Of a DNA stretch of 64,000 nt, positions 1-64,000 are shown piece after piece. Positions within the stretch are counted from its first letter, which is position 1. The number at the start of each line of letters is the position of its first letter. Source of the stretch: a virus; IMG/VR virus record IMGVR_UViG_3300006155_000004. One strand, 5' to 3'. The notes below the pieces were generated by a model. That model made no database searches and had not been told where the DNA came from. It was given only the letters and a program-made list of their open reading frames with translations. The position numbers were made by a program, and so were the translations under genes.

Positions 1-90
1 AGAGCCGGACGGACAGCAGACACCGACAGCAGAAGACGGAAAAGAGCCGGACGGACAGCAGACACCGACAGCAGAAGACGGAAAAGAGCC
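1..90 (+). repeat. 42-bp tandem direct repeat (2 copies plus 6 bp) in frame inside the scaffold-like CDS
   Basis: nt 1-42 equal nt 43-84 exactly; 85-90 restarts the unit; encodes EPDGQQTPTAEDGK twice. Confidence 0.9.
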
Positions 91-598
91 TACTGTTCAG
101 GAGCTTATGGTAGAACTCGCCAAGTTGAAAAAGGCGCAGGAGCGCGCTGCAAGCGAAGCGGCAGAGTACAAGAAAAAGTACAACGCAAAGCTGTCTGAGA
201 AAGAAAGAGTAGACGCAGAAAAGGCAGAGCGGGAAGCAGAAAGAGAAGAACAATTCCAGCAGCTTTTGAGGGAAAACAAAATCAACAAACTGGAAAAGTA
301 TTACCTTGGAGAACTTAAATACACGCCGGACGAAGCAAGCCAGATGGCGATCGCAGAGGTTGATGACGATTTTGACGCAAAACTGAAAATTCAGCTTGCT
401 GTAGACAAGAGGAAAAAGAAGGAGTATGAAGCGGAATTTATTAAATCAAGACCGCAGATGAATGCCGGAACGGGTGACGGAAAGGTTGTTACATTAGAAC
501 AGTTCACAAAGATGGGGGTAGCGGACAGGGTTAAACTCAAACGCTCCGACCCAGACGGATATGAAAGATTAAGAAAGGCAGAACAGGGAGGAAAATAA
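2..598 (+). CDS. head scaffolding-like protein, 5' end outside window
   Basis: Frame open from window edge through ATG 107; K/E/A-rich coiled coil (KKAQERAASEAAEYKKKYNAKLSEKERVDAEKAEREAEREE); directly upstream of capsid gene. Confidence 0.6.
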   Translation, partial: EPDGQQTPTAEDGKEPDGQQTPTAEDGKEPTVQELMVELAKLKKAQERAASEAAEYKKKYNAKLSEKERVDAEKAEREAEREEQFQQLLRENKINKLEKYYLGELKYTPDEASQMAIAEVDDDFDAKLKIQLAVDKRKKKEYEAEFIKSRPQMNAGTGDGKVVTLEQFTKMGVADRVKLKRSDPDGYERLRKAEQGGK

Positions 599-601
599 AA
601 T

Positions 602-1435
602 ATGGCATTACCAGCAGGAGTTACAGGAATTGCAGATTTGTTCGACCCAGAGGTGGTCGGAGACCTTATTAACAAGAAACTGATTGACGAAATTAGGTTT
701 ACGCCGCTTGCACTTGTAGATGATACGCTTGAAGGGCAGCCGGGGAGCAAGGTCAAACTTCCGTCATTTAATTATGTAGGAAGCGCAGAGAAGGTAGCAG
801 AAGATGAAGACCTGCCAATCAAGAAATTAACGCAGACCGAAGAAGAAGTTGAAATCATGGAGTATGGTCTTGGAATTGAGATTACAGACAGAGGGGCTGT
901 TATGGGATTTGGAGATCCTCTCGATGAAGCCGCAAGGCAGATTACGATTGCCGTTGCGGACGGGGTAGAGAGCAGCATAATTGACGCAGCAAGCACAACA
1001 GCTTCTTTGGTCGGAACATCTACGGCAACAAAGGTTACAGACAGGATTGCAGAGGATCTGGAACTTTTCGGGGAGGAAATCGACGGAGAAAAAGTTCTTG
1101 TGGTTCCCCCAAAAGTGCATACAGCATTAAGAAAATCATCTGACTGGATTCCAAATACACAGATGGGCGCAGACATCATTGTAAAGGGAACGGTAGGGAT
1201 GATTTACGGATGCCAGATTGTTACGTCCAACAGGCTGAAAACAAAGAATGAGGGATTTATCATCAAGCCAGGTGCACTGGCTATCATTTCAAAGAGAAAT
1301 ACGCTTGTAGAGTTTGACAGGGATATTCTTGGAAGAAAAACCCTGATTACAGGCTCCAAAATGTTTGCCCCATATGTTTACGACAAAAGCAAGTTAATAA
1401 AGATTAGTTTTGGTGGCGGAAGTACGGGGGCATAG
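602..1435 (+). CDS. major capsid protein (small HK97-fold / N4-gp56-like type)
   Basis: 277 aa, starts 4 nt after scaffold stop; scaffold-capsid synteny; sequence style of small Firmicute phage capsids (memory only). Confidence 0.65.
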   Translation: MALPAGVTGIADLFDPEVVGDLINKKLIDEIRFTPLALVDDTLEGQPGSKVKLPSFNYVGSAEKVAEDEDLPIKKLTQTEEEVEIMEYGLGIEITDRGAVMGFGDPLDEAARQITIAVADGVESSIIDAASTTASLVGTSTATKVTDRIAEDLELFGEEIDGEKVLVVPPKVHTALRKSSDWIPNTQMGADIIVKGTVGMIYGCQIVTSNRLKTKNEGFIIKPGALAIISKRNTLVEFDRDILGRKTLITGSKMFAPYVYDKSKLIKISFGGGSTGA

Positions 1436-1446
1436 GAGGGTTCGCT

Positions 1447-1719
1447 ATGGGAATGATTTACCACAAAAAAAGAATGTGGAAAAAACTGAGTGAAAAAGAG
1501 GGTTCAGAACCGAAAAATCAAAATATGGATTACTGGGAAACAGAACGAGAAAAAGAAGAAACAAATTACAACGAACAGATGAATTATACAAAAACAGACA
1601 TCAATAAAATGCCAACATCTCAGCTTCAAAGACTTGCAGCAGAATCGGGCATAGAGGATGCAGAGCAGAAAAACGGAGGGGAATTAAAGAAGCTGCTGAT
1701 TGAAAAATTTTCTTTGTAA
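1447..1719 (+). CDS. hypothetical head-module protein with Rho-N/SAP-like C-terminal helix-extended-helix
   Basis: SD AGGAGGG before ATG; C-terminus MPTSQLQRLAAESGIEDAEQKNGGELKKLLIEKF resembles Rho_N/SAP motif. Confidence 0.45.
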   Translation: MGMIYHKKRMWKKLSEKEGSEPKNQNMDYWETEREKEETNYNEQMNYTKTDINKMPTSQLQRLAAESGIEDAEQKNGGELKKLLIEKFSL

Positions 1720-1731
1720 GGCGGTGAAAAT

Positions 1732-1881
1732 ATGATTGATAAAAACGGAAATGAGAAAAAATACAGAAAAATTGATTGGGGAGAAGGGCCGAAAACAAAG
1801 ACAGATATAGGAGCGAACCCAACATGCGTTATTGACTGTGAGATACAAGAGAGAGACGACGGGAGAGTGGTTCTGTGCTGA
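1732..1881 (+). CDS. hypothetical small protein (49 aa)
   Basis: ATG 1732, TGA 1879-1881, fills gap between neighbours; below ORF-track cutoff. Confidence 0.3.
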   Translation: MIDKNGNEKKYRKIDWGEGPKTKTDIGANPTCVIDCEIQERDDGRVVLC

Positions 1882-2210
1882 CATTGGAAAGCGATATACT
1901 GGAAGATTTGACGGCTGAATTATCGGAAACAGATAAGAAGTTCAAACAGTCCATCATGATTCTGAAAATCAAAAATGCAATAAGAGAAGTGAAGCGGGCA
2001 AGGAATTACCCGAAACACTATACAGAAAGCGCAATCGTGGAAGATTTGGAAAACTACTATTCCAACATCCGAAGCATTGCGCTTTTTGATTACAACATGA
2101 TAGGTGCAGAGGGGCAGTCGTCGTCATCCGAAAATGGAACATCGAGGAATTTCATAGACCGGGATAAGCTGTTTAGCGGCATTATCCCGTTGTCGAGAAC
2201 AGGGAGGTAA
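1875..2210 (+). CDS. head-tail connector (gp6-like) candidate
   Basis: 111 aa, GTG start overlapping previous stop; size and position after capsid; acidic N-terminus typical of gp6-type adaptors. Confidence 0.45.
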   Translation: MLTLESDILEDLTAELSETDKKFKQSIMILKIKNAIREVKRARNYPKHYTESAIVEDLENYYSNIRSIALFDYNMIGAEGQSSSSENGTSRNFIDRDKLFSGIIPLSRTGR

Positions 2211-2213
2211 AAT

Positions 2214-3068
2214 TTGAAGTATATTAATTATGACGTAAAAAGCATGGCAATCAGTCCATCGCAAGGAGAAAAGGCAAAGCTTATCAGCGGCGCAGTTAAC
2301 TACTTTGGTGTGTATTTCAATTTTGACGATGAGTTTGCTGCAATCCCTGGGGGAAAGGCAGTTGAGTTTTACAAAAACAAGCAGACAAGACGGGTTGACC
2401 TTGTAGAAAACCAGTGTGCCATTCCAAATGAACTGCTGACTGATAACAAAAATTTTGAAATGCGAGTTATCAGCGGCAATACAATCGGCACAACGTGGGC
2501 AAGCGTGGCGATTACAGAAAGCGGAGTCATCATGCCAGAGGAACCGGAAGAAGAAGCGCCGTCCGGCATGGAATATGTCAAGACCGTAAGTGGCGACGAA
2601 GCGGTTCCTTATTTAAGAGAGGCTTCCAACGGTCTGGAATACTCAAAAGACGGAGTAGATTGGAATAGCGGACTGGACGGCGTTCCAGAAGTTCCGGCGA
2701 CTCCAAAGGGGGCAATATTCGGAAGGGCAAATAAGGACTGGGTGCGCATCGACAAGATGATTGATGAACTAAAAGAACAGGTTTCCAATCTGACAGGCTC
2801 AAACGCAATCGTCGAGGTAAAAGTTGATGGGGTGGCACTTACTCCGGTTGACGGTTCGGTTGACATTGATTTGTCTGCATACGCAAAGACGGCAGACGTT
2901 ACAAGCGAATACGCCACAAAGACGGAGGTTGCAGATTTACAGACCCTAACCGGAGCGGCAACCGGGCTGACAGACCTTGATTATTCCGAAACGGACACGA
3001 CAAATATCGTGACAAAAATCAATGAGATTGCTGCGTTGCTACGGGCAAGAGGCATAGCGACAGAATAA
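2214..3068 (+). CDS. putative virion fibre/decoration-like structural protein
   Basis: 284 aa, TTG start; beta-rich N-half, acidic linker PEEPEEEAPSG, C-terminal repetitive T/D/V segment; function uncertain. Confidence 0.35.
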   Translation: MKYINYDVKSMAISPSQGEKAKLISGAVNYFGVYFNFDDEFAAIPGGKAVEFYKNKQTRRVDLVENQCAIPNELLTDNKNFEMRVISGNTIGTTWASVAITESGVIMPEEPEEEAPSGMEYVKTVSGDEAVPYLREASNGLEYSKDGVDWNSGLDGVPEVPATPKGAIFGRANKDWVRIDKMIDELKEQVSNLTGSNAIVEVKVDGVALTPVDGSVDIDLSAYAKTADVTSEYATKTEVADLQTLTGAATGLTDLDYSETDTTNIVTKINEIAALLRARGIATE

Positions 3069-3190
3069 AATAGAAATAGTCAGCCGATTGTGCGTACCGT
3101 CACGTTGCGAAGCGGCGGGGCGTTGCAGGGCATCCGTCATCAGGCGGTGGAGGGCAGACGGATAAAAGAAACGGAAGGGATTGATAAGTT

Positions 3191-3517
3191 ATGACATTAC
3201 CAATCGTTATCAGCCTTATTGGCTTGTGCGTAAGCGCTTTGTCGGTGGGTGCTGCTATTTATTTCAGCTCAAAAAACAGCCGGCACACAGACATAAAAGA
3301 CATCGAGCGCCAGGTTGCGGAACGTACAGAAGTAAACTTGAAGCTCGATACTATAAATCAGAACACACAGGAAATCCGGTATGACGTATCAGCGGTGAAA
3401 AAGGACGTGCAGAAACACACAGAAAAAATAATCGAACTGGAACAGTCCGCGCGTTCGGCGCACCACCGACTGGACGGACTTGAAGACCGTCTAAATGCAA
3501 GGGAGGTGCAGGAATGA
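3191..3517 (+). CDS. membrane-anchored coiled-coil protein (holin-associated/XhlA-like role possible)
   Basis: N-terminal TM (LPIVISLIGLCVSALSVGAAIYF) then heptad coiled coil; overlaps start of holin-like gene (ATGATG). Confidence 0.45.
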   Translation: MTLPIVISLIGLCVSALSVGAAIYFSSKNSRHTDIKDIERQVAERTEVNLKLDTINQNTQEIRYDVSAVKKDVQKHTEKIIELEQSARSAHHRLDGLEDRLNAREVQE

Positions 3518-3720
3518 TGGATGATAGATTTGTCAGATGGATAAAAGCGGCGGGAATCAGGGCCGGAAAAACAGCATCACAGGTAGCCTTGTCTATGATT
3601 ACGGTAGGTCAAGCGGTTATGGACGTGAACTGGGTAAATGTATTGTCGGTATCTGCGGTTGCGGCGGTTATTTCTATTCTGACAAGTGTTGCAGGACTGC
3701 CAGAGGTTAAGGAGGAATAG
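3514..3720 (+). CDS. small holin-like protein (r1t/Dp-1-type pattern)
   Basis: 68 aa; RAGKTASQVALSMITVG...VNWVNVLSVSAVAAVISILTSVAGLPEV matches two-TM small holin pattern seen in Firmicute phages (memory). Confidence 0.55.
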   Translation: MMDDRFVRWIKAAGIRAGKTASQVALSMITVGQAVMDVNWVNVLSVSAVAAVISILTSVAGLPEVKEE

Positions 3721-3722
3721 CT

Positions 3723-4097
3723 TTGTCAAAAGAAACTCAATTTGATTTTGCTTCATGGGAGCCACCAAGAGACTATTTGTACATAGAAGAAAAACAATCC
3801 CCAAAAGGACTTAGAGATATAATTGTTGAGGAAGTTGATATCTTAAAAACAACAGAGAAGCTTAGTGAAAGAGTTAGAAAAGAAGCAATTAAAGGAATGA
3901 CCGAAGAACAAATTTTATCTTACGACCTTGGGGCAAATAATACATTGAACTGCTTAAAATCATTAATTTTCAATGAAGCAAGAAAAGAAGAAAACCTCTT
4001 AATTTATCAGAAGAACGGAAAGAGCCGGAACGTTCGCAGATACAGAAAACTTTCTGATGTTCTGAAAGAAGCGGACAACGAGGCGGTGGTCGATTGA
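3723..4097 (+). CDS. hypothetical protein
   Basis: 124 aa, TTG start behind AAGGAGG. Confidence 0.5.
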   Translation: MSKETQFDFASWEPPRDYLYIEEKQSPKGLRDIIVEEVDILKTTEKLSERVRKEAIKGMTEEQILSYDLGANNTLNCLKSLIFNEARKEENLLIYQKNGKSRNVRRYRKLSDVLKEADNEAVVD

Positions 4098-4567
4098 GAA
4101 CCCTCCTAAAAAACAAGCAATCCATGAAATACGCCCTCCAAATCGGAGAAGTGCCAATCTACAACCGTGATGAAAACGGCGAAATCATATACGAGTACTA
4201 CGAGGACAGCGACGGGAATATCATCTATTACCTTGATGAAAACGGAAATAAAATACCGTCTGAAACAGGGGAATATGAGATAGGCTATAGCGAGCCTGTC
4301 TATTTTTTATCCAGTTTAGCAATGAGCGGTGGAGAGGCAGAGGCGCAGGAATTTGGATTGTCAACCTCTGACTATAACGCCACTCTGCTATGTCAAAAAG
4401 GTGATTATCCAATCGTTGAGGGTAGCCTTATTTGGACGAAAAGCGAGGTAGGGTACAAAGATACCAACAATGAGATTATCGACCCTATATCGGCAGATTA
4501 TGAGGTCATAAAGGTATCTGAAAGCCTTAATTTTGTGAAGTATGTGTTAAAGGCAGTAGTAAAATAA
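4094..4567 (+). CDS. hypothetical protein (possible head-closure/adaptor by position)
   Basis: 157 aa ORF overlapping previous stop; no recognised motif. Confidence 0.4.
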   Translation: MRTLLKNKQSMKYALQIGEVPIYNRDENGEIIYEYYEDSDGNIIYYLDENGNKIPSETGEYEIGYSEPVYFLSSLAMSGGEAEAQEFGLSTSDYNATLLCQKGDYPIVEGSLIWTKSEVGYKDTNNEIIDPISADYEVIKVSESLNFVKYVLKAVVK

Positions 4568-4596
4568 ATTAGACAGATAGAAAGGAAGATAGAAAG

Positions 4597-4926
4597 ATGA
4601 TTTTACAGTATGAAATGAACGGAAAAGAAATATATAGAGAGGCGGAGCAAATTGCTTTTTCAGAGATTGTCGCAGTTGGGAAACAATTTGATGACGTATA
4701 TTCTGTACTTGACTTTGCAAAAGAACAGATAAAATACACGCCAGACACCATAGAAATTTGTTCTCCGTCTTTGGATGATAAAGATAGGATAAAAGAAATG
4801 AAAACCGTAAAAATGGTTGTATTGAGCAATGGACCTAAAAAGAAAGATAATGAAACTCTTTTGTTTGACGAGCAGTCAGAATCCTATTTGCTTAACAACA
4901 ATGGAAAAACACTGAAAAAGTTTTAA
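4597..4926 (+). CDS. hypothetical protein
   Basis: 109 aa, SD GGAAG upstream of ATG. Confidence 0.5.
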   Translation: MILQYEMNGKEIYREAEQIAFSEIVAVGKQFDDVYSVLDFAKEQIKYTPDTIEICSPSLDDKDRIKEMKTVKMVVLSNGPKKKDNETLLFDEQSESYLLNNNGKTLKKF

Positions 4927-4937
4927 GGCGGTAGCGC

Positions 4938-5261
4938 ATGGAAAAGAAAACAGTAAATATTCTTGGAGCAGAATATACGATTGAAACAGATGAAGAAATC
5001 CTAAAAGATGGCGCAGACGGCATCTGCCATCCATACTCCAATCGGATAAGGATAAGACCAAAAGAGAATATGCTTGGTGACGGAGATACAAAAGAAGAAA
5101 AAGACCGGTGTTATAAGGAAACGCTTTCTCACGAATGTATTCATGCGTATTTTAGGGAAAGTGGACTGTACAGCTACATGAAAGACGAGGTTCTCGTAGA
5201 TTGGATTGCAACGCAATTTCCGAAAATGGCTAAGACTTTTTGGGAATTGGATATTTTGTAG
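4938..5261 (+). CDS. small HExxH zinc-metallopeptidase-like protein
   Basis: 107 aa with HECIH (HExxH) motif in ETLSHECIHAYF. Confidence 0.45.
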   Translation: MEKKTVNILGAEYTIETDEEILKDGADGICHPYSNRIRIRPKENMLGDGDTKEEKDRCYKETLSHECIHAYFRESGLYSYMKDEVLVDWIATQFPKMAKTFWELDIL

Positions 5262-5269
5262 GAGGATAT

Positions 5270-5530
5270 ATGGAAACCATTAAACACATTACGGCAGAAG
5301 TCGGGGAAGAATGCAAGGTAGATGTTGAAATGCTTCATGAAACGCTTACAAAACTTCCAGCTAAAATGTACTTTGAACTGTACAGAAAGATGTATGAAAA
5401 AATATATGGGCTGCCGCCGTTTATGGGATTTAACGGGGGATGCTGCGGGATGATTGGAGAAATACAAGAGGATAATGCAAAGCATTATAAAGAACAGCCG
5501 AAAATATCGAAATCATATGCGGTTGGATGA
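5270..5530 (+). CDS. hypothetical protein
   Basis: ATG 5270 behind GTAGGAGG; 86 aa. Confidence 0.5.
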   Translation: METIKHITAEVGEECKVDVEMLHETLTKLPAKMYFELYRKMYEKIYGLPPFMGFNGGCCGMIGEIQEDNAKHYKEQPKISKSYAVG

Positions 5531-5542
5531 GAGGATAAGGAT

Positions 5543-5713
5543 ATGAGTCCAGAAGAATTTTATGAAAAAATGTTACAATTAAAAAATGATTTTGGAGATA
5601 ACGAAGAAATGGTTCATATAAAAATGGACGACCTTTTATGCAAAGTGTTATCAGCACTTGGATATAGCGACGGGGTTGAGGTTTTTAACGAAACGGGAAA
5701 GTGGTTTTCGTAA
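5543..5713 (+). CDS. hypothetical small protein (56 aa)
   Basis: ATG 5543, TAA 5711-5713; MSPEEFYEKML...KWFS. Confidence 0.4.
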   Translation: MSPEEFYEKMLQLKNDFGDNEEMVHIKMDDLLCKVLSALGYSDGVEVFNETGKWFS

Positions 5714-5746
5714 TAGAGATATTGCGCGCTTTATAGGAGGAACGGC

Positions 5747-5950
5747 ATGGAAGTTAAAAAATTCAATAAAATTGAAATCGTGTCAAATGGGGAGGGGACA
5801 AATGTGTTTATTGACGGAGAAAAAGTTGACTTGGAAGACGTAACAGAGCTTACACTTGGAATTGCAAAAGACACAGACGGGAAATTTTCGCACATTGAAC
5901 TTTTGGCAAAGAGAAGACTGTGTTTTTTAATCACGAAAAAAAGAAAATAA
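5747..5950 (+). CDS. hypothetical protein
   Basis: 67 aa behind ATAGGAGG. Confidence 0.45.
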   Translation: MEVKKFNKIEIVSNGEGTNVFIDGEKVDLEDVTELTLGIAKDTDGKFSHIELLAKRRLCFLITKKRK

Positions 5951-5953
5951 CAA

Positions 5954-6457
5954 ATGGCAAAGAAAATACTTAAAGCCAATCTATCGGTTTCATCAATCCG
6001 CCAGCTACAACAAGACCTCGAGAAATACAAAACAGACATAGAGCGAAAATGCAATCTGTTTGCGGAACGCCTGGCGCAAGAGGGTGTAAGCATAGCAAAA
6101 ATGAATATCGGAGTATATGACGCAATATACACCGGAGAGCTTCTTGCGAGCATTAATTATGAACAGGGCGGGGTCATACAGCATGGTTCCAAGTGGGTTG
6201 TATACACAAACTGCCCGTGGGCCCTATTTGTAGAATTTGGAACTGGAATTGTAGGTGAACAAAATCAGCACCCAGTCACATCAATTATCGGATGGAAATA
6301 CGACGTAAACGACCACGGCGAAAAGGGATGGTTTTATTTTAGGGACGGAGAATGGCACTGGACAAAAGGAATGCCAAGTCGTCCGTTTTTTTATGAAACC
6401 GGAATGGAACTGAGACAAAATATCGTGCGGATTGCAAGGGAGGTTTTCGGGACGTGA
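5954..6457 (+). CDS. HK97 gp10-like head-tail joining protein
   Basis: 167 aa; N-terminal coiled segment then ...YTNCPWALFVEFGTG motif typical of gp10-family tail-attachment proteins (memory). Confidence 0.55.
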   Translation: MAKKILKANLSVSSIRQLQQDLEKYKTDIERKCNLFAERLAQEGVSIAKMNIGVYDAIYTGELLASINYEQGGVIQHGSKWVVYTNCPWALFVEFGTGIVGEQNQHPVTSIIGWKYDVNDHGEKGWFYFRDGEWHWTKGMPSRPFFYETGMELRQNIVRIAREVFGT

Positions 6458-6514
6458 GGGGTAAGGAATCTCTTTTTTTAGTTTAAAAAATAAATCATCA
6501 GGAGGTATGAATTT

Positions 6515-7195
6515 ATGTTAGTAGAAATCATTGGAAAAAGAAACGAAGAAAGGCTTATCACTACAAGTCTTAAAATTGCTGAAAAGTTCGGCAAGGAACA
6601 CGCCCATGTCCTCAGAGATATTCGGGATATGGAATGTAGCGATGCGTTTAGAGAATCCAATTTTGGATTGTCCTCTTATAAGTCCACACAAGGAAAAGCA
6701 TTGCCAATGTACGAAGTGACAAGGGATGGGTTCACCTTGTTGGCTATGGGATATACCGGAAAAGAAGCAATGAAGTTCAAAGAGGACTACATCAACGCGT
6801 TTAACGCAATGGAAAATGAATTAAAACGCATTTACACCGAGCGTCAACAATGGAAGATAGAGCGTGACAAAGGCGTTGTTATTCGTCACATCCTCACAGA
6901 CACAATCAAGATGAAGATTGCAGACAGCCCACACAAGCGGTTTGCATATCCAAATTATACAAATCTGATTTACCGAACTTTGTTTGGAAAAACCGCAAAA
7001 GAACTTGAACAGGAATGTGGCGTAAAGGCAAGAGAAAATTTAAGGGATTATTTTACCGGAAATGCCTTGGAACAGGTACAGAGCATGGAAATGCTGGTTT
7101 CAAGCCTTATCGGGTGTGGTTGGGGATATGAAAAAATAAAAGAATTTGTATCTGAAAACTGCAAATATAAGATTGAGGAGGAAATACATGATTAA
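6515..7195 (+). CDS. Rha-family phage regulatory protein (paralogue A)
   Basis: N-terminus ITTSLKIAEKFGKEHAHVLRDIRD...MTRDGFTLLAMGYTGKEAMKFKEDYINAFNAME = Rha domain; C-terminal domain shared with 9652-10345 and 15727-16374. Confidence 0.8.
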   Translation: MLVEIIGKRNEERLITTSLKIAEKFGKEHAHVLRDIRDMECSDAFRESNFGLSSYKSTQGKALPMYEVTRDGFTLLAMGYTGKEAMKFKEDYINAFNAMENELKRIYTERQQWKIERDKGVVIRHILTDTIKMKIADSPHKRFAYPNYTNLIYRTLFGKTAKELEQECGVKARENLRDYFTGNALEQVQSMEMLVSSLIGCGWGYEKIKEFVSENCKYKIEEEIHD

Positions 7196-7355
7196 AACAA
7201 AAACCAGAGAAATCACAAAAGAATATGACCCAATCAGCGGAAATGTTCTGCGGAAAATTAAAACCAAGTCTGTAACGACGGACGATACAAACTATGTGAG
7301 CAAAGAAAATGACTATGATTCAGAAGAGCTTCCGTTTCGGGATGTGAGGTGGTAA
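7188..7355 (+). CDS. hypothetical small protein
   Basis: ATG 7188 behind GAGGAGG; 55 aa. Confidence 0.4.
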   Translation: MIKTKTREITKEYDPISGNVLRKIKTKSVTTDDTNYVSKENDYDSEELPFRDVRW

Positions 7356-7357
7356 AT

Positions 7358-7624
7358 ATGTCAGTAGCAAGAATTATTACAACGACAGAAAAGTTTGGCG
7401 AGATGGGAAAGCTAGTTGAGAGGATTGAAACGGAGGAATTTCCGGAAGAATGCGGATGCAGATGCGGAAAACAGGAAGAAAACAAATCTAAAAGCGAAGA
7501 AATCAATCAAGAATTGATAGACTCGGGGTTCCAGGTGTTTAAAAGCACCAAATTAATGTGCGAGATTTTAGAAGAAATAGGGCGAATGAAATCTTTTGGG
7601 GTTCCATGCCCGTTTTTCTGGTAA
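7358..7624 (+). CDS. hypothetical protein
   Basis: ATG 7358 behind GTGAGGTGG; 88 aa. Confidence 0.4.
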   Translation: MSVARIITTTEKFGEMGKLVERIETEEFPEECGCRCGKQEENKSKSEEINQELIDSGFQVFKSTKLMCEILEEIGRMKSFGVPCPFFW

Positions 7625-7639
7625 CTGGCGGCGATATAA

Positions 7640-8035
7640 ATGCTCGACAGCATAGAAAGCCAGATTTTTTCGCTCATAAAAGCAAAATTTCCAGAACGGG
7701 TAAAAAAGAAATACCCAGACCTAGATTTTACTACAATCGACAAATCATCCACAAAGCCAAAATTCCCGACCGTCTACATACATCTTATGGAACCGACAGA
7801 GGCAGGAGAAACGCTTGAAGGCTCATCTTTGAATGCTGTAAACGCATCGTTTCAGATTGATGTAAGCGACAACCAGAGCCAGGCAAGGGCGGATGAAGTG
7901 GCAAAAGAGATATTAAAAATCATGAAATCCATGCGGTTTTCGGCAAAACCATTACCATTCCATAACAACGTCGGGGATGTGTACCGGACAACCGCAAGAT
8001 ACCGGAGACTTATCGGAGCCAGGGACATTATATAG
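7640..8035 (+). CDS. tail completion/terminator-like protein (by position)
   Basis: 131 aa directly upstream of tail tube gene. Confidence 0.4.
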   Translation: MLDSIESQIFSLIKAKFPERVKKKYPDLDFTTIDKSSTKPKFPTVYIHLMEPTEAGETLEGSSLNAVNASFQIDVSDNQSQARADEVAKEILKIMKSMRFSAKPLPFHNNVGDVYRTTARYRRLIGARDII

Positions 8036-8070
8036 AAAGTTAACCAGAGAGCAGCAATGCTCTTATTTTT

Positions 8071-8086
8071 ATGCAAATTTTTAAGG
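8071..8086 (+). repeat. degenerate copy of post-terminator motif ATGCCCATTTTTAAA
   Basis: hairpin agagc-N6-gctct + TATTTTT, then ATGCAAATTTTTAAGG, then SD of tail tube gene. Confidence 0.5.
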
Positions 8087-8097
8087 AGGGATGACCT

Positions 8098-8574
8098 ATG
8101 GCAGCTCAAGCACTAAGCACTATAGGAGTGATTTTCGGATGGGGACTTGGTACGATGACAACCCCGCCGACAGAATTTAAACAAATAGAGGAATGCATAA
8201 GCATCGGTGGCGTAGAAGTTACACAGGACAAACTCGACGCAACCCCGCTGGAATCGAAAAGAAAAAAATATGTCGCTGGGCACGAGGACACAGGAGGCGA
8301 ACTTCAGACCGTTTTCAATAATACGGACACATTTGACGACCAGTGGGACGAAATGAAAGACGCATACAACAACAGGACAGCAGGGCAGTCCATGTGGTTT
8401 TGCGCATACCATCCGGGAAAAGAAAAAATGGCTCCGTACATAGTCGAGCCGGGATCCAGACCCAGGTCTGAATACGCAGTTGGAAACGTGTTGCAGTACA
8501 CGATCACAAACACACTGGTTGATTTGCCAGAAGAAATCCCGGCGGTCAGACCAACAGCACCAACAACTACTTAA
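8098..8574 (+). CDS. major tail (tube) protein
   Basis: 158 aa behind AAGGAGGG; immediately precedes chaperone pair with -1 slip. Confidence 0.6.
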   Translation: MAAQALSTIGVIFGWGLGTMTTPPTEFKQIEECISIGGVEVTQDKLDATPLESKRKKYVAGHEDTGGELQTVFNNTDTFDDQWDEMKDAYNNRTAGQSMWFCAYHPGKEKMAPYIVEPGSRPRSEYAVGNVLQYTITNTLVDLPEEIPAVRPTAPTTT

Positions 8575-8596
8575 CAACAGAAAGGACTCACATATT

Positions 8597-9082
8597 ATGC
8601 TGAAATTAAATGTAAAAGGAACGGAATATAATCTGAAATTCGGGTATCGGTCATTTAGGCGCGCCGGGGTTCTGAAAGAAGCGGTTGCAATGCAAAGAAG
8701 GATGCAAGAACTCGGAAAGAAAAAGAAAAAGCCGGAAGAAGAAACTGCGGAAGAAATGGAAATGCTTGAAGAAATGGAAATGCTTGAAGAAATGTTTAAT
8801 TTAAATTCAAAACTTGTTCTTGCCGCGCTGCAAAAATACCACAAAGAATTTAGGGCTGACTACAAGAACCCGGAATCTGTAAGAGAGTGCGAAGAAAAGG
8901 TGGATGACCTTCTGGATGAATACATGGACGAAGAAGGAGCGATGGACGTAGGAACAATGTTTGCAGCTCTTTTGCAGGAACTGTTTTCACAAGGTTTTTT
9001 ACCGAGGAACGGGGAGAACCCGGAGGCGAAAGAGACGAACGAACCAGATGCTGCGACGGAGACGGAGAAAACCGAGAACTAA
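8597..9082 (+). CDS. tail assembly chaperone (G-like)
   Basis: 161 aa acidic protein; contains slippery T_TTT_TTA near 3' end; -1 frame open from 8920 to 9492. Confidence 0.75.
   Translation: MLKLNVKGTEYNLKFGYRSFRRAGVLKEAVAMQRRMQELGKKKKKPEEETAEEMEMLEEMEMLEEMFNLNSKLVLAALQKYHKEFRADYKNPESVRECEEKVDDLLDEYMDEEGAMDVGTMFAALLQELFSQGFLPRNGENPEAKETNEPDAATETEKTEN
8750..8794 (+). repeat. 18-bp tandem repeat x2.5 (EEMEML)
   Basis: gaagaaatggaaatgctt at 8750 and 8768, partial at 8786. Confidence 0.85.
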
Positions 9083-9492
9083 CGTGGGAACTTTACTGTG
9101 AGGAAATACGCCCATACTGGCTCATGGTCACAAAAGGGTACGGATTTACAGTTGACGACATAGACTGGTCATGCCCGACAGACCTTGAGCCGTATGCAAA
9201 GGCGCATAATCTTGAGCTGATGGAACGCGACGCGCAGATGCACAGCATGGGGAAATACACAGAAATAGCATTCAGCGTAGTCATGGCGCATTTTGGCGCA
9301 GGTCTTGCCGGAAAAGATTCTCACGCGGAATATATCGAAAAGCCGTTCATGCAGATGGATGACCCGAACAGGGAACTTACAGAAGAAGAAATTCAGATTG
9401 AAGTCGACCGGTTCTTTGAGGATGAGCGAAGACGGCGCGAAGAATGGAAAAGAAAGAAAAGACGCGCAGAAATGCGGAATGCGGAACGGTAG
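8920..9492 (+). CDS. -1 frame extension of tail chaperone (T part of G-T fusion)
   Basis: Frame open 8920-9492, overlaps 3' 160 nt of G gene; first ATG only at 9124 with no SD. Confidence 0.65.
   Translation: MHGRRRSDGRRNNVCSSFAGTVFTRFFTEERGEPGGERDERTRCCDGDGENRELTWELYCEEIRPYWLMVTKGYGFTVDDIDWSCPTDLEPYAKAHNLELMERDAQMHSMGKYTEIAFSVVMAHFGAGLAGKDSHAEYIEKPFMQMDDPNRELTEEEIQIEVDRFFEDERRRREEWKRKKRRAEMRNAER
8995..9001 (+). promoter_or_regulatory. programmed -1 ribosomal frameshift heptamer T_TTT_TTA
   Basis: Zero frame ggT TTT TTA (QGFL); the -1 frame continues without stop to 9492. Confidence 0.7.
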
Positions 9493-9651
9493 TGCGTCAA
9501 GATCTATTGTTCTTTCAAAATACAGAATCGACGATGTGTCTTTAATAGACGACACTCAATTTATAATAGAAAAAGCAAACTTTATGCATTCTATAAAATT
9601 TATTGTAAATAAATTTTGCGAAAAAGCAAATCATCATGGAGGAATGATTTT

Positions 9652-10345
9652 ATGAATGAAATGATTGAGGAAGCAAAAAAGACACCGATTGAGATTGCAT
9701 TACAGATTGATGACGAGGGATATACCACATCAAGAAAACTTTATTTCTGGCTATATGAAAACGGCAGCCACTATGCAAAATGGCTTAAAGAAAATGTAAC
9801 AGAAAATCCGTTTGCAGAGGAAAATGAGGTTTTCGCCAATCTTGCGAAAACCTCAAAAACAGGGAGGCAGACCGACAGAGGACTACAAAATAACTGATTC
9901 ACTTGCCAAAAGAATTTCTATGGCTACCAAGTCAGGACGCGGAGAAGAAGCAAGGAACTATTTCATAGGTTGCGAACAGGCACTTGCCAAAGTTTCAGAA
10001 CAAATTCATAAAACAGAGATAGAAAGAGCAAAGGGAATAGCGGTGCGCCAGGCGCTAACAAAAGCAATTCAGCAATCGGGAGAAAATGAACGTATGCACG
10101 GACGTGCCTATTCCAATTACACAGACCACATCGTATACAAACAGGTTTTCGGGATGAAAGCAAAGGAACTGCGGGAGAAATACGGGATAGGAAATAAAGA
10201 TAATTTGAGAGACTGCTTTACAGACGAGGAATTAAAGAGTGTTCAAAACGCAGAAATGCTCATTTCAAGCCTCATGGAATACGGATGGGGATTTAACGAA
10301 ATAAAAGATTTTGTGCTGAACAAGGTAAACAGAATGATTGAATAG
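9652..10345 (+). pseudogene. AntA-type antirepressor N-domain fused to Rha-paralogue C-domain, split by +1 frame change near 9847-9859
   Basis: Frame 1 ...FAEENEVFANLAKTSKT then frame 2 GGRPTEDYKITDSLAKRISMATKSGRGEEARNYFIGCEQ (AntA signature); removing one A from A4 9847-9850 or A5 9855-9859 fuses them. Confidence 0.7.
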
Positions 10346-10368
10346 CGCCGGAATCAGGCGTTATTTTT

Positions 10369-10383
10369 ATGCCCGTTTTTAAA
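10369..10383 (+). repeat. post-terminator motif ATGCCCGTTTTTAAA
   Basis: Follows weak hairpin 10344-10362 + T-run; 22 nt upstream of ATG 10406. Confidence 0.6.
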
Positions 10384-10405
10384 TTTAAAATCAGGAGGGG
10401 AAACA

Positions 10406-10585
10406 ATGCAAGAAGCTGAAAAGATGCTCAAAACGTTAAAAAGCATTGATTGTACTTTAAAACGAATTGAGCAGTTGATTAAAACGGGAAATAAATACGA
10501 AGACATAAACAGCGTAATTCCCGGTGCTCCGTACAATAAAAAATACAAGGTTGATTGTGGGAAGTATCCTCTATCAGGAACTTAA
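10406..10585 (+). CDS. hypothetical small protein (59 aa)
   Basis: ATG behind CAGGAGGGG; TAA 10583-10585. Confidence 0.45.
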   Translation: MQEAEKMLKTLKSIDCTLKRIEQLIKTGNKYEDINSVIPGAPYNKKYKVDCGKYPLSGT

Positions 10586-10776
10586 CCAGTTATGGTAATG
10601 TTCTGGCATTTCCATAATTCCAATTTCAACCCATGCGCGACGATAAAACTCATGCTCTTCTCCTGCTTCGCAAAAAGTTTTTCGTTAACGGCATTTAGCA
10701 CTTTTTGGTGAATAGAGTGGTGGATTTCGTCGCTGTGATTACTTACATAGGATTTGAAATCTTTAAAATCTTTCAT
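10582..10776 (-). CDS. hypothetical small protein (64 aa), minus strand
   Basis: ATG 10776 behind GGAAAGGAGGTG; extended -10 TGTTATAAT upstream on minus strand. Confidence 0.5.
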   Translation of the reverse strand: MKDFKDFKSYVSNHSDEIHHSIHQKVLNAVNEKLFAKQEKSMSFIVAHGLKLELWKCQNITITG

Positions 10777-10891
10777 GAAAAACACCTCCTTTCCGAGGAG
10801 ATTATAACACAAATTTACAAAATATGCGCTTGACAAGGCAGTGATTGGTTGGCAGAGATAGACTACCGCGCGACATGGGTTCCGGTTTTTC

Positions 10892-10919
10892 TTGATTTAC
10901 CAATCTGTTGTGGTACAAT
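10892..10919 (+). promoter_or_regulatory. sigma-A-type promoter (TTGATT-16-TGgTACAAT)
   Basis: -35 10892-10897, -10 10914-10919, extended TG; 30 nt upstream of lipoprotein ATG. Confidence 0.55.
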
Positions 10920-10948
10920 ATAAAAAAACTACAAGGGAGGATAAACCG

Positions 10949-11354
10949 ATGAAGAAAAAACTTATAACACTGATACTGGCAGCGTGTGTTCTGTAGAGCG
11001 GGTGCGGAGAAGAATCGAGCAACAGTCGGGAATCGGAAACCGTTGCGGAATCAGAAAAAGACGAAAAGACAGATTCAAAAGAACCCGAAGAAGAATCTAA
11101 CCAGGATAAAAGCGGGCAAGAATCCGAAAACAAAGAAAGCAAAAAGAACAAAAAGAAGTCCAAAAAGAAAAGCAAACCAAAGAAAAAGTCAAATGATGAA
11201 CCCGAAGAAAAGTCCGACGCACAAAAGAAAGGGGGAGGAATTAGGAGAAAAGTTAAACGAAAAATTGGAATCCATTGATTGGGACGAAAATTACGAAAAG
11301 GCAGAAGAAGCCGGAAAGAAAGCGGCGGAATGGCTAAACAAATTATTTGAGTAA
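10949..11354 (+). pseudogene. K/E-rich lipoprotein gene carrying an in-frame TAG and a frameshift
   Basis: MKKKLITLILAACVL-TAG(10994)-SGCGEE (lipobox); frame changes at G5 11231-11235, G4 would give ...AQKKGEELGEKLNEKLESIDWDENYEKAEEAGKKAAEWLNKLFE. Confidence 0.65.
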
Positions 11355-11379
11355 AAATATACATAGGAGGATAAAGCAT

Positions 11380-11993
11380 ATGATGATACAGTGTCCAGAG
11401 TGCGGAAAGGAAATAAGCGATAGAGCAGAGTTTTGTCCTAATTGCGGGTTCCCAATGAGAGAATGCACAACCGCAAGCCATGTAACTGTTAGAAGCATTT
11501 TTGAAATAAATGGTGTTGCGTTTGATGTTTTGAGAGTGAAAAACAAGGCTTTTATTAAAACGGTAGCAAATGTATCAAAAAAGGTTGCGAAACTTTGTAA
11601 GTGTGAGAAAGAGAAAGCGGAAGAGGTTGTATATGGGTACTTTTTAGCCACACACGGAGATTGCATTTACGATATTGCAGAATTAAGAAACAAAATAAAT
11701 CATATAAAATCTGCGAACGGGAAAAAATTATATTGTCCATATTGCCTTAGCAGAAATATTGATTCAATGGAGACGGTTCATGAATCAGTATCAATAGGAA
11801 AGTCGGAGATCAGAAAAAGAGCGCTGTCACGAGAGCCGGAAACAAAGCTGGTAGAGCCGGAATGATTATGGCAACAGGCGGATTATGGGCGTTAACACCA
11901 AAAAAATCAGATTACAAGGAAGTGAGTAAAGGGGAAACTTCATATTATACAACTGTTACAAGGACTTGCGCGGATTGCGGTTCTGCATTTTGA
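11380..11993 (+). pseudogene. zinc-ribbon protein split by frameshift at A5 11814-11818
   Basis: N-terminus CPECG...CPNCG; CPYC at about aa 130 pairs with C-terminal CADCG found only in ORF 11862-11993; A6 would fuse the frames. Confidence 0.6.
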
Positions 11994-12060
11994 TCATATT
12001 CTCATGTTGACAGGAGTTTATCTTGGATGTTTGTTGTGAGGTTTTTAACATCAATATTGA

Positions 12061-12089
12061 ATGACAAATAAAATATGCTGTGATATAAT
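12061..12089 (+). promoter_or_regulatory. sigma-A-type promoter (ATGACA-17-TGaTATAAT)
   Basis: -35 12061-12066, -10 12084-12089 with extended TG. Confidence 0.6.
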
Positions 12090-12118
12090 GAATGAAAATG
12101 CAAAGGAGGATTTTATCA

Positions 12119-12697
12119 ATGAAATCAAAAACAAAGAAATTTCTTTCCGCAATTTTAACCCTGGCCGTTTTGTTTTCCGCGCTTATTCCGATTCATGCAC
12201 GGGCGGCGAAAGAAGATGGAAGCAAAAAGAATCCGTATTCTGCATACAAGTCATGCAAAACGGAAGTGTATGGCGCTTCGTATGCGGGAAAGTTTAAGAT
12301 CAGGCTTGTTGATTATAAAGACGGAAAAGAAGCGCTGAAATTTCTAAAAGAAAACGGGGTCAAAAAGAACCCGGGGAAGTCAAAGGAATATGTATACCTG
12401 AAATTCAAAATCAAATGCATATCAGCCGATGAAGAAGTTCCGGCAGACTTGATTTTGAATGAATATTCGAGTTTCTTTGACTCAAAATGCAAGAAACAGT
12501 TAAAAGCAGAATTGATTCCGGTTGGCGATGGGAACAAAGAACTTTCATATAATACGATGATTTCGCCCGGCGAAACTGTTATTTGCTCAATTGCACTTTC
12601 GGTTAAATCTGGAAGCACGCCGATTACATACAGAATTTCAGCCGGATATGATGAAGATTATAATGAAATAGAGAAATGGTTTACAACAAAGAAGTAA
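12119..12697 (+). CDS. secreted protein with signal peptide (Ig-like/DUF4352-like, superinfection-exclusion candidate)
   Basis: MKSKTKKFLSAILTLAVLFSALIPIHARA-AKE signal peptide; beta-rich body; own promoter and terminator. Confidence 0.55.
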   Translation: MKSKTKKFLSAILTLAVLFSALIPIHARAAKEDGSKKNPYSAYKSCKTEVYGASYAGKFKIRLVDYKDGKEALKFLKENGVKKNPGKSKEYVYLKFKIKCISADEEVPADLILNEYSSFFDSKCKKQLKAELIPVGDGNKELSYNTMISPGETVICSIALSVKSGSTPITYRISAGYDEDYNEIEKWFTTKK

Positions 12698-12726
12698 TAA
12701 GCGATTGGATTCTTTGTAAATTAATT

Positions 12727-12760
12727 TGGCGGGGAGAAAACCCCGCCGTCTTTATAAATT
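12727..12760 (+). terminator. rho-independent terminator
   Basis: GGCGGGG-agaaaa-CCCCGCC then gtctttataaatttt. Confidence 0.75.
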
Positions 12761-12835
12761 TTATTTTGCAACATTAAATGAATATCTTTTTCTTTGTTGT
12801 ACAACAGAAACAAACTATAAAGGAGAAGCTCTAAA

Positions 12836-14014
12836 ATGAACAAAAAATTTTACGAAAGAACATGGTTTGTCGTGATGTGCTGCATAATCTTTCCGCCTGC
12901 CGGAATATTTCTGATATGGAAAAACAAAAAGCCAGACAGGAAAAACTCCAGAATCTTTATCAGCGCGATTCTTTGCTTGTGGACGTTGGCTATTGTTATG
13001 GGCGGTTCGGATGGAGAAAATTTGTCTAACGAAAGCAGAGAACAGCAAGAAGAAACCACAAAGACCGAAGCAGAAAACGAGAAAAGCGACAGACAGGAAG
13101 TAAAAGAAAAAGGCAAAAAGGCAAGGGAAAACAGGGGCAGAAAGGCAAAAAAAGAAAAGCCGAACAAAAAATTAAAGCGCGCAATAGAATCTATCGGAAT
13201 GGACTATTCGCGTGTAAAGAATATAAAGAATCTAAGCGACTGGTCGTCTGGCAAACGATATAGTTTCGTATATGACGGATTCAGATACATAGTATATGAA
13301 CTTGGGAACGGCGAGATAGAATCCGTAAATACAGACGTTAAAAGGGCAAAAATTTACGAGAGAGGATATAAGTCGCTAAACTATAAAGATTTTGAGCCAG
13401 ATGCAAACGTTGTAGAACCCTTGCAGACAGATGCTATTGAAAGGCTTTCTAAATACATCAAGGGAGAAACTTCCATAAAAAGCAAAATAGGCTCAATGAT
13501 GTATTCCAGAATATATGATTACTATTCGATTTCTGGGGAAGTTAAGGCGAAAAATGCTGTCAGTAAAAAGGATTTTACTTTTACGGTTGACTATATCGTA
13601 AAAAACGGAAGTTATGAGTGCGTGTATTTGGCGATTGACGGAGAGGTTGCTTTTGGTTCAGACCAGACACCAGAACTTCCTAAAGAGGAATTGGAGCAGG
13701 AGGACAGTTCGAAAAACGCAGAATCAATCATACTATCCGATGGGAAAGAGGGGAAATACGGTCAATACGATTCGTTTGACGGAGAACCATATTTGAGGTA
13801 TCATGTTCCGGTTGGAAATTATAAGGTCAAGTGCAATATTCGAGGCGGATTTTACATTGAAACCATTGAACTTCACAAAGAAGATGGATGGGACACAGCA
13901 ACCACTATACAGCAGATAAATATGTCAGAGGGAGAAGTAACGGAGATTGTAATAGAGGACGGTCAGTGCATTAGCCTTATTATAAACACAGAGATAGAAC
14001 TGATTAAACAATAA
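12836..14014 (+). CDS. membrane-anchored protein with large extracytoplasmic domain
   Basis: Two N-terminal TM segments (WFVVMCCIIFPPAGIFLIW, IFISAILCLWTLAIVMGG), K/E linker, 270-aa C-domain. Confidence 0.55.
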   Translation: MNKKFYERTWFVVMCCIIFPPAGIFLIWKNKKPDRKNSRIFISAILCLWTLAIVMGGSDGENLSNESREQQEETTKTEAENEKSDRQEVKEKGKKARENRGRKAKKEKPNKKLKRAIESIGMDYSRVKNIKNLSDWSSGKRYSFVYDGFRYIVYELGNGEIESVNTDVKRAKIYERGYKSLNYKDFEPDANVVEPLQTDAIERLSKYIKGETSIKSKIGSMMYSRIYDYYSISGEVKAKNAVSKKDFTFTVDYIVKNGSYECVYLAIDGEVAFGSDQTPELPKEELEQEDSSKNAESIILSDGKEGKYGQYDSFDGEPYLRYHVPVGNYKVKCNIRGGFYIETIELHKEDGWDTATTIQQINMSEGEVTEIVIEDGQCISLIINTEIELIKQ

Positions 14015-14023
14015 GATGCATTA

Positions 14024-14051
14024 AGGGATAGCGATTTTGCTGTCCCTTTTA
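14024..14051 (+). terminator. rho-independent terminator
   Basis: agggatagc-gatttt-gctgtccct followed by TTTT. Confidence 0.65.
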
Positions 14052-14069
14052 AAATTTTTAATTTTCCTC

Positions 14070-14098
14070 TTGACTTTTGTTTAAACAGATGTTATATT
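14070..14098 (+). promoter_or_regulatory. sigma-A-type promoter (TTGACT-17-TATATT)
   Basis: -35 14070-14075, -10 14093-14098. Confidence 0.6.
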
Positions 14099-14128
14099 TT
14101 GTTTATACAAAAGAAAGGAGATGATAAG

Positions 14129-14305
14129 TTGTCGCCTAGAACTGGCAGACCAACAAACAATCCCAAAGAAAATTATACAGGGATTAGGTTATCTGACGAT
14201 GAACTTAAAAAGTTGAAGTTTTGCATGGAAAAAACTGGAATGACAAAAACAGGCGTGATACGTGCGGGGATTGAACTTGTTTATGAACAGATAACAAAGA
14301 AATAA
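14129..14305 (+). CDS. ribbon-helix-helix (CopG/MobC-like) DNA-binding protein
   Basis: TTG behind AAAGGAG; SPRTGRPTNNPKENYTGIRLSDDELKKLKFCMEKTGMTKTGVIRAGIE pattern. Confidence 0.45.
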   Translation: MSPRTGRPTNNPKENYTGIRLSDDELKKLKFCMEKTGMTKTGVIRAGIELVYEQITKK

Positions 14306-14425
14306 AGCGGTAACGCTCCGACCAAAGAACATACCGCTTTAAACCAAAACTCCCATAAGAAGCTGACGCATACAGTATAACAGCCTCTTGTGGGAATGTC
14401 AAACATTTTCATAGGAGGTTTTTAT

Positions 14426-15037
14426 ATGGATGATTTAATGATTAAAAATGTGGATGTATTTGGCGATAGCATAATGGCTGTAAAAGACAAAGACGGGAAC
14501 ATATGGGCCGGTGTTAGCTACTTTTGTCGTGCGCTTGGAATGGATAAAAAGCAGAAAGACAATCAGGTAGAGAGAGTGCAGCAAGACGACGTATTAAAGA
14601 GGGGTGCCGGTAAATTTCCGGCAGGGGTATTCGACCCAGCAAATGAAGCAGTTGCGCTTCGCATTGACTTCGTTCCAATATGGCTTACAAAAATTAGAAT
14701 AACTCCAAAAATGAAAAATGAACGCCCGGAACTTGCGGAGAAACTACTGAATTACCAATTGAAAGCCAAAGACATCCTTGCCGACGCTTTCCTCCCAAAC
14801 AGGGAGCCGGAACAAACCCAGGTATGCAATCCATCCGAAATCCAGTTAGGAGAACTTGCAAGCTATCTTAAAATCATGGACAAGGTAGCGAACCGCCAGA
14901 ATCTCGCATCTTATAAGATTGCAGAGAACTTCAAGAGAGTGTCGGAGCAGTTCGGCGTACAGCTTTCAGATGATTTTGTGAACGTGCCGGAATATGTGCA
15001 GCAGACCCTTAAACTTGAGGGAGGTGCGGCAAAATGA
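14426..15037 (+). CDS. antirepressor with P22_AR N-terminal-like domain
   Basis: VDVFGDSIMAVKDKDGNIWAGVSYFCRALGMDKKQKDNQVERVQQDDVL...PIWLTKI resembles P22 Ant N-domain (memory). Confidence 0.55.
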   Translation: MDDLMIKNVDVFGDSIMAVKDKDGNIWAGVSYFCRALGMDKKQKDNQVERVQQDDVLKRGAGKFPAGVFDPANEAVALRIDFVPIWLTKIRITPKMKNERPELAEKLLNYQLKAKDILADAFLPNREPEQTQVCNPSEIQLGELASYLKIMDKVANRQNLASYKIAENFKRVSEQFGVQLSDDFVNVPEYVQQTLKLEGGAAK

Positions 15038-15213
15038 CCGAAAAACAGAAAAAGGAATACGCAGACGCTCTGAAAGACAGAACAAAGGAGTTTTTAGACC
15101 GCATAGGCACTGACGACGATGAGGGGCAGCGCATTATCAAGCTGATTTACTTCTTTGCCCGCAGCGGATTTAAGGAGTATGGGGCTGGAAGAAAGGCGGT
15201 GCAGCATGAGTAA
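15034..15213 (+). CDS. hypothetical small protein (59 aa)
   Basis: ATGA overlap with previous stop; TAA 15211-15213. Confidence 0.4.
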   Translation: MTEKQKKEYADALKDRTKEFLDRIGTDDDEGQRIIKLIYFFARSGFKEYGAGRKAVQHE

Positions 15214-15454
15214 AATCAAAGAAACCATAACCGCCGTGTCTGCCGGGAATGAACCGGGAGCGGTCAGGATCAAGAGAGAAGAACAAGAACGGATGCCAGA
15301 ATGGTATTTTGCTACGGCTATGAAATGCGCTGTTGTAATCGCCGCGATAGCTGCCGCAACTGCAATTATCATATTTGCAGACTTATGGAAAGTTCTTGCT
15401 TTGATTGTAGCTGGGATTTTTTATACTTTGATTTACTTTGCGTTGCAGAATTAG
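15206..15454 (+). CDS. small membrane protein
   Basis: Two TM segments (AVVIAAIAAATAIIIF, LALIVAGIFYTLIYF); the G of its TAG stop is the first G of a G9 tract. Confidence 0.5.
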   Translation: MSKIKETITAVSAGNEPGAVRIKREEQERMPEWYFATAMKCAVVIAAIAAATAIIIFADLWKVLALIVAGIFYTLIYFALQN

Positions 15455-15462
15455 GGGGGGGG
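15454..15462 (+). repeat. orphan G9 homopolymer
   Basis: ttaGGGGGGGGGtg; directly abuts stop codon; in-frame GTG at 15462 and ATG at 15498 downstream. Confidence 0.9.
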
Positions 15463-15497
15463 TGCACAGAGCGAAACAAATAGAGAGCGAACATACA

Positions 15498-15632
15498 ATG
15501 AAATGGAGAAAAGAGCAGATTAAGAATATGGTGTATGGGATGAACGCAAACTGTTGCGTCATAAACATGATATACGGATTTGCCAGAAAATGTTTTGAGA
15601 TATCCAGAGAAAAGGCAAAAGAAAAATTATAA
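15498..15632 (+). CDS. hypothetical small protein (44 aa; may start at GTG 15462)
   Basis: Same frame open from 15438 through the G tract; weak SD for ATG. Confidence 0.35.
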   Translation: MKWRKEQIKNMVYGMNANCCVINMIYGFARKCFEISREKAKEKL

Positions 15633-15648
15633 AGTGGTTATTGCAAAA

Positions 15649-15676
15649 GGCGTCTTCTTGGGAAGACGTCTTTTTT
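15649..15676 (+). terminator. rho-independent terminator
   Basis: GGCGTCTTC-ttgg-GAAGACGTC + TTTTTT. Confidence 0.85.
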
Positions 15677-15691
15677 ATGCCCATTTTTAAA
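15677..15691 (+). repeat. post-terminator motif ATGCCCATTTTTAAA
   Basis: Immediately after terminator T-run; 35 nt upstream of Rha paralogue C. Confidence 0.65.
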
Positions 15692-15726
15692 TTATCGAAA
15701 TAAAAATCATAGAGGAGGAAAATGAT

Positions 15727-16374
15727 ATGTTGGTAGAAATGAGGAAGCTCAACAAAAGAGAAATCAATGTTGTCACAAGCCTTGATGTGGCTGAAACATT
15801 TGAAAAGGAACATAAGAACGTATTGAGGGATATAAGAGAATTACCTTGTAGCGAAGAATTTCGACTGCTCAATTTTGTGCCGTCGGAATATCTAAATCAG
15901 CAGAACCACAAGCAGCCAATGTATTACATTACAAGAGACGGATTTACTCTTTTAGTCATGGGTTACACCGGCGAAAAGGCTATGAAATTTAAGGAGGCTT
16001 ACATAAGACAGTTCAATGCTATGGAGGCTACACTGCAAGGAAAGCTGATTGAGCGAGAAAAAGGAATCGTAGTCCGGCAAGCATTTACGAAAGCGTTAAA
16101 AGAAAGCGGAGAGAACGAAAGAACGCACGGACACGCTTATTCGCTTTACACGGACTTGATTTACAAGGCAGTTTTCGGGAAGAACGCCAAACAGCTAAGA
16201 GAGGAATATGGAATAGCAAAACAGGACAATCTAATAGATTGCTTTGCCCAGGAAGAACTCGCAAAGGTAAAATCTGTTGAAATGGTTGTCAGCGGTCTTG
16301 TAGATTGTGGTTGGGGATATGATGATGTGAAGGGTTTTATAACCAACAGCACAAGAAAGTTGATTGCAGCTTAA
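15727..16374 (+). CDS. Rha-family phage regulatory protein (paralogue C)
   Basis: VVTSLDVAETFEKEHKNVLRDIRE...ITRDGFTLLVMGYTGEKAMKFKEAYIRQFNAME; leader and first codons (MLVE) parallel 6515 gene. Confidence 0.8.
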   Translation: MLVEMRKLNKREINVVTSLDVAETFEKEHKNVLRDIRELPCSEEFRLLNFVPSEYLNQQNHKQPMYYITRDGFTLLVMGYTGEKAMKFKEAYIRQFNAMEATLQGKLIEREKGIVVRQAFTKALKESGENERTHGHAYSLYTDLIYKAVFGKNAKQLREEYGIAKQDNLIDCFAQEELAKVKSVEMVVSGLVDCGWGYDDVKGFITNSTRKLIAA

Positions 16375-16405
16375 TATATAATATTGAAAAAAGGATTCTT
16401 TTTTT

Positions 16406-16420
16406 GCGCCCATTTTTAAA
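16406..16420 (+). repeat. post-terminator motif GCGCCCATTTTTAAA
   Basis: After A/T hairpin aaaaaag-gatt-ctttttt; 17 nt upstream of ATG 16438. Confidence 0.6.
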
Positions 16421-16437
16421 AATCGGAGGTATTGACC

Positions 16438-16569
16438 ATGAAAAGTGAAAGAAAAAATAAAGAAGAACGACTTGAGGATGCATTGCTGGAATACATTGAA
16501 CGCCACGACAAAGATGCGCGGCCAGACACATTAGAAACAATCCCGGCTGCGGCAATGGCGTTTGTTTAG
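16438..16569 (+). CDS. hypothetical small protein (43 aa)
   Basis: ATG behind TCGGAGGT; TAG 16567-16569. Confidence 0.4.
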   Translation: MKSERKNKEERLEDALLEYIERHDKDARPDTLETIPAAAMAFV

Positions 16570-16579
16570 CTTTGGAAAA

Positions 16580-16744
16580 TTATTTAGTTTTCTGCTCGTT
16601 TAATTCAGATAATTTGTCATAGACATTTTGCATAAATTTTGCCACGTCTTTTCTGTTTTGGTCATTTGCTGCATGTGGCCAGCTTTGCGGTTTTGCGACG
16701 GTAATGTCCTTGACATATTCGAGCAATACAGAATTATCAATCAC
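16580..16744 (-). CDS. hypothetical small protein (54 aa), minus strand
   Basis: GTG start behind AAAGGAGGTGATACC on minus strand; ends TAA at 16580. Confidence 0.45.
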   Translation of the reverse strand: MIDNSVLLEYVKDITVAKPQSWPHAANDQNRKDVAKFMQNVYDKLSELNEQKTK

Positions 16745-16841
16745 GGTATCACCTCCTTTGGGAGAATTATACCACAAACAACAGGTAAGCACCCAATCTA
16801 TGGGTGCTATTTTTATTATGCTTTGTAAAGGCGGTGAAGGC

Positions 16842-19800
16842 ATGGCAGAAATAGATTCCCTTGAGATTCAAATAACAGCGAGCAGCAGAGCGGCGGCAAC
16901 GGCAATAGATGCGCTCAACAGAAAGCTTGGGACGCTTGCAAACTCCCTTAATTTTGATGCGCCTGGTCTGGAAAAACTGGATAAAATCCACGGAGACAAC
17001 ATAAAAAACCTTGGAACAGGTCTAAACGCACTCGGAAAAGGACTGCAAAGCATACAGTCCATCCGAAGGATAGATTTCGGAAAAATTGCAACCGATGTGC
17101 GAAGGCTGTCAAACATCCAGTCCGGGAATCTCCAAACACTCGGAAACGCTATGCGCCCGCTTGCAGATGGAATCAATGCGCTGTCAAAAGCAAAGGTTGA
17201 CAATTCCAACCTTACCAATCTGATAAACAGCCTTACAAGACTGTCAAATGCGAACCTAAGCAACCTTAACGGGGCAAACTTCACGCAGCTTGGAACTTCC
17301 ATAAAGGATTTTGCAAATGCCGTATCGGGCGCAAACAAGGTGGAGCAATCCACAATCGCTATGACAAACGCGGTTGCAAAGCTGGCAGCAGCCGGAAAAA
17401 ACATAGGAAAAGTCACCGGAGCATTGCCGCACCTTGCAAACAGCCTGAAAGCCTTTATGAACACCATGCATGAAGCGCCGCAGGTAGCAAATGAGACAAT
17501 CACATTTGCACAGGCAATCGGGACACTGGCAAGTGCAGGGGACAAAACCAAGGCAACCGCAAGCAATTTAAAACAGCTTGGTACGGAACTGAAAAACTTT
17601 ATGCAGACCATGTCCGCGGCACCGAATGTCAGCGACAGTGTTATCAGAATGACAACCGCACTTTCTGGACTTGTTAATCAGGGCGGGAGGGTGACGCTTT
17701 CGTCAAACTCCCTAAGCAGCAGCTTTAGCCGGGTATCTGGAATGTCTGGAAGGCTCAGGACAAACTTTCGGAATCTGACAGGCTCCATGTCCGGTCTGAG
17801 CGGAGCGACCTCAAAAACGGCGTCCAGCCTTAAAGGATTTTTACGGCAGCTCATGTCAGCAACCGGTGTGTATTTCAGCATATACGGCGCAATCCGGGGA
17901 CTGAAATCTGCAATCGATATTTCGTCCGACCTGACAGAAGTACAGAACGTTGTGGACGTGGCGTTTGGAGATATGGCATACAAAGTCGAGGAATTTGCAA
18001 AGGTTTCCGTAAAAGATTTTGGAATGTCGGAACTTACCACAAAAGAAATAGCCGGACGGTTCCAGGCAATGTCAACCGCAATCGGTGTAAGTGCAGATAA
18101 AATCGGACAGGCAAACACGTTTTTAAGCGGGCAGACAAAAGGATATGTTGCGGTTTCCGATTCGATGGCAGACGTTTCTATTAACCTGACGAAGTTAGCC
18201 GCTGATATGGCATCGTTTTACAACGTCGAACAGACCGACGTAGCCAAAAGCCTTGAATCCATATTCACGGGAACCACGGCCCCGCTGCGAAAATATGGTC
18301 TTGACCTGACACAGGCAACTCTTTCCGAGTGGGCATTGAAACAGGGACTTGACGCTGATATAAGTTCCATGTCTCAGGCCGAAAAGACCATGCTGCGGTA
18401 TCAGTATGTCCTGTCAAATACAAAAGCAGCACAGGGCGACTTCGCGCGTACAGCAGACTCGTGGGCTAATCAAACACGTGTTCTGGCACAGCAGTTTGAA
18501 ATACTGGCTTCTGTAATCGGCGGCGTTTTTATTAACGCTTTTAAGCCGGTTGTCAAGACACTAAATGCCGTTATGGCAAAAGTAATATCATTTGCAAAAA
18601 CCGTAGCAGACGCACTTGGCACAATTTTCGGCTGGACATTTGAGGTAAATCCAGGCGGAATAACAAATGATTTTGGCGACATGTCATCTGGTATCGAAGA
18701 TGTTGCAGACAGTGCAGGAGATGCGGCAGATAAAGTAAAAGACACGACAGACGAAGTAAAAGACCTGAAAGCGAATTTGCAGGGAATTGATAAGCTACAT
18801 GTCATAAGCCTTGATAAAGACAAAGACAAAGGAAAGGACAAGGGAACCGGAAAAGACAAGGACAAGGGAGACGGAATTGGCGGAATAGGCGGCTTAGATA
18901 CAAACCTGTTTGAAACCAAGAGTGTATTGAAAAAATATAAAAGCAGCATTGACACACTGTACAAACTGGGAGAGTACATAGGAAAAACTCTGACAAAAGC
19001 ATTAAACAGCATAAACTGGGATAAAGTATACGCTGCGGCAGACAATTTCGGGATTGGTCTGGCGCAGTTTTTAAATGGGCTGATTTCGCCAGAACTGTTT
19101 GCTGCGGTTGGTCGGACGATAGCCGGGGCGTTGAATACCGCACTCCATGTGCTTGACAATTTCGGAGCAACTTTTGACTGGAAAAATCTTGGAGATTCGC
19201 TTTCTGCTGGACTGGTTGCGTTCTTGAAAGGCATTGACTGGGAAACCGCGCTGTCCGCTGCTGCAAACTGGGGAACCGGAATTGCGACGACTCTGAATAG
19301 TTTTATATCTCCAGAATCATTCGGGCTTGTCGGAGAATCAATAGCAAAGGCTTTAAACACAGCGGTGCAATTCGCGCTTAGTTTCGGACAAGAATTTGAC
19401 TGGACAAATTTTGGAGAATCTCTTGCTACGGGAGTAAACGAATTCTTTAGAAACTTTAATTTTGAAAATCTGGCAGAGGCAATTAACGTGTGGGCAAAAG
19501 GAATTCTTGACACCATGATAACATTTCTGGACAAAACAGAATGGTACATGATTGGAGAAAGAATTGGAACATTTCTTGCGGAATTAGACTTTGCAGAAAT
19601 AGGAGGGAAAATCGGGCAAGCAATATGGAAAGCTATAAACGCGGGGATAGAGCTGTTTAAGGGGATGTTTTCCAAAGCACCGATAGAAGCGGCAATAATA
19701 GCCGCTTTTGCAGCACTAAAATTAACGGGAGCAGGCTCGATTATAGCAGGAGGGATAGCAAAGGCGCTATCTTCCACGAAAGCAAAAATATCCACAGCAA

Positions 19801-22800
19801 TAACAAAAGTGTTAAAAACAGCACTGTTGAAACCTATATCAAAATTTTTTACGGCAACCCTGATTCCGTCTATTACGGGACTTTTTTCAACGGTCGGAAG
19901 TGCATTTGGACTTTCTGGAAGTGCGGCGGTAGCGGCAGGTGGAGGAGTCGTTGTTGCCGGAATCGTCACGGCTGTTGCGACGATAAAAGACCTCTGGGGC
20001 ACGTCCGAAATTTTCAGAAAATCTGTATTGGATGCCTTCGATAAAATAAAGAAAAGCGTTTCTGATGCTTTTGAAAAAGTATCGGGAGCGGTAAAACCTC
20101 TGATTGATGCATTTGGAGAACTTGGAAAAGCACTTTCAGACTTTTATCAGAAAGGCCCTTTAAAACCGATAGTTGAGCTGCTTGCAAGCCTTGCCGTAAC
20201 GCTGGGTGGTGCAGTAATATCAACAGCGATAGACGTTATATCTGATGCGTTTTCCGCCCTTGCAAACGTTCTGACGGGGGCTGTTGAAGTTATAACAGGC
20301 GTCTTGGAGGCACTTAACGGAATTATTCATCTTGATTTTGACATGGCAATAAGCGGAGCCGCAAAAGCCGCGAAAGGAATACTTGATGCGTTTTCTGGAA
20401 TTTTAGGAGGAATAATAAACGCCGGAGTTGATATTGTAAAAGGTCTGCTGAAAGGAATTTTAAGTGGATTTTCCAATATTGGCAGCTGGCTTAAAAAGAA
20501 TATATTTGACCCGTTTATTAATGCGTTCAAGAATATTTTCGGAATCCATTCTCCATCAACAGTAATGGCAGAACAAGGCAGATTTTTAATACAAGGCCTG
20601 CTAAATGGAATATCCGGCATGATTGGCAAAGTTACCAAGCTGTTTGCAGATATAAAAAACAGTATCGCAAGAGTATGGGGCGAAGCAAAAAAGAACACAA
20701 CCGAAGCGTGGAACACAATATCAAACAAAGTCAGCGAAACGTGGGGAAACATGAAGTCCTGGGCGTCGGAAAAGTTTTCTGCTATAAAAAATTCGGTTAC
20801 GGGCGCATGGGACAAGGCAAAAGAAAAAACCGTAAGCGCATGGACAACAATATCAAATAAGATAAGCGAAACCTGGAACAACATAAAGTCTTGGGCGTCG
20901 GAAAAGTTCAATGCGGCAAAGAAATCCATAAGCGATGCATGGGAAAGCGCGAAGTCCAAGACAACAAGCACGTGGAGCACGATTTCTTCAAAGTTGAGCA
21001 GTACATGGAACAACATAAAAACATGGGCATCTGATAAGTTTTCAAGTGCAAAAAATTCAATAGTAAATGCATGGAATACCGCAAAAACAAAGACACAGAG
21101 TACATGGGACACAATCAAAAACAAAATATCGAGCGTCTGGAAAAACATAAAGTCAACCATATCGGGGGCGCTGACCGGAGAAGGAGGCATAGCAGGAAAA
21201 CTGTCATCCGCATGGTCGAACATCAAAAGCACGGCATCAAAAATGTGGAAACAGATTGCTGACAGCATCTTAAGCCCGATTAAAAAAGCAATAGACGGTG
21301 TGAAAAATGGGATTAACTGGGTTCTGGAAAAGGTCGGGGCTAAAAAGAGCGTGATTAAAGGAAGCCCGAAATATGCTAAAGGCTCCAATGGAATCCCAGA
21401 AGACACGTTTGGCATAGTCAACGACCAGAAAGGCTCCACATACCGCGAACTAATCGTACCGCCGCACGGAAAGCCGTTCATCCCAAAAGGACGAAACGTC
21501 ATGCTTCCGCTTGAAAAAGGAACAAAAATCATGCCCGCAATGGAAACCAAGCGTTTTATTGGCGGGCTTCCTCATTTTGAGGGCGGAATAGGCGATTTTA
21601 TCGGCGGCGCATGGGAGAAAGTAAAAAACTTTACTGGACAGATATGGGATTATATTTCAGAGCCGAAAAAGATTGTCCAGATTGCCATAGATAAATTCAC
21701 GAGCATGACGGGCATTTTGGAACCTATGCTATCAATCGCAAAAGGGGCAGTAAGCACGATCGCGGACGGAGCGACCAGTTTTGTCAAGAAAATATTTGAC
21801 GAAGAACTAAAGGTTGACTACAAAGTCGGCGCAGGCGTGCAGCAATGGGCTGGACTTGCAGCAAAAGCCTTGCAGATAACAGGACAGTATTCAGCCGCCA
21901 ACCTCTCCTATCTTTTGCAGCAGATGCAACATGAGTCAAGTGGAAATCCGATGTCCATAAACCTATGGGATTCAAATGCAAAAAAGGGAACTCCATCCAA
22001 GGGATTGATGCAGGTGATTGACCCCACATTCCAGTCTTACGCAAAACCTCCATATAACAAGAACATTTATGATCCGTTATCGAACATTATTGCTTCTATA
22101 AGGTATTCGTTGGCAAAATACGGAAGTCTTTATAACGCATGGGCCAAAAGAGGATTTATAGGATATGAGTCCGGAATTGGAAAAATAACCATATCGGATA
22201 TCATACCGGGATACGCAAACGGCGGGTTCCCAGAATCCGGGCAACTATTTATGGCAAGGGAAAACGGATCGCCGGAAATGGTAGGAAAAATCGGGAGCCG
22301 GACGGTGGTGGCAAACAACGAACAGATTACGGACGCGGTGGCAAAGGCAATTGCGGAAAAGATGAATGAAACAACGGACGAATTTGGAAAGATCATGAAC
22401 CAACTTTTGAAAAAGATGGAAAAAATCTTTCTATCCGCGTCCGAACAAAAAGGTGTTGACCGAAAGTCTTTATACTTTGTGGCAGACAGACTTATTGCCA
22501 ACATCAAAGATTCCTTTTCTTCGATAACAAATGAGTTTTTAAAAACCGGAACAATTTCTGACAACGAAGTACAATCGTTACTAGAAAAAACCGCGCAAAT
22601 AATAGAAAAAGGCAGGCAAGACAACCAAGAAAACGCCGACGCGCTGAGTTTGATATACAAAAGCATATCATCAAATTCGGTGGATGCATTTAACGCTATG
22701 AATGAAGCTGCAAGCGCATATAGAAAATATGCAGAAAGCGCGAAAAAAGAAACAAAAAGAAAAGAAGAAATAGATATAGAAATAAATACAGACGTAAAAG

Positions 22801-23717
22801 AAGAAAGTGTTTACGATGCGGCAAAAAGCGTCATGGATGGAATGCGAGACGGAATGGATAAATATGTTTCAGAAATGGAACAATGGGTAAATTCTGTTAG
22901 AGAATCAACGCAAGAATGGTTTTCGATGGTTGGAGATGGAATTTATGTTTATGGGCAGGAGGCTTCTGACGGATATGGAGATGGGATATATGACGGATAT
23001 GAAGATGTGGTAAATTCGGCGGAATCAGTTGCAAGCGGAGCAGAAAGTGCGTTTTCTGGAACAGAAGAGGAGGTTCAAATAGATGGCGTGAATATTGTTT
23101 CTGGACTTCAAAGTGGAATGGAAGAAAGGTGGGGAGAGCTTTTAGAATGGATCGCTGAAAAAAAAGAAGAATTAACGCTAAGTCTTTCGGAATTAGAAGA
23201 AGCAATGATGCCGGTTGGCGAGGGGATTATCAACGGACTGGCGCATGGCATGGAATCGATGTGGTATTCCGTAGAAGAGTGGGCAAAGAAAATAGAAGAT
23301 ACATTTTCTTCTGCCAAAAGCACGGAAAAGAATATGGAATACTTGCAAAGTGTAGCAACAAAAATTGCAGATAGCGCAGAAATTACAGGAAAAGATAAAA
23401 CGGGATCTTTGGATAAACAAAAGTACAAAATAGCGGACCTTACACAAATTACAAAAAATAATAGCGTCGGGAAAGTCGTAGATCTTCGTGAGTACAACAA
23501 GAAAACAAATTATTCTGGAACAGACGTAAAAAACCAGAACGCAAGGGACATGTCTGTGAGCATGATTACAGCAATAAACCAGGCAATTGTGCCTGCGCTA
23601 CAAAAGATAGGAAATACGACCGTTGAATTAAAAGGGGATGCAAAAGGGTTGTTTGATGCGGTAGTAAAAGAAAACAGCAAATATAAAACGATAACCGGAG
23701 CATCCGCAATGCGGTAA
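16842..23717 (+). CDS. tail tape measure protein with internal lytic transglycosylase (SLT) domain
   Basis: 2291 aa from ATG 16842; helical A/L/N-rich N-part; DKDKGKDKGTGKDKDKGDGIGGIGG linker; five roughly 40-aa W-rich repeats (about 20.65-21.2 kb); QHESSGNP...GLMQV SLT motif at about 21.9 kb. Confidence 0.9.
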   Translation: MAEIDSLEIQITASSRAAATAIDALNRKLGTLANSLNFDAPGLEKLDKIHGDNIKNLGTGLNALGKGLQSIQSIRRIDFGKIATDVRRLSNIQSGNLQTLGNAMRPLADGINALSKAKVDNSNLTNLINSLTRLSNANLSNLNGANFTQLGTSIKDFANAVSGANKVEQSTIAMTNAVAKLAAAGKNIGKVTGALPHLANSLKAFMNTMHEAPQVANETITFAQAIGTLASAGDKTKATASNLKQLGTELKNFMQTMSAAPNVSDSVIRMTTALSGLVNQGGRVTLSSNSLSSSFSRVSGMSGRLRTNFRNLTGSMSGLSGATSKTASSLKGFLRQLMSATGVYFSIYGAIRGLKSAIDISSDLTEVQNVVDVAFGDMAYKVEEFAKVSVKDFGMSELTTKEIAGRFQAMSTAIGVSADKIGQANTFLSGQTKGYVAVSDSMADVSINLTKLAADMASFYNVEQTDVAKSLESIFTGTTAPLRKYGLDLTQATLSEWALKQGLDADISSMSQAEKTMLRYQYVLSNTKAAQGDFARTADSWANQTRVLAQQFEILASVIGGVFINAFKPVVKTLNAVMAKVISFAKTVADALGTIFGWTFEVNPGGITNDFGDMSSGIEDVADSAGDAADKVKDTTDEVKDLKANLQGIDKLHVISLDKDKDKGKDKGTGKDKDKGDGIGGIGGLDTNLFETKSVLKKYKSSIDTLYKLGEYIGKTLTKALNSINWDKVYAAADNFGIGLAQFLNGLISPELFAAVGRTIAGALNTALHVLDNFGATFDWKNLGDSLSAGLVAFLKGIDWETALSAAANWGTGIATTLNSFISPESFGLVGESIAKALNTAVQFALSFGQEFDWTNFGESLATGVNEFFRNFNFENLAEAINVWAKGILDTMITFLDKTEWYMIGERIGTFLAELDFAEIGGKIGQAIWKAINAGIELFKGMFSKAPIEAAIIAAFAALKLTGAGSIIAGGIAKALSSTKAKISTAITKVLKTALLKPISKFFTATLIPSITGLFSTVGSAFGLSGSAAVAAGGGVVVAGIVTAVATIKDLWGTSEIFRKSVLDAFDKIKKSVSDAFEKVSGAVKPLIDAFGELGKALSDFYQKGPLKPIVELLASLAVTLGGAVISTAIDVISDAFSALANVLTGAVEVITGVLEALNGIIHLDFDMAISGAAKAAKGILDAFSGILGGIINAGVDIVKGLLKGILSGFSNIGSWLKKNIFDPFINAFKNIFGIHSPSTVMAEQGRFLIQGLLNGISGMIGKVTKLFADIKNSIARVWGEAKKNTTEAWNTISNKVSETWGNMKSWASEKFSAIKNSVTGAWDKAKEKTVSAWTTISNKISETWNNIKSWASEKFNAAKKSISDAWESAKSKTTSTWSTISSKLSSTWNNIKTWASDKFSSAKNSIVNAWNTAKTKTQSTWDTIKNKISSVWKNIKSTISGALTGEGGIAGKLSSAWSNIKSTASKMWKQIADSILSPIKKAIDGVKNGINWVLEKVGAKKSVIKGSPKYAKGSNGIPEDTFGIVNDQKGSTYRELIVPPHGKPFIPKGRNVMLPLEKGTKIMPAMETKRFIGGLPHFEGGIGDFIGGAWEKVKNFTGQIWDYISEPKKIVQIAIDKFTSMTGILEPMLSIAKGAVSTIADGATSFVKKIFDEELKVDYKVGAGVQQWAGLAAKALQITGQYSAANLSYLLQQMQHESSGNPMSINLWDSNAKKGTPSKGLMQVIDPTFQSYAKPPYNKNIYDPLSNIIASIRYSLAKYGSLYNAWAKRGFIGYESGIGKITISDIIPGYANGGFPESGQLFMARENGSPEMVGKIGSRTVVANNEQITDAVAKAIAEKMNETTDEFGKIMNQLLKKMEKIFLSASEQKGVDRKSLYFVADRLIANIKDSFSSITNEFLKTGTISDNEVQSLLEKTAQIIEKGRQDNQENADALSLIYKSISSNSVDAFNAMNEAASAYRKYAESAKKETKRKEEIDIEINTDVKEESVYDAAKSVMDGMRDGMDKYVSEMEQWVNSVRESTQEWFSMVGDGIYVYGQEASDGYGDGIYDGYEDVVNSAESVASGAESAFSGTEEEVQIDGVNIVSGLQSGMEERWGELLEWIAEKKEELTLSLSELEEAMMPVGEGIINGLAHGMESMWYSVEEWAKKIEDTFSSAKSTEKNMEYLQSVATKIADSAEITGKDKTGSLDKQKYKIADLTQITKNNSVGKVVDLREYNKKTNYSGTDVKNQNARDMSVSMITAINQAIVPALQKIGNTTVELKGDAKGLFDAVVKENSKYKTITGASAMR

Positions 23718-23723
23718 AAAGGG

Positions 23724-24137
23724 GTGATGCGATTGCCGGGAAAATACAAAGGCTGGGACATTAAAATGCCGAAAGGCATTGTCCCAGCCAAATTTATTAT
23801 GGGATTCAAAGAAACACCTGACGCTCTTATGGATTTAGACCCACGACGGACAGGGGAGGGACTTTTGATTAGAAATGTGCTTCCTTATGTGGCAACCACA
23901 ATAGATATAACGTTTGTCCCAATGTCCATGTCGGAAAAAATGGAGCTGCAAGAATATTTTCCGCCGTCTGTATATGTAAAAGCTCCGGTAACATACTGGA
24001 ACGAAAAGCACAACGATTATTTTACAGGAGATTTTTATATACCGGAAATACCGTGGGAAAGATATGTGGACTGCTATAACGAACCTATCTACATAGCTAC
24101 TCCAATACAGCTCATAGGGTATGGTGAAAAACGATGA
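23724..24137 (+). CDS. distal tail protein-like (by position)
   Basis: 137 aa directly after TMP, overlaps next gene. Confidence 0.4.
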   Translation: MMRLPGKYKGWDIKMPKGIVPAKFIMGFKETPDALMDLDPRRTGEGLLIRNVLPYVATTIDITFVPMSMSEKMELQEYFPPSVYVKAPVTYWNEKHNDYFTGDFYIPEIPWERYVDCYNEPIYIATPIQLIGYGEKR

Positions 24138-26587
24138 TTAATGTAAGCGATAAAGTCAGGGAACTGTACAAGACGGACAGAGTCCCGATACGCAAAGAGC
24201 CGATCACAAAAAAACTGTATATCAGGATTCTGGAAACCGGAACCGTCATAAGCGACGCGGACATGGAACTGGAAAACTTTACGCTTGAGGAAAGTATATG
24301 TAGCGCAGGCGAAATAGTTTTCGGTTCCTGTGAAGCGTCGTTCGTTTCGTTCGCTGTATACCAGACAGTCGAGGATTTGTCCAGTAAGACCGTCCGTATC
24401 TGGCAGACTATAAACGGAAATGAGGTTCCGTTTGGAACATACAAGGTTGCAACAGTGACAAAACGGGACGGCGACCCAAGGTGGAAAGACATAACCGCCT
24501 ACGACAGAATGCCCGAACTTGACCGGGACGCTACGGCGTGGTTTACGGATTTCTGGAACAGGCATACGGTATCTACGATAAAAGAGTTCCGGCTGTCGTT
24601 TTTTGGGTTTATGGGGTTCGATATAGTGGAACAGACGCTTATAAACGACCACATGGAGATTAAAAAGACCATAGACCCGGAATTTATAAAGGCAAGATAC
24701 ATTGCCCAGAAGATCGGCGAGATCAATGCGAGTTTCGGTCATTTTACAAGAGAGAATAAATTTAAGTACATTGATATAGGATCTCTTGCTCTATATCCAG
24801 CGGAAGACCTGTACCCGTCAGAAGATTTATTCCCGTCTGAGTCAACCGAAATTTTGTCCGGGGATTCTGCTATGCTGTATTTTGCGGACGAGAGCCATTA
24901 CGAAGATTACTATGTGCGAGCGATAGATAGCGTGCAGATTAAGGATTCTGATGGGAGCGCGGGAATTATAGTTGGAGAGGAAAATAAAAACCCTTACATT
25001 ATACACAGCAATTTCTTTGCATTTGGAAAAAGCGAACAGGAATTAAGGAATATTGCGAAAACATTTCTTTGGTCAGTTAAACGAAAGTTTTATATACCAA
25101 ACACGACAAGCATGATCGGCCTGCCTTATTTAGAGGTTGGGGATTCTGTAACTATCATGTTAGAACAAGACGCAATAGAGTCGTTTATATTTCAGAGACG
25201 AATGACTGGGATACATGCATTAAAAGATGAAATCACGGCAAAGGGAAACGAATATAGGAAAAACGATATAGACGACGGCGCGGAACTGATGCAGCTAAAA
25301 TCCAAGATGGACAATGTAGTGGCAGACACAGATCAAAAACTGGAAGATCTTTCGGATGATATGGATGGCAAACTGGAAGATCTGTCTGATGATGTGGACG
25401 GAAAAATAGGAGATGTAAATGTAAAAATAGGAGATTTGAAAATTTCTTTGCAACAAACCAACGAGGGACTTTCTGCAGAAATTACAAGAGCAAAGGGAGA
25501 AGAAGCAAAACTAAGCAGCCAAATCATTATGACTGTAAACGAAATCAAACTTGCAGTCAGCGAGACATATCAGACGAAGTCGGATGCAAGCAGCCAATAT
25601 GCGCACCTTGAATCCTCCATACAACTGACAGCCCAGGACATTACATCTACGGTCAGCGCAACATATGAAACTAAGAGCGCTGCAAGCGCAAGCTACGCAA
25701 ACCTGTCTTCTCAGATTGTACAGACAGCAAACAGTATTACATCTACGGTCAGCGCAACATATGAGACAAAAAGCAATGCAGGAAGTTATTATCAGAGTTT
25801 TCAGTCGCAGATAACACAGACAGCCGACCAGATCAGCACAAAGGTTTCTGCTGGAGATGTGCAAAGTTTGATTGAGCAAAATGCAGATTCAATAAGGCTT
25901 AAGGCGGGGAAAATTGTTGTAGACTCCACTTATTTTAAGGTGGACATGTACGGGAACATAGATGCAAAAAGCGGGAAAATTGCTGGATTTACCATAGACA
26001 ATGGCGGATTTTCGTCTCCAAATGGAAGCACAACAATATACCACAACATAGTATATACGAGTGAATTAAGGCCGGGGAGTGGGATTAGTGATTTTATTAT
26101 AGGAAATTACGGAACCTTAACCAGCATATACGGAAGCAATGTAAAACTGACCGGGAATGTATACATGCCAACGGTATATTCAAATAACACGACAGCAGAT
26201 CCAAACATGCACATAACAAGCACAGGATACTTAAATACAAAGGGTGGATCTTCCAGAAAATGGAAACACGGAATAGGGGAAATAAAATCAGAAGAGATAC
26301 ATCATCACAAAATATATAAAACTCGAACATGTGAGTTTATATATAATGATGATTATATATCTATTCAGGATTGCCGAAGAGGGAAGAAAATACCAGGGTT
26401 CGTAATTGAAGATCTTGAAGAAGACTATCCGATAGCGGTTGATTATGATGAAAACGGAAATCTTTCCACATGGTCGCCTAGCATGTTCATTGCTCCGTTT
26501 GTAGAACTTCATAAAGAGCATCATGCAGATATAGAAGAAATAAAAAATATATTAAATAAAATTATCAAAAAAATAGGAGGTGTTTAA
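24134..26587 (+). CDS. tail-associated baseplate/tail-tip protein with coiled-coil repeats and C-terminal S74-type intramolecular chaperone domain
   Basis: 817 aa; repeats TSTVSATYETKS(A/N)A; LEDLSDD(M/V)DGK x2; C-terminus GGSSRKWKHGIGEI...IPGFVIEDLEEDYPIAV resembles endosialidase chaperone domain. Confidence 0.65.
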   Translation: MINVSDKVRELYKTDRVPIRKEPITKKLYIRILETGTVISDADMELENFTLEESICSAGEIVFGSCEASFVSFAVYQTVEDLSSKTVRIWQTINGNEVPFGTYKVATVTKRDGDPRWKDITAYDRMPELDRDATAWFTDFWNRHTVSTIKEFRLSFFGFMGFDIVEQTLINDHMEIKKTIDPEFIKARYIAQKIGEINASFGHFTRENKFKYIDIGSLALYPAEDLYPSEDLFPSESTEILSGDSAMLYFADESHYEDYYVRAIDSVQIKDSDGSAGIIVGEENKNPYIIHSNFFAFGKSEQELRNIAKTFLWSVKRKFYIPNTTSMIGLPYLEVGDSVTIMLEQDAIESFIFQRRMTGIHALKDEITAKGNEYRKNDIDDGAELMQLKSKMDNVVADTDQKLEDLSDDMDGKLEDLSDDVDGKIGDVNVKIGDLKISLQQTNEGLSAEITRAKGEEAKLSSQIIMTVNEIKLAVSETYQTKSDASSQYAHLESSIQLTAQDITSTVSATYETKSAASASYANLSSQIVQTANSITSTVSATYETKSNAGSYYQSFQSQITQTADQISTKVSAGDVQSLIEQNADSIRLKAGKIVVDSTYFKVDMYGNIDAKSGKIAGFTIDNGGFSSPNGSTTIYHNIVYTSELRPGSGISDFIIGNYGTLTSIYGSNVKLTGNVYMPTVYSNNTTADPNMHITSTGYLNTKGGSSRKWKHGIGEIKSEEIHHHKIYKTRTCEFIYNDDYISIQDCRRGKKIPGFVIEDLEEDYPIAVDYDENGNLSTWSPSMFIAPFVELHKEHHADIEEIKNILNKIIKKIGGV

Positions 26588-26589
26588 AT

Positions 26590-26883
26590 ATGCTAGATAA
26601 TGTTGTTATTTCAATTAACGTGTCTGCAAAATCTATTAGAAAAAACGAATCCGGAGAGCGGGAAGAGTGCGCAAGGTTCGGATCAAGCATAGCGATAGAT
26701 GGGAGTTGGAACACGAACAAGTCTGTCAATCCGGAAGCGTATCAATCAAATAAGGAAGAAACTAGATCTGATTTTGCGAAGTTTGAAGAAAGCGTGGAGG
26801 AGTTTTCGGGGGATATTTTCCCGGCACTAAACTCATTGGTGGAAAAATTCAAAAAAGAGCTTGAACGGGAAATTGCCAAATAG
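26590..26883 (+). CDS. hypothetical tail-module protein
   Basis: 97 aa behind ATAGGAGG. Confidence 0.45.
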   Translation: MLDNVVISINVSAKSIRKNESGEREECARFGSSIAIDGSWNTNKSVNPEAYQSNKEETRSDFAKFEESVEEFSGDIFPALNSLVEKFKKELEREIAK

Positions 26884-26899
26884 ATAGGAGTTGGTTTTT

Positions 26900-28009
26900 A
26901 TGGACAAGGCTTACACAAGGATACATTGGGAAAATAGCCCAAGCACAAAAACGGCTCTTGGAGCAATGAACCTGAATCGAACGGACTATGCTATAGACGA
27001 GATTGACAACCGGGTTATGCGTCACGACAACGAAAAGGCGGACAAAACCGAAATCCTGAACCTTGTCAACGGCTGGACAATGGACGAACAGACCGGAATC
27101 ATAACGGTCACGAAAGTCAATGGGGAAAGATTGATATTCGACCTGAATATCGAGAAAATACCAGTCAACTTTGAACTGTCTCCAGAGGGAATCCTAACCA
27201 TGACAACCGCTGATGGAACACGGTTTACGGCAAATATCGGCGCGATGATTCCGATGCTTGAGTTTGAAAGCACCGATACGATTGCAGTTTCTGTAACGGG
27301 AGAGGGGGTCAACAAGACATATTCCTTTTTCGTAAAAGACGGGAGCATAACAGAGGATAAGCTGCAGCCGAACTTTCTTGCGGATGTTACTGTACAGGCG
27401 GAAAACGCGTCCGCAGCAGCAACGGCGGCGGCAGATTCGGCAAGGGCAGCAAAAGATTCTGAAACCAATGCGGCACGGTCGGCGGCAGATGCAGCAGCGT
27501 CTGCACTGGCGGCACAGGAGTCAAAGGTTGCGGCGGCAGAATCAGAAGCAGCAGCAAAGCGTTCCGAAGAAGCATCGGAAGTTTCACAACAGGCGGCAGC
27601 GGCGTCGGAAGTGGCGGCAAAGGAATCGGAAGAAGCCGCAAAACTGTCCGAAACCAATGCAGCAGAGTCCGAAACCAATGCGGCGGCATCCGAACGAACG
27701 GCACTGGAAAAAGCGGAAGAAGCGTCGGACAGCGCAGACCTGTCAAAGTCCTATGCGGTCGGAGGAACTGGAACGAGACCCGGGGAAGACACAGATAACT
27801 CGGAGTATTACAGCAATCAATCGAAAGAGTATTTAAATAAGGTAGAAACTGCTGGCGAAAACGCCCTTGAAACGATTAAAAACGCTTTAAAAGCAGCAAA
27901 ACCGGAATTTGTGACAAACGTACAGAACGGCCACCTTTATTACAAGGGCGGGCGTTTTTTCTTTCTGGTTGATGAAAACGGGCATTTGAGATGGAGGGTG
28001 ATGATTTGA
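26900..28009 (+). CDS. tail fibre/baseplate upper-type protein with alanine-rich heptad shaft
   Basis: N-terminus IHWENSPSTKTALGAMNLNRTDYAIDEIDNR; 110-aa A/E/S repeat (AAESEAAAKRSEEASEVSQQAAAASE...). Confidence 0.6.
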   Translation: MDKAYTRIHWENSPSTKTALGAMNLNRTDYAIDEIDNRVMRHDNEKADKTEILNLVNGWTMDEQTGIITVTKVNGERLIFDLNIEKIPVNFELSPEGILTMTTADGTRFTANIGAMIPMLEFESTDTIAVSVTGEGVNKTYSFFVKDGSITEDKLQPNFLADVTVQAENASAAATAAADSARAAKDSETNAARSAADAAASALAAQESKVAAAESEAAAKRSEEASEVSQQAAAASEVAAKESEEAAKLSETNAAESETNAAASERTALEKAEEASDSADLSKSYAVGGTGTRPGEDTDNSEYYSNQSKEYLNKVETAGENALETIKNALKAAKPEFVTNVQNGHLYYKGGRFFFLVDENGHLRWRVMI

Positions 28010-29541
28010 ACGAGGAAAAAATGGATGAGCTGCTTCGTCTGATGCGGGCCATTGTTCCTGACACGTCCGATATGAGTGACGCCGGAAAAGTTGGGTTTGT
28101 ATATAAATTTGATTATGACCCGGCAGCGCCTTATGAAAAGCTTGATGTAGTTAAATACGGAATGTCCTTATGGACGCCAAAAACGGACACGATCGGGAAC
28201 CCGCCGCCCGATCAGTCACAATACGGTCAAGAAGATGCGCAAGAGAATGATTTTTGGGTTTTGTTCCTACCTGGCGCCCTTGGAAGCGAATATGTTAAAA
28301 AGACCGATATATCCGCCCCTCCTACCGAAACCGAATCAGGAAAGCCCGGGGTAAATTATCCGGACGGCAAGACAATTACAATTGACGAAAACGGGATGCT
28401 TACGGGGGCGCCTACAGGCAGGTCGCTTACAAAAGAAGAAATGAACACACAGCTTTCAGATGGAACGTTGGAAGACGGGAGCGCAGTGTACCTTTCCGGT
28501 AATGAGCAGGACGGCGACCGCGGGAATATGGTGGGGCTTATCATAGACGGGCAGTTTGTCCCGTATGGTATGGTAGGACTGCGCGACGGGGTTCCGGTAT
28601 ACCTGTTCAACACCTATGAGGAATACGAAGCGGCAAAGCCTAACCTGGTAGACCCATGCGTGTTCATTACGCTTGACGACCTTGATACGGGCGGCTGGAC
28701 GTTTGATGATGCGCTTGATCCGGAGTCTGAGAATGCGGTGCAGAACAAGGCTTTGTATGCTTATATAAGTGGGATCATGACAATGGAAGATCCTATATCA
28801 TTTAATGGAGGCGCCGGATATCACAATTCGATTTTTCGAGGAAAATATCTTGGTGATACACTGACGCAAGAGCAGGTAGCAGAAATTGAAGCTGGAACAT
28901 TCAAGGATATGTTTGTTGGTGACTACTGGACAATCGGTGGGGTGAATTACCGCATTGCCCATCTTGATTACTGGCTGCGGTGCGGGGATGCAGAATGCAC
29001 GAAGCACCATGCCGTCATAGTTCCTGACACCTGCCTGTATAATGCACAGATGCATAACACTGCATCCGGGCAGTATGAGGGCGGAGCAGCCAACACAACA
29101 GAGGGCGGCTATATCGGTTCTGATATGTATAAAACGGGGCTTAACCAGGCAAAAACTATAATCAATAACGCTTTCGGCTCGGCGCATATATTGTCACACA
29201 GGGAACTGTTGGTAAATGCCGTCACAAATGGCAGGCCGAGCAACAATGTATGGTATGACAGCACCGTGGAATTAATGAATGAGCCTATGGTATACGGCAG
29301 CTATATTTTTACTCCGGCGCATGATGGCACGGTGATTTCATACCGTTACACCATTGACAAGTCACAGTTGGCGTTATTCGCATTGCGCCCGGATTTAATC
29401 TGTAACCGTGTGGGCTGGTGGTTGCGTGACGTTGTTTCGGGCGCTCATTTTGCCAATGTGTACTGGCACGGCCATGCGGACTGCTACTACGCTTCCAACG
29501 CTTTTGGCGTGCGCCCGGCTTTCGGGGTTTGCGGATCTTGA
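27991..29541 (+). CDS. tail fibre / receptor-binding protein
   Basis: 516 aa; SENAVQNKALY collar motif; C-terminus WWLRDVVSGAHF...AFGVRPAFGV (DUF6273-like, memory); start may be ATG 28021. Confidence 0.55.
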   Translation: MEGDDLNEEKMDELLRLMRAIVPDTSDMSDAGKVGFVYKFDYDPAAPYEKLDVVKYGMSLWTPKTDTIGNPPPDQSQYGQEDAQENDFWVLFLPGALGSEYVKKTDISAPPTETESGKPGVNYPDGKTITIDENGMLTGAPTGRSLTKEEMNTQLSDGTLEDGSAVYLSGNEQDGDRGNMVGLIIDGQFVPYGMVGLRDGVPVYLFNTYEEYEAAKPNLVDPCVFITLDDLDTGGWTFDDALDPESENAVQNKALYAYISGIMTMEDPISFNGGAGYHNSIFRGKYLGDTLTQEQVAEIEAGTFKDMFVGDYWTIGGVNYRIAHLDYWLRCGDAECTKHHAVIVPDTCLYNAQMHNTASGQYEGGAANTTEGGYIGSDMYKTGLNQAKTIINNAFGSAHILSHRELLVNAVTNGRPSNNVWYDSTVELMNEPMVYGSYIFTPAHDGTVISYRYTIDKSQLALFALRPDLICNRVGWWLRDVVSGAHFANVYWHGHADCYYASNAFGVRPAFGVCGS

Positions 29542-29630
29542 AAATATGAAGCATTTGGATATTTACTATAAATATTAAAATAAATTTTTTCGATATAGTC
29601 AAGTATCGCTTGATATAGGATAGGAGGCAT

Positions 29631-30137
29631 ATGAGCATTTCAATACTAGAAAATGGCACACGGCACAAAATCCAAACTTGGTCTTTGCCGGACGAAAAAA
29701 TAGATAAAAACAGCAAAAATGCTGTTTCGAATAATGCAGTAGCGAAAGCGCTAGAACAGATGAAAGACGGAGTCGCGGAACAGGCCGAGTCTTTGGATGC
29801 TAAAATTCGGGCCAATTCACATAATGTGTCTGAGATTAGCAAGCTTATACAAAAGTTTACGCGATATGATGGCAGGACGGATATGTATGTAGGCGACCTG
29901 GATGATTTAAGGGAAAACAGCATCTACAACTGCAATGAAAGCACGCTGCATGCACCAAAAAAGTTCACAAACTGGTTTTTTGTTGTTACTTTTGTCCACA
30001 CACCAAATAATGATTATGTTGCTCAGGTTGCGATACACATGAATGGCCCGGGCGGAAGCACGCCAATCGCAATCCGGAACTGTGGCAGCGGAGTTTGGGG
30101 AAGATGGCGTTATATAGCAGTGCAAGAGGAGGAGTAA
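29631..30137 (+). CDS. fibre-tip protein, tract-less paralogue (cassette 0), knob-like C-domain
   Basis: MSISILENGTRHKI leader-like N-terminus; NSKNAVSNNAVAKAL motif; C-domain GDLDDLRENSIYNC...VWGRWRYI parallels cassette 2 (DLNDYLSPGNYYC...WTAWKKI). Confidence 0.6.
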   Translation: MSISILENGTRHKIQTWSLPDEKIDKNSKNAVSNNAVAKALEQMKDGVAEQAESLDAKIRANSHNVSEISKLIQKFTRYDGRTDMYVGDLDDLRENSIYNCNESTLHAPKKFTNWFFVVTFVHTPNNDYVAQVAIHMNGPGGSTPIAIRNCGSGVWGRWRYIAVQEEE

Positions 30138-30139
30138 CA

Positions 30140-30650
30140 ATGGGAATATACATGCAAAATAACAATGTAGTTCATCGGCTGGACGGAAATGGCGGGGGGG
30201 GGCATTCTTGAAAGAATAGAAAAAATTGAAGAAAAAATAAAGCAAATGAATTTTGAAATGTCCGAAAAACTTCCTATTAATATGGTAACAAATAGAACAG
30301 ATATAACGGAAGCTGGGTATGCAGCAGACGCACGGCAGTTGAATCCGGCGCTGCCAGAAACACTTTCCGCAAAATTGCAAGATATTTTAAAATACCCACG
30401 GATCCGGAAGATTGTCGAAATTGCAGCCGCTTCCGGAAAGCCATTAGATTCAGGAAGTTATATATCAGTAAATGTAGATTTAACGCCATATGGATTTCTA
30501 AAGAAGCCATATGCGTTCTTAAAGCATACAACGTGGCTTGCGGTTCATTCCATCATCGTAACAAATGTGAATGCACATGTTACGCTTACAAATCCATACA
30601 ATGATGCACATGACGATTCGGCATCGTTTATATTGATAGAATTTTTATGA
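30140..30650 (+). CDS. fibre-tip cassette 1, start and body in different frames across G9 (in frame at G8/G11)
   Basis: SD GAGGAGGAG, ATG 30140 MGIYMQNNNVVHRLDGNGGGG then stop 30209; body frame ...GGGILERIEKIEEK...DITEAGYAADARQLN... to 30650. Confidence 0.7.
30194..30202 (+). repeat. G9 homopolymer, cassette 1
   Basis: ggcGGGGGGGGGcat. Confidence 0.9.
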
Positions 30651-30662
30651 AAGGGGATAACA

Positions 30663-31209
30663 ATGGGGTTATACATACACCAAAACAACACCGCAACCCC
30701 GATCGGGGGGGGGCGTAAGCAAAATAATATTAGACCGAATAACGGCATTAGAATCAGGCCTTGAAACGGTAAACCATGCATTGTCTTTAAAACTTGACTT
30801 GGACAAGGTAACACAAAGCGATTCCATAACAGAACGTGGCTATGCGGTTGATGCAAGAGAATTAAACGCTTCGCTTAGCGGAACGGTTGCGAATAAAACG
30901 GAAAGAATTAATGAATCTCTTTCCGGATGCAGCAGGCTTTTTGGGGGCCAGATGATAAACAGAGGATCGGATTTAAATGATTATTTAAGTCCTGGAAATT
31001 ATTATTGCAGTTCGAATGCGATCGCAGGAACGTTGAAAAACTCTCCTATAGTCGATGCATTTACAATGAAAGTGGAATTTGCTACAGGTGTGGCATATCC
31101 ATGTCAAACCTTGCGGGATTTTATTATCGGAACATTGTATTACAGGGTTTTTAATCCTTTTAAAAACCAGTGGACGGCATGGAAAAAAATAGATCTGGTT
31201 CCGATTTAG
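30663..31209 (+). CDS. fibre-tip cassette 2 (knob-like C-domain), out of frame across G9 (in frame at G8/G11)
   Basis: ATG 30663 MGLYIHQNNTATPIGGG then stop 30762; +1 frame GVSKIILDRITALESGLETVNHALSLKLDLDKVTQSDSITERGYAVDARELN... to 31209. Confidence 0.7.
30705..30713 (+). repeat. G9 homopolymer, cassette 2
   Basis: atcGGGGGGGGGcgt. Confidence 0.9.
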
Positions 31210-31227
31210 AACAGAAAGAGAGGAAAA

Positions 31228-31790
31228 ATGGGATTATATGTAAAAAATAACGGATCAGAAAAGAAAATCGGGGGGGGGCAGGACAGGCCGTACTAAACCG
31301 CATTGCGGCGCTGGAATCGGGGCTTGAAAGCGTAAGGCGGTCCCTGGCAGGCAAGCTGGATTTAAATAATGTGACACAGGGAACATCTATAACGGAGGCC
31401 GGATGGGCCGCGGATGCGCGGCAGATGAACTCTGCTTATCCAGGCAGCATCGCAGAAAAGGTGGAAGGGAATGCCGGCAGGATATCGGCACTTTCATTCC
31501 GGTTTGCATTAAAGGCTGAAGTGGCAGGGAATGGGGAGACAACGGATATAACACTGCCGTCATACGGCGTGTATATCCTGATTTCGCATCATGGCGGCGT
31601 ATGGACGACACTGGAGGGGATGGCATATATTTCCTGCAGCCCGTACCAGGATGCATATGTGGCTGAAAAAATATTTGGGCGTTATGACTTTGACGCTATG
31701 GAAATGTCTATAGACACAGGGACAAGGGTTTTATCGGTTAAAAACCATTGCGCATCCGGATCCAATATTTATTTATATCAAATACTATAG
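31228..31790 (+). CDS. fibre-tip cassette 3, out of frame across G9 (in frame at G10/G7)
   Basis: ATG 31228 MGLYVKNNGSEKKIGGG then stop 31294; -1 frame GGAGQAVLNRIAALESGLESVRRSLAGKLDLNNVTQGTSITEAGWAADARQMN... to 31790. Confidence 0.7.
31270..31278 (+). repeat. G9 homopolymer, cassette 3
   Basis: atcGGGGGGGGGcag. Confidence 0.9.
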
Positions 31791-31808
31791 ACGGAAAGGG
31801 GCGGCAAT

Positions 31809-31966
31809 ATGAATTTGTATATACAAAAAAACGGAAAGGCGGGCGAAATTGGGGGGGGGTAATAAAAACCCTTATAGACCGTATGGCGGCACTTGAGTCA
31901 GGTCTTGCAGGCCTTAAAACGGAACTGCAGGGCAGGCTGCTGGTTGTTGTATATAATTTTGTTTAG
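31809..31966 (+). pseudogene. fibre-tip cassette 4, truncated remnant that still carries leader and G9
   Basis: ATG 31809 MNLYIQKNGKAGEIGGG then TAA 31860; -1 frame GGVIKTLIDRMAALESGLAGLKTELQGRL then ends 31966, no C-domain. Confidence 0.6.
31851..31859 (+). repeat. G9 homopolymer, cassette 4
   Basis: attGGGGGGGGGtaa. Confidence 0.9.
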
Positions 31967-31982
31967 AAAGGAAAATAGGAAC

Positions 31983-32369
31983 ATGAAAGAATTTGTAACA
32001 GCTAACGAAAAGATTTATGAATGCAGCAATGTAACAACTGGCATAGATTCCATTACCATGACGATGGAAAACCAGAATGCAAACGACATGATCGCGGAGT
32101 TTGATGGAGTAACCGAACTTACCGTATCATTCGAAAAAAAGAAAGAAGAATGGGAAGAGGATCTGGGACTGGTTTTAGAAGACCCGCACGGGATATATAA
32201 AAACTTAAAATTGGAATCAGTAACCACGAACGTGAACGACGGATCGGTAAGCGTGACAATGCATATAAAAAGCGATATCGAAATGCGGCTGGACGCTTTG
32301 GAAACGGGGCAGGAATTGCAGGACGGCGCCATTATGGAACTGGCACAGAATGTGGGAGGTGGGTTATAA
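31983..32369 (+). CDS. XkdW-like tail-module protein (by position)
   Basis: 128 aa from ATG 31983; precedes XkdX-like mini gene and endolysin. Confidence 0.4.
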   Translation: MKEFVTANEKIYECSNVTTGIDSITMTMENQNANDMIAEFDGVTELTVSFEKKKEEWEEDLGLVLEDPHGIYKNLKLESVTTNVNDGSVSVTMHIKSDIEMRLDALETGQELQDGAIMELAQNVGGGL

Positions 32370-32503
32370 TGGTTAAATTTTTGATCAACCAGATCAAGGT
32401 CGGAAACATAAGCTTATTGGACGTGCCACCAATGTGGCGCGCTTCGGTTGAAGCTAAAATGGGTGAGGATTCTGAACGCAGAAAGGGAAACGAATGGGAA
32501 TAA
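32369..32503 (+). CDS. XkdX-like small protein (44 aa)
   Basis: TAATG overlap; MVKFLINQIKVGNISLLDVPPMWRASVEAKM pattern common before lysis genes in Firmicute phages (memory). Confidence 0.45.
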   Translation: MVKFLINQIKVGNISLLDVPPMWRASVEAKMGEDSERRKGNEWE

Positions 32504-33285
32504 AGAGAAAGACAGCGCTTGCGCACAGGAGCAATTACGGAGATTTGCGTCCGTCTTCTGCTATTAAATACATAATCCTGCATTATACAGCAAATGACGG
32601 TGATACAGACGAGGGAAACGGATCCTATTTCAAAGGGGCAAACAGGAACGCTTCTGCCCACTATTTCGTAGATGACGACAGCATAACAAGGTCTGTTCCG
32701 GATAATTACGTTGCGTGGTCCGTAGGTGGAGAAAAGTGGCAGGACTGCGGCAGGACTGGCGGCGGAAAGTTTTATGGGCATGCAACCAATTCAAACAGTA
32801 TCAGCATAGAGATGTGCGACACAGTTCGGGACGGCATGGTCATGGCAACCGAAAAGACGATGGAGAATGCGGCTATGCTGTGCGGGGAATTGATGGAGAA
32901 ATATAACATTGACATAGACCACGTGATCCGACACTTTGACGTGAACGGGAAGCACTGCCCGGCCTATTTTATGGAAAATAAAAAATGGGAGGATTTCAAG
33001 GACAGGGTGCGCGGAAATGAATTTAAAACAGATAGGATCTATGCGACGGTTCGGGAATGCTATCTTAGAAATAGTGTGGGCACTGGCAGGAACAAGGCGA
33101 AATATAAATCGCTTTCCGCTGCCGTAAAAAAGAAATGCAGAAATCAACTAGGGTATGCGGTGTTCAAAAAAGGCAGCACGTTCCGGCTGGCGAAAACAAA
33201 GAAATCCGGAAAAGATATATGGGGGCAAATGAAGTCCGGATATTGGATTCCGATTATTTATAAAGGAAAAGCAAGAGTAAAATAA
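32494..33285 (+). CDS. endolysin: N-acetylmuramoyl-L-alanine amidase (Amidase_2/PGRP type) with SH3-like C-domain
   Basis: IILHYTANDG...ASAHYFVDD...ISIEMC...VIRHFDVNGKHCPAYF catalytic pattern; basic C-terminal wall-binding part. Confidence 0.85.
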   Translation: MGIKRKTALAHRSNYGDLRPSSAIKYIILHYTANDGDTDEGNGSYFKGANRNASAHYFVDDDSITRSVPDNYVAWSVGGEKWQDCGRTGGGKFYGHATNSNSISIEMCDTVRDGMVMATEKTMENAAMLCGELMEKYNIDIDHVIRHFDVNGKHCPAYFMENKKWEDFKDRVRGNEFKTDRIYATVRECYLRNSVGTGRNKAKYKSLSAAVKKKCRNQLGYAVFKKGSTFRLAKTKKSGKDIWGQMKSGYWIPIIYKGKARVK

Positions 33286-33290
33286 AAAGA

Positions 33291-33326
33291 ATCCGCCGTA
33301 TAAAAATATGTTTTTGTGCGGCGGAT
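33291..33326. terminator. hairpin after endolysin (T-run only on minus strand)
   Basis: ATCCGCCG-N20-CGGCGGAT; large loop, weak as + strand terminator. Confidence 0.35.
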
Positions 33327-33792
33327 AATCGTAAAAATGTATCATTCTAACTCTTCTATCTTTTTTAAAATTAATTCTTTTTCTTTTTCGCTTAATCTTT
33401 CGTTGGTTCCATAGATTGACAAAGAAACGGAATAACCACCAAACAGCATAAGCCAAAAACAAAAGAAAGAGCTGCGGGAATCAACAAGAAAATCCCTAAA
33501 TGAAACAAAAAAAGGACAGAAAAAGACGAAAGTCCAGAACGATCACGTTATGAGAAATGAGATTTTTCCGCCACAACTTCTAGCTTATTAGACTTTTCTT
33601 CCGATTCTTTACATCCTTTTCTTTTGGTTCTGCTATTTTATCGTTCATAAATAAATATGCCCCATCCAAATGTATATTGCGATCATACTAAATGGTGTTA
33701 TTAAAATACAGAATTAAATAAAAAAATATTTATTTTGCTTACCAAATACGGAAAAAGTGATAGTAGGCTATATTAAATTGGAGAAACGCAAA

Positions 33793-33954
33793 ATGAAATC
33801 TGTTGTTTTTGAAAAGAAACTAAAAGATCTAAGGGAAAACGCAGGATTAACGCAAAGACAATTGGCTGTTCGAATTGAAGTTTCAAAGTCTACGGTGGCT
33901 TTGTATGAAATACAGGAAAGAGGGCTTTCATCAGATTCTTTGATTGGCCGATGA
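33793..33954 (+). pseudogene. XRE-family HTH gene, apparently truncated/frameshifted
   Basis: LKDLRENAGLTQRQLAVRIEVSKSTVALYEIQERG then early stop; plausible continuation DDGIDIIERLIETMRDKNRKIKGI in +1 frame to 34023. Confidence 0.5.
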
Positions 33955-34082
33955 TGGCATAGATATTATAGAACGTCTTATAGAAACAATGAGAGACAAA
34001 AACAGAAAGATAAAAGGAATTTGAACGACAACAAGAAATTGTCGGTTTTTGTCGTTAATTAATTATTATTTCACAAAAACTA

Positions 34083-34111
34083 TTGCAAAAAACGAATATA
34101 TGTTCTATAAT
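34083..34111 (+). promoter_or_regulatory. consensus-like sigma-A promoter (TTGCAA-17-TATAAT)
   Basis: -35 34083-34088, -10 34106-34111. Confidence 0.65.
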
Positions 34112-34159
34112 ATTATCTGTCTTACATAGTACAAATACAAAATATGTTCGAGGTGTGTC

Positions 34160-34330
34160 ATGGATAAAACGCAAAATAAAGAAAAAGAGGTCGAGTTTTT
34201 TGTTTCTCCAGAAGAATACAAAAGAGAAGCGATTAAAATAATCAAAAAAATAAAAAGTCCCGAAATATTAAAATTGATATACTATTTTTCCAAAAGTGGC
34301 TATAAAGAGGAAAATGCGGGGAGAAGATAG
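34160..34330 (+). CDS. hypothetical small protein (56 aa)
   Basis: ATG behind GAGGTG; TAG 34328-34330. Confidence 0.4.
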   Translation: MDKTQNKEKEVEFFVSPEEYKREAIKIIKKIKSPEILKLIYYFSKSGYKEENAGRR

Positions 34331-34343
34331 CTCCCCGAAATCC

Positions 34344-34721
34344 CTACAATATGAACTTTTCAAAGAAATCACAAATCAATTCTTTTTCGTCGGCCGGGAG
34401 CTTGCTATATTCAACAACTATTTTAGCAAATCTCTTATCTGCCAATGCGATTTTCAGTACATTGTCCATAAATTCTGCATCTGCACCAGAACCATTCTTT
34501 TCATCAGTTAAATCAGACTTTCCTATACGAAAATAATCAGCCAATTTTTGAATTTTTCCAAGGCTCGGAAACGACTTTCCGCTGCACCACATATTTAATG
34601 TAGGCGGATTTTCTCCGATAGCCTCAGCCACTTCTTTTTGTGTCTTCTGATTTAATGATATATATCTGTTTAAATTCTTAGCAAACACTTTCTTTTGTTC
34701 GTCATTTTCTATTTTAAACAC
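34344..34721 (-). CDS. cI-like XRE-family repressor without peptidase domain
   Basis: 125 aa; HTH KNLNRYISLNQKTQKEVAEAIGENPPTLNMWCSGKSFPSLGKIQKLADYF; divergent from cro-like gene; no S24 domain. Confidence 0.8.
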   Translation of the reverse strand: MFKIENDEQKKVFAKNLNRYISLNQKTQKEVAEAIGENPPTLNMWCSGKSFPSLGKIQKLADYFRIGKSDLTDEKNGSGADAEFMDNVLKIALADKRFAKIVVEYSKLPADEKELICDFFEKFIL

Positions 34722-34738
34722 CCCCTTTTTCGATTTTT

Positions 34739-34767
34739 ATTATATAGCATAATTCAAAAAAATTCAA
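34739..34767 (-). promoter_or_regulatory. repressor promoter (TTGAAT-17-TATAAT on minus strand)
   Basis: -10 = complement of 34739-34744, -35 = complement of 34762-34767. Confidence 0.6.
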
Positions 34768-34771
34768 TATG

Positions 34772-34792
34772 AAATTCAATATTTTTGAATTT
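34772..34792. promoter_or_regulatory. operator O1, 7-7-7 palindrome AAATTCA-N7-TGAATTT
   Basis: aaattcaatatttttgaattt between the divergent promoters. Confidence 0.7.
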
Positions 34793-34796
34793 TCTA

Positions 34797-34825
34797 TTGA
34801 CAATCAGAAAAAATTCAATTAAAAT
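34797..34825 (+). promoter_or_regulatory. early rightward promoter (TTGACA-17-TAAAAT)
   Basis: -35 34797-34802, -10 34820-34825. Confidence 0.65.
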
Positions 34826-34831
34826 GAATTT
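34811..34831. promoter_or_regulatory. operator O2, AAATTCA-N7-TGAATTT
   Basis: aaattcaattaaaatgaattt overlapping spacer and -10 of rightward promoter. Confidence 0.7.
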
Positions 34832-34856
34832 AGAAATTAGGAAAGGGGTGGTGTAA

Positions 34857-35072
34857 ATGCCGAGAATTTCTTTAAAAGCCGCGAGGGTGAATGCTAACAT
34901 GGAGCAGAGGGAATGGGCAGAAAACATAGGAGTATCAGTGGCTACGGTGATTAATTGGGAGAAGGGAAATACAGAACCAACCTTGTCTCAGTTAAGGAAA
35001 ATAAGTGAGTTGTCCGGGATTCCTATGGACTTTATTTTTGTGCCTGAAAAGTTCAATTTAATTGAATTTTAG
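34857..35072 (+). CDS. Cro-like XRE HTH protein, possible antitoxin for the adjacent MazF
   Basis: 71 aa; MEQREWAENIGVSVATVINWEKGNTEPTLSQLRKISELSGIPMDFIF; first gene of rightward operon; 9 nt before toxin gene. Confidence 0.75.
   Translation: MPRISLKAARVNANMEQREWAENIGVSVATVINWEKGNTEPTLSQLRKISELSGIPMDFIFVPEKFNLIEF
35049..35069. promoter_or_regulatory. operator-like site O3 (AAGTTCA-N7-TGAATTT) inside the 3' end of the cro-like gene
   Basis: aagttcaatttaattgaattt, one mismatch to O1/O2 half-sites; ends 13 nt before mazF ATG. Confidence 0.55.
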
Positions 35073-35081
35073 GGAGGGAAA

Positions 35082-35393
35082 ATGTCTGATATGAAACGTG
35101 GACAAGTTTACTATGCAGAACTAAGACCGGTTATCGGAAGCGAGCAAGGAGGAGTCAGACCGTGTTTGGTTATCCAGAATGACACAGGGAACTTACATTC
35201 CACGACCGTCATGATAGCGGCCATGACAACGAAGAGAAAGGCAAATATACCGACACATGTTGCTGTATCGTCAGAAGATTACTGTCTTGACATCAACACA
35301 ACAATTCTTCTTGAACAGATACGAACGATAGACAAAAGTAGGATATCAAGTTTTGTTAGCAGATTGAACGACTGTACCATGAAAAAAGGTTGA
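35082..35393 (+). CDS. mazF: MazF/PemK-family endoribonuclease toxin
   Basis: KRGQVYYAELRPVIGSEQGGVRPCLVIQNDTGNLHSTTVMIAAMTTKRKANIPTHV...TILLEQIRTIDKSRI matches MazF/EndoA signature. Confidence 0.85.
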   Translation: MSDMKRGQVYYAELRPVIGSEQGGVRPCLVIQNDTGNLHSTTVMIAAMTTKRKANIPTHVAVSSEDYCLDINTTILLEQIRTIDKSRISSFVSRLNDCTMKKG

Positions 35394-35448
35394 CGAAGCG
35401 TTAAATATCGGCCTTGCATTAAATAAGGAAGAAAGAGAAGCGGAAAAC

Positions 35449-36156
35449 TTGGGAGAGATAATTCACGTTGGAAACAGAGACATTTCCGTTAAAGAATACA
35501 ACGGACAAAGAGTGGTGACGTTCAAAGATATTGATGACGTTCACAACAGACCGGACGGAACGGCAAACAAAAGGTTCCTTGACAACAAGAAGCGGTTTGT
35601 AGAGGGGGAAGATTTCTTTAAGATAAGCAATTCCGAAATTCGGAAAAGCCGCATAATTCCTATATCTGACAATGATTACATGGACAAAATACTTGTAACA
35701 GAACAGGGATATCTGATGCTTGTCAAGTCATTTACAGATGATTTGGCGTGGGAAGTCCAGAGGAAACTTGTAAATGATTATTTCGGAGCGAAGAAGCTAT
35801 CTCCGGTCGAAATGATGCGGATTCAGCTTGGAATGATTGATGAACTTGGAGATAGAGTTACTGATCTAGAAAATACATACACAATCGACCACGGGCAACA
35901 GAGGGTTTTGGAAAACACGGTAAACAAAACTGTTATATCGGTTTTGGGCGGAAAAGAATCAAACGCCTACAAAGAAATAGGAAGAAAGGTATTTGCAGAG
36001 CGCAACAGGGATTTGAAGAACTATTTTAAGGTCAATTCCAGAGATGACGTTCCAAAGCTGCATTATGAAGATGCAATCAAGTATGCGGAGGATTGGAAAC
36101 CTTGCATAAACACTGCGATGCTTATTTCGAGCTGCAATGCTCAGATGAATTTATAG
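35449..36156 (+). CDS. ORF6N-domain antirepressor-like protein
   Basis: ISVKEYNGQRVVTFKDIDDVHNRPDGTANKRFLDNKKRFVEGEDFFKI...VTEQGYLMLVKSFTDDLAWEVQRKLV; TTG start. Confidence 0.65.
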   Translation: MGEIIHVGNRDISVKEYNGQRVVTFKDIDDVHNRPDGTANKRFLDNKKRFVEGEDFFKISNSEIRKSRIIPISDNDYMDKILVTEQGYLMLVKSFTDDLAWEVQRKLVNDYFGAKKLSPVEMMRIQLGMIDELGDRVTDLENTYTIDHGQQRVLENTVNKTVISVLGGKESNAYKEIGRKVFAERNRDLKNYFKVNSRDDVPKLHYEDAIKYAEDWKPCINTAMLISSCNAQMNL

Positions 36157-36174
36157 AAGAAAGGAGAAATGAAT

Positions 36175-36297
36175 ATGTATATACCGGAATTTTGGCTGGG
36201 CGTATTATCGGTGGTTTCGGCTGAAATGATTGCATTTATTGCGGTCATAATCTATGCGTTTATCAAAAGCGGCAAGAAAAGAAAGGAGGATGAATAG
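36175..36297 (+). CDS. small membrane protein (40 aa)
   Basis: ATG behind AAGGAG; one TM (LGVLSVVSAEMIAFIAVIIYAFI). Confidence 0.4.
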   Translation: MYIPEFWLGVLSVVSAEMIAFIAVIIYAFIKSGKKRKEDE

Positions 36298-36698
36298 TGC
36301 CAAGGCCAAAAAAGTTTGAACATGGCGCAGAAATAAGACGCCTGTGCAGCCGGAATATGCGCGGCAGACAACTGGGCGCTTGTTGGTGAAACAGAGTTTT
36401 GCCTGAAAATCATCCACAAAACACTGAAAAAATAAGAAAGATTGACAGGTATGCAATTCCAAAGAAAGGATGGAAGTGTTGAATTTAGAAACGGTAACCA
36501 CTCAAGACTGCATTGAGAACTACAAATCCAAAGGCAGAAGCGTCATTTTGAACGACGGAAAACTAATTGGATTTCAGCAAGAAGAAATCCCCACACAGAC
36601 CGAAAATCCAAGTGGGGATAAATAGCCAGATAAGGCTATTACTATGCCTAATTATATGCGGTTATTCGGGGAAAGCCAAGCGAAAGGAAGAAAAACAA

Positions 36699-36890
36699 AT
36701 GAGAAAAAATTTAAAAGAAGCCCGCAACAAGGCGGGCATGACGCAGAAACAGGTTGCAGAGTATTTGGAAATTAGTGAAATTGGTTATAGACAAATTGAA
36801 TCTGGAAAACGGATTGGTTCAATCAAAACATGGGACGCACTAGAGGATTTGTTTAATATTCATCAGCGGAAGTTAAGAGAGAACTTTTAA
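36699..36890 (+). CDS. XRE-family HTH protein
   Basis: LKEARNKAGMTQKQVAEYLEISEIGYRQIESGKR. Confidence 0.65.
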   Translation: MRKNLKEARNKAGMTQKQVAEYLEISEIGYRQIESGKRIGSIKTWDALEDLFNIHQRKLRENF

Positions 36891-37089
36891 AATCCTCTAA
36901 ACACATTAAGTCGTCCAAAGAAACATTAAATATCACCGCAAGCTTTAATATTTTTTCTATATTTGGCTCACGCGTTCCTTGTTCGTATTGCCTTATTGTG
37001 ATTGTGGAAACCCCTAGATAATCAGCTATTTCCTTTTGCTTTAAAGGTGATTGCGTGCGTAGTTCGCGTAAACGTTCATTGAATCTCAT
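36853..37089 (-). CDS. XRE-family HTH repressor-like protein
   Basis: NERLRELRTQSPLKQKEIADYLGVSTITIRQYEQGTREPNIEKILKLAVIFNVSLDDL; divergent from 37223 operon. Confidence 0.75.
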   Translation of the reverse strand: MRFNERLRELRTQSPLKQKEIADYLGVSTITIRQYEQGTREPNIEKILKLAVIFNVSLDDLMCLEDFKSSLLTSADEY

Positions 37090-37108
37090 AAGTACCTCCT
37101 AAAAATAC

Positions 37109-37137
37109 TTGACAGATTCAAAATGAATCGCTATAAT
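37109..37137 (+). promoter_or_regulatory. perfect consensus sigma-A promoter TTGACA-17-TATAAT
   Basis: -35 37109-37114, -10 37132-37137; operator palindrome fills the spacer. Confidence 0.75.
37115..37129. promoter_or_regulatory. operator palindrome GATTCAaaaTGAATC (copy 1)
   Basis: Perfect 6-3-6 inverted repeat inside promoter spacer. Confidence 0.7.
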
Positions 37138-37148
37138 GTGATAAAAGC

Positions 37149-37163
37149 GATTCAAAATGAATC
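37149..37163. promoter_or_regulatory. operator palindrome GATTCAaaaTGAATC (copy 2)
   Basis: Identical 15-mer 34 bp downstream of copy 1. Confidence 0.7.
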
Positions 37164-37222
37164 GTAATGTATAAAACGGTATAGTTGATTTTCATTATAC
37201 CACAAATCAGGAGGTATGCACA

Positions 37223-37534
37223 ATGAGCAAGAAAACAACAATCAAGGAAAGGATTACACACATCAAGAGAAAACTTGGATTGGACAAGCAAGAGAACGAG
37301 AAAATACAGAAGATTAAAAAAGATTTCAACGAACGAACCGCAGAAATAGGAGAAGAATGGGATTTATCAGATTTTCTCACGCTCTTAGAATTGTCGGAGT
37401 ACGGTCATTTAGGAAAGTCCAATGCCATCATATTTGCTTTTAAGATTGGCTATATGCAAGGGTATGAGGATTTGAGGGTTAAAACTTTGAATTGGCTCGA
37501 ACAATCATTCGGCGTTAAGGAAACGGAGGGCTAA
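37223..37534 (+). CDS. hypothetical early protein
   Basis: 103 aa behind CAGGAGG. Confidence 0.5.
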   Translation: MSKKTTIKERITHIKRKLGLDKQENEKIQKIKKDFNERTAEIGEEWDLSDFLTLLELSEYGHLGKSNAIIFAFKIGYMQGYEDLRVKTLNWLEQSFGVKETEG

Positions 37535-37537
37535 TAA

Positions 37538-37840
37538 ATGGAAGATTGCTTGAAAGCCCTTAGAGAAAGGCTGTATGCAGTGATGGGTAAGAACGACTGG
37601 ACGTTGACAAGGCTTTCAAATGAGTGTGGAGTTTCCTATCGCGAGTTACAGCAAATTCTTTACAAACAAAACAAAGATGTTCGGCTGTCAACCCTTGTAA
37701 GAATATCGGACGGTCTTGGAATACCACTAATTTCACTGGTTGACATGGAGGAAATGCGGAAAGAGGAAAATGCAGAGTTTATCAGAAAATTGTATTCAGA
37801 CATGAAAGAATATTTAAGAAAGAGTGGTGTTGAAATTTGA
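37538..37840 (+). CDS. HTH (XRE-like) protein
   Basis: WTLTRLSNECGVSYRELQQILYKQNKDVRLSTLVRISDGLGIPL. Confidence 0.55.
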   Translation: MEDCLKALRERLYAVMGKNDWTLTRLSNECGVSYRELQQILYKQNKDVRLSTLVRISDGLGIPLISLVDMEEMRKEENAEFIRKLYSDMKEYLRKSGVEI

Positions 37841-38484
37841 GTGAATTGGTTGAAATTGTTTCAGAGAGAAACGGGAAACCTGTTACTACAAGCCTAAAAG
37901 TTGCGGAAAAATTTGAGAAAGACCATAGGCATGTGCTTGAAAGCATTAGAAATCTCGTAGCCGAAAAGTCGGCCGCCAAATTCTTTAAGGAAACTACCTA
38001 TAAAAACAGAGGAAAGAAATATCCTATGTTTGAAATGGATAGAGATGGTTTTTCTTTGCTCGTCATGGGGTTTAATGGAAAGAAAGCGTTGCAGTGGAAG
38101 TTGGATTACATACAGGCGTTTAACAGCATGGAAAGTTTTATAAAATCTATACAATCCGCCAAAATGGATTATCCAGCACTTACAAAAGCAATCGAGCAGG
38201 CACATGAAGAGCCAAAGTTTTACCATTTTAGTAATGAAATCAACATGATTAACCGTATTGCACTTGGAGCAGACGCAAAGCACTTTAAGGAAGAAAACGG
38301 AATTGATAAGGAAGAAAATTCTATCAGACCATATTTGACGGCGGAACAAATAAAGGCAATCGAGGAATTACAAAGGATAGATATAGGGCTTTTAGTTGCA
38401 AATATTGAATTTGAGAAGAGAAAGCAAATATTGAGGACGCATTATAGTAAAAACACATCAATTACAGAAATGGCGAGGCAATGA
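37837..38484 (+). CDS. Rha-family phage regulatory protein (paralogue D, different C-domain)
   Basis: VTTSLKVAEKFEKDHRHVLESIRN...MDRDGFSLLVMGFNGKKALQWKLDYIQAFNSME. Confidence 0.8.
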   Translation: MSELVEIVSERNGKPVTTSLKVAEKFEKDHRHVLESIRNLVAEKSAAKFFKETTYKNRGKKYPMFEMDRDGFSLLVMGFNGKKALQWKLDYIQAFNSMESFIKSIQSAKMDYPALTKAIEQAHEEPKFYHFSNEINMINRIALGADAKHFKEENGIDKEENSIRPYLTAEQIKAIEELQRIDIGLLVANIEFEKRKQILRTHYSKNTSITEMARQ

Positions 38485-38679
38485 AAAAAATATATTGCAT
38501 TAAATGAGTTTGAGAGAAGAATTGCCAATGAGGGTATGGAGTTTAACGAATTTCCAAACAAGAAAGAACTTGAAAAAACAGAAAAAGAGATTGCTGAAAC
38601 TAACGAGGGTTTCAAAAATATAGTATTTGAGTTGGGGTGTTCAGTTTTGGCAAAAGCGTATCTGAAAGCAATAGATTAA
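38481..38679 (+). pseudogene. small ORF broken at A7 (38484-38490); A6 would give a 65-aa protein coupled by ATGA
   Basis: ATG 38481 reads MKKIYCIK-stop; with one A fewer it reads MKKYIALNEFERRIANEGMEFNEF...AKAYLKAID to TAA 38677. Confidence 0.4.
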
Positions 38680-38707
38680 CTAAATCACAGATCAAAGGAG
38701 AAAACCA

Positions 38708-39346
38708 ATGAATAGAGAAAAGAATGAAAACAACCAAGTTACATTAATCGGAGAAATCGCAAGTAATTTTGAGTTCAGCCATGAGTGCTACGGCGAGGGA
38801 TTTTATACCGCCATGCTTTCGAGCGAGAGGACAAGCGGTCAGAAAGACATTATTCCAATTATGGTATCGGAACGGCTTGTTGATGTGAAAGCAGACTGGA
38901 TAGGTCGGTTTGTAATAGTGAATGGTCAGTTTAGGTCTTATAACAAGCATGATGAAGAAAGAAACCATCTTATTCTTTCGGTATTTGTTAGGGGGTTTAA
39001 GGAAACAGAATTTGAACATGAAGAACCGGGAAGCGGTAATGATGAAAACGACATTTCCCTTGACGGATATATCTGCAAATCGCCAACTTACCGAAAAACA
39101 CCGTTCGGCAGAGAAATCACAGACATTCTTCTTGCGGTCAACCGCTCATACGGAAAATCAGACTACATACCATGTATCGCATGGGGAAGAAATGCGGTAT
39201 ATGCAAGTGGTTTGGAAGTCGGCACAAGGCTACGGATTGAGGGAAGAATCCAGAGCAGGGAATACCAGAAACGCATTTCTGACGATGAATATGAAACACG
39301 AATTGCTTATGAGGTTTCGGTTTCAAAGATGGAAGCGGAGGAATGA
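38708..39346 (+). CDS. tandem OB-fold, SSB-like protein lacking acidic tail
   Basis: 212 aa; two halves each with NxV.L.G....... and ...R....GR...R.Y pattern (QVTLIGEI...VIVNGQFRSY / ISLDGYIC...LRIEGRIQSREY). Confidence 0.45.
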   Translation: MNREKNENNQVTLIGEIASNFEFSHECYGEGFYTAMLSSERTSGQKDIIPIMVSERLVDVKADWIGRFVIVNGQFRSYNKHDEERNHLILSVFVRGFKETEFEHEEPGSGNDENDISLDGYICKSPTYRKTPFGREITDILLAVNRSYGKSDYIPCIAWGRNAVYASGLEVGTRLRIEGRIQSREYQKRISDDEYETRIAYEVSVSKMEAEE

Positions 39347-39534
39347 TCATGATTTATTTTGCTTATGTAATTGCCTGGATTAGCACATCGGCCGCGGTAA
39401 TTTCTGGAATGTATTTTACAAAGTCTGCATTGTGCCTATGGGCGCTTGTCTTGCCTGCTTGCATTAAATTAACACGCAATGGCGAAGACGACAAAGAAAG
39501 CGAGGAGGCAGAAGATGAACAGAGCAAAGATTGA
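39343..39534 (+). CDS. small membrane protein
   Basis: 63 aa, two TM segments, acidic tail. Confidence 0.45.
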   Translation: MIMIYFAYVIAWISTSAAVISGMYFTKSALCLWALVLPACIKLTRNGEDDKESEEAEDEQSKD

Positions 39535-39844
39535 AGATGCATTGCTTGCAATGGGAGTTCCGGCAGGAATTAAAGGTTTTACATACATTACGGACGCGAT
39601 ACAGATTTTTGACGAAAGAGGAACAAACATCCGCATGACAAAAGAATTATATCCGACGATCGCAAAGAATAACGGAACAACTCCGTCCATAGTGGAAAGG
39701 TCAATCAGACACGCACTTACAGTAGCAAGAGATTGCAGGGGTAAATATGAAATCATTAATCACTACATAGGATTTGCGAACTGTCAAAATTCAAGTTCCC
39801 TTAAACAGCTCCACATGATGCTGAAAAGGGAGGATTCGGAATGA
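39515..39844 (+). CDS. Spo0A C-terminal (DNA-binding) domain homologue without receiver domain
   Basis: MGVPAGIKGFTYITDAIQIF...KELYPTIAKNNGTTPSIVERSIRHALTVA parallels Spo0A GVPAHIKGYLYLREAI...[27 protein letters not shown]. Confidence 0.75.
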   Translation: MNRAKIEDALLAMGVPAGIKGFTYITDAIQIFDERGTNIRMTKELYPTIAKNNGTTPSIVERSIRHALTVARDCRGKYEIINHYIGFANCQNSSSLKQLHMMLKREDSE

Positions 39845-40125
39845 GAAATACAGACCACAAAATCAAATCTACCTACGAAGTAACCCAAACCCATGAGTTT
39901 TCCGTAGACTGGAACGGCTTTAACTTTCTTATCATCTACGGACACCACAAAAACGGCTGGTTCATTGCAATTCCAAATTGGAATAAATGCACCGAAGCAG
40001 GAGAGCCGTCAGACGCAGCATATAACGCTACAAAGTTAGCGCAGACGCACATGAATGACATTGCGCCTGTGTATCTTGCACAGGCGATTAAAGAGCATTG
40101 GGAGGGATTGGAGAAACGAAAGTAA
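39841..40125 (+). CDS. hypothetical protein
   Basis: 94 aa, ATGA overlap. Confidence 0.5.
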   Translation: MRNTDHKIKSTYEVTQTHEFSVDWNGFNFLIIYGHHKNGWFIAIPNWNKCTEAGEPSDAAYNATKLAQTHMNDIAPVYLAQAIKEHWEGLEKRK

Positions 40126-40304
40126 AACAAATTGAAGGAAAAGATGTTCTAAATAATATCCAGAGCAGGGAATATTACAGAATGTCCAAGCAGTCAGACA
40201 AAGATGTTTTCAACATAAAAAGATTATCTGAAATGACTATTGCAGAACTCTTAAAGGCAGTTGAAAACAATGACACTTTCTTAGAAATAAAACAGGAGGA
40301 CTAA
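40098..40304 (+). CDS. hypothetical protein (start uncertain; ATG at 40182)
   Basis: ORF fills the gap; weak SD. Confidence 0.3.
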   Translation: MGGIGETKVKQIEGKDVLNNIQSREYYRMSKQSDKDVFNIKRLSEMTIAELLKAVENNDTFLEIKQED

Positions 40305-40306
40305 CC

Positions 40307-40465
40307 ATGTCAGAAATACAATGTTGCGGTCAATGCCGCCATCACAAACCCATGGCGCAAGATGAATTTATGTGCGACAACGAAAACAGCGAGGGCTACG
40401 GATTATCAACAGCTTATGATGATTGCTGTGAGGACGGATTTGAGGAGGCAGAGGAAAATAAATAA
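40307..40465 (+). CDS. small Cys-rich acidic protein (52 aa)
   Basis: ATG behind CAGGAGGA; MSEIQCCGQCRHH... Confidence 0.4.
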   Translation: MSEIQCCGQCRHHKPMAQDEFMCDNENSEGYGLSTAYDDCCEDGFEEAEENK

Positions 40466-40490
40466 AGCAGAAAAAAGACAATTTCATGGA

Positions 40491-41123
40491 ATGTCAAAAT
40501 CGAGAATTAACAGAATATATAGGTGCATGAAATCAAGGTGTTATAACAAAAACAATTATTCCTATGAATATTACGGTGGCAGAGGAATTACGGTTTGTGA
40601 TGAATGGCTAGGTGAAAATGGATTTATCAATTTCTACAACTGGTCTATGACGAACGGGTATGCAGATAACTTGACGATTGATCGTATTGATACAAATGGT
40701 AATTATGAGCCTAATAATTGCCGTTGGGTGACCATGTTGCAGCAATCAAATAACACGAGGGCAAATAGAAATTTTGAATATAACGGAGAAGTGCATACCC
40801 TAAAAGAATGGGCGAATTTGCTTAAGATAAATTACAATACTCTATTTTCTAGGATTGATGTATTGGGATGGGATTTTAAAAAAGCTATTTCAGAACCAGT
40901 TCAAGAACAAAAGAAAACAAGAAGCGCAGGAAGAAAAGGGAGATATATCGAATACAACGGTGAAATTCACAACATTGCGGAATGGTCAAATGTAACTGGT
41001 ATAGGCAAAAAGACAATCTCTTACAGAATTAAGAACGGATATCCTTTGGATAAAGTATTTGGAAAAAATGATTTGAGAAGTGCGGGTTGTGAAATATGTG
41101 TTAAAGAATATAAAAAAATATAG
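40491..41123 (+). CDS. phage DNA-binding protein (HNH/AP2-neighbourhood family) with duplicated C-terminal EYNGE(V/I)H..EW modules
   Basis: RIYRCMKSRCYNKNNYSYEYYGGRGITVCDEW...LTIDRIDTNGNYEPNNCRWVT; repeats FEYNGEVHTLKEWANLL / IEYNGEIHNIAEWSNVT. Confidence 0.45.
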   Translation: MSKSRINRIYRCMKSRCYNKNNYSYEYYGGRGITVCDEWLGENGFINFYNWSMTNGYADNLTIDRIDTNGNYEPNNCRWVTMLQQSNNTRANRNFEYNGEVHTLKEWANLLKINYNTLFSRIDVLGWDFKKAISEPVQEQKKTRSAGRKGRYIEYNGEIHNIAEWSNVTGIGKKTISYRIKNGYPLDKVFGKNDLRSAGCEICVKEYKKI

Positions 41124-41133
41124 GAGGTCAACA

Positions 41134-43074
41134 ATGCAAGCAAGAATTAAATCTCTCCATTTGGAGAATTTCAAAGGCGTTAAATTCGCTACATATCAGT
41201 TTGACGGAAAGAATGTGTCTGCCATCGGTCAAAACGGAGCAGGAAAAACAACAATTTTCACAGCCTATATGTGGCTTATGGCAGATAAGGACAGCGACTT
41301 AAAGAGCAATCCGAACATAAGACCGCTTGACACAGAAGAATGTACACCGAGGGTTGAGGTTGTGTTTGACATTGACAGAAAGGAAGTGACCACCGCCAAA
41401 ATCCAGAAATGCACCGTTAAGAAAGGAAAGAACGTCGGTGCAGATACCGTATCGCTGTCAAACAGCTATGAAGTCAACAGCGTGGAATATGGCGAGCGTG
41501 ATTTCAAAAAGAAAATGACAGAGTACGGATTTGACTTTGATTTATTCCTGCCGCTATCTCACCCAGACATGTTCACAAGCCAAAAGTCAGCAGATATGCG
41601 AAAGGTTCTGTTTGGCATGGCAAGCGAACAGTCCGACTTTGATATTGCTTTACAGGCAGATGATTGCATAGAGGCTACCAATCTTCTAAAAATGTACACA
41701 TTTGATGAAGTCAAATCCATGCAGAATGCCACGCTCCGAAAAATCAGAGAGGAATACGGAAAGGACGGGGAAATCCTTAGAGCGAAAATTGAGGGCATGG
41801 AGCAGTCAAAAACAGATATTGACGTTGCCGAACTGGAGTTACAGAAAAAAGCCCTGAATGAGCAGATTGCGGACAACAAGGCAAAGCAGGAGGATATTTC
41901 AAAGGAATTTGAGGAACAACAAAAGGCAAGCGACGGCGTAATTGAACTGAAATTTGAGTTGAACGACTTGCAGAGAAAGGCGAATGAGAAATTAGAGAAG
42001 AAACGCAGAGAAATAAGGGAAGAAATTAATTCTGTTGATTGGCAGTTAAAAGAGATAAGGCACCAAATCCGGCTGAATAAGCAGGATATTGAAGCGGCAC
42101 AGAAATCCATAGACACAAATACAGTCCTTATCAATGCAACAAGGGAGAACTGGAAAGCGGCTAATGAGCGTGTATTTGACGAAAACAGCCTTATTTGTTC
42201 CTGTTGCGGACAAGAATACCCAGAAGAAAGAAAGGGAAAAATTAAAGCTGATTTTGGAAAGAACAGAGAGGAAGAATTAGCCTTTTTAACCAAAAGAGGG
42301 AATGAATTAAAGGCGGCTATCGACAAGGATAAGGCAGAAATTGAACAGTTAAAAGCCACATTAAAAGAGAATGAAGATGAAGAAATCAACCTTGCGGAAT
42401 CAATTAAAGGATTAGAGAAATGCCTTGAAGAAGTTCCACAGTCCGTTGACATTTCCGACCGCCCCGAAGTGCAGGAAATCCAAAGGCAGATTGCTGAAAA
42501 AGAAGCTGCCATGAGCAAGGGCAACAGTGCGGAGGAAATAAGACAGCAGTTGAAAGCCGGGGGAGAGGATTTACAGTCACGATTAACCGAGGTTGAGAAA
42601 CAGCTTGCCCTTGCACAGAAGAATGTTGAGATTGACGAGCAGATAGCAGCACTCCGAAAGAAACAGGGCGAATTTGAGCAGAACAAGGCAAATGCAGAGA
42701 AGATTTTGTATCAGCTTGAGCTTGTGAGCAAGCGGAAGAATGAGTTACTGACTGACCAAGTAAATTCCCATTTCAAACTGGTTAAATTCCGCCTGTTTGA
42801 CTATCTGAAAAATGGGAGTGTGGTGGATGATTGCGAGCCGACGATTGACAGGAAATCCTTAAAAGACCATTCAAACGGTGCGTTGCGCGTGCTTGCGAAG
42901 TTGGATATTGTGGATGGATTGCAAAGGTTTTACGGACAGCATTACCCGGTGTTTACAGATGATTTTTCCCTTGTCACAGAAAATACCGAGCGCAGAATTG
43001 ACACGGACTTCCAGTTGATTAAGCTGGTTGCGGAAAAGGGTGTTAAGGAATTGAAGATTGAAACGGAGGGATAA
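41134..43074 (+). CDS. SMC/SbcC/RecF-like AAA ATPase (recombination module)
   Basis: 646 aa; Walker A GQNGAGKTT at N-terminus; about 350-aa coiled coil with CSCCGQ zinc-hook-like centre; C-terminal ABC signature region. Confidence 0.7.
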   Translation: MQARIKSLHLENFKGVKFATYQFDGKNVSAIGQNGAGKTTIFTAYMWLMADKDSDLKSNPNIRPLDTEECTPRVEVVFDIDRKEVTTAKIQKCTVKKGKNVGADTVSLSNSYEVNSVEYGERDFKKKMTEYGFDFDLFLPLSHPDMFTSQKSADMRKVLFGMASEQSDFDIALQADDCIEATNLLKMYTFDEVKSMQNATLRKIREEYGKDGEILRAKIEGMEQSKTDIDVAELELQKKALNEQIADNKAKQEDISKEFEEQQKASDGVIELKFELNDLQRKANEKLEKKRREIREEINSVDWQLKEIRHQIRLNKQDIEAAQKSIDTNTVLINATRENWKAANERVFDENSLICSCCGQEYPEERKGKIKADFGKNREEELAFLTKRGNELKAAIDKDKAEIEQLKATLKENEDEEINLAESIKGLEKCLEEVPQSVDISDRPEVQEIQRQIAEKEAAMSKGNSAEEIRQQLKAGGEDLQSRLTEVEKQLALAQKNVEIDEQIAALRKKQGEFEQNKANAEKILYQLELVSKRKNELLTDQVNSHFKLVKFRLFDYLKNGSVVDDCEPTIDRKSLKDHSNGALRVLAKLDIVDGLQRFYGQHYPVFTDDFSLVTENTERRIDTDFQLIKLVAEKGVKELKIETEG

Positions 43075-43076
43075 AA

Positions 43077-43298
43077 ATGCCAACAGAGGATTGCAAAACG
43101 AAACAGTTAGAAGCAGAGAATGAAAAGCTCAAAAAGGAATTGTCTGAAATAAAGGAGAAAGAGTACAAAAAATCAGTTGAAAACAACAGATTGGAGTGTA
43201 AGATTTCCAGCTTGGAAAGAGAAAAGGATAGGTTATTAGAGATAATCGAAAATCTTTCCAAAGGATTTGCAAATATGGAGAGTGTAACAAAAAAGTAA
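43077..43298 (+). CDS. coiled-coil protein
   Basis: 73 aa heptad-rich. Confidence 0.45.
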   Translation: MPTEDCKTKQLEAENEKLKKELSEIKEKEYKKSVENNRLECKISSLEREKDRLLEIIENLSKGFANMESVTKK

Positions 43299-43312
43299 AC
43301 GGAGGTTCAACC

Positions 43313-43612
43313 ATGAAGAAACAAATTTTAATCGTGGCGTTGGCGGTTGTGATGGTGGTTTGCTTAGTGGGGTGCGGCACTACATATCAAGAGGCGACAG
43401 GGCAGACAGAAAGCAATGAGAGCGGCGATTTTGGAAATGGATATTTTACTGCCATTTCCGAATGGAGTAGCACAACCAATAAGTACAAAATAGTCTATGC
43501 GAACGACACGAAGGTTAAATATTTTGTCTTCAATACTGGTTATAAATTTGGTATTACCCCACTCTACAACGCAGACGGAACATTGCAGATTTATGAAGAA
43601 AGCAAGGATTGA
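43313..43612 (+). CDS. lipoprotein
   Basis: MKKQILIVALAVVMVVCLVGC lipobox. Confidence 0.65.
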   Translation: MKKQILIVALAVVMVVCLVGCGTTYQEATGQTESNESGDFGNGYFTAISEWSSTTNKYKIVYANDTKVKYFVFNTGYKFGITPLYNADGTLQIYEESKD

Positions 43613-43693
43613 GGAACGAAGAAATACAACACGAATTTTATCAAAAGTTACATTGAGGAACATAAGACGGAAATTGAAACGGCAACTTGCGGT

Positions 43694-43957
43694 ATGCGAG
43701 AGGATTGGAGTTGGACTGCCGGGAAAGTTTTTGAAAATGGGGAGTTTTCCGCCAATTATGATTGGAATAAAGAGCATATTTCTGTTGCAGGAATTAGTGG
43801 CTCAACTTGGGCGACACCTGTTATGGAAGTTGAATTTAAGGACGGAAGAACAGAAGTTGTTAATTGCTATGAAGATGATGGAGAAAGAGCAAGCCGACGT
43901 CAGATTTCACAGCAGAAAGCATTTGCAAGGGCAACGGGCGGCATGGACTACATATAA
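43694..43957 (+). CDS. hypothetical protein
   Basis: 87 aa ORF. Confidence 0.4.
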   Translation: MREDWSWTAGKVFENGEFSANYDWNKEHISVAGISGSTWATPVMEVEFKDGRTEVVNCYEDDGERASRRQISQQKAFARATGGMDYI

Positions 43958-44018
43958 GCGAAGATTAACCTCTCATACACCTTATGGCATGGGTTGAGGA
44001 CGAAAGGAGAATGAGGAT

Positions 44019-44246
44019 ATGAAAGTTGATGATTTAAAAAGAGGAAACGAAATCGAAAAAAGAATTTACGAGCTGGAGAAAATGCAGAAATGGCTTGAAG
44101 ATGTGAAAGGGAGAAGTGTTTCTGTTATCGCAAGTGGCTGTACGGTAAATGACACCGTTTTGCTTTCTGATGATATGCGAACCGCAATGCTTGGGATGTG
44201 TATTGGAGAAAGAGCAATATTAATCAAAGAGTTTGAAGAATTATAA
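44019..44246 (+). CDS. hypothetical protein
   Basis: 75 aa behind AAAGGAGAA. Confidence 0.5.
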   Translation: MKVDDLKRGNEIEKRIYELEKMQKWLEDVKGRSVSVIASGCTVNDTVLLSDDMRTAMLGMCIGERAILIKEFEEL

Positions 44247-44272
44247 AAATAAAAGAAAGCGAGGAATAAACC

Positions 44273-44509
44273 ATGTCAGTAAAAACAAAGAATGAACTGC
44301 TTGAAGAAATCGAGCAGAAGAACGAGGAAATCGAGGTACTCAAAGCGGACATTGAGAAACTTGAAAAGTACAGAAAGTATGATGAAATGGCAGACGAGGC
44401 TAAGGCTATCAATGACAGTTTTGTCCGCAGCGGTTTTACAGAACAACAGGCGTTCGAACTTACAAGAGGCGCAGTAACAGCGGCGGTAGGCAGACCAACA
44501 TTATTTTAA
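44273..44509 (+). CDS. hypothetical protein
   Basis: 78 aa behind GCGAGGAA. Confidence 0.5.
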   Translation: MSVKTKNELLEEIEQKNEEIEVLKADIEKLEKYRKYDEMADEAKAINDSFVRSGFTEQQAFELTRGAVTAAVGRPTLF

Positions 44510-44529
44510 TTTTAAGGAGGATATGAATT

Positions 44530-45345
44530 ATGGCAACAAAGAATGAGGTAGCAACACAGAACAATCAGTTGGCAATCGAAAAGGAATTTGGTCTTGTGGA
44601 GTATGAGTCGAACGGCGAAATGATTAAATTGTCGTTCCCTACGGTAAGAAGATACCTTGTCAGCGGCGGCGGAAACGTCACAGACCAAGAGGTAATGATG
44701 TTTTTGACATTGTGCAGATATCAGCACCTTAACCCGTTTTTGAGAGAGGCATATCTGATTAAGTACGGAAGTAACGACCCAGCAACGATTGTAACTGGAA
44801 AAGACGTGTTTACAAAGCGAGCGAACGCCGCGCCGGATTATGCCGGAAAGCAGGCGGGAGTTGTTGTTCTTACAGAAAGCGGAGAGATTATTGAACGCGA
44901 GGGTTCGATGGTTTTGCCAAAAGAAACGCTTGTAGGCGGTTGGGCGAAAGTGTTCATAAAAGGGCATGAAACGCCAGAGTATATCAGCGTTGGGCTTGAT
45001 GAATACATCGGCAGAAAGAAAGATGGAACTGTAAACAGCCAGTGGAGCAAAAAGCCAGGGACTATGATACGGAAAGTTGCAGTAGTGCAAGCGTTAAGAG
45101 AGGCTTTCCCAGACAGATTTCAGGGAATGTATGCGCAAGAAGAAATGCAAGAGGTTTCGGACATTCAGCTTGATACGCAAGAAGTTGTAGCGAGGGAGAT
45201 AGAACAAAACGCCAATTCCGTGCCATTCGAGGCAATCGAAGAAAAGCCAGAACCGCCGACCGTGCCAAAGGCGCAGACGAAAGAGAAAGAGCCTGTCAAA
45301 GTTGAGGGTGAACAGGAGTTGCCGGATTTTATGAAAGCGGATTAG
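44530..45345 (+). CDS. recT: RecT-family single-strand annealing recombinase
   Basis: FLTLCRYQHLNPFLREAYLIKYG...GGWAKVF...WSKKPGTMIRKVAVVQALREAFPDRFQGMY. Confidence 0.85.
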   Translation: MATKNEVATQNNQLAIEKEFGLVEYESNGEMIKLSFPTVRRYLVSGGGNVTDQEVMMFLTLCRYQHLNPFLREAYLIKYGSNDPATIVTGKDVFTKRANAAPDYAGKQAGVVVLTESGEIIEREGSMVLPKETLVGGWAKVFIKGHETPEYISVGLDEYIGRKKDGTVNSQWSKKPGTMIRKVAVVQALREAFPDRFQGMYAQEEMQEVSDIQLDTQEVVAREIEQNANSVPFEAIEEKPEPPTVPKAQTKEKEPVKVEGEQELPDFMKAD

Positions 45346-45355
45346 GAGGGGCGTT

Positions 45356-45577
45356 ATGTGCAAACTATGTAGTGATGAAAATGTAGGAAACCTAACGCCG
45401 CTAAGTTCTGAAAATATTCCATTCGGAGAAAGCTACTTGGAACTGGAAATATTTTTTGGGAGAAACGATGACGGAAAAGCAAGAGTAAGAGCGGGCTTGT
45501 TTGACGGTTGCGAAACAATAAAGGAAGTCACATGGGAAACCCGATACTGTCCTGCATGCGGGAGAAAACTTGAATAA
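45356..45577 (+). CDS. zinc-ribbon protein
   Basis: CKLC...CPACG pairs. Confidence 0.5.
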   Translation: MCKLCSDENVGNLTPLSSENIPFGESYLELEIFFGRNDDGKARVRAGLFDGCETIKEVTWETRYCPACGRKLE

Positions 45578-45630
45578 TCAGAATTTTCGAAAGCGCAATA
45601 TACATTTTATTCTTTAAGCAGGAGGAAAGC

Positions 45631-45798
45631 ATGGAAAGACCAGAAAAAATAGAAACATTTATGTATGCGTTAATTAAAAACGCAAGCATGATTAGCCGAG
45701 TTGAATTTTTTGAAGATTGGGGCATTTCGAAAGAAGAAATGAACGAATGCATAAAATACGTCAAGGAAAAATTGGAAGTAAATAATATTTATGCGTAG
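45631..45798 (+). CDS. hypothetical small protein (55 aa)
   Basis: ATG behind CAGGAGGAAAGC; TAG 45796. Confidence 0.45.
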   Translation: MERPEKIETFMYALIKNASMISRVEFFEDWGISKEEMNECIKYVKEKLEVNNIYA

Positions 45799-45805
45799 CC
45801 ACACG

Positions 45806-45832
45806 GCGGACTTTCTTTCGTGGGAAGTCCGC
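45806..45832 (+). other. 8-bp-stem hairpin GCGGACTT-N11-AAGTCCGC just left of the IS
   Basis: No T-run follows; possible terminator remnant or IS target feature. Confidence 0.4.
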
Positions 45833-45840
45833 AAATAATA

Positions 45841-45859
45841 GAGCACTCTCGGAAACTCA
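45841..45859. repeat. IS left terminal inverted repeat GAGCACTCTCGGAAACTCA
   Basis: Matches reverse complement of 47720-47738 at 16 of 19 positions. Confidence 0.75.
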
Positions 45860-46023
45860 ATAGAGAATAAGCAGGAAAAGGTTGATTTTCAGAAATGAGA
45901 GGGATAAGGGATGGATGATTATGGGGCTTGAGCAGTCCAGAGAGCATAAAGAATAAAAATGTGCATGACTTTAAAACCTGTCGAAAAACAGGCCTGAAAG
46001 AATCCAGAAGCAGGAAACTTGGT

Positions 46024-47505
46024 TTATGCCACTGCCTGCACCTGCTGTTTATAGCGGGCATCCAGATGGATGCAGATTCCAATCATGGTTGTCATGAAAG
46101 AATAATGCTCCTTTGTGTGTATGAACATACGGTGCAGTCCGTAATCATTGAGGATGCGGTTGTTGATACGTTCCGTGGCGGTGCGTTGATTATAAATCTT
46201 CTTATAAGCATCTGTGCCGCGGGGGACGTCGGTGTAAAGCCGGATATCCCATTCGGGCCGGGTCTTGACGACTCTCCCATATTTGGAATCGGTGCAGGAG
46301 TTTTTACATTTGGAACAGTGATCTTTCCCATAGGGGCAGCGCCACATGAGGTAACCGCTGGATCTGTCATAACCGTTAGGCTTCATGCGCAGTTTTTCCT
46401 GACATAAGGGTGTTCCATCTTTGTCAATGGTGATGGTATCAGGAATTGTTTTTGGCCGGCCGCATTTGTCGTTCAGGTCGATGAAGGCCCGTATTCCCCT
46501 GTTTTTAAGGATCCGGTAGGTGGGGTAATTGTCCATTGCAGAATCCAGGCACATATTCGAAGTGGAAACAGCCGGCATATGTTTTTCCAGTTCATGGAAA
46601 GCGACAAGGAAATTGACCGAATCATGACGCTTTGCACTGGTAAAACGCAGAAGCAGGGGGAGATCTGTCCTGAGTTCACTGTTATAGCAGGATAATTGGA
46701 ACAAAGTGTAGCCGAAGTAATATTTTTCCAGGTCGCTGTCCCAGCCCCAGGAAGCATCGGGGTCGGGGAAATGCCGCAGGTTTTCCGGTGCGCCAACCCT
46801 GTGGTGCCCGCGTGGGCAGGCATGGGTATGCACGGCGGTGCCGTCTCCGGAAACCGTAAGGTGTTCCCTTGGTATGAGGCCGGATTCCATGGAAGGCAGG
46901 ACAGCCACGTGATAGAAGAAGCGCTGCAGCCGCCCTTCAAAGTTAAAAGGGATATCCTTCCCGCTCATGAGCCGTTTTTCGATAGATTCTGTGATTTTGG
47001 GCTTTGCCTCCTGTGCTTTCTGTTTTTTGCCTTTGGGCTTATCCGGCTTTTTGGTGTTCCAGGAAGCCGGAAGCAGTTTGTCCCGCGCATATAAGTCCGT
47101 TGGCGGTGCAGCCCAGAGCCTGTCCATGAAGTCAAAATAAGAACCGAGGGGCGGCAGGGAATCCGAAGTGCAGCCGATGAGAGCGGCAAGGAGGCGGTCA
47201 TGTTTGAGCCTGTCGACCCAAAGGGTAAGGGATAGCTTGGCCAAACCTTCTGAAAATAGAAGAAAGAAAAGGATAAAAGACCTTAAGATTTGTGGCTGGT
47301 TCTTAGCGGGCCTGCCAGTGTTGGAGTAAAAGGGCAGAAGGAACTCCATGGCCTTATCGGTATCGAAAAGGCGGAGTTTCTGCCATGGTTTCCAAAGCTC
47401 CGTATGGAGCCGGACTCTTTCAGAGGAATCGAAATGGACTTTGGATTCGTTGAGAAAGTACTTGTAATCTTGCATGGACTGCCAGTACTTGATCATAAAG
47501 TGCAC
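46024..47505 (-). CDS. DDE transposase
   Basis: 493 aa; N-terminus NTGRPAKNQPQILRSFILF (DUF772-like); C-terminus YKKIYNQRTATERINNRILNDYGL (Y-R-E signature); GC-richer than surroundings. Confidence 0.8.
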   Translation of the reverse strand: MHFMIKYWQSMQDYKYFLNESKVHFDSSERVRLHTELWKPWQKLRLFDTDKAMEFLLPFYSNTGRPAKNQPQILRSFILFFLLFSEGLAKLSLTLWVDRLKHDRLLAALIGCTSDSLPPLGSYFDFMDRLWAAPPTDLYARDKLLPASWNTKKPDKPKGKKQKAQEAKPKITESIEKRLMSGKDIPFNFEGRLQRFFYHVAVLPSMESGLIPREHLTVSGDGTAVHTHACPRGHHRVGAPENLRHFPDPDASWGWDSDLEKYYFGYTLFQLSCYNSELRTDLPLLLRFTSAKRHDSVNFLVAFHELEKHMPAVSTSNMCLDSAMDNYPTYRILKNRGIRAFIDLNDKCGRPKTIPDTITIDKDGTPLCQEKLRMKPNGYDRSSGYLMWRCPYGKDHCSKCKNSCTDSKYGRVVKTRPEWDIRLYTDVPRGTDAYKKIYNQRTATERINNRILNDYGLHRMFIHTKEHYSFMTTMIGICIHLDARYKQQVQAVA

Positions 47506-47719
47506 CTCCTAGTAGTTTAGTTTAATGCTGTGCGTGTGGCACAGACGCTTCTTAACTACAAGGGGCGCGTTTGGCGATTGGCGTATATGGTCACCAAACG
47601 CGCCGCACATTTTGACTTATATGTCAATACTTTTTTGAAAATTTAACAAAAATGTTTTCCGGGATATGGAGGAAAGCAAAAAAGAAGAACATGAAAAAAG
47701 AGCGGAAATTCGGGCTTAA

Positions 47720-47738
47720 AGAGTTTCCGAGACCGCTC
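47720..47738. repeat. IS right terminal inverted repeat AGAGTTTCCGAGACCGCTC
   Basis: See left repeat. Confidence 0.75.
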
Positions 47739-47763
47739 ATAATATGAGATTGGAGGGATTTCA

Positions 47764-47934
47764 ATGAAAACAAAAATTGAATTAGATAAAGAAGATATAA
47801 GAAGAATTATCGCAGAACATTTTTCTGTGAATGAAGATAGAGTGACAGTCGGTGCAAAAGAAATGTGCGTTGGATGTGGAATGATGGAGCATAATGAAAG
47901 CGTACCGTATTGCATTGTTGAAAAGACGGATTAA
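47764..47934 (+). CDS. hypothetical small protein (56 aa)
   Basis: ATG behind TGGAGGGA, 20 nt right of the IS junction. Confidence 0.45.
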   Translation: MKTKIELDKEDIRRIIAEHFSVNEDRVTVGAKEMCVGCGMMEHNESVPYCIVEKTD

Positions 47935-48004
47935 ATAGAAAAACCGTTTTGTAATTGTGAATTTGGAGAATGTTTATTATTTGGAGAGTTAAGGAGGGCG
48001 AGGA

Positions 48005-48217
48005 ATGGGTATTTTTATTGATATTTGCGTGTTTGTAGTTCTGTCCGTTTTACCGTATGCAATATTGATTCTTCTTTGTAAATATGGAACAAAAGGGCAA
48101 CATATAAGAGTTACGCTTGGTGCTTTAATGGTTTGTTTGGCGGCGAGTTGTTTGATAAACGGATTTCTTGGCTGCTGGATTTTAATAAATTATGGCTTGT
48201 TGCCAAAATTATTTTGA
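48005..48217 (+). CDS. small membrane protein
   Basis: 70 aa, 3 hydrophobic segments. Confidence 0.5.
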   Translation: MGIFIDICVFVVLSVLPYAILILLCKYGTKGQHIRVTLGALMVCLAASCLINGFLGCWILINYGLLPKLF

Positions 48218-48237
48218 AGATTAAGGAGGCTTAACAC

Positions 48238-48645
48238 ATGGACATAAAAGAATTTGCAAAGTCAATAAGCGGAAAAGAATATGGTTATCCGCAGTTCACC
48301 AAAGAGGAAATCGAAACAGCGAAAGAAAGCGGATTTGTCATTGTCTACGGTTGTTCTGATGACCTTATGGAGTTTGATGGCGCAATTCAGGACAAGGGCG
48401 GCTGTTTTGGCGGTGGCGAGGTTTATTTCAACAAGAAAGAGGTATGCCAGGACGAAACAGACCATACCGCATTTGATAATTATAGCAACTGCATAAATGC
48501 GGTATGGTATATGGACGAAGACGAAAACGGAAATATGATTACATGGACTTACGAAACCGAGATGCCGCACGAAACCTTTATGATTTATGAGGGCGGAGAG
48601 TCTTATTGCAGAGGGATTGTGTTCAGCATTGATGATGTGAAATAG
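48238..48645 (+). CDS. hypothetical protein
   Basis: 135 aa behind TAAGGAGG. Confidence 0.55.
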   Translation: MDIKEFAKSISGKEYGYPQFTKEEIETAKESGFVIVYGCSDDLMEFDGAIQDKGGCFGGGEVYFNKKEVCQDETDHTAFDNYSNCINAVWYMDEDENGNMITWTYETEMPHETFMIYEGGESYCRGIVFSIDDVK

Positions 48646-48658
48646 GAGGAAATGGGGA

Positions 48659-48838
48659 ATGAGCGAATTCGTAACTTGCAAAGGAAAAACGGTAGATGAC
48701 TGCCTTAAATGTGGATTGTATTATTCTTCACACAGCCCACATTATGACAAGGCTTATAAAAAAGAAGTTATAAGTATTACTTGTTTTTACGGACAAAGTG
48801 GAGAATATGACGCAGAAACAAGAAAAAGAGTTGATTAA
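48659..48838 (+). CDS. hypothetical small Cys-containing protein (59 aa)
   Basis: ATG 48659, TAA 48836. Confidence 0.4.
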   Translation: MSEFVTCKGKTVDDCLKCGLYYSSHSPHYDKAYKKEVISITCFYGQSGEYDAETRKRVD

Positions 48839-48853
48839 GGAGGCTTAACCGAT

Positions 48854-49210
48854 ATGAGGATTTTATCGCAAAACAATGGAAAGTACGATTTGCCGTATGA
48901 AAATATAGTTTTAGAGAAAATGATGGATTGCAACACGATTTATGCCTATACAGGCACAGGGCAGCCGTTTAAGATGGCGGTTTATTCTTCTGCCGAGAAA
49001 ATGGATAAGGCTATAGAGATGTTGCATGAGGTATACACAGGTATTCCACTTATTCTTCAAAATGTGGATATTTCAGAAGAAGCGGAGGAAATGTTTAAGA
49101 AATGGAAGAAACAAGGAATATTTGTTGTTTCTGAAAATCAACCGTCAAAAGTTGAATATGTGGGTAATATTTTGTTCCAATTTCCTGCTGATGATGAAGT
49201 GGGGGTATGA
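48854..49210 (+). CDS. hypothetical protein
   Basis: 118 aa behind TAAGGAGG. Confidence 0.55.
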   Translation: MRILSQNNGKYDLPYENIVLEKMMDCNTIYAYTGTGQPFKMAVYSSAEKMDKAIEMLHEVYTGIPLILQNVDISEEAEEMFKKWKKQGIFVVSENQPSKVEYVGNILFQFPADDEVGV

Positions 49211-49211
49211 A

Positions 49212-49607
49212 ATGAACATATCCACATTAGAACAAGTCCGAAAGGACATGGAGCATGGCGTTTACAACATGACAGAAAACGGGAAATGTACGGGTTGCGA
49301 CAACTGCTGTTCAAATATTCTGCCAATGACAGACAAGGAAATAGAGGCTATTAGACGGTACATAAAGAAACACTACATCAAAGAGTGCAAGCATACAATT
49401 CCACTTGCAAATCCAGTTCTTGACATGACTTGCCCGTTTCTCAATACAGATAAGAAAACGGATAAATGCACGATATACAGTGTCCGTCCTGCTATATGCA
49501 GATGCTTTATCTGTTCTGAACCGAACGGAGCGTTGAAACATAAGGAATTATGGCATGGAGTTAGATTGCCTGTGAATGTGAGGGAAACATTTTATGGAAA
49601 GGATTGA
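49212..49607 (+). CDS. YkgJ-family Cys-cluster (CxxCxxCC) zinc/iron-binding protein
   Basis: GKCTGCDNCCSNILPMT...MTCPFLN...CTIYSVRPAICRCFIC. Confidence 0.65.
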   Translation: MNISTLEQVRKDMEHGVYNMTENGKCTGCDNCCSNILPMTDKEIEAIRRYIKKHYIKECKHTIPLANPVLDMTCPFLNTDKKTDKCTIYSVRPAICRCFICSEPNGALKHKELWHGVRLPVNVRETFYGKD

Positions 49608-49613
49608 AAAGGA

Positions 49614-50213
49614 ATGAACATAAAAGATTTCAAAGCCGGTCAGACGGTTTATGTTGAACTGACCGGGAACGCAAGCAGAGGAAAGACACCTGAACAATGT
49701 ATTGAGGAATGGGAGATTACTTCTGTTGGGAGGAAATACATAAAGGCAGCAAAGAAAGGATATGACAGGCTTTTTAGAGAAAACACTTTTGAATTTCAAG
49801 ATTACAATGAAAGATTTGTTGAGAAATCGGTTTACTGCGAAAAAAATTATGTTCTCTACACAACAAGGCAGGAGATTGAGGAAAAACAAGAGAAAAGCAG
49901 GCTGTTTCAGGAGATTGAGCAGCGGTTCAGATACGGTTCGCAAAGGGATATTTCCTTAGAGAAGTTGAGGGCAATACATGGGGTTTTGGATGAAAGCAGA
50001 ATGTCAGACATTGATTTCCTTAAAACGGTTCGTGAGATTTGCGAGAATAGATGTCATTCAGGCTTTGAAGATACAGAAGAAGAATATCCACATTGCCCGT
50101 TTCCGTGGAGGTTTTGCGATTTGGATAAGAATTTTTATGAAATGACAAATGATGAATTAGAGGAAATCTGTAAAACAGCAAGAGACTTTAAAGAGAATTT
50201 TCAAAGGAAGTGA
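49614..50213 (+). CDS. hypothetical protein
   Basis: 199 aa. Confidence 0.55.
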   Translation: MNIKDFKAGQTVYVELTGNASRGKTPEQCIEEWEITSVGRKYIKAAKKGYDRLFRENTFEFQDYNERFVEKSVYCEKNYVLYTTRQEIEEKQEKSRLFQEIEQRFRYGSQRDISLEKLRAIHGVLDESRMSDIDFLKTVREICENRCHSGFEDTEEEYPHCPFPWRFCDLDKNFYEMTNDELEEICKTARDFKENFQRK

Positions 50214-50214
50214 T

Positions 50215-50802
50215 TTGATTGATTTTGAAGTGTTTAGGGAGTGCGGTTTATTGAAAGTAGATATTTTTAATACAGAAAACAAGTATCAAATAATTTATGC
50301 TGACCCACCTTGGAGAAATCCTAAAAGCTGTACAAAGGCAAGAAATAACGAAAAACATTATCCGTCAATGGCAACTGATGAAATATGCAGACTCCCAATA
50401 ACAAATATATCGGAAAGAAACGCAATTCTTTTTCTGTGGATTTGCTTTCCTTGTTTAGAGTATAGTTTGAAAGTGATAAATTCATGGGGGTTTGAGTATT
50501 ACGGTTTGGGTTTTGATTGGTGCAAAATAAAATCTGACGGAACGCCCAAAATCGGATGCGGATATTATACAAGGCAGAACAACGAATTATGCCTTGTTGG
50601 AGTAAAATACGGAATGGAAAACAGAATAAAACCACTTGTTAAAAATATCGGTTGTAGTATTTTGGAACAGCCTAGGGAACACAGCAGAAAGCCAGATATT
50701 GTCAGAGAAAATATTATAAAAATTTGCGGAGATATTCCAAGAATCGAGTTATTTGCAAGACAAGAATATGACGGTTGGGATTGCTGGGGAAATGAAATTT
50801 AA
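50215..50802 (+). CDS. MT-A70-family N6-adenine DNA methyltransferase (orphan)
   Basis: IIYADPPWRN (DPPW motif), AILFLW, EHSRKPD; TTG start. Confidence 0.85.
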   Translation: MIDFEVFRECGLLKVDIFNTENKYQIIYADPPWRNPKSCTKARNNEKHYPSMATDEICRLPITNISERNAILFLWICFPCLEYSLKVINSWGFEYYGLGFDWCKIKSDGTPKIGCGYYTRQNNELCLVGVKYGMENRIKPLVKNIGCSILEQPREHSRKPDIVRENIIKICGDIPRIELFARQEYDGWDCWGNEI

Positions 50803-50823
50803 AAAGAAAGCGAGGTGATTTAG

Positions 50824-51573
50824 ATGTTCGTTAGATGTATTGGCACTGGTAGTAGCGGAAATTGTTACGCTTTATATGACAATTACGGCAAGATACTTCT
50901 TTTAGATTTGGGTTTAGCAAGGAAACAAATACTTAGAGGAATTGACTTTAATGTAACTGATGTTGTCGGGGCGGTAGTGAGCCACGGGCATGGAGACCAC
51001 GCAAAGTCGGTTAAGGACTTTGAGAATATGGGAATACCTGTTTTCAAGCCCTATATTGGAAAATGGAAAATGGCAGAAATGGATAGACATTATCCAACAT
51101 ACTACGGAAAGAGAACGAGAGATTTTAAGGTTCTTGAATTTGACATGACAGATAAGAACAACCGATTCATGCACACCAACAATGATGGCTCAGAATGTCC
51201 ATGTTACGGTTTTTTGATTGAACATGAGGACATGGGGAAGATGTTATACATAACCGACGCAGAGCTTGTCAAATGGAGATTTAGTGGTATCAATCACATC
51301 TTAATCTCTTGCAACTATCAAAAAAAATATATTTCTGACAGTGCAAAAAGAAGCCATGTTCTTATGGGGCATATGGAGTTGGAGACGGTAAAGGACTTTA
51401 TAAAGGCAAATAAATCCAATGCCCTTAGAACTGTCATGTTGTGCCATTTAAGCCAAGATAGCGCCGACCCGGAGGAATGTCTGTCAGAGATTCAAAATGT
51501 CGTTGGAGAGGACGTTAAATGCGTTGTGGCGACGGTGGGAGAAACGGTTGAATTAAGTTTGTATCCATTTTAA
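50824..51573 (+). CDS. metallo-beta-lactamase-fold hydrolase (possible nuclease partner of RecT)
   Basis: VVSHGHGDHAKS (HxHxDH) motif. Confidence 0.65.
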   Translation: MFVRCIGTGSSGNCYALYDNYGKILLLDLGLARKQILRGIDFNVTDVVGAVVSHGHGDHAKSVKDFENMGIPVFKPYIGKWKMAEMDRHYPTYYGKRTRDFKVLEFDMTDKNNRFMHTNNDGSECPCYGFLIEHEDMGKMLYITDAELVKWRFSGINHILISCNYQKKYISDSAKRSHVLMGHMELETVKDFIKANKSNALRTVMLCHLSQDSADPEECLSEIQNVVGEDVKCVVATVGETVELSLYPF

Positions 51574-51583
51574 GGAGGTTTCC

Positions 51584-51898
51584 ATGAAGATAGAATTTGA
51601 CGAAAACGATTTGAAATATATAGAGAAAATCAATGAGGATTTGAAATCTGGTGAGCAAATCCCTTTGTTTGTTGGAACGGTTGGTAAAAGATATTTTATT
51701 GAGTTTACTTGTGAGGACATAGCTAAAGCTAATGCGTTTTCCATGATGTTTATGAACCCTAACGCTGAAAAGATACGGGAATTAAAGGAAAGATTAGGGA
51801 TAACGGTAAACTGTATAAGCTATTGTTCGGGTGATTCAAAACGAGAGGAACTTAAAAGATATTTGGAGAAAATGTTGCGTGAATTGGAACAGATGTAG
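51584..51898 (+). CDS. hypothetical protein
   Basis: 104 aa behind TAAGGAGG. Confidence 0.55.
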   Translation: MKIEFDENDLKYIEKINEDLKSGEQIPLFVGTVGKRYFIEFTCEDIAKANAFSMMFMNPNAEKIRELKERLGITVNCISYCSGDSKREELKRYLEKMLRELEQM

Positions 51899-51927
51899 CG
51901 GAAAGCGGTTGAATTGAAAGAAAGCAG

Positions 51928-52263
51928 GTGTCCGTTTTGATAGATTTATACCCTACAAAATGCAATCTATGTGGCGGTACGGTTGTTTACATAAGCAATT
52001 CAAAAATCTATGGCAGGGAATACGGAAGCGGAAAATGTTATTACTGTGCAAACTGCGGTTCTTATGTCGGAACGCACAAGCCAAGACCGAAAGAAGCATT
52101 GGGGATTTTAGGAAATGGCAAAATGCGTGAAATGAAAATGAAGTGCCATGAATTATTCGACCGACAATGGAAGAACGAGAAAACTTCCAAGAAAAGGCAT
52201 ATCGCAAGGAAGAAAGCATATGAGGATTTGGCGGTTAAGCTGAATATTCCGGTTGAAGAATGA
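51928..52263 (+). CDS. zinc-finger protein
   Basis: CNLCGG...CYYCANCG; GTG start. Confidence 0.5.
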   Translation: MSVLIDLYPTKCNLCGGTVVYISNSKIYGREYGSGKCYYCANCGSYVGTHKPRPKEALGILGNGKMREMKMKCHELFDRQWKNEKTSKKRHIARKKAYEDLAVKLNIPVEE

Positions 52264-52321
52264 CATTTCGGATATTTTGATATGGATATGCTGAATAAGG
52301 ATTATGGGATTTTGAAAGGCG

Positions 52322-52684
52322 GTGTCTGTTTTGAATGAAAAAGAAATCATGGAGGAAATACATAAAACCGTCAGCGAAACAATGGATAGAGAGATTATGA
52401 AATGCCTTGGCGTGGAGTATCACAAGCCAAAAGAAACAAAATGTAATCCGTTAGAAGATGCGAAAAATATGATTGCCAAAATGAGTACGGTAATCATGTG
52501 CAGTGAAAGTGATAAAAAGAAGTTGGAAGAACAGGAATTGCCCGGAATGACGACGATTATCCCTAGTCAGTATTTGGAAGACGGAACGGTTTACATGATA
52601 ACAGATGAAAAGCTGAAAGGATATATGTTGGAATCGGAAAGAAGAAAACGGTTAAGAGAAAAGAAATCTGATAAGGCAGATTAA
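52322..52684 (+). CDS. hypothetical protein
   Basis: 120 aa; start GTG 52322 or ATG 52349. Confidence 0.45.
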   Translation: MSVLNEKEIMEEIHKTVSETMDREIMKCLGVEYHKPKETKCNPLEDAKNMIAKMSTVIMCSESDKKKLEEQELPGMTTIIPSQYLEDGTVYMITDEKLKGYMLESERRKRLREKKSDKAD

Positions 52685-52743
52685 CCGCCCACACATCGGC
52701 AGGATTGCAAAATATCCATTTTGAGAAAGAGAGGGAAAGATTT

Positions 52744-53208
52744 ATGACAATAAATTATATCTTAGAAAATATTTTTTCAGATCATTACATCAAATGGCAT
52801 TGTAAGGACGTTGATAGTATTGCTATGACTGAATTTAACGTTGCATGTCCGATTGGTGCACCGTTTTCTGAGCCGATTATTGACGTTAAAGAAGTTTATG
52901 TAAAAACAAAGTGCATTGTATCTCCATCACGCAAATATAAGGAAAATTGGGCAAGAGTTGTATGCCTGATTAATTCTAACGATCCAAGCGATGTAGACAA
53001 GATACTAACAGTTAGACAAGTCCTCGAGAGATTAAAACAATTTGACGGAGAGCTTGAATTGTGCGGCACAGATAAGGGGCATGATTTTAATTCTAATAAT
53101 TGGGTTTGTGCTTTTATAAACATTCTTGACGGAACAAGCAATGACGAATGCGAGAAACATAATATTCCACAGAATTACAAAGGAACCATAACAAATTTTT
53201 TAACATAA
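52744..53208 (+). CDS. hypothetical protein
   Basis: ATG behind GAGAGGGAAAG. Confidence 0.5.
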   Translation: MTINYILENIFSDHYIKWHCKDVDSIAMTEFNVACPIGAPFSEPIIDVKEVYVKTKCIVSPSRKYKENWARVVCLINSNDPSDVDKILTVRQVLERLKQFDGELELCGTDKGHDFNSNNWVCAFINILDGTSNDECEKHNIPQNYKGTITNFLT

Positions 53209-53241
53209 AAAAAGAAATACTTCGCCCAGAAAGGAGAAACT

Positions 53242-53574
53242 ATGGGAACAAACTATTATTTAGTCAAAAACAGACCGTCTATTGACAGAGGGTTGCATAT
53301 CGGAAAATCTTCTATTGGTTGGAGATTTCTTTTTCACAAACCGTCAATTTGGGATGTTGACAAGCCATTAAATACATTTGAACAATGGAGAGATTATCTC
53401 AAAGAAACAACAGAGGCAGGAACACACGTCATTATGAACGAGTATGACGAGATTGTTTCGTATGAATGGCTTATGGAACTGATTAAAAACAAGCAAGAAG
53501 AGGACAGCCCTGATATGTTTCAATATTGCGAAAATGTCAATGGGTATCGGTTTTCTGATGGAGAGTTTAGTTAG
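53242..53574 (+). CDS. hypothetical protein
   Basis: 110 aa behind GAAAGGAG. Confidence 0.55.
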   Translation: MGTNYYLVKNRPSIDRGLHIGKSSIGWRFLFHKPSIWDVDKPLNTFEQWRDYLKETTEAGTHVIMNEYDEIVSYEWLMELIKNKQEEDSPDMFQYCENVNGYRFSDGEFS

Positions 53575-53585
53575 GAGGGGTTGAA

Positions 53586-53816
53586 TTGAAATTTGTGTTG
53601 AATGGTTGCGACATATCATTTGTTGCGGAAGCGCCAGAGGATATCACATTGAAACAGCTTATCAAACAGTGTGACAAAATCAAGCCTGATTGGTGTGCTT
53701 GCGGCATATGTTCTTTGGGTTATGTCGGATATTCGGAAGATATAGAAGCGGATATTGCAATCGGATATGACACGATTGAAAAAGTTGGTGATGTTTCTTG
53801 CAGTATTGAGGATTGA
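53586..53816 (+). CDS. hypothetical protein
   Basis: 76 aa, TTG start behind AGGAGGGG. Confidence 0.45.
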   Translation: MKFVLNGCDISFVAEAPEDITLKQLIKQCDKIKPDWCACGICSLGYVGYSEDIEADIAIGYDTIEKVGDVSCSIED

Positions 53817-53827
53817 AAGGAGAACCT

Positions 53828-54253
53828 ATGGCAGAAAAGAAATTATCAGAGGAATTAAGGCATTGTTTGAAATATGACGCTTGCGGAGATTGTCAATACT
53901 ACAAGCCAGAAACAAAATTTACTTGCCGAGGCTTGCTGCAAAAGGCGTATGAAGTGGTTAAGCGGTATGAGGAAATGGATGAATGCAGGAATGTTTTGAA
54001 ACTTCCAATAAATATAGAAACGCCAATTTATTCTATCGAATATTGTTGCGGTGAAAACAAAGACAATAAGATGGGAATGTGTTTTAGGGGATTTTGTTCT
54101 GATTGTGAAAAGAAATCTCATTACATTTTGGAAGCAACAGCAAAAAGTTCTTGCCAAATTTCGGAAATTGGTAAAAGCGTTTTTCTGTCGAAAGAAGCTG
54201 CTAAAAAGGCATTAAAGGAAATGGAGGATAGGAAGAATGGAGAGATTGACTGA
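53828..54253 (+). CDS. Cys-rich hypothetical protein
   Basis: ATG behind AAAGGAGAA. Confidence 0.5.
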   Translation: MAEKKLSEELRHCLKYDACGDCQYYKPETKFTCRGLLQKAYEVVKRYEEMDECRNVLKLPINIETPIYSIEYCCGENKDNKMGMCFRGFCSDCEKKSHYILEATAKSSCQISEIGKSVFLSKEAAKKALKEMEDRKNGEID

Positions 54254-55112
54254 AAGATTGACGGATAAATCATATTGTATTTCTGATATTCGGGCAATAC
54301 AGAAAGAAACATTTTATGAGGATATGGAATGCAGGCGTGGCTTTGACTTGTATACAGGAAAAGCCATTGACAAGCTGGCAGAATATGAGGATTTAGAGGA
54401 ACAAGGGAAACTGCTGAAATTGCCAGTTGCAGTGGGAACCTGGGTATATGAAGTTTATCGGTTCATGGATGAGGGTGTTTGTGAGATTGATGTTCATAAA
54501 ATCAAGCTAGAAGATTTAGAGAATATCGGAAAAACCGTTTTCCTCACCATAGAAGAAGCCGAGGATAAGCTGGCAGAAATGGAGGGGGAAGAAGCGAACG
54601 AGCGGAGAGTGATTATATACATAAGTGCTACCAAGCAAACCACAACCGCAAAATGGCATTTAGAGGGAGTATATCCGTCTGATTTATGGGTTGCGATATT
54701 ACATGATATTTCAGATTTAAAGCCATTTTTGGGAGAATCAAAAGTAATCATTAAGTTTAGCGATAGAACCAGGGAGGCCGTGTTTTATTTTAGCGGCGGA
54801 AAACTGATACAAGCAGGTCAAAACGAATTAGATTTTTGGGTTAAGAAATCAGAAAAGGAAAGCGAGGAAAAATCAATGTTACATAATGTGACCGTAAAAC
54901 ATGAGGAAGACAAGGTGCTTGAAGAATTTTGGGTAATGAGGGCGGTAAAAGAGGGGAAATTACCATTTGATTTCAAAAAGACAGTTATTGACGAAAGAAA
55001 ATTAGACCATGAGCCGAGCAAAAGCGAAATCGCACAATTCCTAGCCGACAGCAAAGCGGATTTCGTGTCGGTGGTGCAGAATTACAGATTTGAAAATGAG
55101 TTGCCGTTTTAG
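54237..55112 (+). CDS. hypothetical protein
   Basis: 291 aa; N-terminus MERLTERL...LAEYEDLEEQGKLLKLP common in Clostridial phage early genes (memory). Confidence 0.55.
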   Translation: MERLTERLTDKSYCISDIRAIQKETFYEDMECRRGFDLYTGKAIDKLAEYEDLEEQGKLLKLPVAVGTWVYEVYRFMDEGVCEIDVHKIKLEDLENIGKTVFLTIEEAEDKLAEMEGEEANERRVIIYISATKQTTTAKWHLEGVYPSDLWVAILHDISDLKPFLGESKVIIKFSDRTREAVFYFSGGKLIQAGQNELDFWVKKSEKESEEKSMLHNVTVKHEEDKVLEEFWVMRAVKEGKLPFDFKKTVIDERKLDHEPSKSEIAQFLADSKADFVSVVQNYRFENELPF

Positions 55113-55130
55113 GGAAAGGAGATTGAGGGA

Positions 55131-55457
55131 ATGAAACTTTATATTTTTAAAACATCGAATTGGAGTCATAAGCCAAAACTTACAATGGAAGAATTTGAGG
55201 TTGAGGAAAAACCGAAAACCTATGTATGCAAAGGAAGACGATTTAACAAAGAAGATATAGAAAAGGTAAGCGGATATGACTTTGATGAGTGTATGCTACT
55301 TGAAAACAATCCGTCTAAGGCTTGCGAAATTCTTTTGAAAAGAAAAGAGTTGGAATTGAAATGGGCGGAGGAAAAGGTTGCTGATAAGAAAGCAGAAATC
55401 GAGAATTTGAAAAGATATATCAGAAGAGAAAGTGAGAGGAAAGGCAATGATTGTTAA
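55131..55457 (+). CDS. hypothetical protein
   Basis: 108 aa behind AAAGGAG. Confidence 0.55.
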   Translation: MKLYIFKTSNWSHKPKLTMEEFEVEEKPKTYVCKGRRFNKEDIEKVSGYDFDECMLLENNPSKACEILLKRKELELKWAEEKVADKKAEIENLKRYIRRESERKGNDC

Positions 55458-55701
55458 GAGAAGAATTTTTGACGAATTAAACAAGAGATTAAAAGAGGCG
55501 AGGGAAGAAAACGAAGAATTACGGAAGAAAAATAATGATTTGAACAGAAGAATAAAAAGTGAGAGAGTAACGGGGTGTTGGTGCAGGACCTGTAAAAATT
55601 CCGTTGCAGAAACACATCAAACTGTATACGGAGATTACAAAACATATGATTGTTTGCTTGATGTGAAATGCAACGATTATGAGAGATTGGAGGATAAATA
55701 A
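55447..55701 (+). CDS. hypothetical coiled-coil/Cys protein
   Basis: ATG 55447 overlapping previous gene. Confidence 0.45.
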   Translation: MIVKRRIFDELNKRLKEAREENEELRKKNNDLNRRIKSERVTGCWCRTCKNSVAETHQTVYGDYKTYDCLLDVKCNDYERLEDK

Positions 55702-55702
55702 T

Positions 55703-56125
55703 ATGAATCGTGTAATTTTAATGGGACGCTTGACAAAAGACCCAGACGTAAGATATTCACAAGGCAATAATCCAATGGCGATAGCAAGGTACACGCTAGC
55801 AGTTGAGCGAAAATTCAAGCGTGACGGCGAGGCGAACGCAGATTTTATTAACTGTATCGCATTTGGGAAGAATGGCGAGTTTGCGGAGAAGTATCTGCAT
55901 AAGGGGATTAAGATAGCAGTTGTCGGTCGTATTCAGACGGGAAGTTATACAAATAAAGACGGCGTAAAAGTATATACAACAGATGTGGTTGTGGAAGAAC
56001 ATGAGTTTGCAGAGAGCAAGAACACAAATCAACAGAATGAGCAAAGCAACAGACCGCAACCAAGTAATTCTGATGATGACTTCATGCAAATTCCCGACAA
56101 TATGGAGGACTTGCCATTCAACTGA
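55703..56125 (+). CDS. ssb: single-stranded DNA-binding protein
   Basis: MNRVILMGRLTKDPDVRYSQ...INCIAFGKNGEFAEKYLHKGIKIAVVGRIQTGSY; acidic tail DDDFMQIPDNMEDLPF. Confidence 0.9.
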   Translation: MNRVILMGRLTKDPDVRYSQGNNPMAIARYTLAVERKFKRDGEANADFINCIAFGKNGEFAEKYLHKGIKIAVVGRIQTGSYTNKDGVKVYTTDVVVEEHEFAESKNTNQQNEQSNRPQPSNSDDDFMQIPDNMEDLPFN

Positions 56126-56138
56126 TTGGAGATATGAA

Positions 56139-56552
56139 ATGATTTGGAATTTAGTAATAATAGGAATAATATTTCTCGTTGGATTTTTGATAGATCACAT
56201 TATCAAATACAAGGAATTGAAATTTGACAATATGATTTTGAAAAAACAAGTTGACGAAATCAGAAACAACTTCAAGATGTACAGAAGTATTTCTGATTGC
56301 GAAAATGCAGAGGTTGAAAAGTTAAAGAGCCAAAATGCAGAACTTCTTATGGAAAATATGCAACTCAAATCTCTTATTGGTGCATATCGGAATGTATATG
56401 GTTATCAGGACAAATATTCAACACCGCAAATTCCAAAAGATACGGTTGATGCTGTCCGATACGCCATGAAACACGCCCATCCAGACAACGGAGGAAATGC
56501 AGAAGATTTCATAAGGTTTCAAAAGTGCTATGAGGAATTGACGAGGAAGTGA
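56139..56552 (+). CDS. membrane-anchored coiled-coil protein with minimal J-domain (HPD) at C-terminus
   Basis: TM IWNLVIIGIIFLVGFLI; coiled coil; AVRYAMKHAHPDNGGNAEDFIRFQKCYEELT. Confidence 0.55.
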   Translation: MIWNLVIIGIIFLVGFLIDHIIKYKELKFDNMILKKQVDEIRNNFKMYRSISDCENAEVEKLKSQNAELLMENMQLKSLIGAYRNVYGYQDKYSTPQIPKDTVDAVRYAMKHAHPDNGGNAEDFIRFQKCYEELTRK

Positions 56553-56562
56553 GGTTGAGAAG

Positions 56563-56904
56563 ATGAAAGAAGCATTAGAGAAAATAAGAGATTTGTGCAG
56601 GAAGAATGATGAAGATAGCCACAGATACGAAAAAGAGGGAAATTTATCAATGGCTATCATGGCAGGAGTTAGAACACAGTGTTATGAGGAATGTTTTGAA
56701 ATTGTGAACAGCTGTGAAAACAAAGATAAAGATGAGGAATTGAAGCACTTTCTTGAAATTGAAATCGAGCAGGCAGAAAAACGAATGAAAGAAGAATCCA
56801 ACCCTACATTTAACGGACTTATCGTAGGACATGAATTTCAAATTGAGTTGAACAAAGGACATATACGCTTTTGCAAAGAAGTGTTGAAAATGTTAGCAAA
56901 ATAA
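56563..56904 (+). CDS. hypothetical protein
   Basis: 113 aa behind GTGAGGTTGAG. Confidence 0.55.
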   Translation: MKEALEKIRDLCRKNDEDSHRYEKEGNLSMAIMAGVRTQCYEECFEIVNSCENKDKDEELKHFLEIEIEQAEKRMKEESNPTFNGLIVGHEFQIELNKGHIRFCKEVLKMLAK

Positions 56905-56977
56905 AATTTAAGGATTGGAGGTAATGGAGGTTTGATGGCACAGATGAATTTATTTGATTTTATGGGAGGTTGAGGGA

Positions 56978-57336
56978 ATGGCATACGACTTAAATTCAGA
57001 CTTTGACATAGAACAGCACAAGAAAACTTTTATTCATTATCTCGAAGTGGTGATTGATGGAAACGGAAAGATAATGTATGCCGTTCCGTCACATCAAGAA
57101 AAGCTGATTACCCTTGCTCGTGAAAAGCTGAATGTCACAAGAGAAGAATTAAATGCCATTGTCCGCAGGAGTATTATTTTGACTTTATGGCATGGCTATG
57201 CAAAATAAGTGGTACTTGTGCGGTTTGGGAGAATTTTATTCAGTGCGACAATCTGACAGAACGGCAGATGAGGGCGTTGCAGATGTTGAAAGATAATGGA
57301 TTGTATTTAGGAGAAATTCCGAAGGAGGTTGATTGA
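56978..57336 (+). pseudogene. conserved small phage protein split by a frameshift near 57159-57161
   Basis: Frame 2 ...LNVTREELNA then frame 1 CPQEYYFDFMAWLCKISGTCAVWENF...LQMLKDNGLYLGEIPKEVD to TGA 57334; one extra nt (TT to TTT) would fuse. Confidence 0.5.
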
Positions 57337-57338
57337 AT

Positions 57339-57548
57339 ATGAAAAATAAAATTAAGAAAATTTTGAATTTTGTTACAGATATAGTACTTATATATTCTGT
57401 ACTTATGATGATTTTTGTTGTGTTTTTCTTTTTGGTTGCAATACCGACTGTTTCGTTACCATTTTTGATACTTTCTGTGGCGATTAAAATTATTCCGATG
57501 ATAAGCAAGAAAAAGGAGGACACCCAAAATGCTAACCATGCCAATTAA
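57339..57548 (+). CDS. small membrane protein
   Basis: ATG behind GAAGGAGG; two TM segments. Confidence 0.5.
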   Translation: MKNKIKKILNFVTDIVLIYSVLMMIFVVFFFLVAIPTVSLPFLILSVAIKIIPMISKKKEDTQNANHAN

Positions 57549-57583
57549 AAAGAAGTGGTTAGGAGAGAGGAAAGAGAGGAAAT

Positions 57584-57739
57584 ATGGAGAAATTATTTGA
57601 TGTTTATTTTACAAAAGCTGACAGAAAAGAATACAAAGTTAGATATTGCTGCATTGATAAAAGTCAAGCAAGAAGATTATTCTTTTCTGAAATCCAAAAG
57701 GGAGAAGAATTAAAAAGAATTGTCGAGGTCAAGGAGTAG
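57584..57739 (+). CDS. hypothetical small protein (51 aa)
   Basis: ATG 57584, TAG 57737. Confidence 0.4.
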   Translation: MEKLFDVYFTKADRKEYKVRYCCIDKSQARRLFFSEIQKGEELKRIVEVKE

Positions 57740-57789
57740 CATTTTATCCTGACGGCGCAGGAAATTTTGAATGGAAGTGAGGATTAAGT

Positions 57790-57942
57790 ATGGATAACGA
57801 GAAAATGACAGTTGTTGACGCAAGGAAAATTTTGCAGATTATGAATGACTGTTGCAAAGGTCTGATTTTCACAAAAGATGAAGTAAGTCAGATTGCTGCA
57901 ATTTGTTTGAAAGCAATAGAACGAGTAGAAAGTGAGGATTAA
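57790..57942 (+). CDS. hypothetical small protein (50 aa)
   Basis: ATG behind GTGAGGA; TAA 57940. Confidence 0.4.
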   Translation: MDNEKMTVVDARKILQIMNDCCKGLIFTKDEVSQIAAICLKAIERVESED

Positions 57943-57944
57943 CT

Positions 57945-58205
57945 ATGGCTTGTGCATTAGGAATAGAACAGGATTGTAACGAGTGCAGAATGTGTGGAAA
58001 TGGGAAAGGCGGTAAGAAGATGACAAATTTTGAACGGATTAAGGGAATGGGAATTGGAGAGCTAGCAGAGGTATTAGAGGATAGGGATATAGTATTTTCA
58101 TGTAATAAATGCCCTGCAAAGAAAAACAAAGGGCATGGATGCCCTGAACAAAGTTGCTTGCCATACATTAAGGAATGGTTAGAAAGCGAGTGTGATGTGG
58201 AATGA
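57945..58205 (+). CDS. Cys-rich hypothetical protein
   Basis: 86 aa behind GTGAGGA. Confidence 0.5.
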   Translation: MACALGIEQDCNECRMCGNGKGGKKMTNFERIKGMGIGELAEVLEDRDIVFSCNKCPAKKNKGHGCPEQSCLPYIKEWLESECDVE

Positions 58206-58381
58206 ACAAAGCATTGGCAGAGTTTGTAATGTGTTTTTCTCTTTTGTATCTGATTGAGGGGATACACAATTCATTTAAAAAGAAAACCAATATGGCATAT
58301 AAGATTTCACATATTTTATATCCATTGTTTATGGTTGGGGTGATGATTTATTTCTTGATTTCAGGAGTAATAGTGGATTAG
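58202..58381 (+). CDS. small membrane protein (59 aa)
   Basis: ATGA overlap; two TM segments. Confidence 0.4.
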   Translation: MNKALAEFVMCFSLLYLIEGIHNSFKKKTNMAYKISHILYPLFMVGVMIYFLISGVIVD

Positions 58382-58397
58382 GGGGTGTTGGTAAAAC

Positions 58398-58565
58398 ATG
58401 AAACCATTATGTCAAACGTATATCAATATATTTCATTTCCCAGAGTGTTGTGCGGAGAATTTGACGGATTGCGTAAGGCTGATTACGAATTGTGGGAATT
58501 ACAGCAGGCATGATATGGGAGAAAGCGAGAATAAAAAGGAGGAAAATCAGAATGAACAGAATTAA
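58398..58565 (+). CDS. hypothetical small protein (55 aa)
   Basis: ATG 58398, TAA 58563. Confidence 0.35.
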   Translation: MKPLCQTYINIFHFPECCAENLTDCVRLITNCGNYSRHDMGESENKKEENQNEQN

Positions 58566-58710
58566 ATTATGGATTTCAAAGTTTATATGCAAATGGAGTG
58601 ACTTTGCAGAAATGGGGAATGACAAGGATATTTTGGAGTTGAAGAAAAGTATTAAGGCTTATGAAAACGGAATAGCCAAAAGAAAAGATATGGAGTGTGA
58701 TAACCAGTGA
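58552..58710 (+). CDS. hypothetical small protein (52 aa)
   Basis: ATG behind AAAAGGAGGAAAA. Confidence 0.45.
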   Translation: MNRIKLWISKFICKWSDFAEMGNDKDILELKKSIKAYENGIAKRKDMECDNQ

Positions 58711-58811
58711 GCAACCGACAGAACATAGCCAAAGCAAAAGCCATAGAGCAGAAGAACAAGAAGCGTCTGCTTGCGGTTAATCCAAAACTTGACAAGAAAA
58801 GCGGCATTTGA
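58707..58811 (+). pseudogene. N-terminal fragment of a second GIY-YIG nuclease gene, cut at the GIY motif
   Basis: SNRQNIAKAKAIEQKNKKRLLAVNPKLDKKSGI-stop aligns with SNYKNIAKVKVIERKNEQKLLAVNPKLDNGSGIYILW of 60835 gene. Confidence 0.6.
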
Positions 58812-58834
58812 ATTTGAATGTGAGGTGAAATATT

Positions 58835-60838
58835 GTGATTGAATTATTGGAACACAACAAAGAAACCTACAAAAGATTATGTGATTTACTGGAAAATAAC
58901 AATAAATGCGCTTTAGTGCAGGCAACAGGCACAGGGAAAAGTTATATTGCAGGGAGGTACATAGAAGAACACGCAGAAACATCCTTAATACTTGTGCCAA
59001 CAAACGCAATAGCTGATGCATGGGAAGAACTGCTTGCAGGAACGGAAAAGGAAGTCAATATCATAACCTATCAAGCCTTTGCGAAAGAACCGAAGAATTA
59101 TCTTGATTATGATTTAGTGATTGCTGATGAAATGCACCACTTGGGAAGTGATGTATGGGGCAAGAAATTTGTTGAAACCTACTTGCAGAGCGAAAACCAT
59201 AAAATCATAGGATTAACCGCTACGGAAATCCGTTATCTTGATAATTCAAGGGATATGGCAGAAGAAATCTTTGAGAATATGAGGATTGACGGTTGCGACT
59301 TGTCAACAGCGATAAATACAGGCGTTCTTCCTACGTTCAAGTATGTTTCCGCATTATATTGTGATGAAAGCGATTTTGACGAATGGAAAGAAAAAGCAGA
59401 GAAGATAAAGGACATAAAAACACAAACAGAACTCAAAGGGCGGTTAGATGTCTGTATTAAAAACATGGTATCGGTAAAACAGGCGGTCAATGAAAATCTG
59501 ACTGACGATTACAAGAAAATCATTGTGTTTCTGAATAATGTGGAATCGAAAGAAACAGCACTCGAAATGTTTAAAGATGTGTTTCCGAAAGCTAATTTTT
59601 ATGACGTGGATTACAGCAAGCAACGGACAGCGAACAATGAGCAGATAAACAAGTTTAAGGAAGACGGAAACAGGGCGGTATTGTTTGCGGTGGATATGCT
59701 GAATGAGGGAATCCATATCAAAGGTACGGATTGCGTGATTATGTTCAGAAAGACGGTATCTCCGCAGGTGTATTTACAGCAGTTGGGGCGTGGACTTGCA
59801 AGCGGAACGGATAAAACGCCTGTTATATTTGATTTTGTTGGAAATGAAAATTTGAAATTAAAAGCAAAATATGAAGCAGAAGAAAGCGCTGAAATAATAA
59901 ATCGAATAGATGGGAACTTAGATAAAGAACATAAGATAATTTTTAAAACATATTTATCTGACATAGAAAATTGTATTAATTCGATATGCTCTTTGTGTTT
60001 CAATTATTTTAAAGAAGACGAAATTGCGTTTATTAAAGAAAATTATGGAAAGATAAACACAAAAGAAATTGCTAAAATTTTAGGAAGAAGCAAGGGTGTA
60101 ATACATAATCTTGCAGCAAGGCTTGGGATTGCAAAAACAATCGAAAACTGGACAGATAAAGAAATAGAAATAGTCAGAAAAGAATATGCAAGCATAGGGG
60201 CAAAAGGAATAATTGAAAAATACAAAATTTCAAGAAGTGCAGATTCAATCCGTTCAAAGGCTAACAGTCTTGGAATTACTGTTAAATCCAATGATATATG
60301 GACTGATGAGCAAATAAGGTATTTAAAGGAAAACTGTACAGATAAAACATATGATGAGATTGCGAAATATTTAGGAAGAAGCAAAAACTCTGTAATAAAC
60401 AAGTTAAGAAGAATGGAAATTGATACAAATAAACAAAATTTGAAAAAGGTTTATTCTTTTGATAAAAGAGGGAATTTCGCAAAAGAGTATAGATGCATTT
60501 CTGAATGTGCAAAGAACTTTGGAGTCGGAAATAGTTCCGTTAGGGCGGCGATAGAACACAATTACACGGTTAATGGATTTTATCTTTTCTACGAGCCGAA
60601 TTTTAAGATAAAGAGCAAGACATACTCAAAAAAGAAAGTTATGAAACTCGATAAAAATCGAAACCTTATAAAGATATTTGACTCTGTAAAAGAAGCTACG
60701 GAAGAAAGCGGACTTTCCGAATTGTGGACAAGATTAAACAATAAAGTTGACAACCATATTAAGGAAACTGAATTCGTATGGATGTATGAGGAAGATTATA
60801 AAAAGATGATTGCAGAACAGAAAGCAGGTGGAGCATGA
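58835..60838 (+). CDS. SF2 (DEAD/DEAH, type III res-like) helicase fused to Myb/SANT-like repeats and NUMOD-like homing-endonuclease DNA-binding modules
   Basis: VQATGTGKSYIA (Walker A), IADEMHHLG (DExH), QQLGRGLA (motif VI); then 3x ...EIAKxLGRSKxxxxxxxxRLGI with W-T-D-(K/E)-(E/Q)-I; then ECAKNFGVGNSSVRAAIE and EATEESGLSELW. Confidence 0.7.
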   Translation: MIELLEHNKETYKRLCDLLENNNKCALVQATGTGKSYIAGRYIEEHAETSLILVPTNAIADAWEELLAGTEKEVNIITYQAFAKEPKNYLDYDLVIADEMHHLGSDVWGKKFVETYLQSENHKIIGLTATEIRYLDNSRDMAEEIFENMRIDGCDLSTAINTGVLPTFKYVSALYCDESDFDEWKEKAEKIKDIKTQTELKGRLDVCIKNMVSVKQAVNENLTDDYKKIIVFLNNVESKETALEMFKDVFPKANFYDVDYSKQRTANNEQINKFKEDGNRAVLFAVDMLNEGIHIKGTDCVIMFRKTVSPQVYLQQLGRGLASGTDKTPVIFDFVGNENLKLKAKYEAEESAEIINRIDGNLDKEHKIIFKTYLSDIENCINSICSLCFNYFKEDEIAFIKENYGKINTKEIAKILGRSKGVIHNLAARLGIAKTIENWTDKEIEIVRKEYASIGAKGIIEKYKISRSADSIRSKANSLGITVKSNDIWTDEQIRYLKENCTDKTYDEIAKYLGRSKNSVINKLRRMEIDTNKQNLKKVYSFDKRGNFAKEYRCISECAKNFGVGNSSVRAAIEHNYTVNGFYLFYEPNFKIKSKTYSKKKVMKLDKNRNLIKIFDSVKEATEESGLSELWTRLNNKVDNHIKETEFVWMYEEDYKKMIAEQKAGGA

Positions 60839-61428
60839 AAAGCAATTATAAAAATATCGCAAAAGTAAAGGTTATTGAAAGAAAGAATGAGCAGAAATTA
60901 CTTGCAGTCAATCCTAAGTTGGATAATGGGAGCGGGATTTACATACTTTGGAGAACAGAAGTCCATGCCTATGTAGGGCAGAGTGTAGGGTTGCTTACCA
61001 GATTAGCACAACACCTTGCAGGATATAGCCAACATATAGATTTGTCGCTAAAAAAGCACAAACTTTATTCTTCTGAAAATCCATATGGATATAGGGTTGA
61101 CTTTATCCATTGCGATAAATCGGAATTGGACGATAAAGAACGGGAATATATCCAAAAGTGTATTGATAAAGGGTGGGTATTGAAAAACAAGACTTCTGGC
61201 GGTCAAGATGACGGAAAGGAAAAGATTGCAGATTATAAACCGCCAAAGACATACAGACAGGGCATACAAGCCGGAAAGAAAACCCTTGCAAGGGAACTTT
61301 CCTCTATCATCAGTAAGCATTTGACTGTAAGGCTGAAAGATGAAAAGCAGGGAAATAAAGTATCGGAGAAGCAGCTTGAAAAATTTAATCAATTATTAGA
61401 TGAAAACACATATAAAACGGAGGAATAG
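60835..61428 (+). CDS. GIY-YIG nuclease
   Basis: SGIYILWRTEVHAYVGQSVGLLTRLAQH...REYIQKCI. Confidence 0.7.
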   Translation: MKSNYKNIAKVKVIERKNEQKLLAVNPKLDNGSGIYILWRTEVHAYVGQSVGLLTRLAQHLAGYSQHIDLSLKKHKLYSSENPYGYRVDFIHCDKSELDDKEREYIQKCIDKGWVLKNKTSGGQDDGKEKIADYKPPKTYRQGIQAGKKTLARELSSIISKHLTVRLKDEKQGNKVSEKQLEKFNQLLDENTYKTEE

Positions 61429-61431
61429 CAG

Positions 61432-61653
61432 ATGAAATATAAAGAGTTTCGTGCATGGTGCAATCAAAGAGCGGCTGATGGGTGCTGGGGGATGCAAACT
61501 GCAATGTTTTGTGTTTGGGTTGTGGATGAGATCAGGAAAATCCCATTTTGGAAACGCGAAAAAGTTTGGAAAGAGAAATATGAGGAAGAAATAATGCGAG
61601 ATGTTGTAGGACCAATAGAAAAGAAAATCAAGGAAGTATACGAGGAAATTTAA
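61432..61653 (+). CDS. hypothetical protein
   Basis: 73 aa behind ACGGAGGAA. Confidence 0.5.
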   Translation: MKYKEFRAWCNQRAADGCWGMQTAMFCVWVVDEIRKIPFWKREKVWKEKYEEEIMRDVVGPIEKKIKEVYEEI

Positions 61654-61689
61654 TCGGATTTTGGATGAAAATAATTATGGAGGTTGAGT

Positions 61690-61848
61690 ATGGAAATGGT
61701 TCAAGACGGCGTTGAGGTTTATTGTCTGCCGGATAACGCCTATTGCAATGCAGACGAAGAAAAGAGAAGCCCGCTTGATATTGACGATTGCCCTATTGGG
61801 TGTGCAGTGTGTAGCGGAGATTGTTACCATTATAGGGAAGATGATTGA
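61690..61848 (+). CDS. small Cys-rich protein (52 aa)
   Basis: ATG behind TGGAGGTTGAG; TGA 61846. Confidence 0.4.
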   Translation: MEMVQDGVEVYCLPDNAYCNADEEKRSPLDIDDCPIGCAVCSGDCYHYREDD

Positions 61849-61872
61849 AATTATAAGAAATGAGGTGCGGTT

Positions 61873-62150
61873 ATGAGTGCTAAGGAATATGCAAGGTTAA
61901 TGAGAGAAGAATTGTATCGGCAGAATAAAAGCGTTTTGGAAGTCACAGACGATTTATGGCTTGCCATTGCAGATAATATGGAAAAATTTGCAGAATGGGC
62001 GGTTGAGGAATATAAGGAAAGGGCGGTTGAACAGTTGGAGAAAGCAAAAAAAATTTTACCGGCATGGGTACTTTGCAATCGGCTTATTTTGACAAAGGGA
62101 TTGATAAGGCTATTGAAATTGTCAAGTCTGGCGGTGTTGCGGATGATTAG
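61873..62150 (+). pseudogene. hypothetical protein broken at A8 (62046-62053); A9 restores a 92-aa ORF
   Basis: After ...EQLEKAKK the -1 frame reads NFTGMGTLQSAYFDKGIDKAIEIVKSGGVADD-TAG(62148); as assembled the frame runs on into the next gene. Confidence 0.5.
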
Positions 62151-62328
62151 ATACGAAAATCAATGTATAGATTGCGGTTTTCCATGCAGATATGAGGCTT
62201 GCAGGTATTACAAGGTTGCAATCCCTGTCTGCGGCGAATGTGGGGAAGATGTGGACAAGTTATATCGTTTGGACGGGGAAGAATTATGCGAAACCTGCGT
62301 GTTGAGGAGATTGGAGGTTGTGGAGTGA
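62143..62328 (+). CDS. zinc-ribbon protein (61 aa)
   Basis: MIRYENQCIDCGF...CGECGEDVDKLYRLDGEELCETC; ATG overlaps restored upstream stop. Confidence 0.5.
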   Translation: MIRYENQCIDCGFPCRYEACRYYKVAIPVCGECGEDVDKLYRLDGEELCETCVLRRLEVVE

Positions 62329-62576
62329 TATTTGTATCAAAGAAAAAGAAAATTAAACTCGGAAAGTTGATAGCGGCTACAAAACAAATAGCAGTACATT
62401 CTATCGGCGAAACAGACAAGAAAACGCAGATTGAGAATATGAGCAAAATTGTTGAAAACCTTGCAAGCATAGCTTTTGAAATAGGCGGAGAACGATTCGC
62501 AATGATTGATGTTGTTGCCTCCGAATACACCTTGCAGGAAGCACTTAAAAAGAGAATTGAGGGCAAAAATGGATAA
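62325..62576 (+). CDS. hypothetical protein
   Basis: GTGA overlap, SD GGAGG 7 nt upstream. Confidence 0.45.
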   Translation: MIFVSKKKKIKLGKLIAATKQIAVHSIGETDKKTQIENMSKIVENLASIAFEIGGERFAMIDVVASEYTLQEALKKRIEGKNG

Positions 62577-62922
62577 GAGAAAATACACAATATACTGTGT
62601 GGATTTTGATGGAACTTTATGCGAAAGCATATATCCTGGCATAGGCAATCCGAACATGGAACTGATAAACCATCTAATCAAACGCCGGAAACAGGGAAAT
62701 AAAGTCATTCTGTGGACTTGCAGAGTTGGTGACAGGCTGAATGAAGCAGTTGAGTGGTGTAGGCAGTACGGTCTTGAATTTGACGCTGTGAATGAGAATC
62801 TGCCGGAAATGATTGAATGGTTTGGTACAGATTCCAGAAAAATTCATGCAGATATATTTATTGACGATAAGGCGGTAAACAAGCCAAAATATCATGTTCC
62901 TTATAAGGAGGTGGCGGAATGA
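62569..62922 (+). CDS. HAD-superfamily phosphatase/nucleotidase-like protein
   Basis: YCVDFDGTLC (DxDGT motif I), ILWTCR, IFIDDK (motif IV). Confidence 0.55.
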   Translation: MDKRKYTIYCVDFDGTLCESIYPGIGNPNMELINHLIKRRKQGNKVILWTCRVGDRLNEAVEWCRQYGLEFDAVNENLPEMIEWFGTDSRKIHADIFIDDKAVNKPKYHVPYKEVAE

Positions 62923-63416
62923 CAGAGAATGAAGCAAGAGAATTTTTGGGAAGATTTTCTTTGGATAGAATCGGGTATGCTAGTGGGAAAGAAGTTGATA
63001 CAGATCGTTTTAATTATTTTACAGAAGCGTTAATGACAGCCATGCAAGCATTAACTGAAATCCAGCAGTACCGAGCAATCGGCACAGTCGAGGAATGCCG
63101 GGAGGCAAGGGAAAGGCAGATGGGGAAGAAACCAAATCATTTCTACAAAAAATATGGAAAACATCAGTGGAGACGAAAAGATAGCGGAGAAATTGATGAA
63201 GATGCGTGGGATTCTGATGCTCATAGTGGGGTTGTTTGTGAAGTTTGTGGAGAATGTGTCTGTACAATGTGCAATCCAGACTATGATGAATTAGATGATT
63301 GCGAGGAAGAATACTGGATTTGCCCTAATTGCGGAAAAAAGATATATTGCAAAGACGAGTACTGTAAATGCGGTCAGCACCTTGATTGGAGTGATACCCA
63401 ACGGCCTACCAAATAG
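62919..63416 (+). CDS. hypothetical protein with C-terminal zinc ribbons
   Basis: CEVCGECVC...CPNCG...CKCG. Confidence 0.5.
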   Translation: MTENEAREFLGRFSLDRIGYASGKEVDTDRFNYFTEALMTAMQALTEIQQYRAIGTVEECREARERQMGKKPNHFYKKYGKHQWRRKDSGEIDEDAWDSDAHSGVVCEVCGECVCTMCNPDYDELDDCEEEYWICPNCGKKIYCKDEYCKCGQHLDWSDTQRPTK

Positions 63417-63436
63417 CAGACCAAAGACACCCGTTC

Positions 63437-63598
63437 ATGGGACTTGACAATAAAATCTGTAAAAATCCTACATATTGGTGTAGACTGCATCAGGTTTGGC
63501 TGTCGGAGGAAGATGTTAAAAGGAAGAAATGCAGATGTAAAGATGATTTTGATTTGATTGGTACGTATAGGTGCGGAAATTTGGATAGGAGGGATTGA
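63437..63598 (+). CDS. small Cys-rich protein (53 aa)
   Basis: ATG 63437, TGA 63596. Confidence 0.35.
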   Translation: MGLDNKICKNPTYWCRLHQVWLSEEDVKRKKCRCKDDFDLIGTYRCGNLDRRD

Positions 63599-63602
63599 GG
63601 GA

Positions 63603-63890
63603 ATGAATATATCATCTCACGCTAAACAGCGATTAAAAGAAAGATGCGGATTCACTAAGAAATCCTATGAGCGCATGGCAGAAAAAGCATTTAACGAGGG
63701 AACAACGCACAAGCAGACAAGGGGCAGATTGAATAAATGGATTACAAGCCTATTCTTTAGGAATTGTAACGCTAACAACATACGGATTTATGGCGATAAT
63801 GCGTACATATTCTGCGGGGAAACACTTGTGACCGTTATTTCTATTCCCTCAAACATAAAGAGGGATATGGACAAAATGATTGAGAAATAG
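63603..63890 (+). CDS. hypothetical protein
   Basis: ATG behind TAGGAGGGATTGAGGGA. Confidence 0.5.
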   Translation: MNISSHAKQRLKERCGFTKKSYERMAEKAFNEGTTHKQTRGRLNKWITSLFFRNCNANNIRIYGDNAYIFCGETLVTVISIPSNIKRDMDKMIEK

Positions 63891-63902
63891 GAGGATTTTG
63901 AA

Positions 63903-64000
63903 ATGAGTATGTTATCGGAACAAGTAAACCAACTAAAAGAAGAAGCTAAATATTTGGAAAAAGACCAAGAAAAGAGATTGGCAAGCATATTACGCCAAGC
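63903..64000 (+). CDS. hypothetical protein, 3' end outside window
   Basis: ATG behind ATAGGAGGA; open to window edge. Confidence 0.45.
   Translation, partial: MSMLSEQVNQLKEEAKYLEKDQEKRLASILRQ

Follow-up and report, generated by a model that had tools for sequence, protein, structure and literature searches.

[quoted passage not shown] As a preliminary description of this DNA had stated, the GT frame ends at 9492 and TMP starts at 16842. The interpretation given there is largely upheld. The window comes from an uncultured siphophage lineage, in which this region is probably a hypervariable accessory (“moron”) locus between chaperone and tape measure, grown stepwise and equipped with an antirepressor switch. 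The island is a large, layered form of the classic phage moron.

Borders and content of the island

The borders are sharp when the window is aligned by blastn with L018, the closest island-free relative, whose flanks are 92–96% identical. Window positions 7630–9497 correspond to L018 7770–9618 (95.7%), homology returns at 16810–19744 (L018 9971–12903, 91.7%), and the 7312 bp in between stand in place of 352 bp. The block is not shared by close relatives, L018 having only those 352 bp and L024, L022, L021 and L026 carrying other cargo. The GC content of the island (0.37–0.41) is lower than that of the tail-gene flanks (0.43–0.49). About 14 genes had been proposed; the multi-gene block is real, but public gene calls give 19 ORFs, of which about 16 are credible. 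The domain calls made earlier for these genes were upheld by Pfam and phrog matches, and the content is of moron type, with decaying genes and cell-envelope proteins (Table 1).

On the left flank, an open −1 frame runs from 8920 to 9492 and the T_TTT_TTA heptamer, with its −1 geometry, is kept in all seven relatives checked, so that the GT product ends at 9492. The G protein is 94% identical to that of L018 and L024, the T ORF is 92–97% identical in L018, L021, L024 and L026, and TMP has full-length homologs at 61–77% identity.

The preliminary description took it as the norm that the tape measure gene follows the chaperone directly, a rule to which there are known exceptions. HK97 gene 15 (gp15), the gene that gave rise to the term “moron”, occupies precisely this junction (PMC3594210), and in Cluster O mycobacteriophages an HNH gene lies between chaperone and TMP (PMC4351075). 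A gene in this place therefore has precedent and is of a kind already known, and the content of the island is equivalent to that of the P22 immI/sieA region.

Table 1. Features of the island and its flanks (window coordinates).
Feature	Position	Strand	Evidence or detail
Major tail protein	8098–8574		phrog_158
Tail assembly chaperone G	8597–9082	+	weak Phage_TAC_12 and phrog_183 matches
Slippery heptamer T_TTT_TTA (8995–9001) and −1 frame T extension of GT	8995–9492	+	
Accessory island, relative to island-free L018	9498–16809		blastn
AntA-type gene (AntA N-domain, C-domain common to Rha paralogs), inactivated	9652–10345	+	Pfam
Terminator hairpin and junction motif copy (TTTTTATGCCCGTTTTTAAA)	10340–10383	+	dG −12.7 kcal/mol, z=−2.3
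59-aa ORF	10406–10585	+	85% identical to L024 9053–9232
64-aa ORF	10582–10776	−	77% identical to minus-strand ORFs in L024, L021
Degenerate relic of former pre-TMP junction (ribosome-binding site, first TMP codons)	10815–10868	+	TTGGCAGAGATAGACTACC vs ATGGCAGAAATAGATTCCC
Promoter-like site (10892–10919) and lipoprotein pseudogene	10892–11354	+	
Zinc-ribbon protein, 161 aa	11380–11865	+	Zn_ribbon_3 E=1.1e-9, phrog_2546 E=8e-15
Promoter-like site (12061–12089), AGGAGG, secreted 192-aa beta-sandwich protein (12119–12697)	12061–12697	+	
GC-rich bidirectional terminator hairpin; left end of unit common with L027	12727–12748		dG −16 kcal/mol, z=−3
392-aa membrane protein	12836–14014	+	two N-terminal TM helices, disordered linker, three beta-rich ectodomains
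Intrinsic terminator after membrane protein gene	14023–14048	+	dG −17.8 kcal/mol, z=−4.25, U-rich tail
Promoter, two operator-like repeats, RHH-type repressor gene (14129–14305)	14070–14305	+	
Predicted antisense RNA gene	14292–14402	−	−35 TTGACA (14402–14397), 17-nt spacer, −10 TATACT (14379–14374)
Leader switch	14347–14419	+	B (14383–14399) pairs with C (14403–14419) or upstream A (~14347–14362)
P22-type antirepressor (Ant)	14426–15037	+	P22_AR_N E=6e-13, phrog_524 E=1e-24
Three small ORFs (59 aa; 82 aa with C-terminal TM segments; 56 aa)	15034–15632	+	gene calls in L012, L013
Strong intrinsic terminator and junction motif copy	15648–15691	+	dG −17.4 kcal/mol, z=−4.3
Rha-family gene, 215 aa	15727–16374	+	PF09669 E=9e-35, phrog_2657 E=1e-65
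Weak A/U hairpin, motif copy (16401–16420), 43-aa ORF (16438–16569)	16386–16569	+	
54-aa ORF, GTG start	16580–16744	−	sequence reading
Live junction: terminator-like hairpin, degenerate motif, TMP ribosome-binding site	16785–16841	+	
Tape measure protein (TMP), 2291 aa	16842–23717	+	phrog_167 E=1e-118, SLT domain

Cargo genes and their decay

Two genes of the left-hand cargo are broken and represent decaying cargo. The first had been called an AntA-Rha hybrid; the joining of the two domains stands, but the Pfam match is split over two frames by a 1-nt insertion near 9828, a single extra G when aligned with the intact 230-aa AntA of L024 and L022, to which the product after the frameshift is 96% and 92% identical, respectively. 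The second, already recognised as a lipoprotein pseudogene, starts at ATG 10950 and reads MKKKLITLILAACVL-TAG-SGCGEE. Its in-frame amber TAG (10995–10997) lies immediately 5′ of the lipobox residues SGC, and the G5 run near 11230 adds a frameshift; the ribosome-binding site and signal-peptide segment are 87% identical to L027 2593–2666.

Both of the minus-strand genes that had been reported are present. Upstream of the 64-aa ORF (~10777–10815) there is a candidate TG-extended −10 and a AAAGGAGGTG ribosome-binding site in a conserved leader, and upstream of the 54-aa ORF (16750–16775) the same AAAGGAGGTG occurs with a candidate TGgTATAAT. The two leaders are homologous, and in both the candidate −10 lies only ~7 nt from the ribosome-binding site. 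Family searches with the 59-aa ORF at 10406–10585, and with the three small ORFs that follow Ant, gave no match; the 82-aa member of the latter is 88% identical in L027.

Superinfection exclusion or surface modification is a candidate role for the secreted beta-sandwich protein and for the 392-aa membrane protein; neither protein matched known defence or exclusion families. The N-terminus of the former reads as a Sec signal peptide, and its AlphaFold2 model (pLDDT 72) was matched by Foldseek, with probability 1.0, to the Firmicute beta-sandwich lipoproteins YcdA, YjhA, 3qfg and 5bxg, at target-normalised TM scores of 0.29–0.58. The model of the membrane protein (AF2 pLDDT 80) has no meaningful fold match in the PDB. 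This protein has 53 homologs, one of them chromosomal in a bacterium (L031), and others adjoin RHH-Ant in L027 and L029.

The Rha-type DNA-binding gene would be a further island cassette; the genome has paralogs of it at 6515–7195 and 37837–38484. The first of these is missing in L018 and L024 and is most similar (71% aa) to the first gene in the L026 island.

The proposed RHH-antirepressor switch

The island had been described as self-regulated, which is borne out by an RHH-antirepressor module with conserved operator-like repeats, a predicted antisense promoter and terminator, and a leader with alternative pairings; this regulatory anatomy is conserved in five to six loci. The promoter at 14070 (TTGACT-17-TGtTATATT) is kept in six loci, and the repeats, TTTTGTTTAAAC at 14075–14086 and TTTTGTTTATAC at 14097–14108, co-vary between loci. 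The RHH-like protein matches phrog_876 (E=4e-16), and its L029 homolog has PF01402 (RHH_1). On the opposite strand, a transcript of ~75 nt (~14367 to 14292) is predicted that would form two stem-loops and carry a U-run; an Rfam search with it gave no match. All five homologous modules have the TTGAxx-17-TATAxT geometry and an RNA with two stem-loops (71–84 nt, z=−2.5 to −6.1). In the leader, segment C contains the Shine-Dalgarno sequence AGGAGG, and the B:C hairpin reaches −26.1 kcal/mol (z=−7.1). RNAalifold recovered 15 pairs, four with compensatory changes, and the A:B helix forms in truncated leaders of all five loci (z=−5.4 to −7.8).

From this anatomy, the RHH protein would repress its own promoter through the two repeats flanking the −10. 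Since the predicted antisense RNA and the Ant Shine-Dalgarno do not overlap, any effect must be indirect: by pairing with segment A the RNA would free segment B, which would then sequester the Shine-Dalgarno in a terminator-like hairpin and keep Ant off. When the antisense RNA is absent, the A:B helix would form first and Ant would be translated, which may then inactivate a CI-type repressor. The unit of membrane protein, RHH protein and antirepressor is proposed to work like the P22 immI region.

Variability among relatives and probable growth of the island

This lineage of gut phages is uncultured, and relatives occur in Lachnospiraceae genome bins. Comparison of the sequences identifies the chaperone/TMP junction as a hypervariable accessory locus. 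In five relatives the cargo measures 0.4 (L018), 1.3 (L022), 1.4 (L024), 4.3 (L021) and 7.2 kb (L026), with differing contents. In L024 only the leftmost 1.3 kb of the island is present, and in L021 the left part together with different cargo. Among more distant relatives, G, T and TMP adjoin one another, or a protein with an endolysin-like domain lies between T and TMP. Cargo of similar kind occurs after TMP in L029, L033 and L034, and the AntA cassette occupies this place in L022 (92% aa, 84% nt), though the TMPs are only 61% identical. Window positions 12729–14506 match L027 3846–5615 at 89% in a different context, and the membrane protein, RHH protein and P22-type antirepressor thus appear to form a mobile, transferable unit.

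This comparison suggests growth by nested insertion, in which DNA was added again and again at the 5′ edge of TMP, each event leaving behind a copy of the old junction, from the leader of the minus-strand gene and the hairpin through the ribosome-binding site to the first codons of TMP. A direct duplication of the junction segment is present (10770–10868 and 16738–16861), and degenerate copies of the TMP start lie inside three islands. The copy in the window is weak, with 5 mismatches in 20 and mainly positional support, being placed relative to the minus-gene leader as is the live junction of L024; those of L021 (7373) and L026 (4334) are clearer. The junction motif occurs four times in the window, where 0.10 matches would be expected; it is also found at cassette ends in relatives and, in all six, before the major tail gene. 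Its combination with a hairpin at 10340–10383 recurs in L024 and L021, and the segment 15648–15691 matches the closing segment of the island in L021 at 91% identity and L026 8564–8642 at 84%. Cassettes may also have been swapped through short, reused boundaries, namely a promoter, or a terminator and the conserved AU-rich 20-mer after it, and the RecT-type recombinase encoded by the phage itself (44530–45345) could act on such short homologies.

Predicted promoters and terminators, and late transcription

Promoters, terminators and antisense RNA are all predictions from sequence. A scan recovered the promoter-like sites reported at 10892, 12061 (ATGACA-17-TGaTATAAT) and 14070, all with a TG-extended −10. 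The scan as a whole returned 37 sites against 38 expected in shuffles, that is, no enrichment, and these three are supported by their position and, at 14070, by conservation in six loci. The reported terminators at 12727, 14023 and 15648 were also recovered, at −16 to −18 kcal/mol and z of −3 to −4.3. The 33-kb structural region has ~8 clean terminator-like hairpins on the plus strand between genes, six of them in the island (10340, 12727, 14023, 14382, 15648 and 16785).

The island would thus consist of separate transcription units insulated by terminators, and late transcription to TMP would have to pass about six such hairpins. The preliminary description regarded this as a puzzle created by the block. 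Read-through would indeed be needed, but hairpins before the major tail gene and TMP also occur in the island-free relative. The pre-TMP hairpin of L018, directly 5′ of the TMP ribosome-binding site, reaches −24.7 kcal/mol (z=−7.1), and that of L021 −22.2 kcal/mol. Read-through is therefore probably an ancestral property of the late operon and not made by the island. It may proceed by antitermination, or by leaky termination that tunes gene dosage, and would make the junction tolerant of insertions. The repeated motif, offered earlier as a possible answer to downstream transcription, ends in or directly abuts the Shine-Dalgarno of the next gene and is for that reason unlikely to be a promoter.

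Alternative explanations

The phage could be effectively virulent, the island genes then serving early or middle host takeover and anti-prophage functions in lytic growth, for example as antirepressors inducing resident prophages or as regulators of the phage’s own programme, rather than as lysogen-expressed morons. This is unlikely. An integrase was not seen in the window, and six Ant/Rha/ORF6-type genes scattered over the structural and early regions exceed the needs of simple immunity; yet the integrase search covered 64 kb and the contig is at least 107 kb long, a minus-strand CI-like HTH_3 gene (34344–34721) follows the lysis genes in a switch-like region of low GC, and relatives by major tail protein on long contigs from Lachnospiraceae bins (up to 1.67 Mb) suggest prophages. 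A circuit of RHH protein and antisense RNA that keeps Ant off is likewise sensible for a prophage. A temperate lifestyle is suggested only by the CI-like gene and by relatives inside long bacterial contigs.

Single-step insertion of a discrete mobile element (transposon, integrative element or phage satellite) into the tail operon is very improbable, despite the sharp borders against L018, a direct duplication resembling a target duplication, and an unrelated DDE transposase (46024–47505) which indicates that IS elements do enter the phage. The island has no transposase, integrase, recombinase or terminal inverted repeats, the intermediate states in L024 and L021 require several events, and parts of the island are found separately in other contexts. 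Even less credence is given to lineage-specific tail or assembly factors proper to the late operon. The island does sit inside the tail module, nearly all its genes share the late-gene strand, and the endolysin-like-domain protein between T and TMP of distant relatives is plausibly tail-associated; L018, however, lacks all island genes while its major tail protein, G, T and TMP are 99%, 94%, 95% and 77% identical to those of the window, two of the island genes are pseudogenes, the domains are those of DNA-binding regulators and exported proteins, and the units are set apart by terminators and promoter-like sites. An assembly chimera of phage and non-phage reads, conceivable for a metagenome in which the composition of the island is unlike that of its flanks, can be given practically no weight: JGI and Logan contigs, assembled independently from different samples, carry the whole region at 100% identity, and the neighbouring major tail gene is found on 14 contigs, 10 of them of 50–200 kb.

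Insertion borders and variability among relatives

The window consists almost entirely of plus-strand phage DNA, with the structural genes at 1-32 kb, an endolysin gene at 32.5 kb and then the early and replication genes. An accessory island had been proposed in a preliminary description between the tail chaperone G/GT (T being the -1 frame extension of G) and the tape measure gene (TMP), with the GT frame ending at 9492 and TMP starting at 16842. Both limits hold. The slippery heptamer and the geometry of its -1 frame are kept in all seven relatives compared, with G proteins down to 27% identity, and this conserved, open frame places the end of GT at 9492, while TMP is identified by its phrog_167 match. 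All the gene content listed earlier for the interval was found as well, by domain searches and by reading of the sequence. Independent assemblies from JGI and Logan contain the island at 100% identity, and it is not an assembly chimera.

Positions of the main features (in the window unless another locus is named) and length of the interval between T stop and TMP start in close relatives
Feature	Locus	Position or length	Remarks
Major tail protein	window	8098-8574	plus strand
Chaperone G	window	8597-9082	plus strand
Slippery heptamer T_TTT_TTA	window	8995-9001	in G frame; -1 frame open 8920-9492, across G stop
AntA	window	9652-10345	split
59-aa ORF	window	10406-10585	
Minus-strand ORFs (two)	window	10582-10776; 16580-16744	minus strand
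Junction relic, weaker	window	10849	distance to minus-gene leader same as in live junction of L024
Junction relic	L021	7373	GGTGGTGA...ATGGCGGAAATAGATTC, stop a few codons on
Junction relic	L026	4334	similar to L021 relic
Lipoprotein pseudogene	window	10950	
Zn-ribbon protein	window		
Signal-peptide protein, 192 aa	window	12119-12697	
Two-TM protein, 392 aa	window	12836-14014	
Predicted promoter TTGACT-17-TGtTATATT	window	14070	conserved in 6 loci
Operator-like repeats TTTTGTTTAAAC and TTTTGTTTATAC	window	within 14075-14108	about 10 nt; one in spacer, one just after -10
RHH-like protein	window	14129-14305	
Antisense RNA and leader module (predicted)	window	14292-14425	
	L027	5408-5550	
	L033	12574-12715	
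	L034	12595-12740	
	L029	11589-11740	
P22_AR_N antirepressor (Ant)	window	14426-15037	
82-aa ORF	window	within 15034-15632	
Small membrane ORFs	window		
Rha	window	15727-16374	
TMP	window	start 16842	2291 aa; phrog_167 E=1e-118; SLT domain
T stop to TMP start	L018	386 bp	one small ORF
	L022	1.3 kb	two unknown genes; AntA after TMP instead
	L024	1.4 kb	intact 230-aa AntA, 59-aa ORF, minus-strand 67-aa ORF
	L021	4.3 kb	T5orf172, TM2, small ORFs, Bro-N/ORF6C
	L026	7.2 kb	Rha, Bro-N, Zn-ribbon, Bro-N/ORF6C, others

In distant relatives (IMG/VR contigs and genome bins of Lachnospiraceae, Roseburia and Eubacterium, with major tail proteins 75-80% identical), G, T and TMP are adjacent. Closer relatives were found by a TMP search (61-77% identity over the full length) and their contexts were then compared. 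With T ORFs of 92-97% identity, L018, L021, L024 and L026 are close relatives that differ at the T/TMP site. By using blastn, L018, the closest island-free relative, was found to match the window up to 9497 (95.7%) and again from 16810 (91.7%), so that between flanks of 92-96% identity the window holds 7312 bp of extra DNA against 352 bp in L018. Homology with L024 continues to window 10815 and is picked up again at 16842; the window therefore combines a left module like that of L024 with 6.0 kb more. Whether all close relatives share the block, which would speak against an island, was checked by synteny: they carry 0.4-7.2 kb of different cargo there and, since the block is not common to all of them, the island reading stands. 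The GC content is 0.365-0.415 in the island and 0.43-0.49 in the flanking tail genes. Domain searches detected no transposase or integrase domain in any island ORF, no terminal inverted repeats were seen and, the junction duplication described below excepted, no terminal repeats or att-like sites flank the island.

The island gave no megablast match among INPHARED phages and, with the major tail protein as tblastn query, this collection yielded only unannotated gut phages at 30-36% identity and no cultured relative; in IMG/VR, only a 4.3 kb fragment of the window's phage was matched. A metagenome scan with the T protein retrieved mostly distant phages (T 35-47% identical) and hence yields no size distribution for close relatives; these distant phages carry an endolysin-like-domain gene or a GIY-YIG endonuclease near TMP and no moron island. 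A human-gut phage group of about 58 kb is common (L048, 11111-16103; also L047, L059, L062, L066 and others). In phages of the L048 type, a GIY-YIG/NUMOD1 homing-endonuclease gene splits the TMP region into ORFs of 400 and 870 aa, and an endolysin-like-domain (ELLD) gene lies between T and TMP. Separately, L010, a contig from a Roseburia genome bin, has two major tail protein genes (10001-10456 and 11846-12298) 1.8 kb apart, both about 76% identical to the query.

Promoters, terminators and late transcription

The promoters called earlier at 10892, 12061 and 14070 were recovered in our scan, with TG-extended -10 elements, but the scan overall was not enriched over shuffles. The terminators reported with them (12727, 14023, 15648) fold at -16 to -18 kcal/mol with z of -3 to -4.3. 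Three more terminator-like hairpins were located in the island, at 10340, 14382 and 16785, and in our own scan 6 of the roughly 8 clean plus-strand intergenic terminator-like hairpins of the 33 kb structural region fell within these 7.3 kb.

The hairpin before TMP also occurs in relatives. In the island-free L018, a hairpin of -24.7 kcal/mol (z=-7.1) followed by a U-run stands right before the TMP ribosome-binding site, and the pre-TMP hairpin of L021 has -22.2 kcal/mol. Another hairpin with a U-run and TTTTTATGCAAATTTTTAAGGAGG directly precedes the major tail protein start in the window (8040-8097) and in L018, L021, L022, L024 and L026. This element is almost invariant in the six genomes, even in L022, whose tail protein is only 34% identical, and in L024 the stem shows a compensatory change; possible roles are attenuation, mRNA stabilisation or enhancement of translation. 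The presence of hairpins before TMP and the major tail gene even without an island indicates that the late operon already copes with internal terminators, and these structures bear on tail gene dosage and on the role of intra-operon terminators.

Read-through may rest on antitermination, or termination may be partial and set gene dosage; for phage L, which is P22-like, both alternatives have been discussed (PMC8022706). No late activator, sigma factor or antiterminator was found on searching 52-64 kb with Pfam and PHROG. A junction with its own terminator and a self-contained ribosome-binding site would be a tolerant place to add DNA. A hairpin of high stability (-27 kcal/mol) with a T-rich tract behind it was also observed at 23750-23792, just past the TMP stop and before the DUF6711 gene. 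As for the minus-strand genes, their leaders (10777-10815 and 16745-16775) contain an anti-SD CUCC that can pair with the Shine-Dalgarno (SD) GGAGG, and the ribosome-binding site follows the candidate -10 after only about 7 nt. Such leaders may exert control over translation; alternatively, the promoter may have been miscalled.

Proposed growth of the island

Leftover copies of the pre-TMP junction are present inside the islands of L021, L026 and the window. In the latter, the leader of the minus-strand gene 16580-16744 is homologous to that of gene 10582-10776, which together with the relic means that the window holds two junction copies, one dead and one live, and these bracket the 6 kb missing from L024. 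Nested addition at the 5' edge of TMP would leave such a pair.

The cassettes also share their ends. A boundary element composed of a hairpin, a U-run and TTTTTATGCCCRTTTTTAAA has four matches in the window against 0.10 expected, and further copies mark cassette ends in L021, L024 and L026; one also stands ahead of the major tail gene in each of the six genomes. Its 20-mer is confined to the 8-17 kb region, and the idea that this repeat is a late promoter was rejected both on that distribution and on its placement, as the motif ends in or abuts the SD of the next gene (before the major tail gene, TTTTTAAGGAGG). Similar reuse is seen in the regulatory sequences: the promoter region 14068-14150 matches L021 at 85% and the terminator 15623-15687 matches L021 at 91% and L026 at 84%, where they frame different cargo. 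Whole genes have changed position as well. The AntA cassette (92% aa and 84% nt identity) is situated after TMP in L022. A second indel (window 6459-7184, where L018 and L024 have 128 bp) places a Rha gene, 6515-7195, among the genes of the head-tail connector; L026 has the nearest counterpart of this gene, at 71% identity, as the first gene of its island. One shared C-domain is joined to each of the AntA, Rha and T5orf172 N-domains. Since a RecT-type annealing protein is encoded by the phage, exchange of cassettes via their short boundary homologies is plausible.

Cargo genes

Two of the cargo genes are damaged. Compared with two intact homologs carrying PF08346 (L024 and L022), AntA has one extra G near 9828, and no intact AntA domain (PF08346) was found in the window copy, which is split over two frames with each half below the gathering score. 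The lipoprotein gene has a TAG where the residue before the lipobox SGC belongs, plus a frameshift in a G5 run. Stop-codon recoding of this TAG was considered and rejected on account of the second lesion and of the intact 2291-aa TMP and other genes; the lack of any tRNA gene within the window also argues against it.

The 192-aa protein starts with what looks like a Sec signal peptide. In Foldseek, the model of this protein (pLDDT 72) matches Firmicute beta-sandwich lipoproteins such as YcdA, YjhA, 3qfg and 5bxg, with probability 1.0 and target-normalised TM of 0.29-0.58, and the earlier label of Ig-like is reasonable in view of these beta-sandwich matches. The 392-aa protein is modelled (pLDDT 80) with two TM helices, a disordered linker and three beta-rich ectodomains; Foldseek returned no structural analogue for it (query-normalised TM at most 0.18, uninformative) and the IMG/VR search no homolog. 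One homolog, in L031, lies in an ordinary bacterial chromosomal neighbourhood, which suggests that the gene was captured from the host, as was the case for HK97 gp15/YebO. PADLOC defence models gave 0 matches among 10 island proteins. By analogy, the envelope proteins may act in superinfection exclusion or surface modification. The Rha of the island (15727-16374) scores 119.5 bits against Phage_pRha (PF09669; cutoff 29.9), and its paralogs at 6515 and 37837 also match this family.

The RHH-antirepressor module and its predicted switch

Part of the cargo recurs elsewhere. Window 12729-14506 is 89% identical to L027, in another context there, with the RHH protein 100% and the 82-aa ORF 88% identical. 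The trio of membrane protein, RHH and antirepressor sits after TMP in L029, and similar cargo sets follow TMP in L033 and L034. By these comparisons, the three genes appear to form a transferable unit.

Ant matches PF10547 (P22_AR_N) above the gathering score (E=6e-13) and phrog_524 (E=1e-24). The 58-aa RHH-like protein upstream of it matches phrog_876 (repressor; E=4e-16), and its L029 homolog carries PF01402 RHH_1; in Pfam it has only weak NikA and MobC RHH matches and no Arc match, and no PDB sequence match was found. The operator-like repeats at its predicted promoter vary in parallel by locus, being TTGTTTAWAC in the window, TTGTGTAC in L021 and CTTGTACG in L033, and such parallel changes are the pattern expected of RHH operator sub-sites.

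Downstream, a minus-strand sigma-A-type promoter with exact TTGAxx-17-TATAxT geometry is present in all five loci that carry the leader module. It would produce an antisense RNA of 71-84 nt (about 75), predicted in the five loci, from differing sequences, to form two stem-loops and a U-run (z=-2.5 to -6.1); this structure comes from per-sequence folds, as the RNAalifold alignment of the antisense RNA had the terminator out of register. The leader between RHH and Ant contains three segments, A (about 14347-14362), B (14383-14399) and C (14403-14419), the last of which includes the SD of Ant. The hairpin of B with C has -26.1 kcal/mol in the window (z=-7.1) and, by RNAalifold, 15 pairs, 4 of them with compensatory changes. 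In the truncated leader, an alternative A:B helix forms in the five loci (z=-5.4 to -7.8), and segment A is complementary to the predicted antisense RNA. An Rfam search of 7000-18000 gave no match, sar included, at E<=1. We propose that, when the antisense RNA pairs with A, B would be free to sequester the ribosome-binding site and Ant would be off, and that, when it is absent, A:B would form first and Ant would be translated. The whole circuit of RHH protein, antisense RNA and leader switch is a prediction from sequence.

A CI/Cro-like HTH_3 protein of 125 aa (34344-34721, minus strand) is encoded just past the lysis genes, in a low-GC region at 33-35 kb. This protein may be the phage repressor and could be what the antirepressors act on. 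The 64-kb window showed no integrase.

Comparison with known systems

The closest precedent in location is gene 15 of HK97, the founding moron, which is placed between the tail assembly chaperone genes and TMP and encodes a membrane protein derived from a host YebO family gene, with an exclusion function shown experimentally (Juhala et al. 2000; Cumby et al. 2012; reviewed in PMC3594210). The island resembles it in occupying the same junction, in being extra DNA absent in relatives, in having its own promoter and terminator (predicted here) and in including a membrane protein, the 392-aa protein, whose chromosomal homolog suggests a host origin. HK97 gene 15 is one small gene, whereas the island has about 16 genes in about 6 predicted transcription units, built in layers; the two have no sequence similarity, the host of the island is Gram-positive, and its functions are assigned by analogy. 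On these features, extra DNA, its own predicted promoters and terminators and deviant GC, the island would be classed as a moron cluster in the sense of Juhala et al. (2000). At the same junction, flanked by chaperone and tmp, an HNH gene is found in Cluster O mycobacteriophages (PMC4351075). Like the island, it is a mobile gene present or absent within a closely related group; unlike the island, it is a single gene of homing-endonuclease type, with no regulatory circuit or envelope cargo.

In content, the nearest counterpart is the immI region of P22, which lies inside the late operon, is largely independently expressed and is highly variable among relatives. It has a small RHH repressor gene before a P22_AR_N antirepressor and an antisense RNA from the repressor-ant intergenic region; the membrane protein gene sieA adjoins it, and late transcription must pass through. 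The island matches these features, its expression, its antisense RNA and the repressor role of its RHH-like protein being predicted, and the proposed switch would have the same outcome as arc-sar-ant, with no sequence homology. The differences are several. The immI region precedes the tailspike gene of a podovirus, whereas the island is located elsewhere; the RHH protein has no Arc match in Pfam and the predicted antisense RNA no sar match in Rfam; and no Mnt-like second repressor was found, as upstream of 14070 there is no divergent ORF but the terminator of the membrane protein gene. Unlike in P22, the predicted antisense RNA misses the ant ribosome-binding site and would act via the alternative-pairing leader.

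This anatomy recalls Gram-positive plasmids. In pMV158, the RHH protein CopG acts with RNAII, while pT181, pIP501 and pAMbeta1 use attenuation by a countertranscript. Shared with them, by prediction for the island, are a small RHH autorepressor, an antisense RNA encoded between repressor and controlled gene, and mutually exclusive leader helices, one serving as a terminator or sequestor hairpin with a U-run after it. The plasmids control replication initiators and the island an antirepressor, there is no sequence homology, and the mechanism of the island is predicted. The arrangement of countertranscript attenuation or sequestration, an antisense promoter and exclusive helices, is found at the level of sequence and predicted structure.

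Compared with these precedents, the island appears to be set apart by its size and layered build with visible junction relics, its occurrence in uncultured phages of gut Firmicutes and its predicted RHH/antisense/leader circuit. A broader reading, held tentatively and judged somewhat less probable than an even chance, is that both TMP-side junctions serve as dedicated cargo bays in a large uncultured family of Lachnospiraceae siphophages, and that the recurring core is an undescribed three-layer antirepressor switch (RHH autorepressor, antisense RNA of about 75 nt, and a leader whose A:B and B:C helices toggle SD sequestration) beside envelope proteins, which would make it a Gram-positive, mechanistically distinct counterpart of P22 immI-sieA with a new regulatory RNA family. 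As a rule, the acquisition of morons is deduced from isolated cases; here, relatives with 0.4 to 7.3 kb at one junction offer a view of a moron cluster growing step by step, with relics and reused boundaries. The predicted circuit could control prophage induction and prophage cross-talk in the Lachnospiraceae, which make up a dominant share of the human gut microbiota and have been little studied.

The Bro-N, KilA-N, Rha and AntA families have several paralogs per genome, variable in copy number and position, and shuffled N- and C-domains. The window shares this paralog variability and domain shuffling. We know of no mobility mechanism established for these families, and the island cassettes are set apart from them by being bounded by a common terminator and motif. 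Such multi-copy families in phages and baculoviruses were reportedly described by Iyer, Koonin and Aravind in 2002. The early region of the window has two further antirepressor-type genes, ORF6N/ORF6C at 35449-36156 and a third Rha at 37837-38484, and Ant/Rha-type genes total six in the 64 kb. The same region contains an HNH gene (40362-41123; phrog_3377, E=8e-66) and a GIY-YIG-like gene (60835-61428), further evidence of a genome rich in mobile genes, and a 493-aa DDE transposase ORF (46024-47505, minus strand; DDE_Tnp_1_6, E=9e-6) in a patch of GC 0.50 and reversed AT skew, which probably marks the insertion of an IS element into the phage.

Follow-up and report, generated by a model that had tools for sequence, protein, structure and literature searches.

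The receptor-binding proteins (RBPs) of lactococcal siphophages, such as BppL of TP901-1, are small trimers composed of an N-terminal docking segment, a coiled-coil stem, a neck and a C-terminal head. In Campylobacter Fletchervirus phages, which carry as many as four RBPs, of which two are phase-variable (PMC8713573), the phase-variable RBPs are described as having intragenic polyG tracts (Sorensen et al. 2021, Cell Rep 35:109214, as related in PMC8713573). Among bacteria, the polyG tracts of C. jejuni surface genes are mostly G9, because G8 tracts are biased towards insertion and G11 tracts towards deletion (Bayliss et al. 2012, PMC3401435), and pilus expression in the gut Gram-positive Bifidobacterium breve hinges on replication slippage in a G tract within the gene (Penno et al. 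2022, PMC9187656). Homopolymer slippage has also been presented as bet-hedging at contingency loci of phages T2 and T4 (Gomez, Barrick and Waters 2025, PMC12633550). Alternative receptor specificities in one population are attributed, in what PMC12823448 relates of them, to the invertible segments of Mu (Gin) and P1 (Cin) and to the diversity-generating retroelement (DGR) of Bordetella phage BPP-1.

The DNA analysed here is a 64,000-nt stretch of a viral genome, referred to as the window. Its tail module, with tape-measure, tail-tip and fibre genes upstream and an endolysin downstream, contains a tandem array of polyG-bearing genes, here called cassettes. These and their neighbours are as follows.

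29631 to 30137, + strand: fibre-tip-like gene, 168 aa, with a leader-like N-terminus MSISILENGTRHKI and no polyG, directly upstream of cassette 1
30140 to 30650, + strand: cassette 1; leader ORF 30140-30211 (23 codons), body in the +1 frame ending at 30650, 169 aa when in frame
30194 to 30202, + strand: cassette 1 tract, G9; contig L046 ends 3 nt past it
30663 to 31209, + strand: cassette 2; leader ORF 30663-30764, body in the +1 frame ending at 31209, 181 aa when in frame
30705 to 30713, + strand: cassette 2 tract, G9
31228 to 31790, + strand: cassette 3; leader ORF 31228-31296, body in the -1 frame ending at 31790, 187 aa when in frame
31270 to 31278, + strand: cassette 3 tract, G9, which doubles as a breakpoint of mosaic homology
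31809 to 31966, + strand: cassette 4; leader, G9 and 34 stem codons, joined to the final 8 head residues, 52 aa with G10
31851 to 31859, + strand: cassette 4 tract, G9
31983 to 32369, + strand: conserved partner gene, 128 aa, whose product starts MKEFVTANEKIYEC
15454 to 15462, + strand: fifth tract, G9, outside the cassettes

The cassettes start at ATGs 30140, 30663, 31228 and 31809, each with a Shine-Dalgarno sequence ahead of it, and in all four the polyG comes directly after a shared start of 14-18 codons, the G9 run falling at codons 15-19. The parts are ordered as leader, Gly linker (encoded by the polyG), coiled-coil stem, conserved collar VTEAGYAADARQLN and variable head. The leader frame stops 2, 16, 5 and 0 codons past the Gly run in cassettes 1 to 4, respectively, within the 0-16 codons given by the first-pass annotation of this DNA. 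Relative to the leader, the long frame is +1 in cassettes 1 and 2 and -1 in cassettes 3 and 4, and G9 is out of frame in all four; the in-frame lengths are G8 or G11 for the first pair and G10 or G7 for the second. In translation, the window cassettes give products of only 17-33 aa at G9, the predicted products at G8, G8, G10 and G10 being 169, 181, 187 and 52 aa, with leader-GGG-stem junctions predicted to read ...DGNGGGGILER, ...PIGGGVSK and ...KIGGGAGQAVLNR. All four cassettes have a simple-sequence repeat within the coding region, and a change in repeat number toggles each between a full-length and a truncated product, both being features of contingency loci.

The first-pass annotation had described four tandem tip genes with a common coiled-coil motif, one of them with a knob-like head, a description that needs amending on each count. 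Three cassettes (1 to 3) are complete. Cassette 4 is a stub of 52 codons including its leader, has no collar and retains only the last 8 head residues; homology to locus L001 picks up again at 31927 within it, the intact counterpart of its stem is P0027, and by its sequence it is a deletion remnant rather than a full gene. The motif L(D/N)RIxALESGLE is departed from by the cassette 1 stem, ILERIEKIEEKIKQ. The knob rests on a sub-threshold match of the cassette 2 head to 6CL6, the fibre knob of R2 pyocin (E 0.08); the likeness of this head to pyocin or phage fibre knobs is weak. Cassette 2 also matches phrog_3971 (1.8e-8) and, weakly, the tail-fibre family phrog_6578 (0.0037).

An AlphaFold model of the in-frame homologue P0007 (pLDDT 83) shows no significant neighbour among PDB folds, and its head finds a match in BFVD, a Siphoviridae 'baseplate component' (E 6.6e-6); a model of the window's cassette 2 body, built from four sequences, was unusable (pLDDT 43). 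The leader segment is predicted to be a beta-hairpin and the head a variable beta-sandwich. The position of the array in the tail module, together with similarity to fibre and baseplate proteins, points to a role as phage fibres or RBPs, in which the leader hairpin may dock the protein to the baseplate and the variable heads may bind receptors, changing host range. The cassette products resemble BppL of TP901-1 in size (about 160-190 aa) and in the order of their parts, a likeness of architecture only, since a sequence or fold match was not obtained.

The gene directly upstream of cassette 1 probably encodes a constitutive (default) receptor-binding tip; P0054 joins the head of this gene to a cassette-type stem and collar. 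The partner gene follows or interrupts cassette arrays in six loci, with homologues in L001, L013, L015, L031 and L041; its product matches none of the Pfam or PHROG families and may serve as a chaperone or adaptor for the fibres. A 44-aa ORF at 32369 was considered as XkdX-like and set aside for want of Pfam support. The window contains a repressor gene, with no integrase seen near it, and the phage appears temperate because this repressor is present. A Firmicute temperate siphovirus is a plausible identity for the phage and the group probably infects Clostridia; the tail-tip protein has its best cultured relative in Roseburia phage Jekyll, at 28% identity.

Exactly five runs of six or more G occur in the 64,000-nt window, every one of them G9 and on the + strand, and a scan of the window returned zero G runs of 6-8 and zero C runs longer than 5. 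Under a first-order Markov model, 0.22 runs of at least nine G are expected per 64 kb (5 observed) and about 13 runs of exactly 6-8 G (0 observed). In the 35 other genes of the window, GGG accounts for 19% of Gly codons and GGG GGG is used in 0/52 Gly-Gly pairs. Chance thus falls far short of explaining the cassette tracts, and elsewhere the window avoids G runs. These counts agree with the earlier statements that nine G follow a related leader in each of four genes, that the only other long G or C run is the G9 at 15454 and that four homologous tracts cannot be chance. The fifth tract shares its first G with the TAG that ends a small membrane-protein ORF, and a small ORF (MKWRKEQ...) begins about 36 nt downstream; no promoter or terminator match was found at 15454-15462. 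A tail-chaperone frameshift site was considered for this tract and rejected, the tract being intergenic and among antirepressor-type accessory genes.

At least nine further metagenomic loci show the leader-polyG-stem-collar-head design, arranged in arrays of 2-9 cassettes. We classified 38 cassettes from nine loci (the window, L001, L007, L013, L015, L030, L031, L041 and L042), to which L047 adds three more. Every cassette of these loci and of L047 has the tract at the leader/stem junction, and the tract is retained among cassettes with less than 50% protein identity to one another. Relatives with the same leader and tract had been proposed as the thing to look for, and homologues lacking a homopolymer as a sign against the first-pass interpretation; homologous cassettes elsewhere always carry the homopolymer, at lengths of 7-11 G and with in-frame alleles among them. 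G9 is present in 26 of the 38, including the L001 orthologue of cassette 1, and is in frame in none of the 26, whereas seven of the 38 are in frame in the assembled DNA, at G8 or G11 (G8, G11 and G11 in L013, and one G8 each in L015, L031, L041 and L042). In-frame proteins are also present in the database (for example P0006, P0007, P0024 and P0026), P0026 being the in-frame form of L007 cassette 7.

The collar itself is common to fibre-like proteins of 300-450 aa in IMG/VR. Matches by this motif alone in IMG/VR and JGI (L024-L028 and L032-L040, phages of 31-47% GC) are long fibre proteins with no polyG, and we rejected them as relatives of the switch. Compared at nucleotide level with 50,697 phage records, the locus gave zero matches, a first IMG/VR search with a single protein gave nothing, and scans of GTDB representative genomes with a cassette profile and with the tail-tip protein gave no relative. 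Relatives in cultured phages were likewise not found; tblastn of the in-frame cassette P0007 against 50,697 INPHARED records returned one weak match, to a human faecal contig, and no Campylobacter phage.

The array shares with Fletchervirus, in so far as PMC8713573 describes it, intragenic polyG in what are here putative RBP genes and several such genes per phage, some of them phase-variable in Fletchervirus; it would also share mixed populations facing variable host receptors. The earlier remark that no multi-cassette version was known has to be withdrawn to this extent, as phase variation of multiple RBPs has its precedent there (PMC8713573). However, homology to Fletchervirus was not detectable in either the P0007 tblastn search of 50,697 records or the blastn search with the locus. 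The window type consists of tandem arrays of 2-9 paralogous cassettes of 150-215 aa, which share a docking-type leader, hold the tract at one fixed junction and, at their modal length of G9, all fall out of frame. The phages come from gut metagenomes and show Gram-positive-type features, with a repressor suggesting a temperate life, whereas Fletchervirus phages are lytic and grow on a host that uses polyG too. Replication-slippage switching at G8-G11 tracts would be common ground with the C. jejuni and B. breve loci, but those are chromosomal genes of cells, whereas the present tracts lie in a phage structural module with up to nine paralogues. T2 and T4 likewise show reversible frameshifts by homopolymer slippage in phage genes, mostly however at A runs scattered in ordinary, normally-on genes (agt, rIIA); compared with these, the window locus would be a multi-cassette switchboard dedicated to receptor binding, its default state being off. 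Mu Gin, P1 Cin and BPP-1 reach the same end of several receptor specificities within one population, but by site-specific inversion or mutagenic retrohoming. No invertase or reverse transcriptase gene is present in the 24-33 kb region of the window, inverted repeats around the cassettes are weak and scattered, and flanking invertase-type repeats were not found. Nor is the array integron-like: an integrase stands beside the L007 array only, and no attC-like repeats were found.

Contigs of the window's relatives from different samples are 99.96-100% identical across 2.7-11.3 kb and differ by six indels, all within polyG tracts, against one substitution. Repeat length thus varies between near-identical genomes, the tracts being hypermutable relative to their flanks, although these comparisons are of assembled contigs and samples in the SRR236198xx-SRR236199xx range may be related and so not fully independent. 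G8 alleles bring L007 cassettes 4 and 5 into frame, and the gene caller then reports products of 183 and 155 aa. Of the contig ends, about 32 in number, at least 10 fall no more than 30 nt from a tract, against an expectation of about one, and in two samples one contig stops inside a tract at which another begins, as a de Bruijn graph behaves at a length polymorphism. Illumina indel errors at G9 could account for some of these graph breaks and, perhaps, for some of the differences in consensus. In the lineage of the window itself, all four tracts are G9 in four 100%-identical assemblies (L043-L046, from three JGI samples and one Logan run), and in-frame alleles were found in none of the four.

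Beyond the tracts, dN/dS is 0.16 between an in-frame and an out-of-frame orthologue (195 gap-free codons; dS 0.87) and 0.23-0.31 for the stems and the cassette 1 body, the latter giving 0.31 against L001, and the bodies keep open frames of 148-169 codons without further lesions. By these ratios, the out-of-frame bodies are under purifying selection.

Together, the constant presence of the tract in homologous cassettes, the tract-length alleles, the near-identical contigs, the graph breaks and the purifying selection favour the first-pass interpretation, and we consider it fairly probable that the locus is a phage contingency locus comprising a default tip gene, three complete alternative receptor-binding cassettes and a stub. 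Replication slippage would shift a run by one G in either direction. At the modal G9 every cassette would be off and yield a short peptide alone; G8 or G11 in cassettes 1 and 2, or G10 or G7 in cassette 3, would give the full-length protein. Each genome copy would then express a random, heritable and reversible subset of tips, and the mixed phage population would hedge against variation in host receptors. This supposes that slippage occurs at useful rates in this particular phage. The dominance of G9 in both frame classes would follow from the documented insertion and deletion bias of polyG.

An alternative, which we regard as unlikely, is that G9 is a fixed recoding site, at which RNA polymerase stutters by one G or the ribosome slips by one nucleotide in either direction on GGG GGG GGG, so that each cassette gives a small, steady share of full-length product; the virions of each burst would then carry a low dose of all tips, and diversity would be phenotypic rather than heritable. 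The invariance of G9 in the four assemblies of the window's lineage fits such a site, as does its dominance (26/38) while out of frame every time and in both frame classes, and tRNA-Gly would re-pair perfectly either way on G9, so that one process could serve the +1 and the -1 cassettes. Transcriptional slippage on nine or more identical bases is given in PMC1088944 as established for A and T runs. However, the polyG mutational bias accounts equally well for the G9 mode, and in-frame DNA alleles are common (7/38, in addition to the G8 variants between samples), from which it follows that DNA length does change and does set the frame. Moreover, the 80 nt downstream of the tracts contain no conserved or unusually stable RNA fold (z-scores -2.6 to +1.3, most near 0; the cassette 1 fold is just -2.5 kcal/mol), so the slippery run lacks the stimulatory structure of a programmed -1/+1 ribosomal frameshift. 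RNA-level or ribosomal slippage may well add to DNA switching without replacing it.

A further view makes the leader and polyG mainly a recombination module, a crossover point for swaps of heads and stems among phages and depots of cassettes, with the frameshifts as a by-product. Cassette 3 is a mosaic of an L007 cassette 5-like leader and an L007 cassette 8-like body joined exactly at the tract, with breakpoints there to the base (homology to L007 10136-10578 ends at 31280 and that to L007 12149-12296 begins at 31270). A second homology boundary lies at the collar motif (window 30838), and the head of cassette 2 is 95% identical to that of L007 cassette 4. L007, an array of nine cassettes, has a tyrosine integrase and a tRNA-3'-end-like sequence about 0.7 kb upstream; a full tRNA between integrase and array was looked for, and the 3'-end-like fragment alone is present. 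Ordinary homologous recombination, however, also gives breakpoints at short shared sequences, and no recombinase is close to the window array or to most others. Apart from Shine-Dalgarno sequence, leader codons and G run, the cassettes have no DNA motif, inter-cassette structure or inverted repeat conserved between them, and promoter and terminator scans across the array gave background level only. A recombination module would also leave both the need for a homopolymer and the length variation between identical contigs unexplained. We consider this account improbable.

That the cassettes are decaying pseudogenes, or G9 a sequencing or assembly error for true in-frame lengths, is hardly credible: all four window cassettes are out of frame and cassette 4 is truly a remnant, but the frames of 148-169 codons stay open with no other lesions, dN/dS is 0.16-0.31, the tract is conserved between cassettes below 50% protein identity, and an error would have to lengthen two tracts and shorten two others to one and the same value. 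G9 is moreover reproduced in four assemblies of the window lineage and across assemblies from three sources (JGI, Logan and ENA).

Returning to the contingency locus, one may speculate that the phage lineage has a genome-wide polyG logic in which G9, the mutational mode and a length that puts none of the cassettes of any locus in frame, is a selected default-off set point. The arrays would be randomly sampled tip libraries, restocked from stand-alone depots like L007, with its integrase and att-like tRNA fragment, by recombination exactly at a tract that serves as switch, linker and crossover point at once, and a similar switch would gate non-structural genes, such as, in L001, the first early gene facing the repressor, at its ribosome-binding site. 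We offer this larger scheme as a doubtful but conceivable extension.

PolyG-variable RBPs are already known from Fletchervirus, and the window array extends them to unrelated, probably Clostridia-infecting and apparently temperate phages. In the gut, it is chiefly host recognition that stands in the way of predicting and engineering phage host range. If the contingency reading is true, one phage genotype presents several specificities at low frequency by means of off-by-default switchable tips, which would affect host-range inference from consensus genomes, as gene callers now miss or truncate such cassettes. The array also offers a clean natural experiment on what fixes the modal tract length, mutation bias or selection. 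Its operation, if confirmed, would bear on the coexistence of phages and hosts in the gut and on the design of multi-specific phages.

A scan of the whole 64-kb window for runs of six or more G found exactly five, each G9 and each on the plus strand, which agrees with the first-pass annotation that no G or C run exceeds about five apart from the cassette tracts and a G9 at 15454. Runs of 6–8 G and C runs longer than 5 are absent from the window. Under a first-order Markov model, 0.22 runs of at least nine G are expected per window (five observed) and, for runs of six to eight G, the expectation is about 13 (none observed). GGG makes up 19% of glycine codons in 35 other window genes, yet none of their 52 Gly-Gly pairs is spelled GGG GGG; G runs are therefore avoided except at the tract sites. 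Four of the five tracts sit after short leaders that are homologous to one another; every leader has a Shine-Dalgarno and an ATG of its own.

Cassettes and G9 tracts of the window
ATG 30140, plus strand: cassette 1, leader MGIYMQNN.., G9 at 30194; full product 169 aa, needs G8 or G11
ATG 30663, plus strand: cassette 2, leader MGLYIHQNN.., G9 at 30705; full product 181 aa, needs G8 or G11
ATG 31228, plus strand: cassette 3, leader MGLYVKNNG.., G9 at 31270; full product 187 aa, needs G10 or G7
ATG 31809, plus strand: cassette 4, leader MNLYIQKNG.., G9 at 31851; full product 52 aa, needs G10 or G7
15454-15462, plus strand: fifth G9, outside any cassette

At G9 the leader frame stops 2, 16, 5 and 0 codons past the Gly run in cassettes 1 to 4, so that tract and frame scans bear out the early stops previously described behind four related leaders. 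The required lengths follow from the position of the long open frame, +1 in cassettes 1 and 2 and -1 in cassettes 3 and 4. The description of four full tandem genes holds for cassettes 1–3; judged by homology, the fourth is a stub. Its stem (..ELQGRL) passes directly into the last eight head residues (..QGRLLIVGYNFV) of a head type found in the related metagenomic locus L001, homology to which picks up again at 31927, within the cassette, and the database homologue P0027 is an intact version of this stem with collar and head. Cassette 4 (31809-31966) thus looks like an internal deletion between QGRL-coding microhomologies in the stem and at the C-terminal end of the head. The stem motif L(D/N)RIxALESGLE, described as conserved, does not extend to cassette 1, whose stem ILERIEKIEEKIKQ departs from it. 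At G9 the cassette 1 body (window 30189-30650) has an in-frame start codon as well, an ATG 5 nt ahead of the tract (MAGGGILER...), and therefore a leaderless form, present in databases as the 153-aa protein P0002, could be made while the cassette is off.

A profile of the four cassettes matched only 12 protein clusters among 5.8 billion, and an exhaustive HMM search returned 139 cluster representatives among 1.84 billion. Some homologues carry the leader in frame (P0006, MEAYIQQNGAREPIGGGSQELLERV...; P0007, P0024, P0026, P0106 and P0114); others have their start codon at the Gly run or immediately ahead of it (MGGGTSQ...), or carry an alternative-frame extension, as gene callers would yield from out-of-frame cassettes. 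The first-pass annotation had proposed looking for leader and tract in related phages, and the design is indeed present at other loci: the homologue contigs repeat leader, polyG, coiled-coil stem, collar (VTEAGYAADARQLN) and variable head in tandem arrays.

Related cassette arrays
L001-L006: 3 cassettes, close relatives of the window phage
L007 and copies: 9 cassettes, beside a tyrosine integrase
L013: 4 cassettes, behind a P2-type baseplate
L015: 3 cassettes
L030: 2 cassettes
L031: 5 cassettes
L041: 7 cassettes
L042: 1 cassette
L047: 3 cassettes

Tract length and frame state of the 38 cassettes classified
G9, out of frame: 26/38
G8, in frame: 5/38
G8, out of frame (7/10 class): 1/38
G10, out of frame: 3/38
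G11, in frame: 2/38
G6TG5 (interrupted), out of frame: 1/38

The in-frame length is 8 or 11 in 32 of the 38 cassettes, 7 or 10 in six, and 9 or 12 in none. The run is followed by C or T in every case, and therefore G8 plus that base encodes Gly-Gly-Gly, each further triplet merely lengthening the linker by one glycine. The largest array (L007 6427-13227; also L008, L016 and L017) comprises nine out-of-frame cassettes starting about 0.7 kb past the integrase, with a sequence resembling a tRNA 3' end (GGTTCGAATCCGTTCCTATCCA) in between; no tail or lysis genes lie nearby, and the upstream genes have no family matches. Its interrupted tract, G6TG5, would be locked off. Segments of this element are 95% identical to window cassettes.

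Where different sequencing runs yielded contigs of the same element, these were 99.96-100% identical over 2.7-11.3 kb and differed by six indels, all six of them single-G changes in polyG tracts, and by one substitution in total. In the L007 array, seven contigs read G9 and two read G8 at cassette 4; the counts are the same at cassette 5, where both G8 contigs are complete. The G8 alleles are in frame again, the gene caller yielding proteins of 183 and 155 aa. At least 10 contig ends lie in a tract or no more than 30 nt away, although tracts and margins make up only 2-4% of the sequence. L046, of the window's own lineage, stops 3 nt past tract 1, and in SRR23619914 and SRR23619899 one contig stops inside a tract and another starts at the same tract. 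A de Bruijn graph splits in this way when two run lengths coexist, which is suggestive of within-sample length heterogeneity, the alternative being Illumina errors at G9. Two neighbouring cassettes in L013 (10043 and 10720) have identical flanks on both sides of the tract, with G8 and G11, both in frame. This pair suggests that selection holds the frame while length drifts by three.

The earlier reading of the locus as a contingency locus is supported by this evidence, which is comparative rather than direct from the window phage's own population. Slippage of RNA polymerase or the ribosome on a fixed G9 is possible and would likewise favour an invariant G9; in the window's own lineage, four assemblies do read G9 at each of the four tracts. 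As the sole mechanism, however, it is opposed by the in-frame alleles found in DNA and by the absence of conserved or stable RNA structure downstream of the tracts. A part in recombination is suggested too, since mosaic breakpoints fall exactly on the tract: window 30838-31280 matches L007 cassettes 4-5 at 95.5% up to the end of the run, and the match of 31270-31417 to L007 cassette 8 begins at the run. Nevertheless, the cassettes have no site-like motif or structure in common, and a neighbouring recombinase is missing from most arrays. The dN/dS values, and the fact that JGI, Logan and ENA assemblies agree, exclude pseudogenes or sequencing artefacts. An in-frame L013 cassette and its out-of-frame (G9) L015 orthologue gave dS 0.87 and dN 0.14 (ratio 0.16; 195 codons, gap-free). 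Ratios were 0.23-0.31 for stems and the cassette 1 body, and ∼0.75, on few changes, for the cassette 2 head and one recent paralogous stem pair. By these sequence measures the cassettes are live genes.

The cassettes form the last part of the tail module.

Genes around the cassettes
Upstream, 16704-23717: tape-measure protein, 2337 aa, SLT domain
Upstream: DUF6711 protein
Upstream: tail-tip protein, 817 aa, phrog_18190
Upstream, 26891-28009 and 27991-29541: two fibre-like proteins
Upstream, 29631-30137: 168-aa gene
Downstream: conserved 128-aa gene, then 44-aa ORF, then Amidase_2 endolysin
Past the lysis genes, 34344-34721, minus strand: CI-type repressor
Past the lysis module, beside the repressor: Cro-like gene
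Past the lysis module, 35082-35393: PemK/MazF toxin
Within 33286-36156: ORF6N/ORF6C antirepressor-type gene

The 168-aa gene starts with MSISILENGTRHKI, similar to the cassette leaders but without a G run, and P0054 joins its head to a cassette-type stem and collar; we read it as a putative constitutive tip. The 128-aa gene (31983-32369) has homologues in L001, L013 (11952-12383), L015 (2541-2942), L031 (4076-4429) and L041 (2807-3154, within the array). This family (115-143 aa, MKEFVTANxxIFEC...) is always found with arrays, matches no Pfam or PHROG family and is a candidate fibre chaperone or adaptor. No integrase was seen in the lysis-module/repressor region (33286-36156); contigs carrying the window phage span 47-111 kb, and life as a plasmid-like prophage is possible. 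A DDE transposase gene on the minus strand (46024-47505), amid a mostly plus-strand early/replication region, suggests an IS element. Among cultured phages, Roseburia phage Jekyll gives the best match to the tail-tip protein (28% identity); the protein's remaining matches are human-faecal phage contigs, and no relatives were found in GTDB representative genomes. A host in gut Clostridia is therefore plausible.

An AlphaFold model of the in-frame homologue P0007 (30 sequences; mean pLDDT 83) predicts an N-terminal beta-hairpin formed by the leader, which presumably docks the protein, then a long helix, a collar and a confident beta-sandwich head (pLDDT 91-97). For this head the PDB offers no significant neighbour, and the BFVD hits (E 5e-6 to 7e-6) are a 'baseplate component' and uncharacterised proteins of Siphoviridae. 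One C-terminal domain was previously called knob-like; for cassette 2 the only support is a hit below threshold to 6CL6, the R2 pyocin fibre knob (E 0.08). The cassette 2 head matches phrog_3971 at 1.8e-8, and fibre-like proteins of 300-450 aa from low-GC phages lacking polyG also contain the collar motif. Together with gene position, the BFVD, phrog_3971 and collar matches support a probable tail-tip or receptor-binding role.

The fifth G9 shares its first G with the TAG stop that ends a small membrane-protein ORF (...GIFYTLIYFALQN*), and its neighbours are antirepressor-type accessory genes, P22_AR_N (14390-15037) and Rha (15727-16374), with the tape-measure gene downstream. L030 and L041 carry real cassettes at the equivalent position, between tail-chaperone-like genes and the tape measure, which makes the fifth G9 a possible remnant or regulatory switch. 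L001 has two more polyG tracts whose lengths differ between samples (11440-11449 and 12076-12084; in L003, 9295-9305 and 9932-9939). The first lies in a 51-aa gene next to the repressor, in frame at G10 and out of frame at G11. The second, G9 or G8, lies downstream of a TTGACA-17-TATAAT promoter facing the repressor, where it separates the GAGGA Shine-Dalgarno of the first gene from its GTG start. This arrangement could provide a polyG input into early-gene expression.

We likened the system to the established polyG-variable receptor-binding proteins (RBPs) of Campylobacter Fletchervirus phages (up to four RBPs, two phase-variable, as PMC8713573 summarises from Sorensen et al. 2021), the homopolymer contingency loci of T2 and T4 (2025 preprint, PMC12633550) and the gut Gram-positive Bifidobacterium breve, where an intragenic G tract makes pilus expression dependent on replication slippage (PMC9187656). 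In the gut-phage literature, a 2025 Nature paper names polyG tracts only as a possible host-range determinant, with the Campylobacter work as its source. The window cassettes have no detectable homology to Fletchervirus RBP genes. Unlike the known polyG systems, cassettes of the window type form paralogous tandem arrays of up to nine, have a common leader, carry the tract at one fixed linker position and are all off at the modal length. G8 tracts in Campylobacter jejuni are prone to gain one G and G11 tracts to lose one, which makes nine the modal polyG length there (PMC3401435); the predominance of G9 in both frame classes here fits such a mutational attractor.

Slipped-strand mispairing at a polyG linker within coding sequence is the model with the best support; it would let alternative tips be switched on and off heritably, reversibly and independently of one another, on top of a default tip. 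With in-frame lengths one step off the modal length, every cassette would be off by default and only rarely on.
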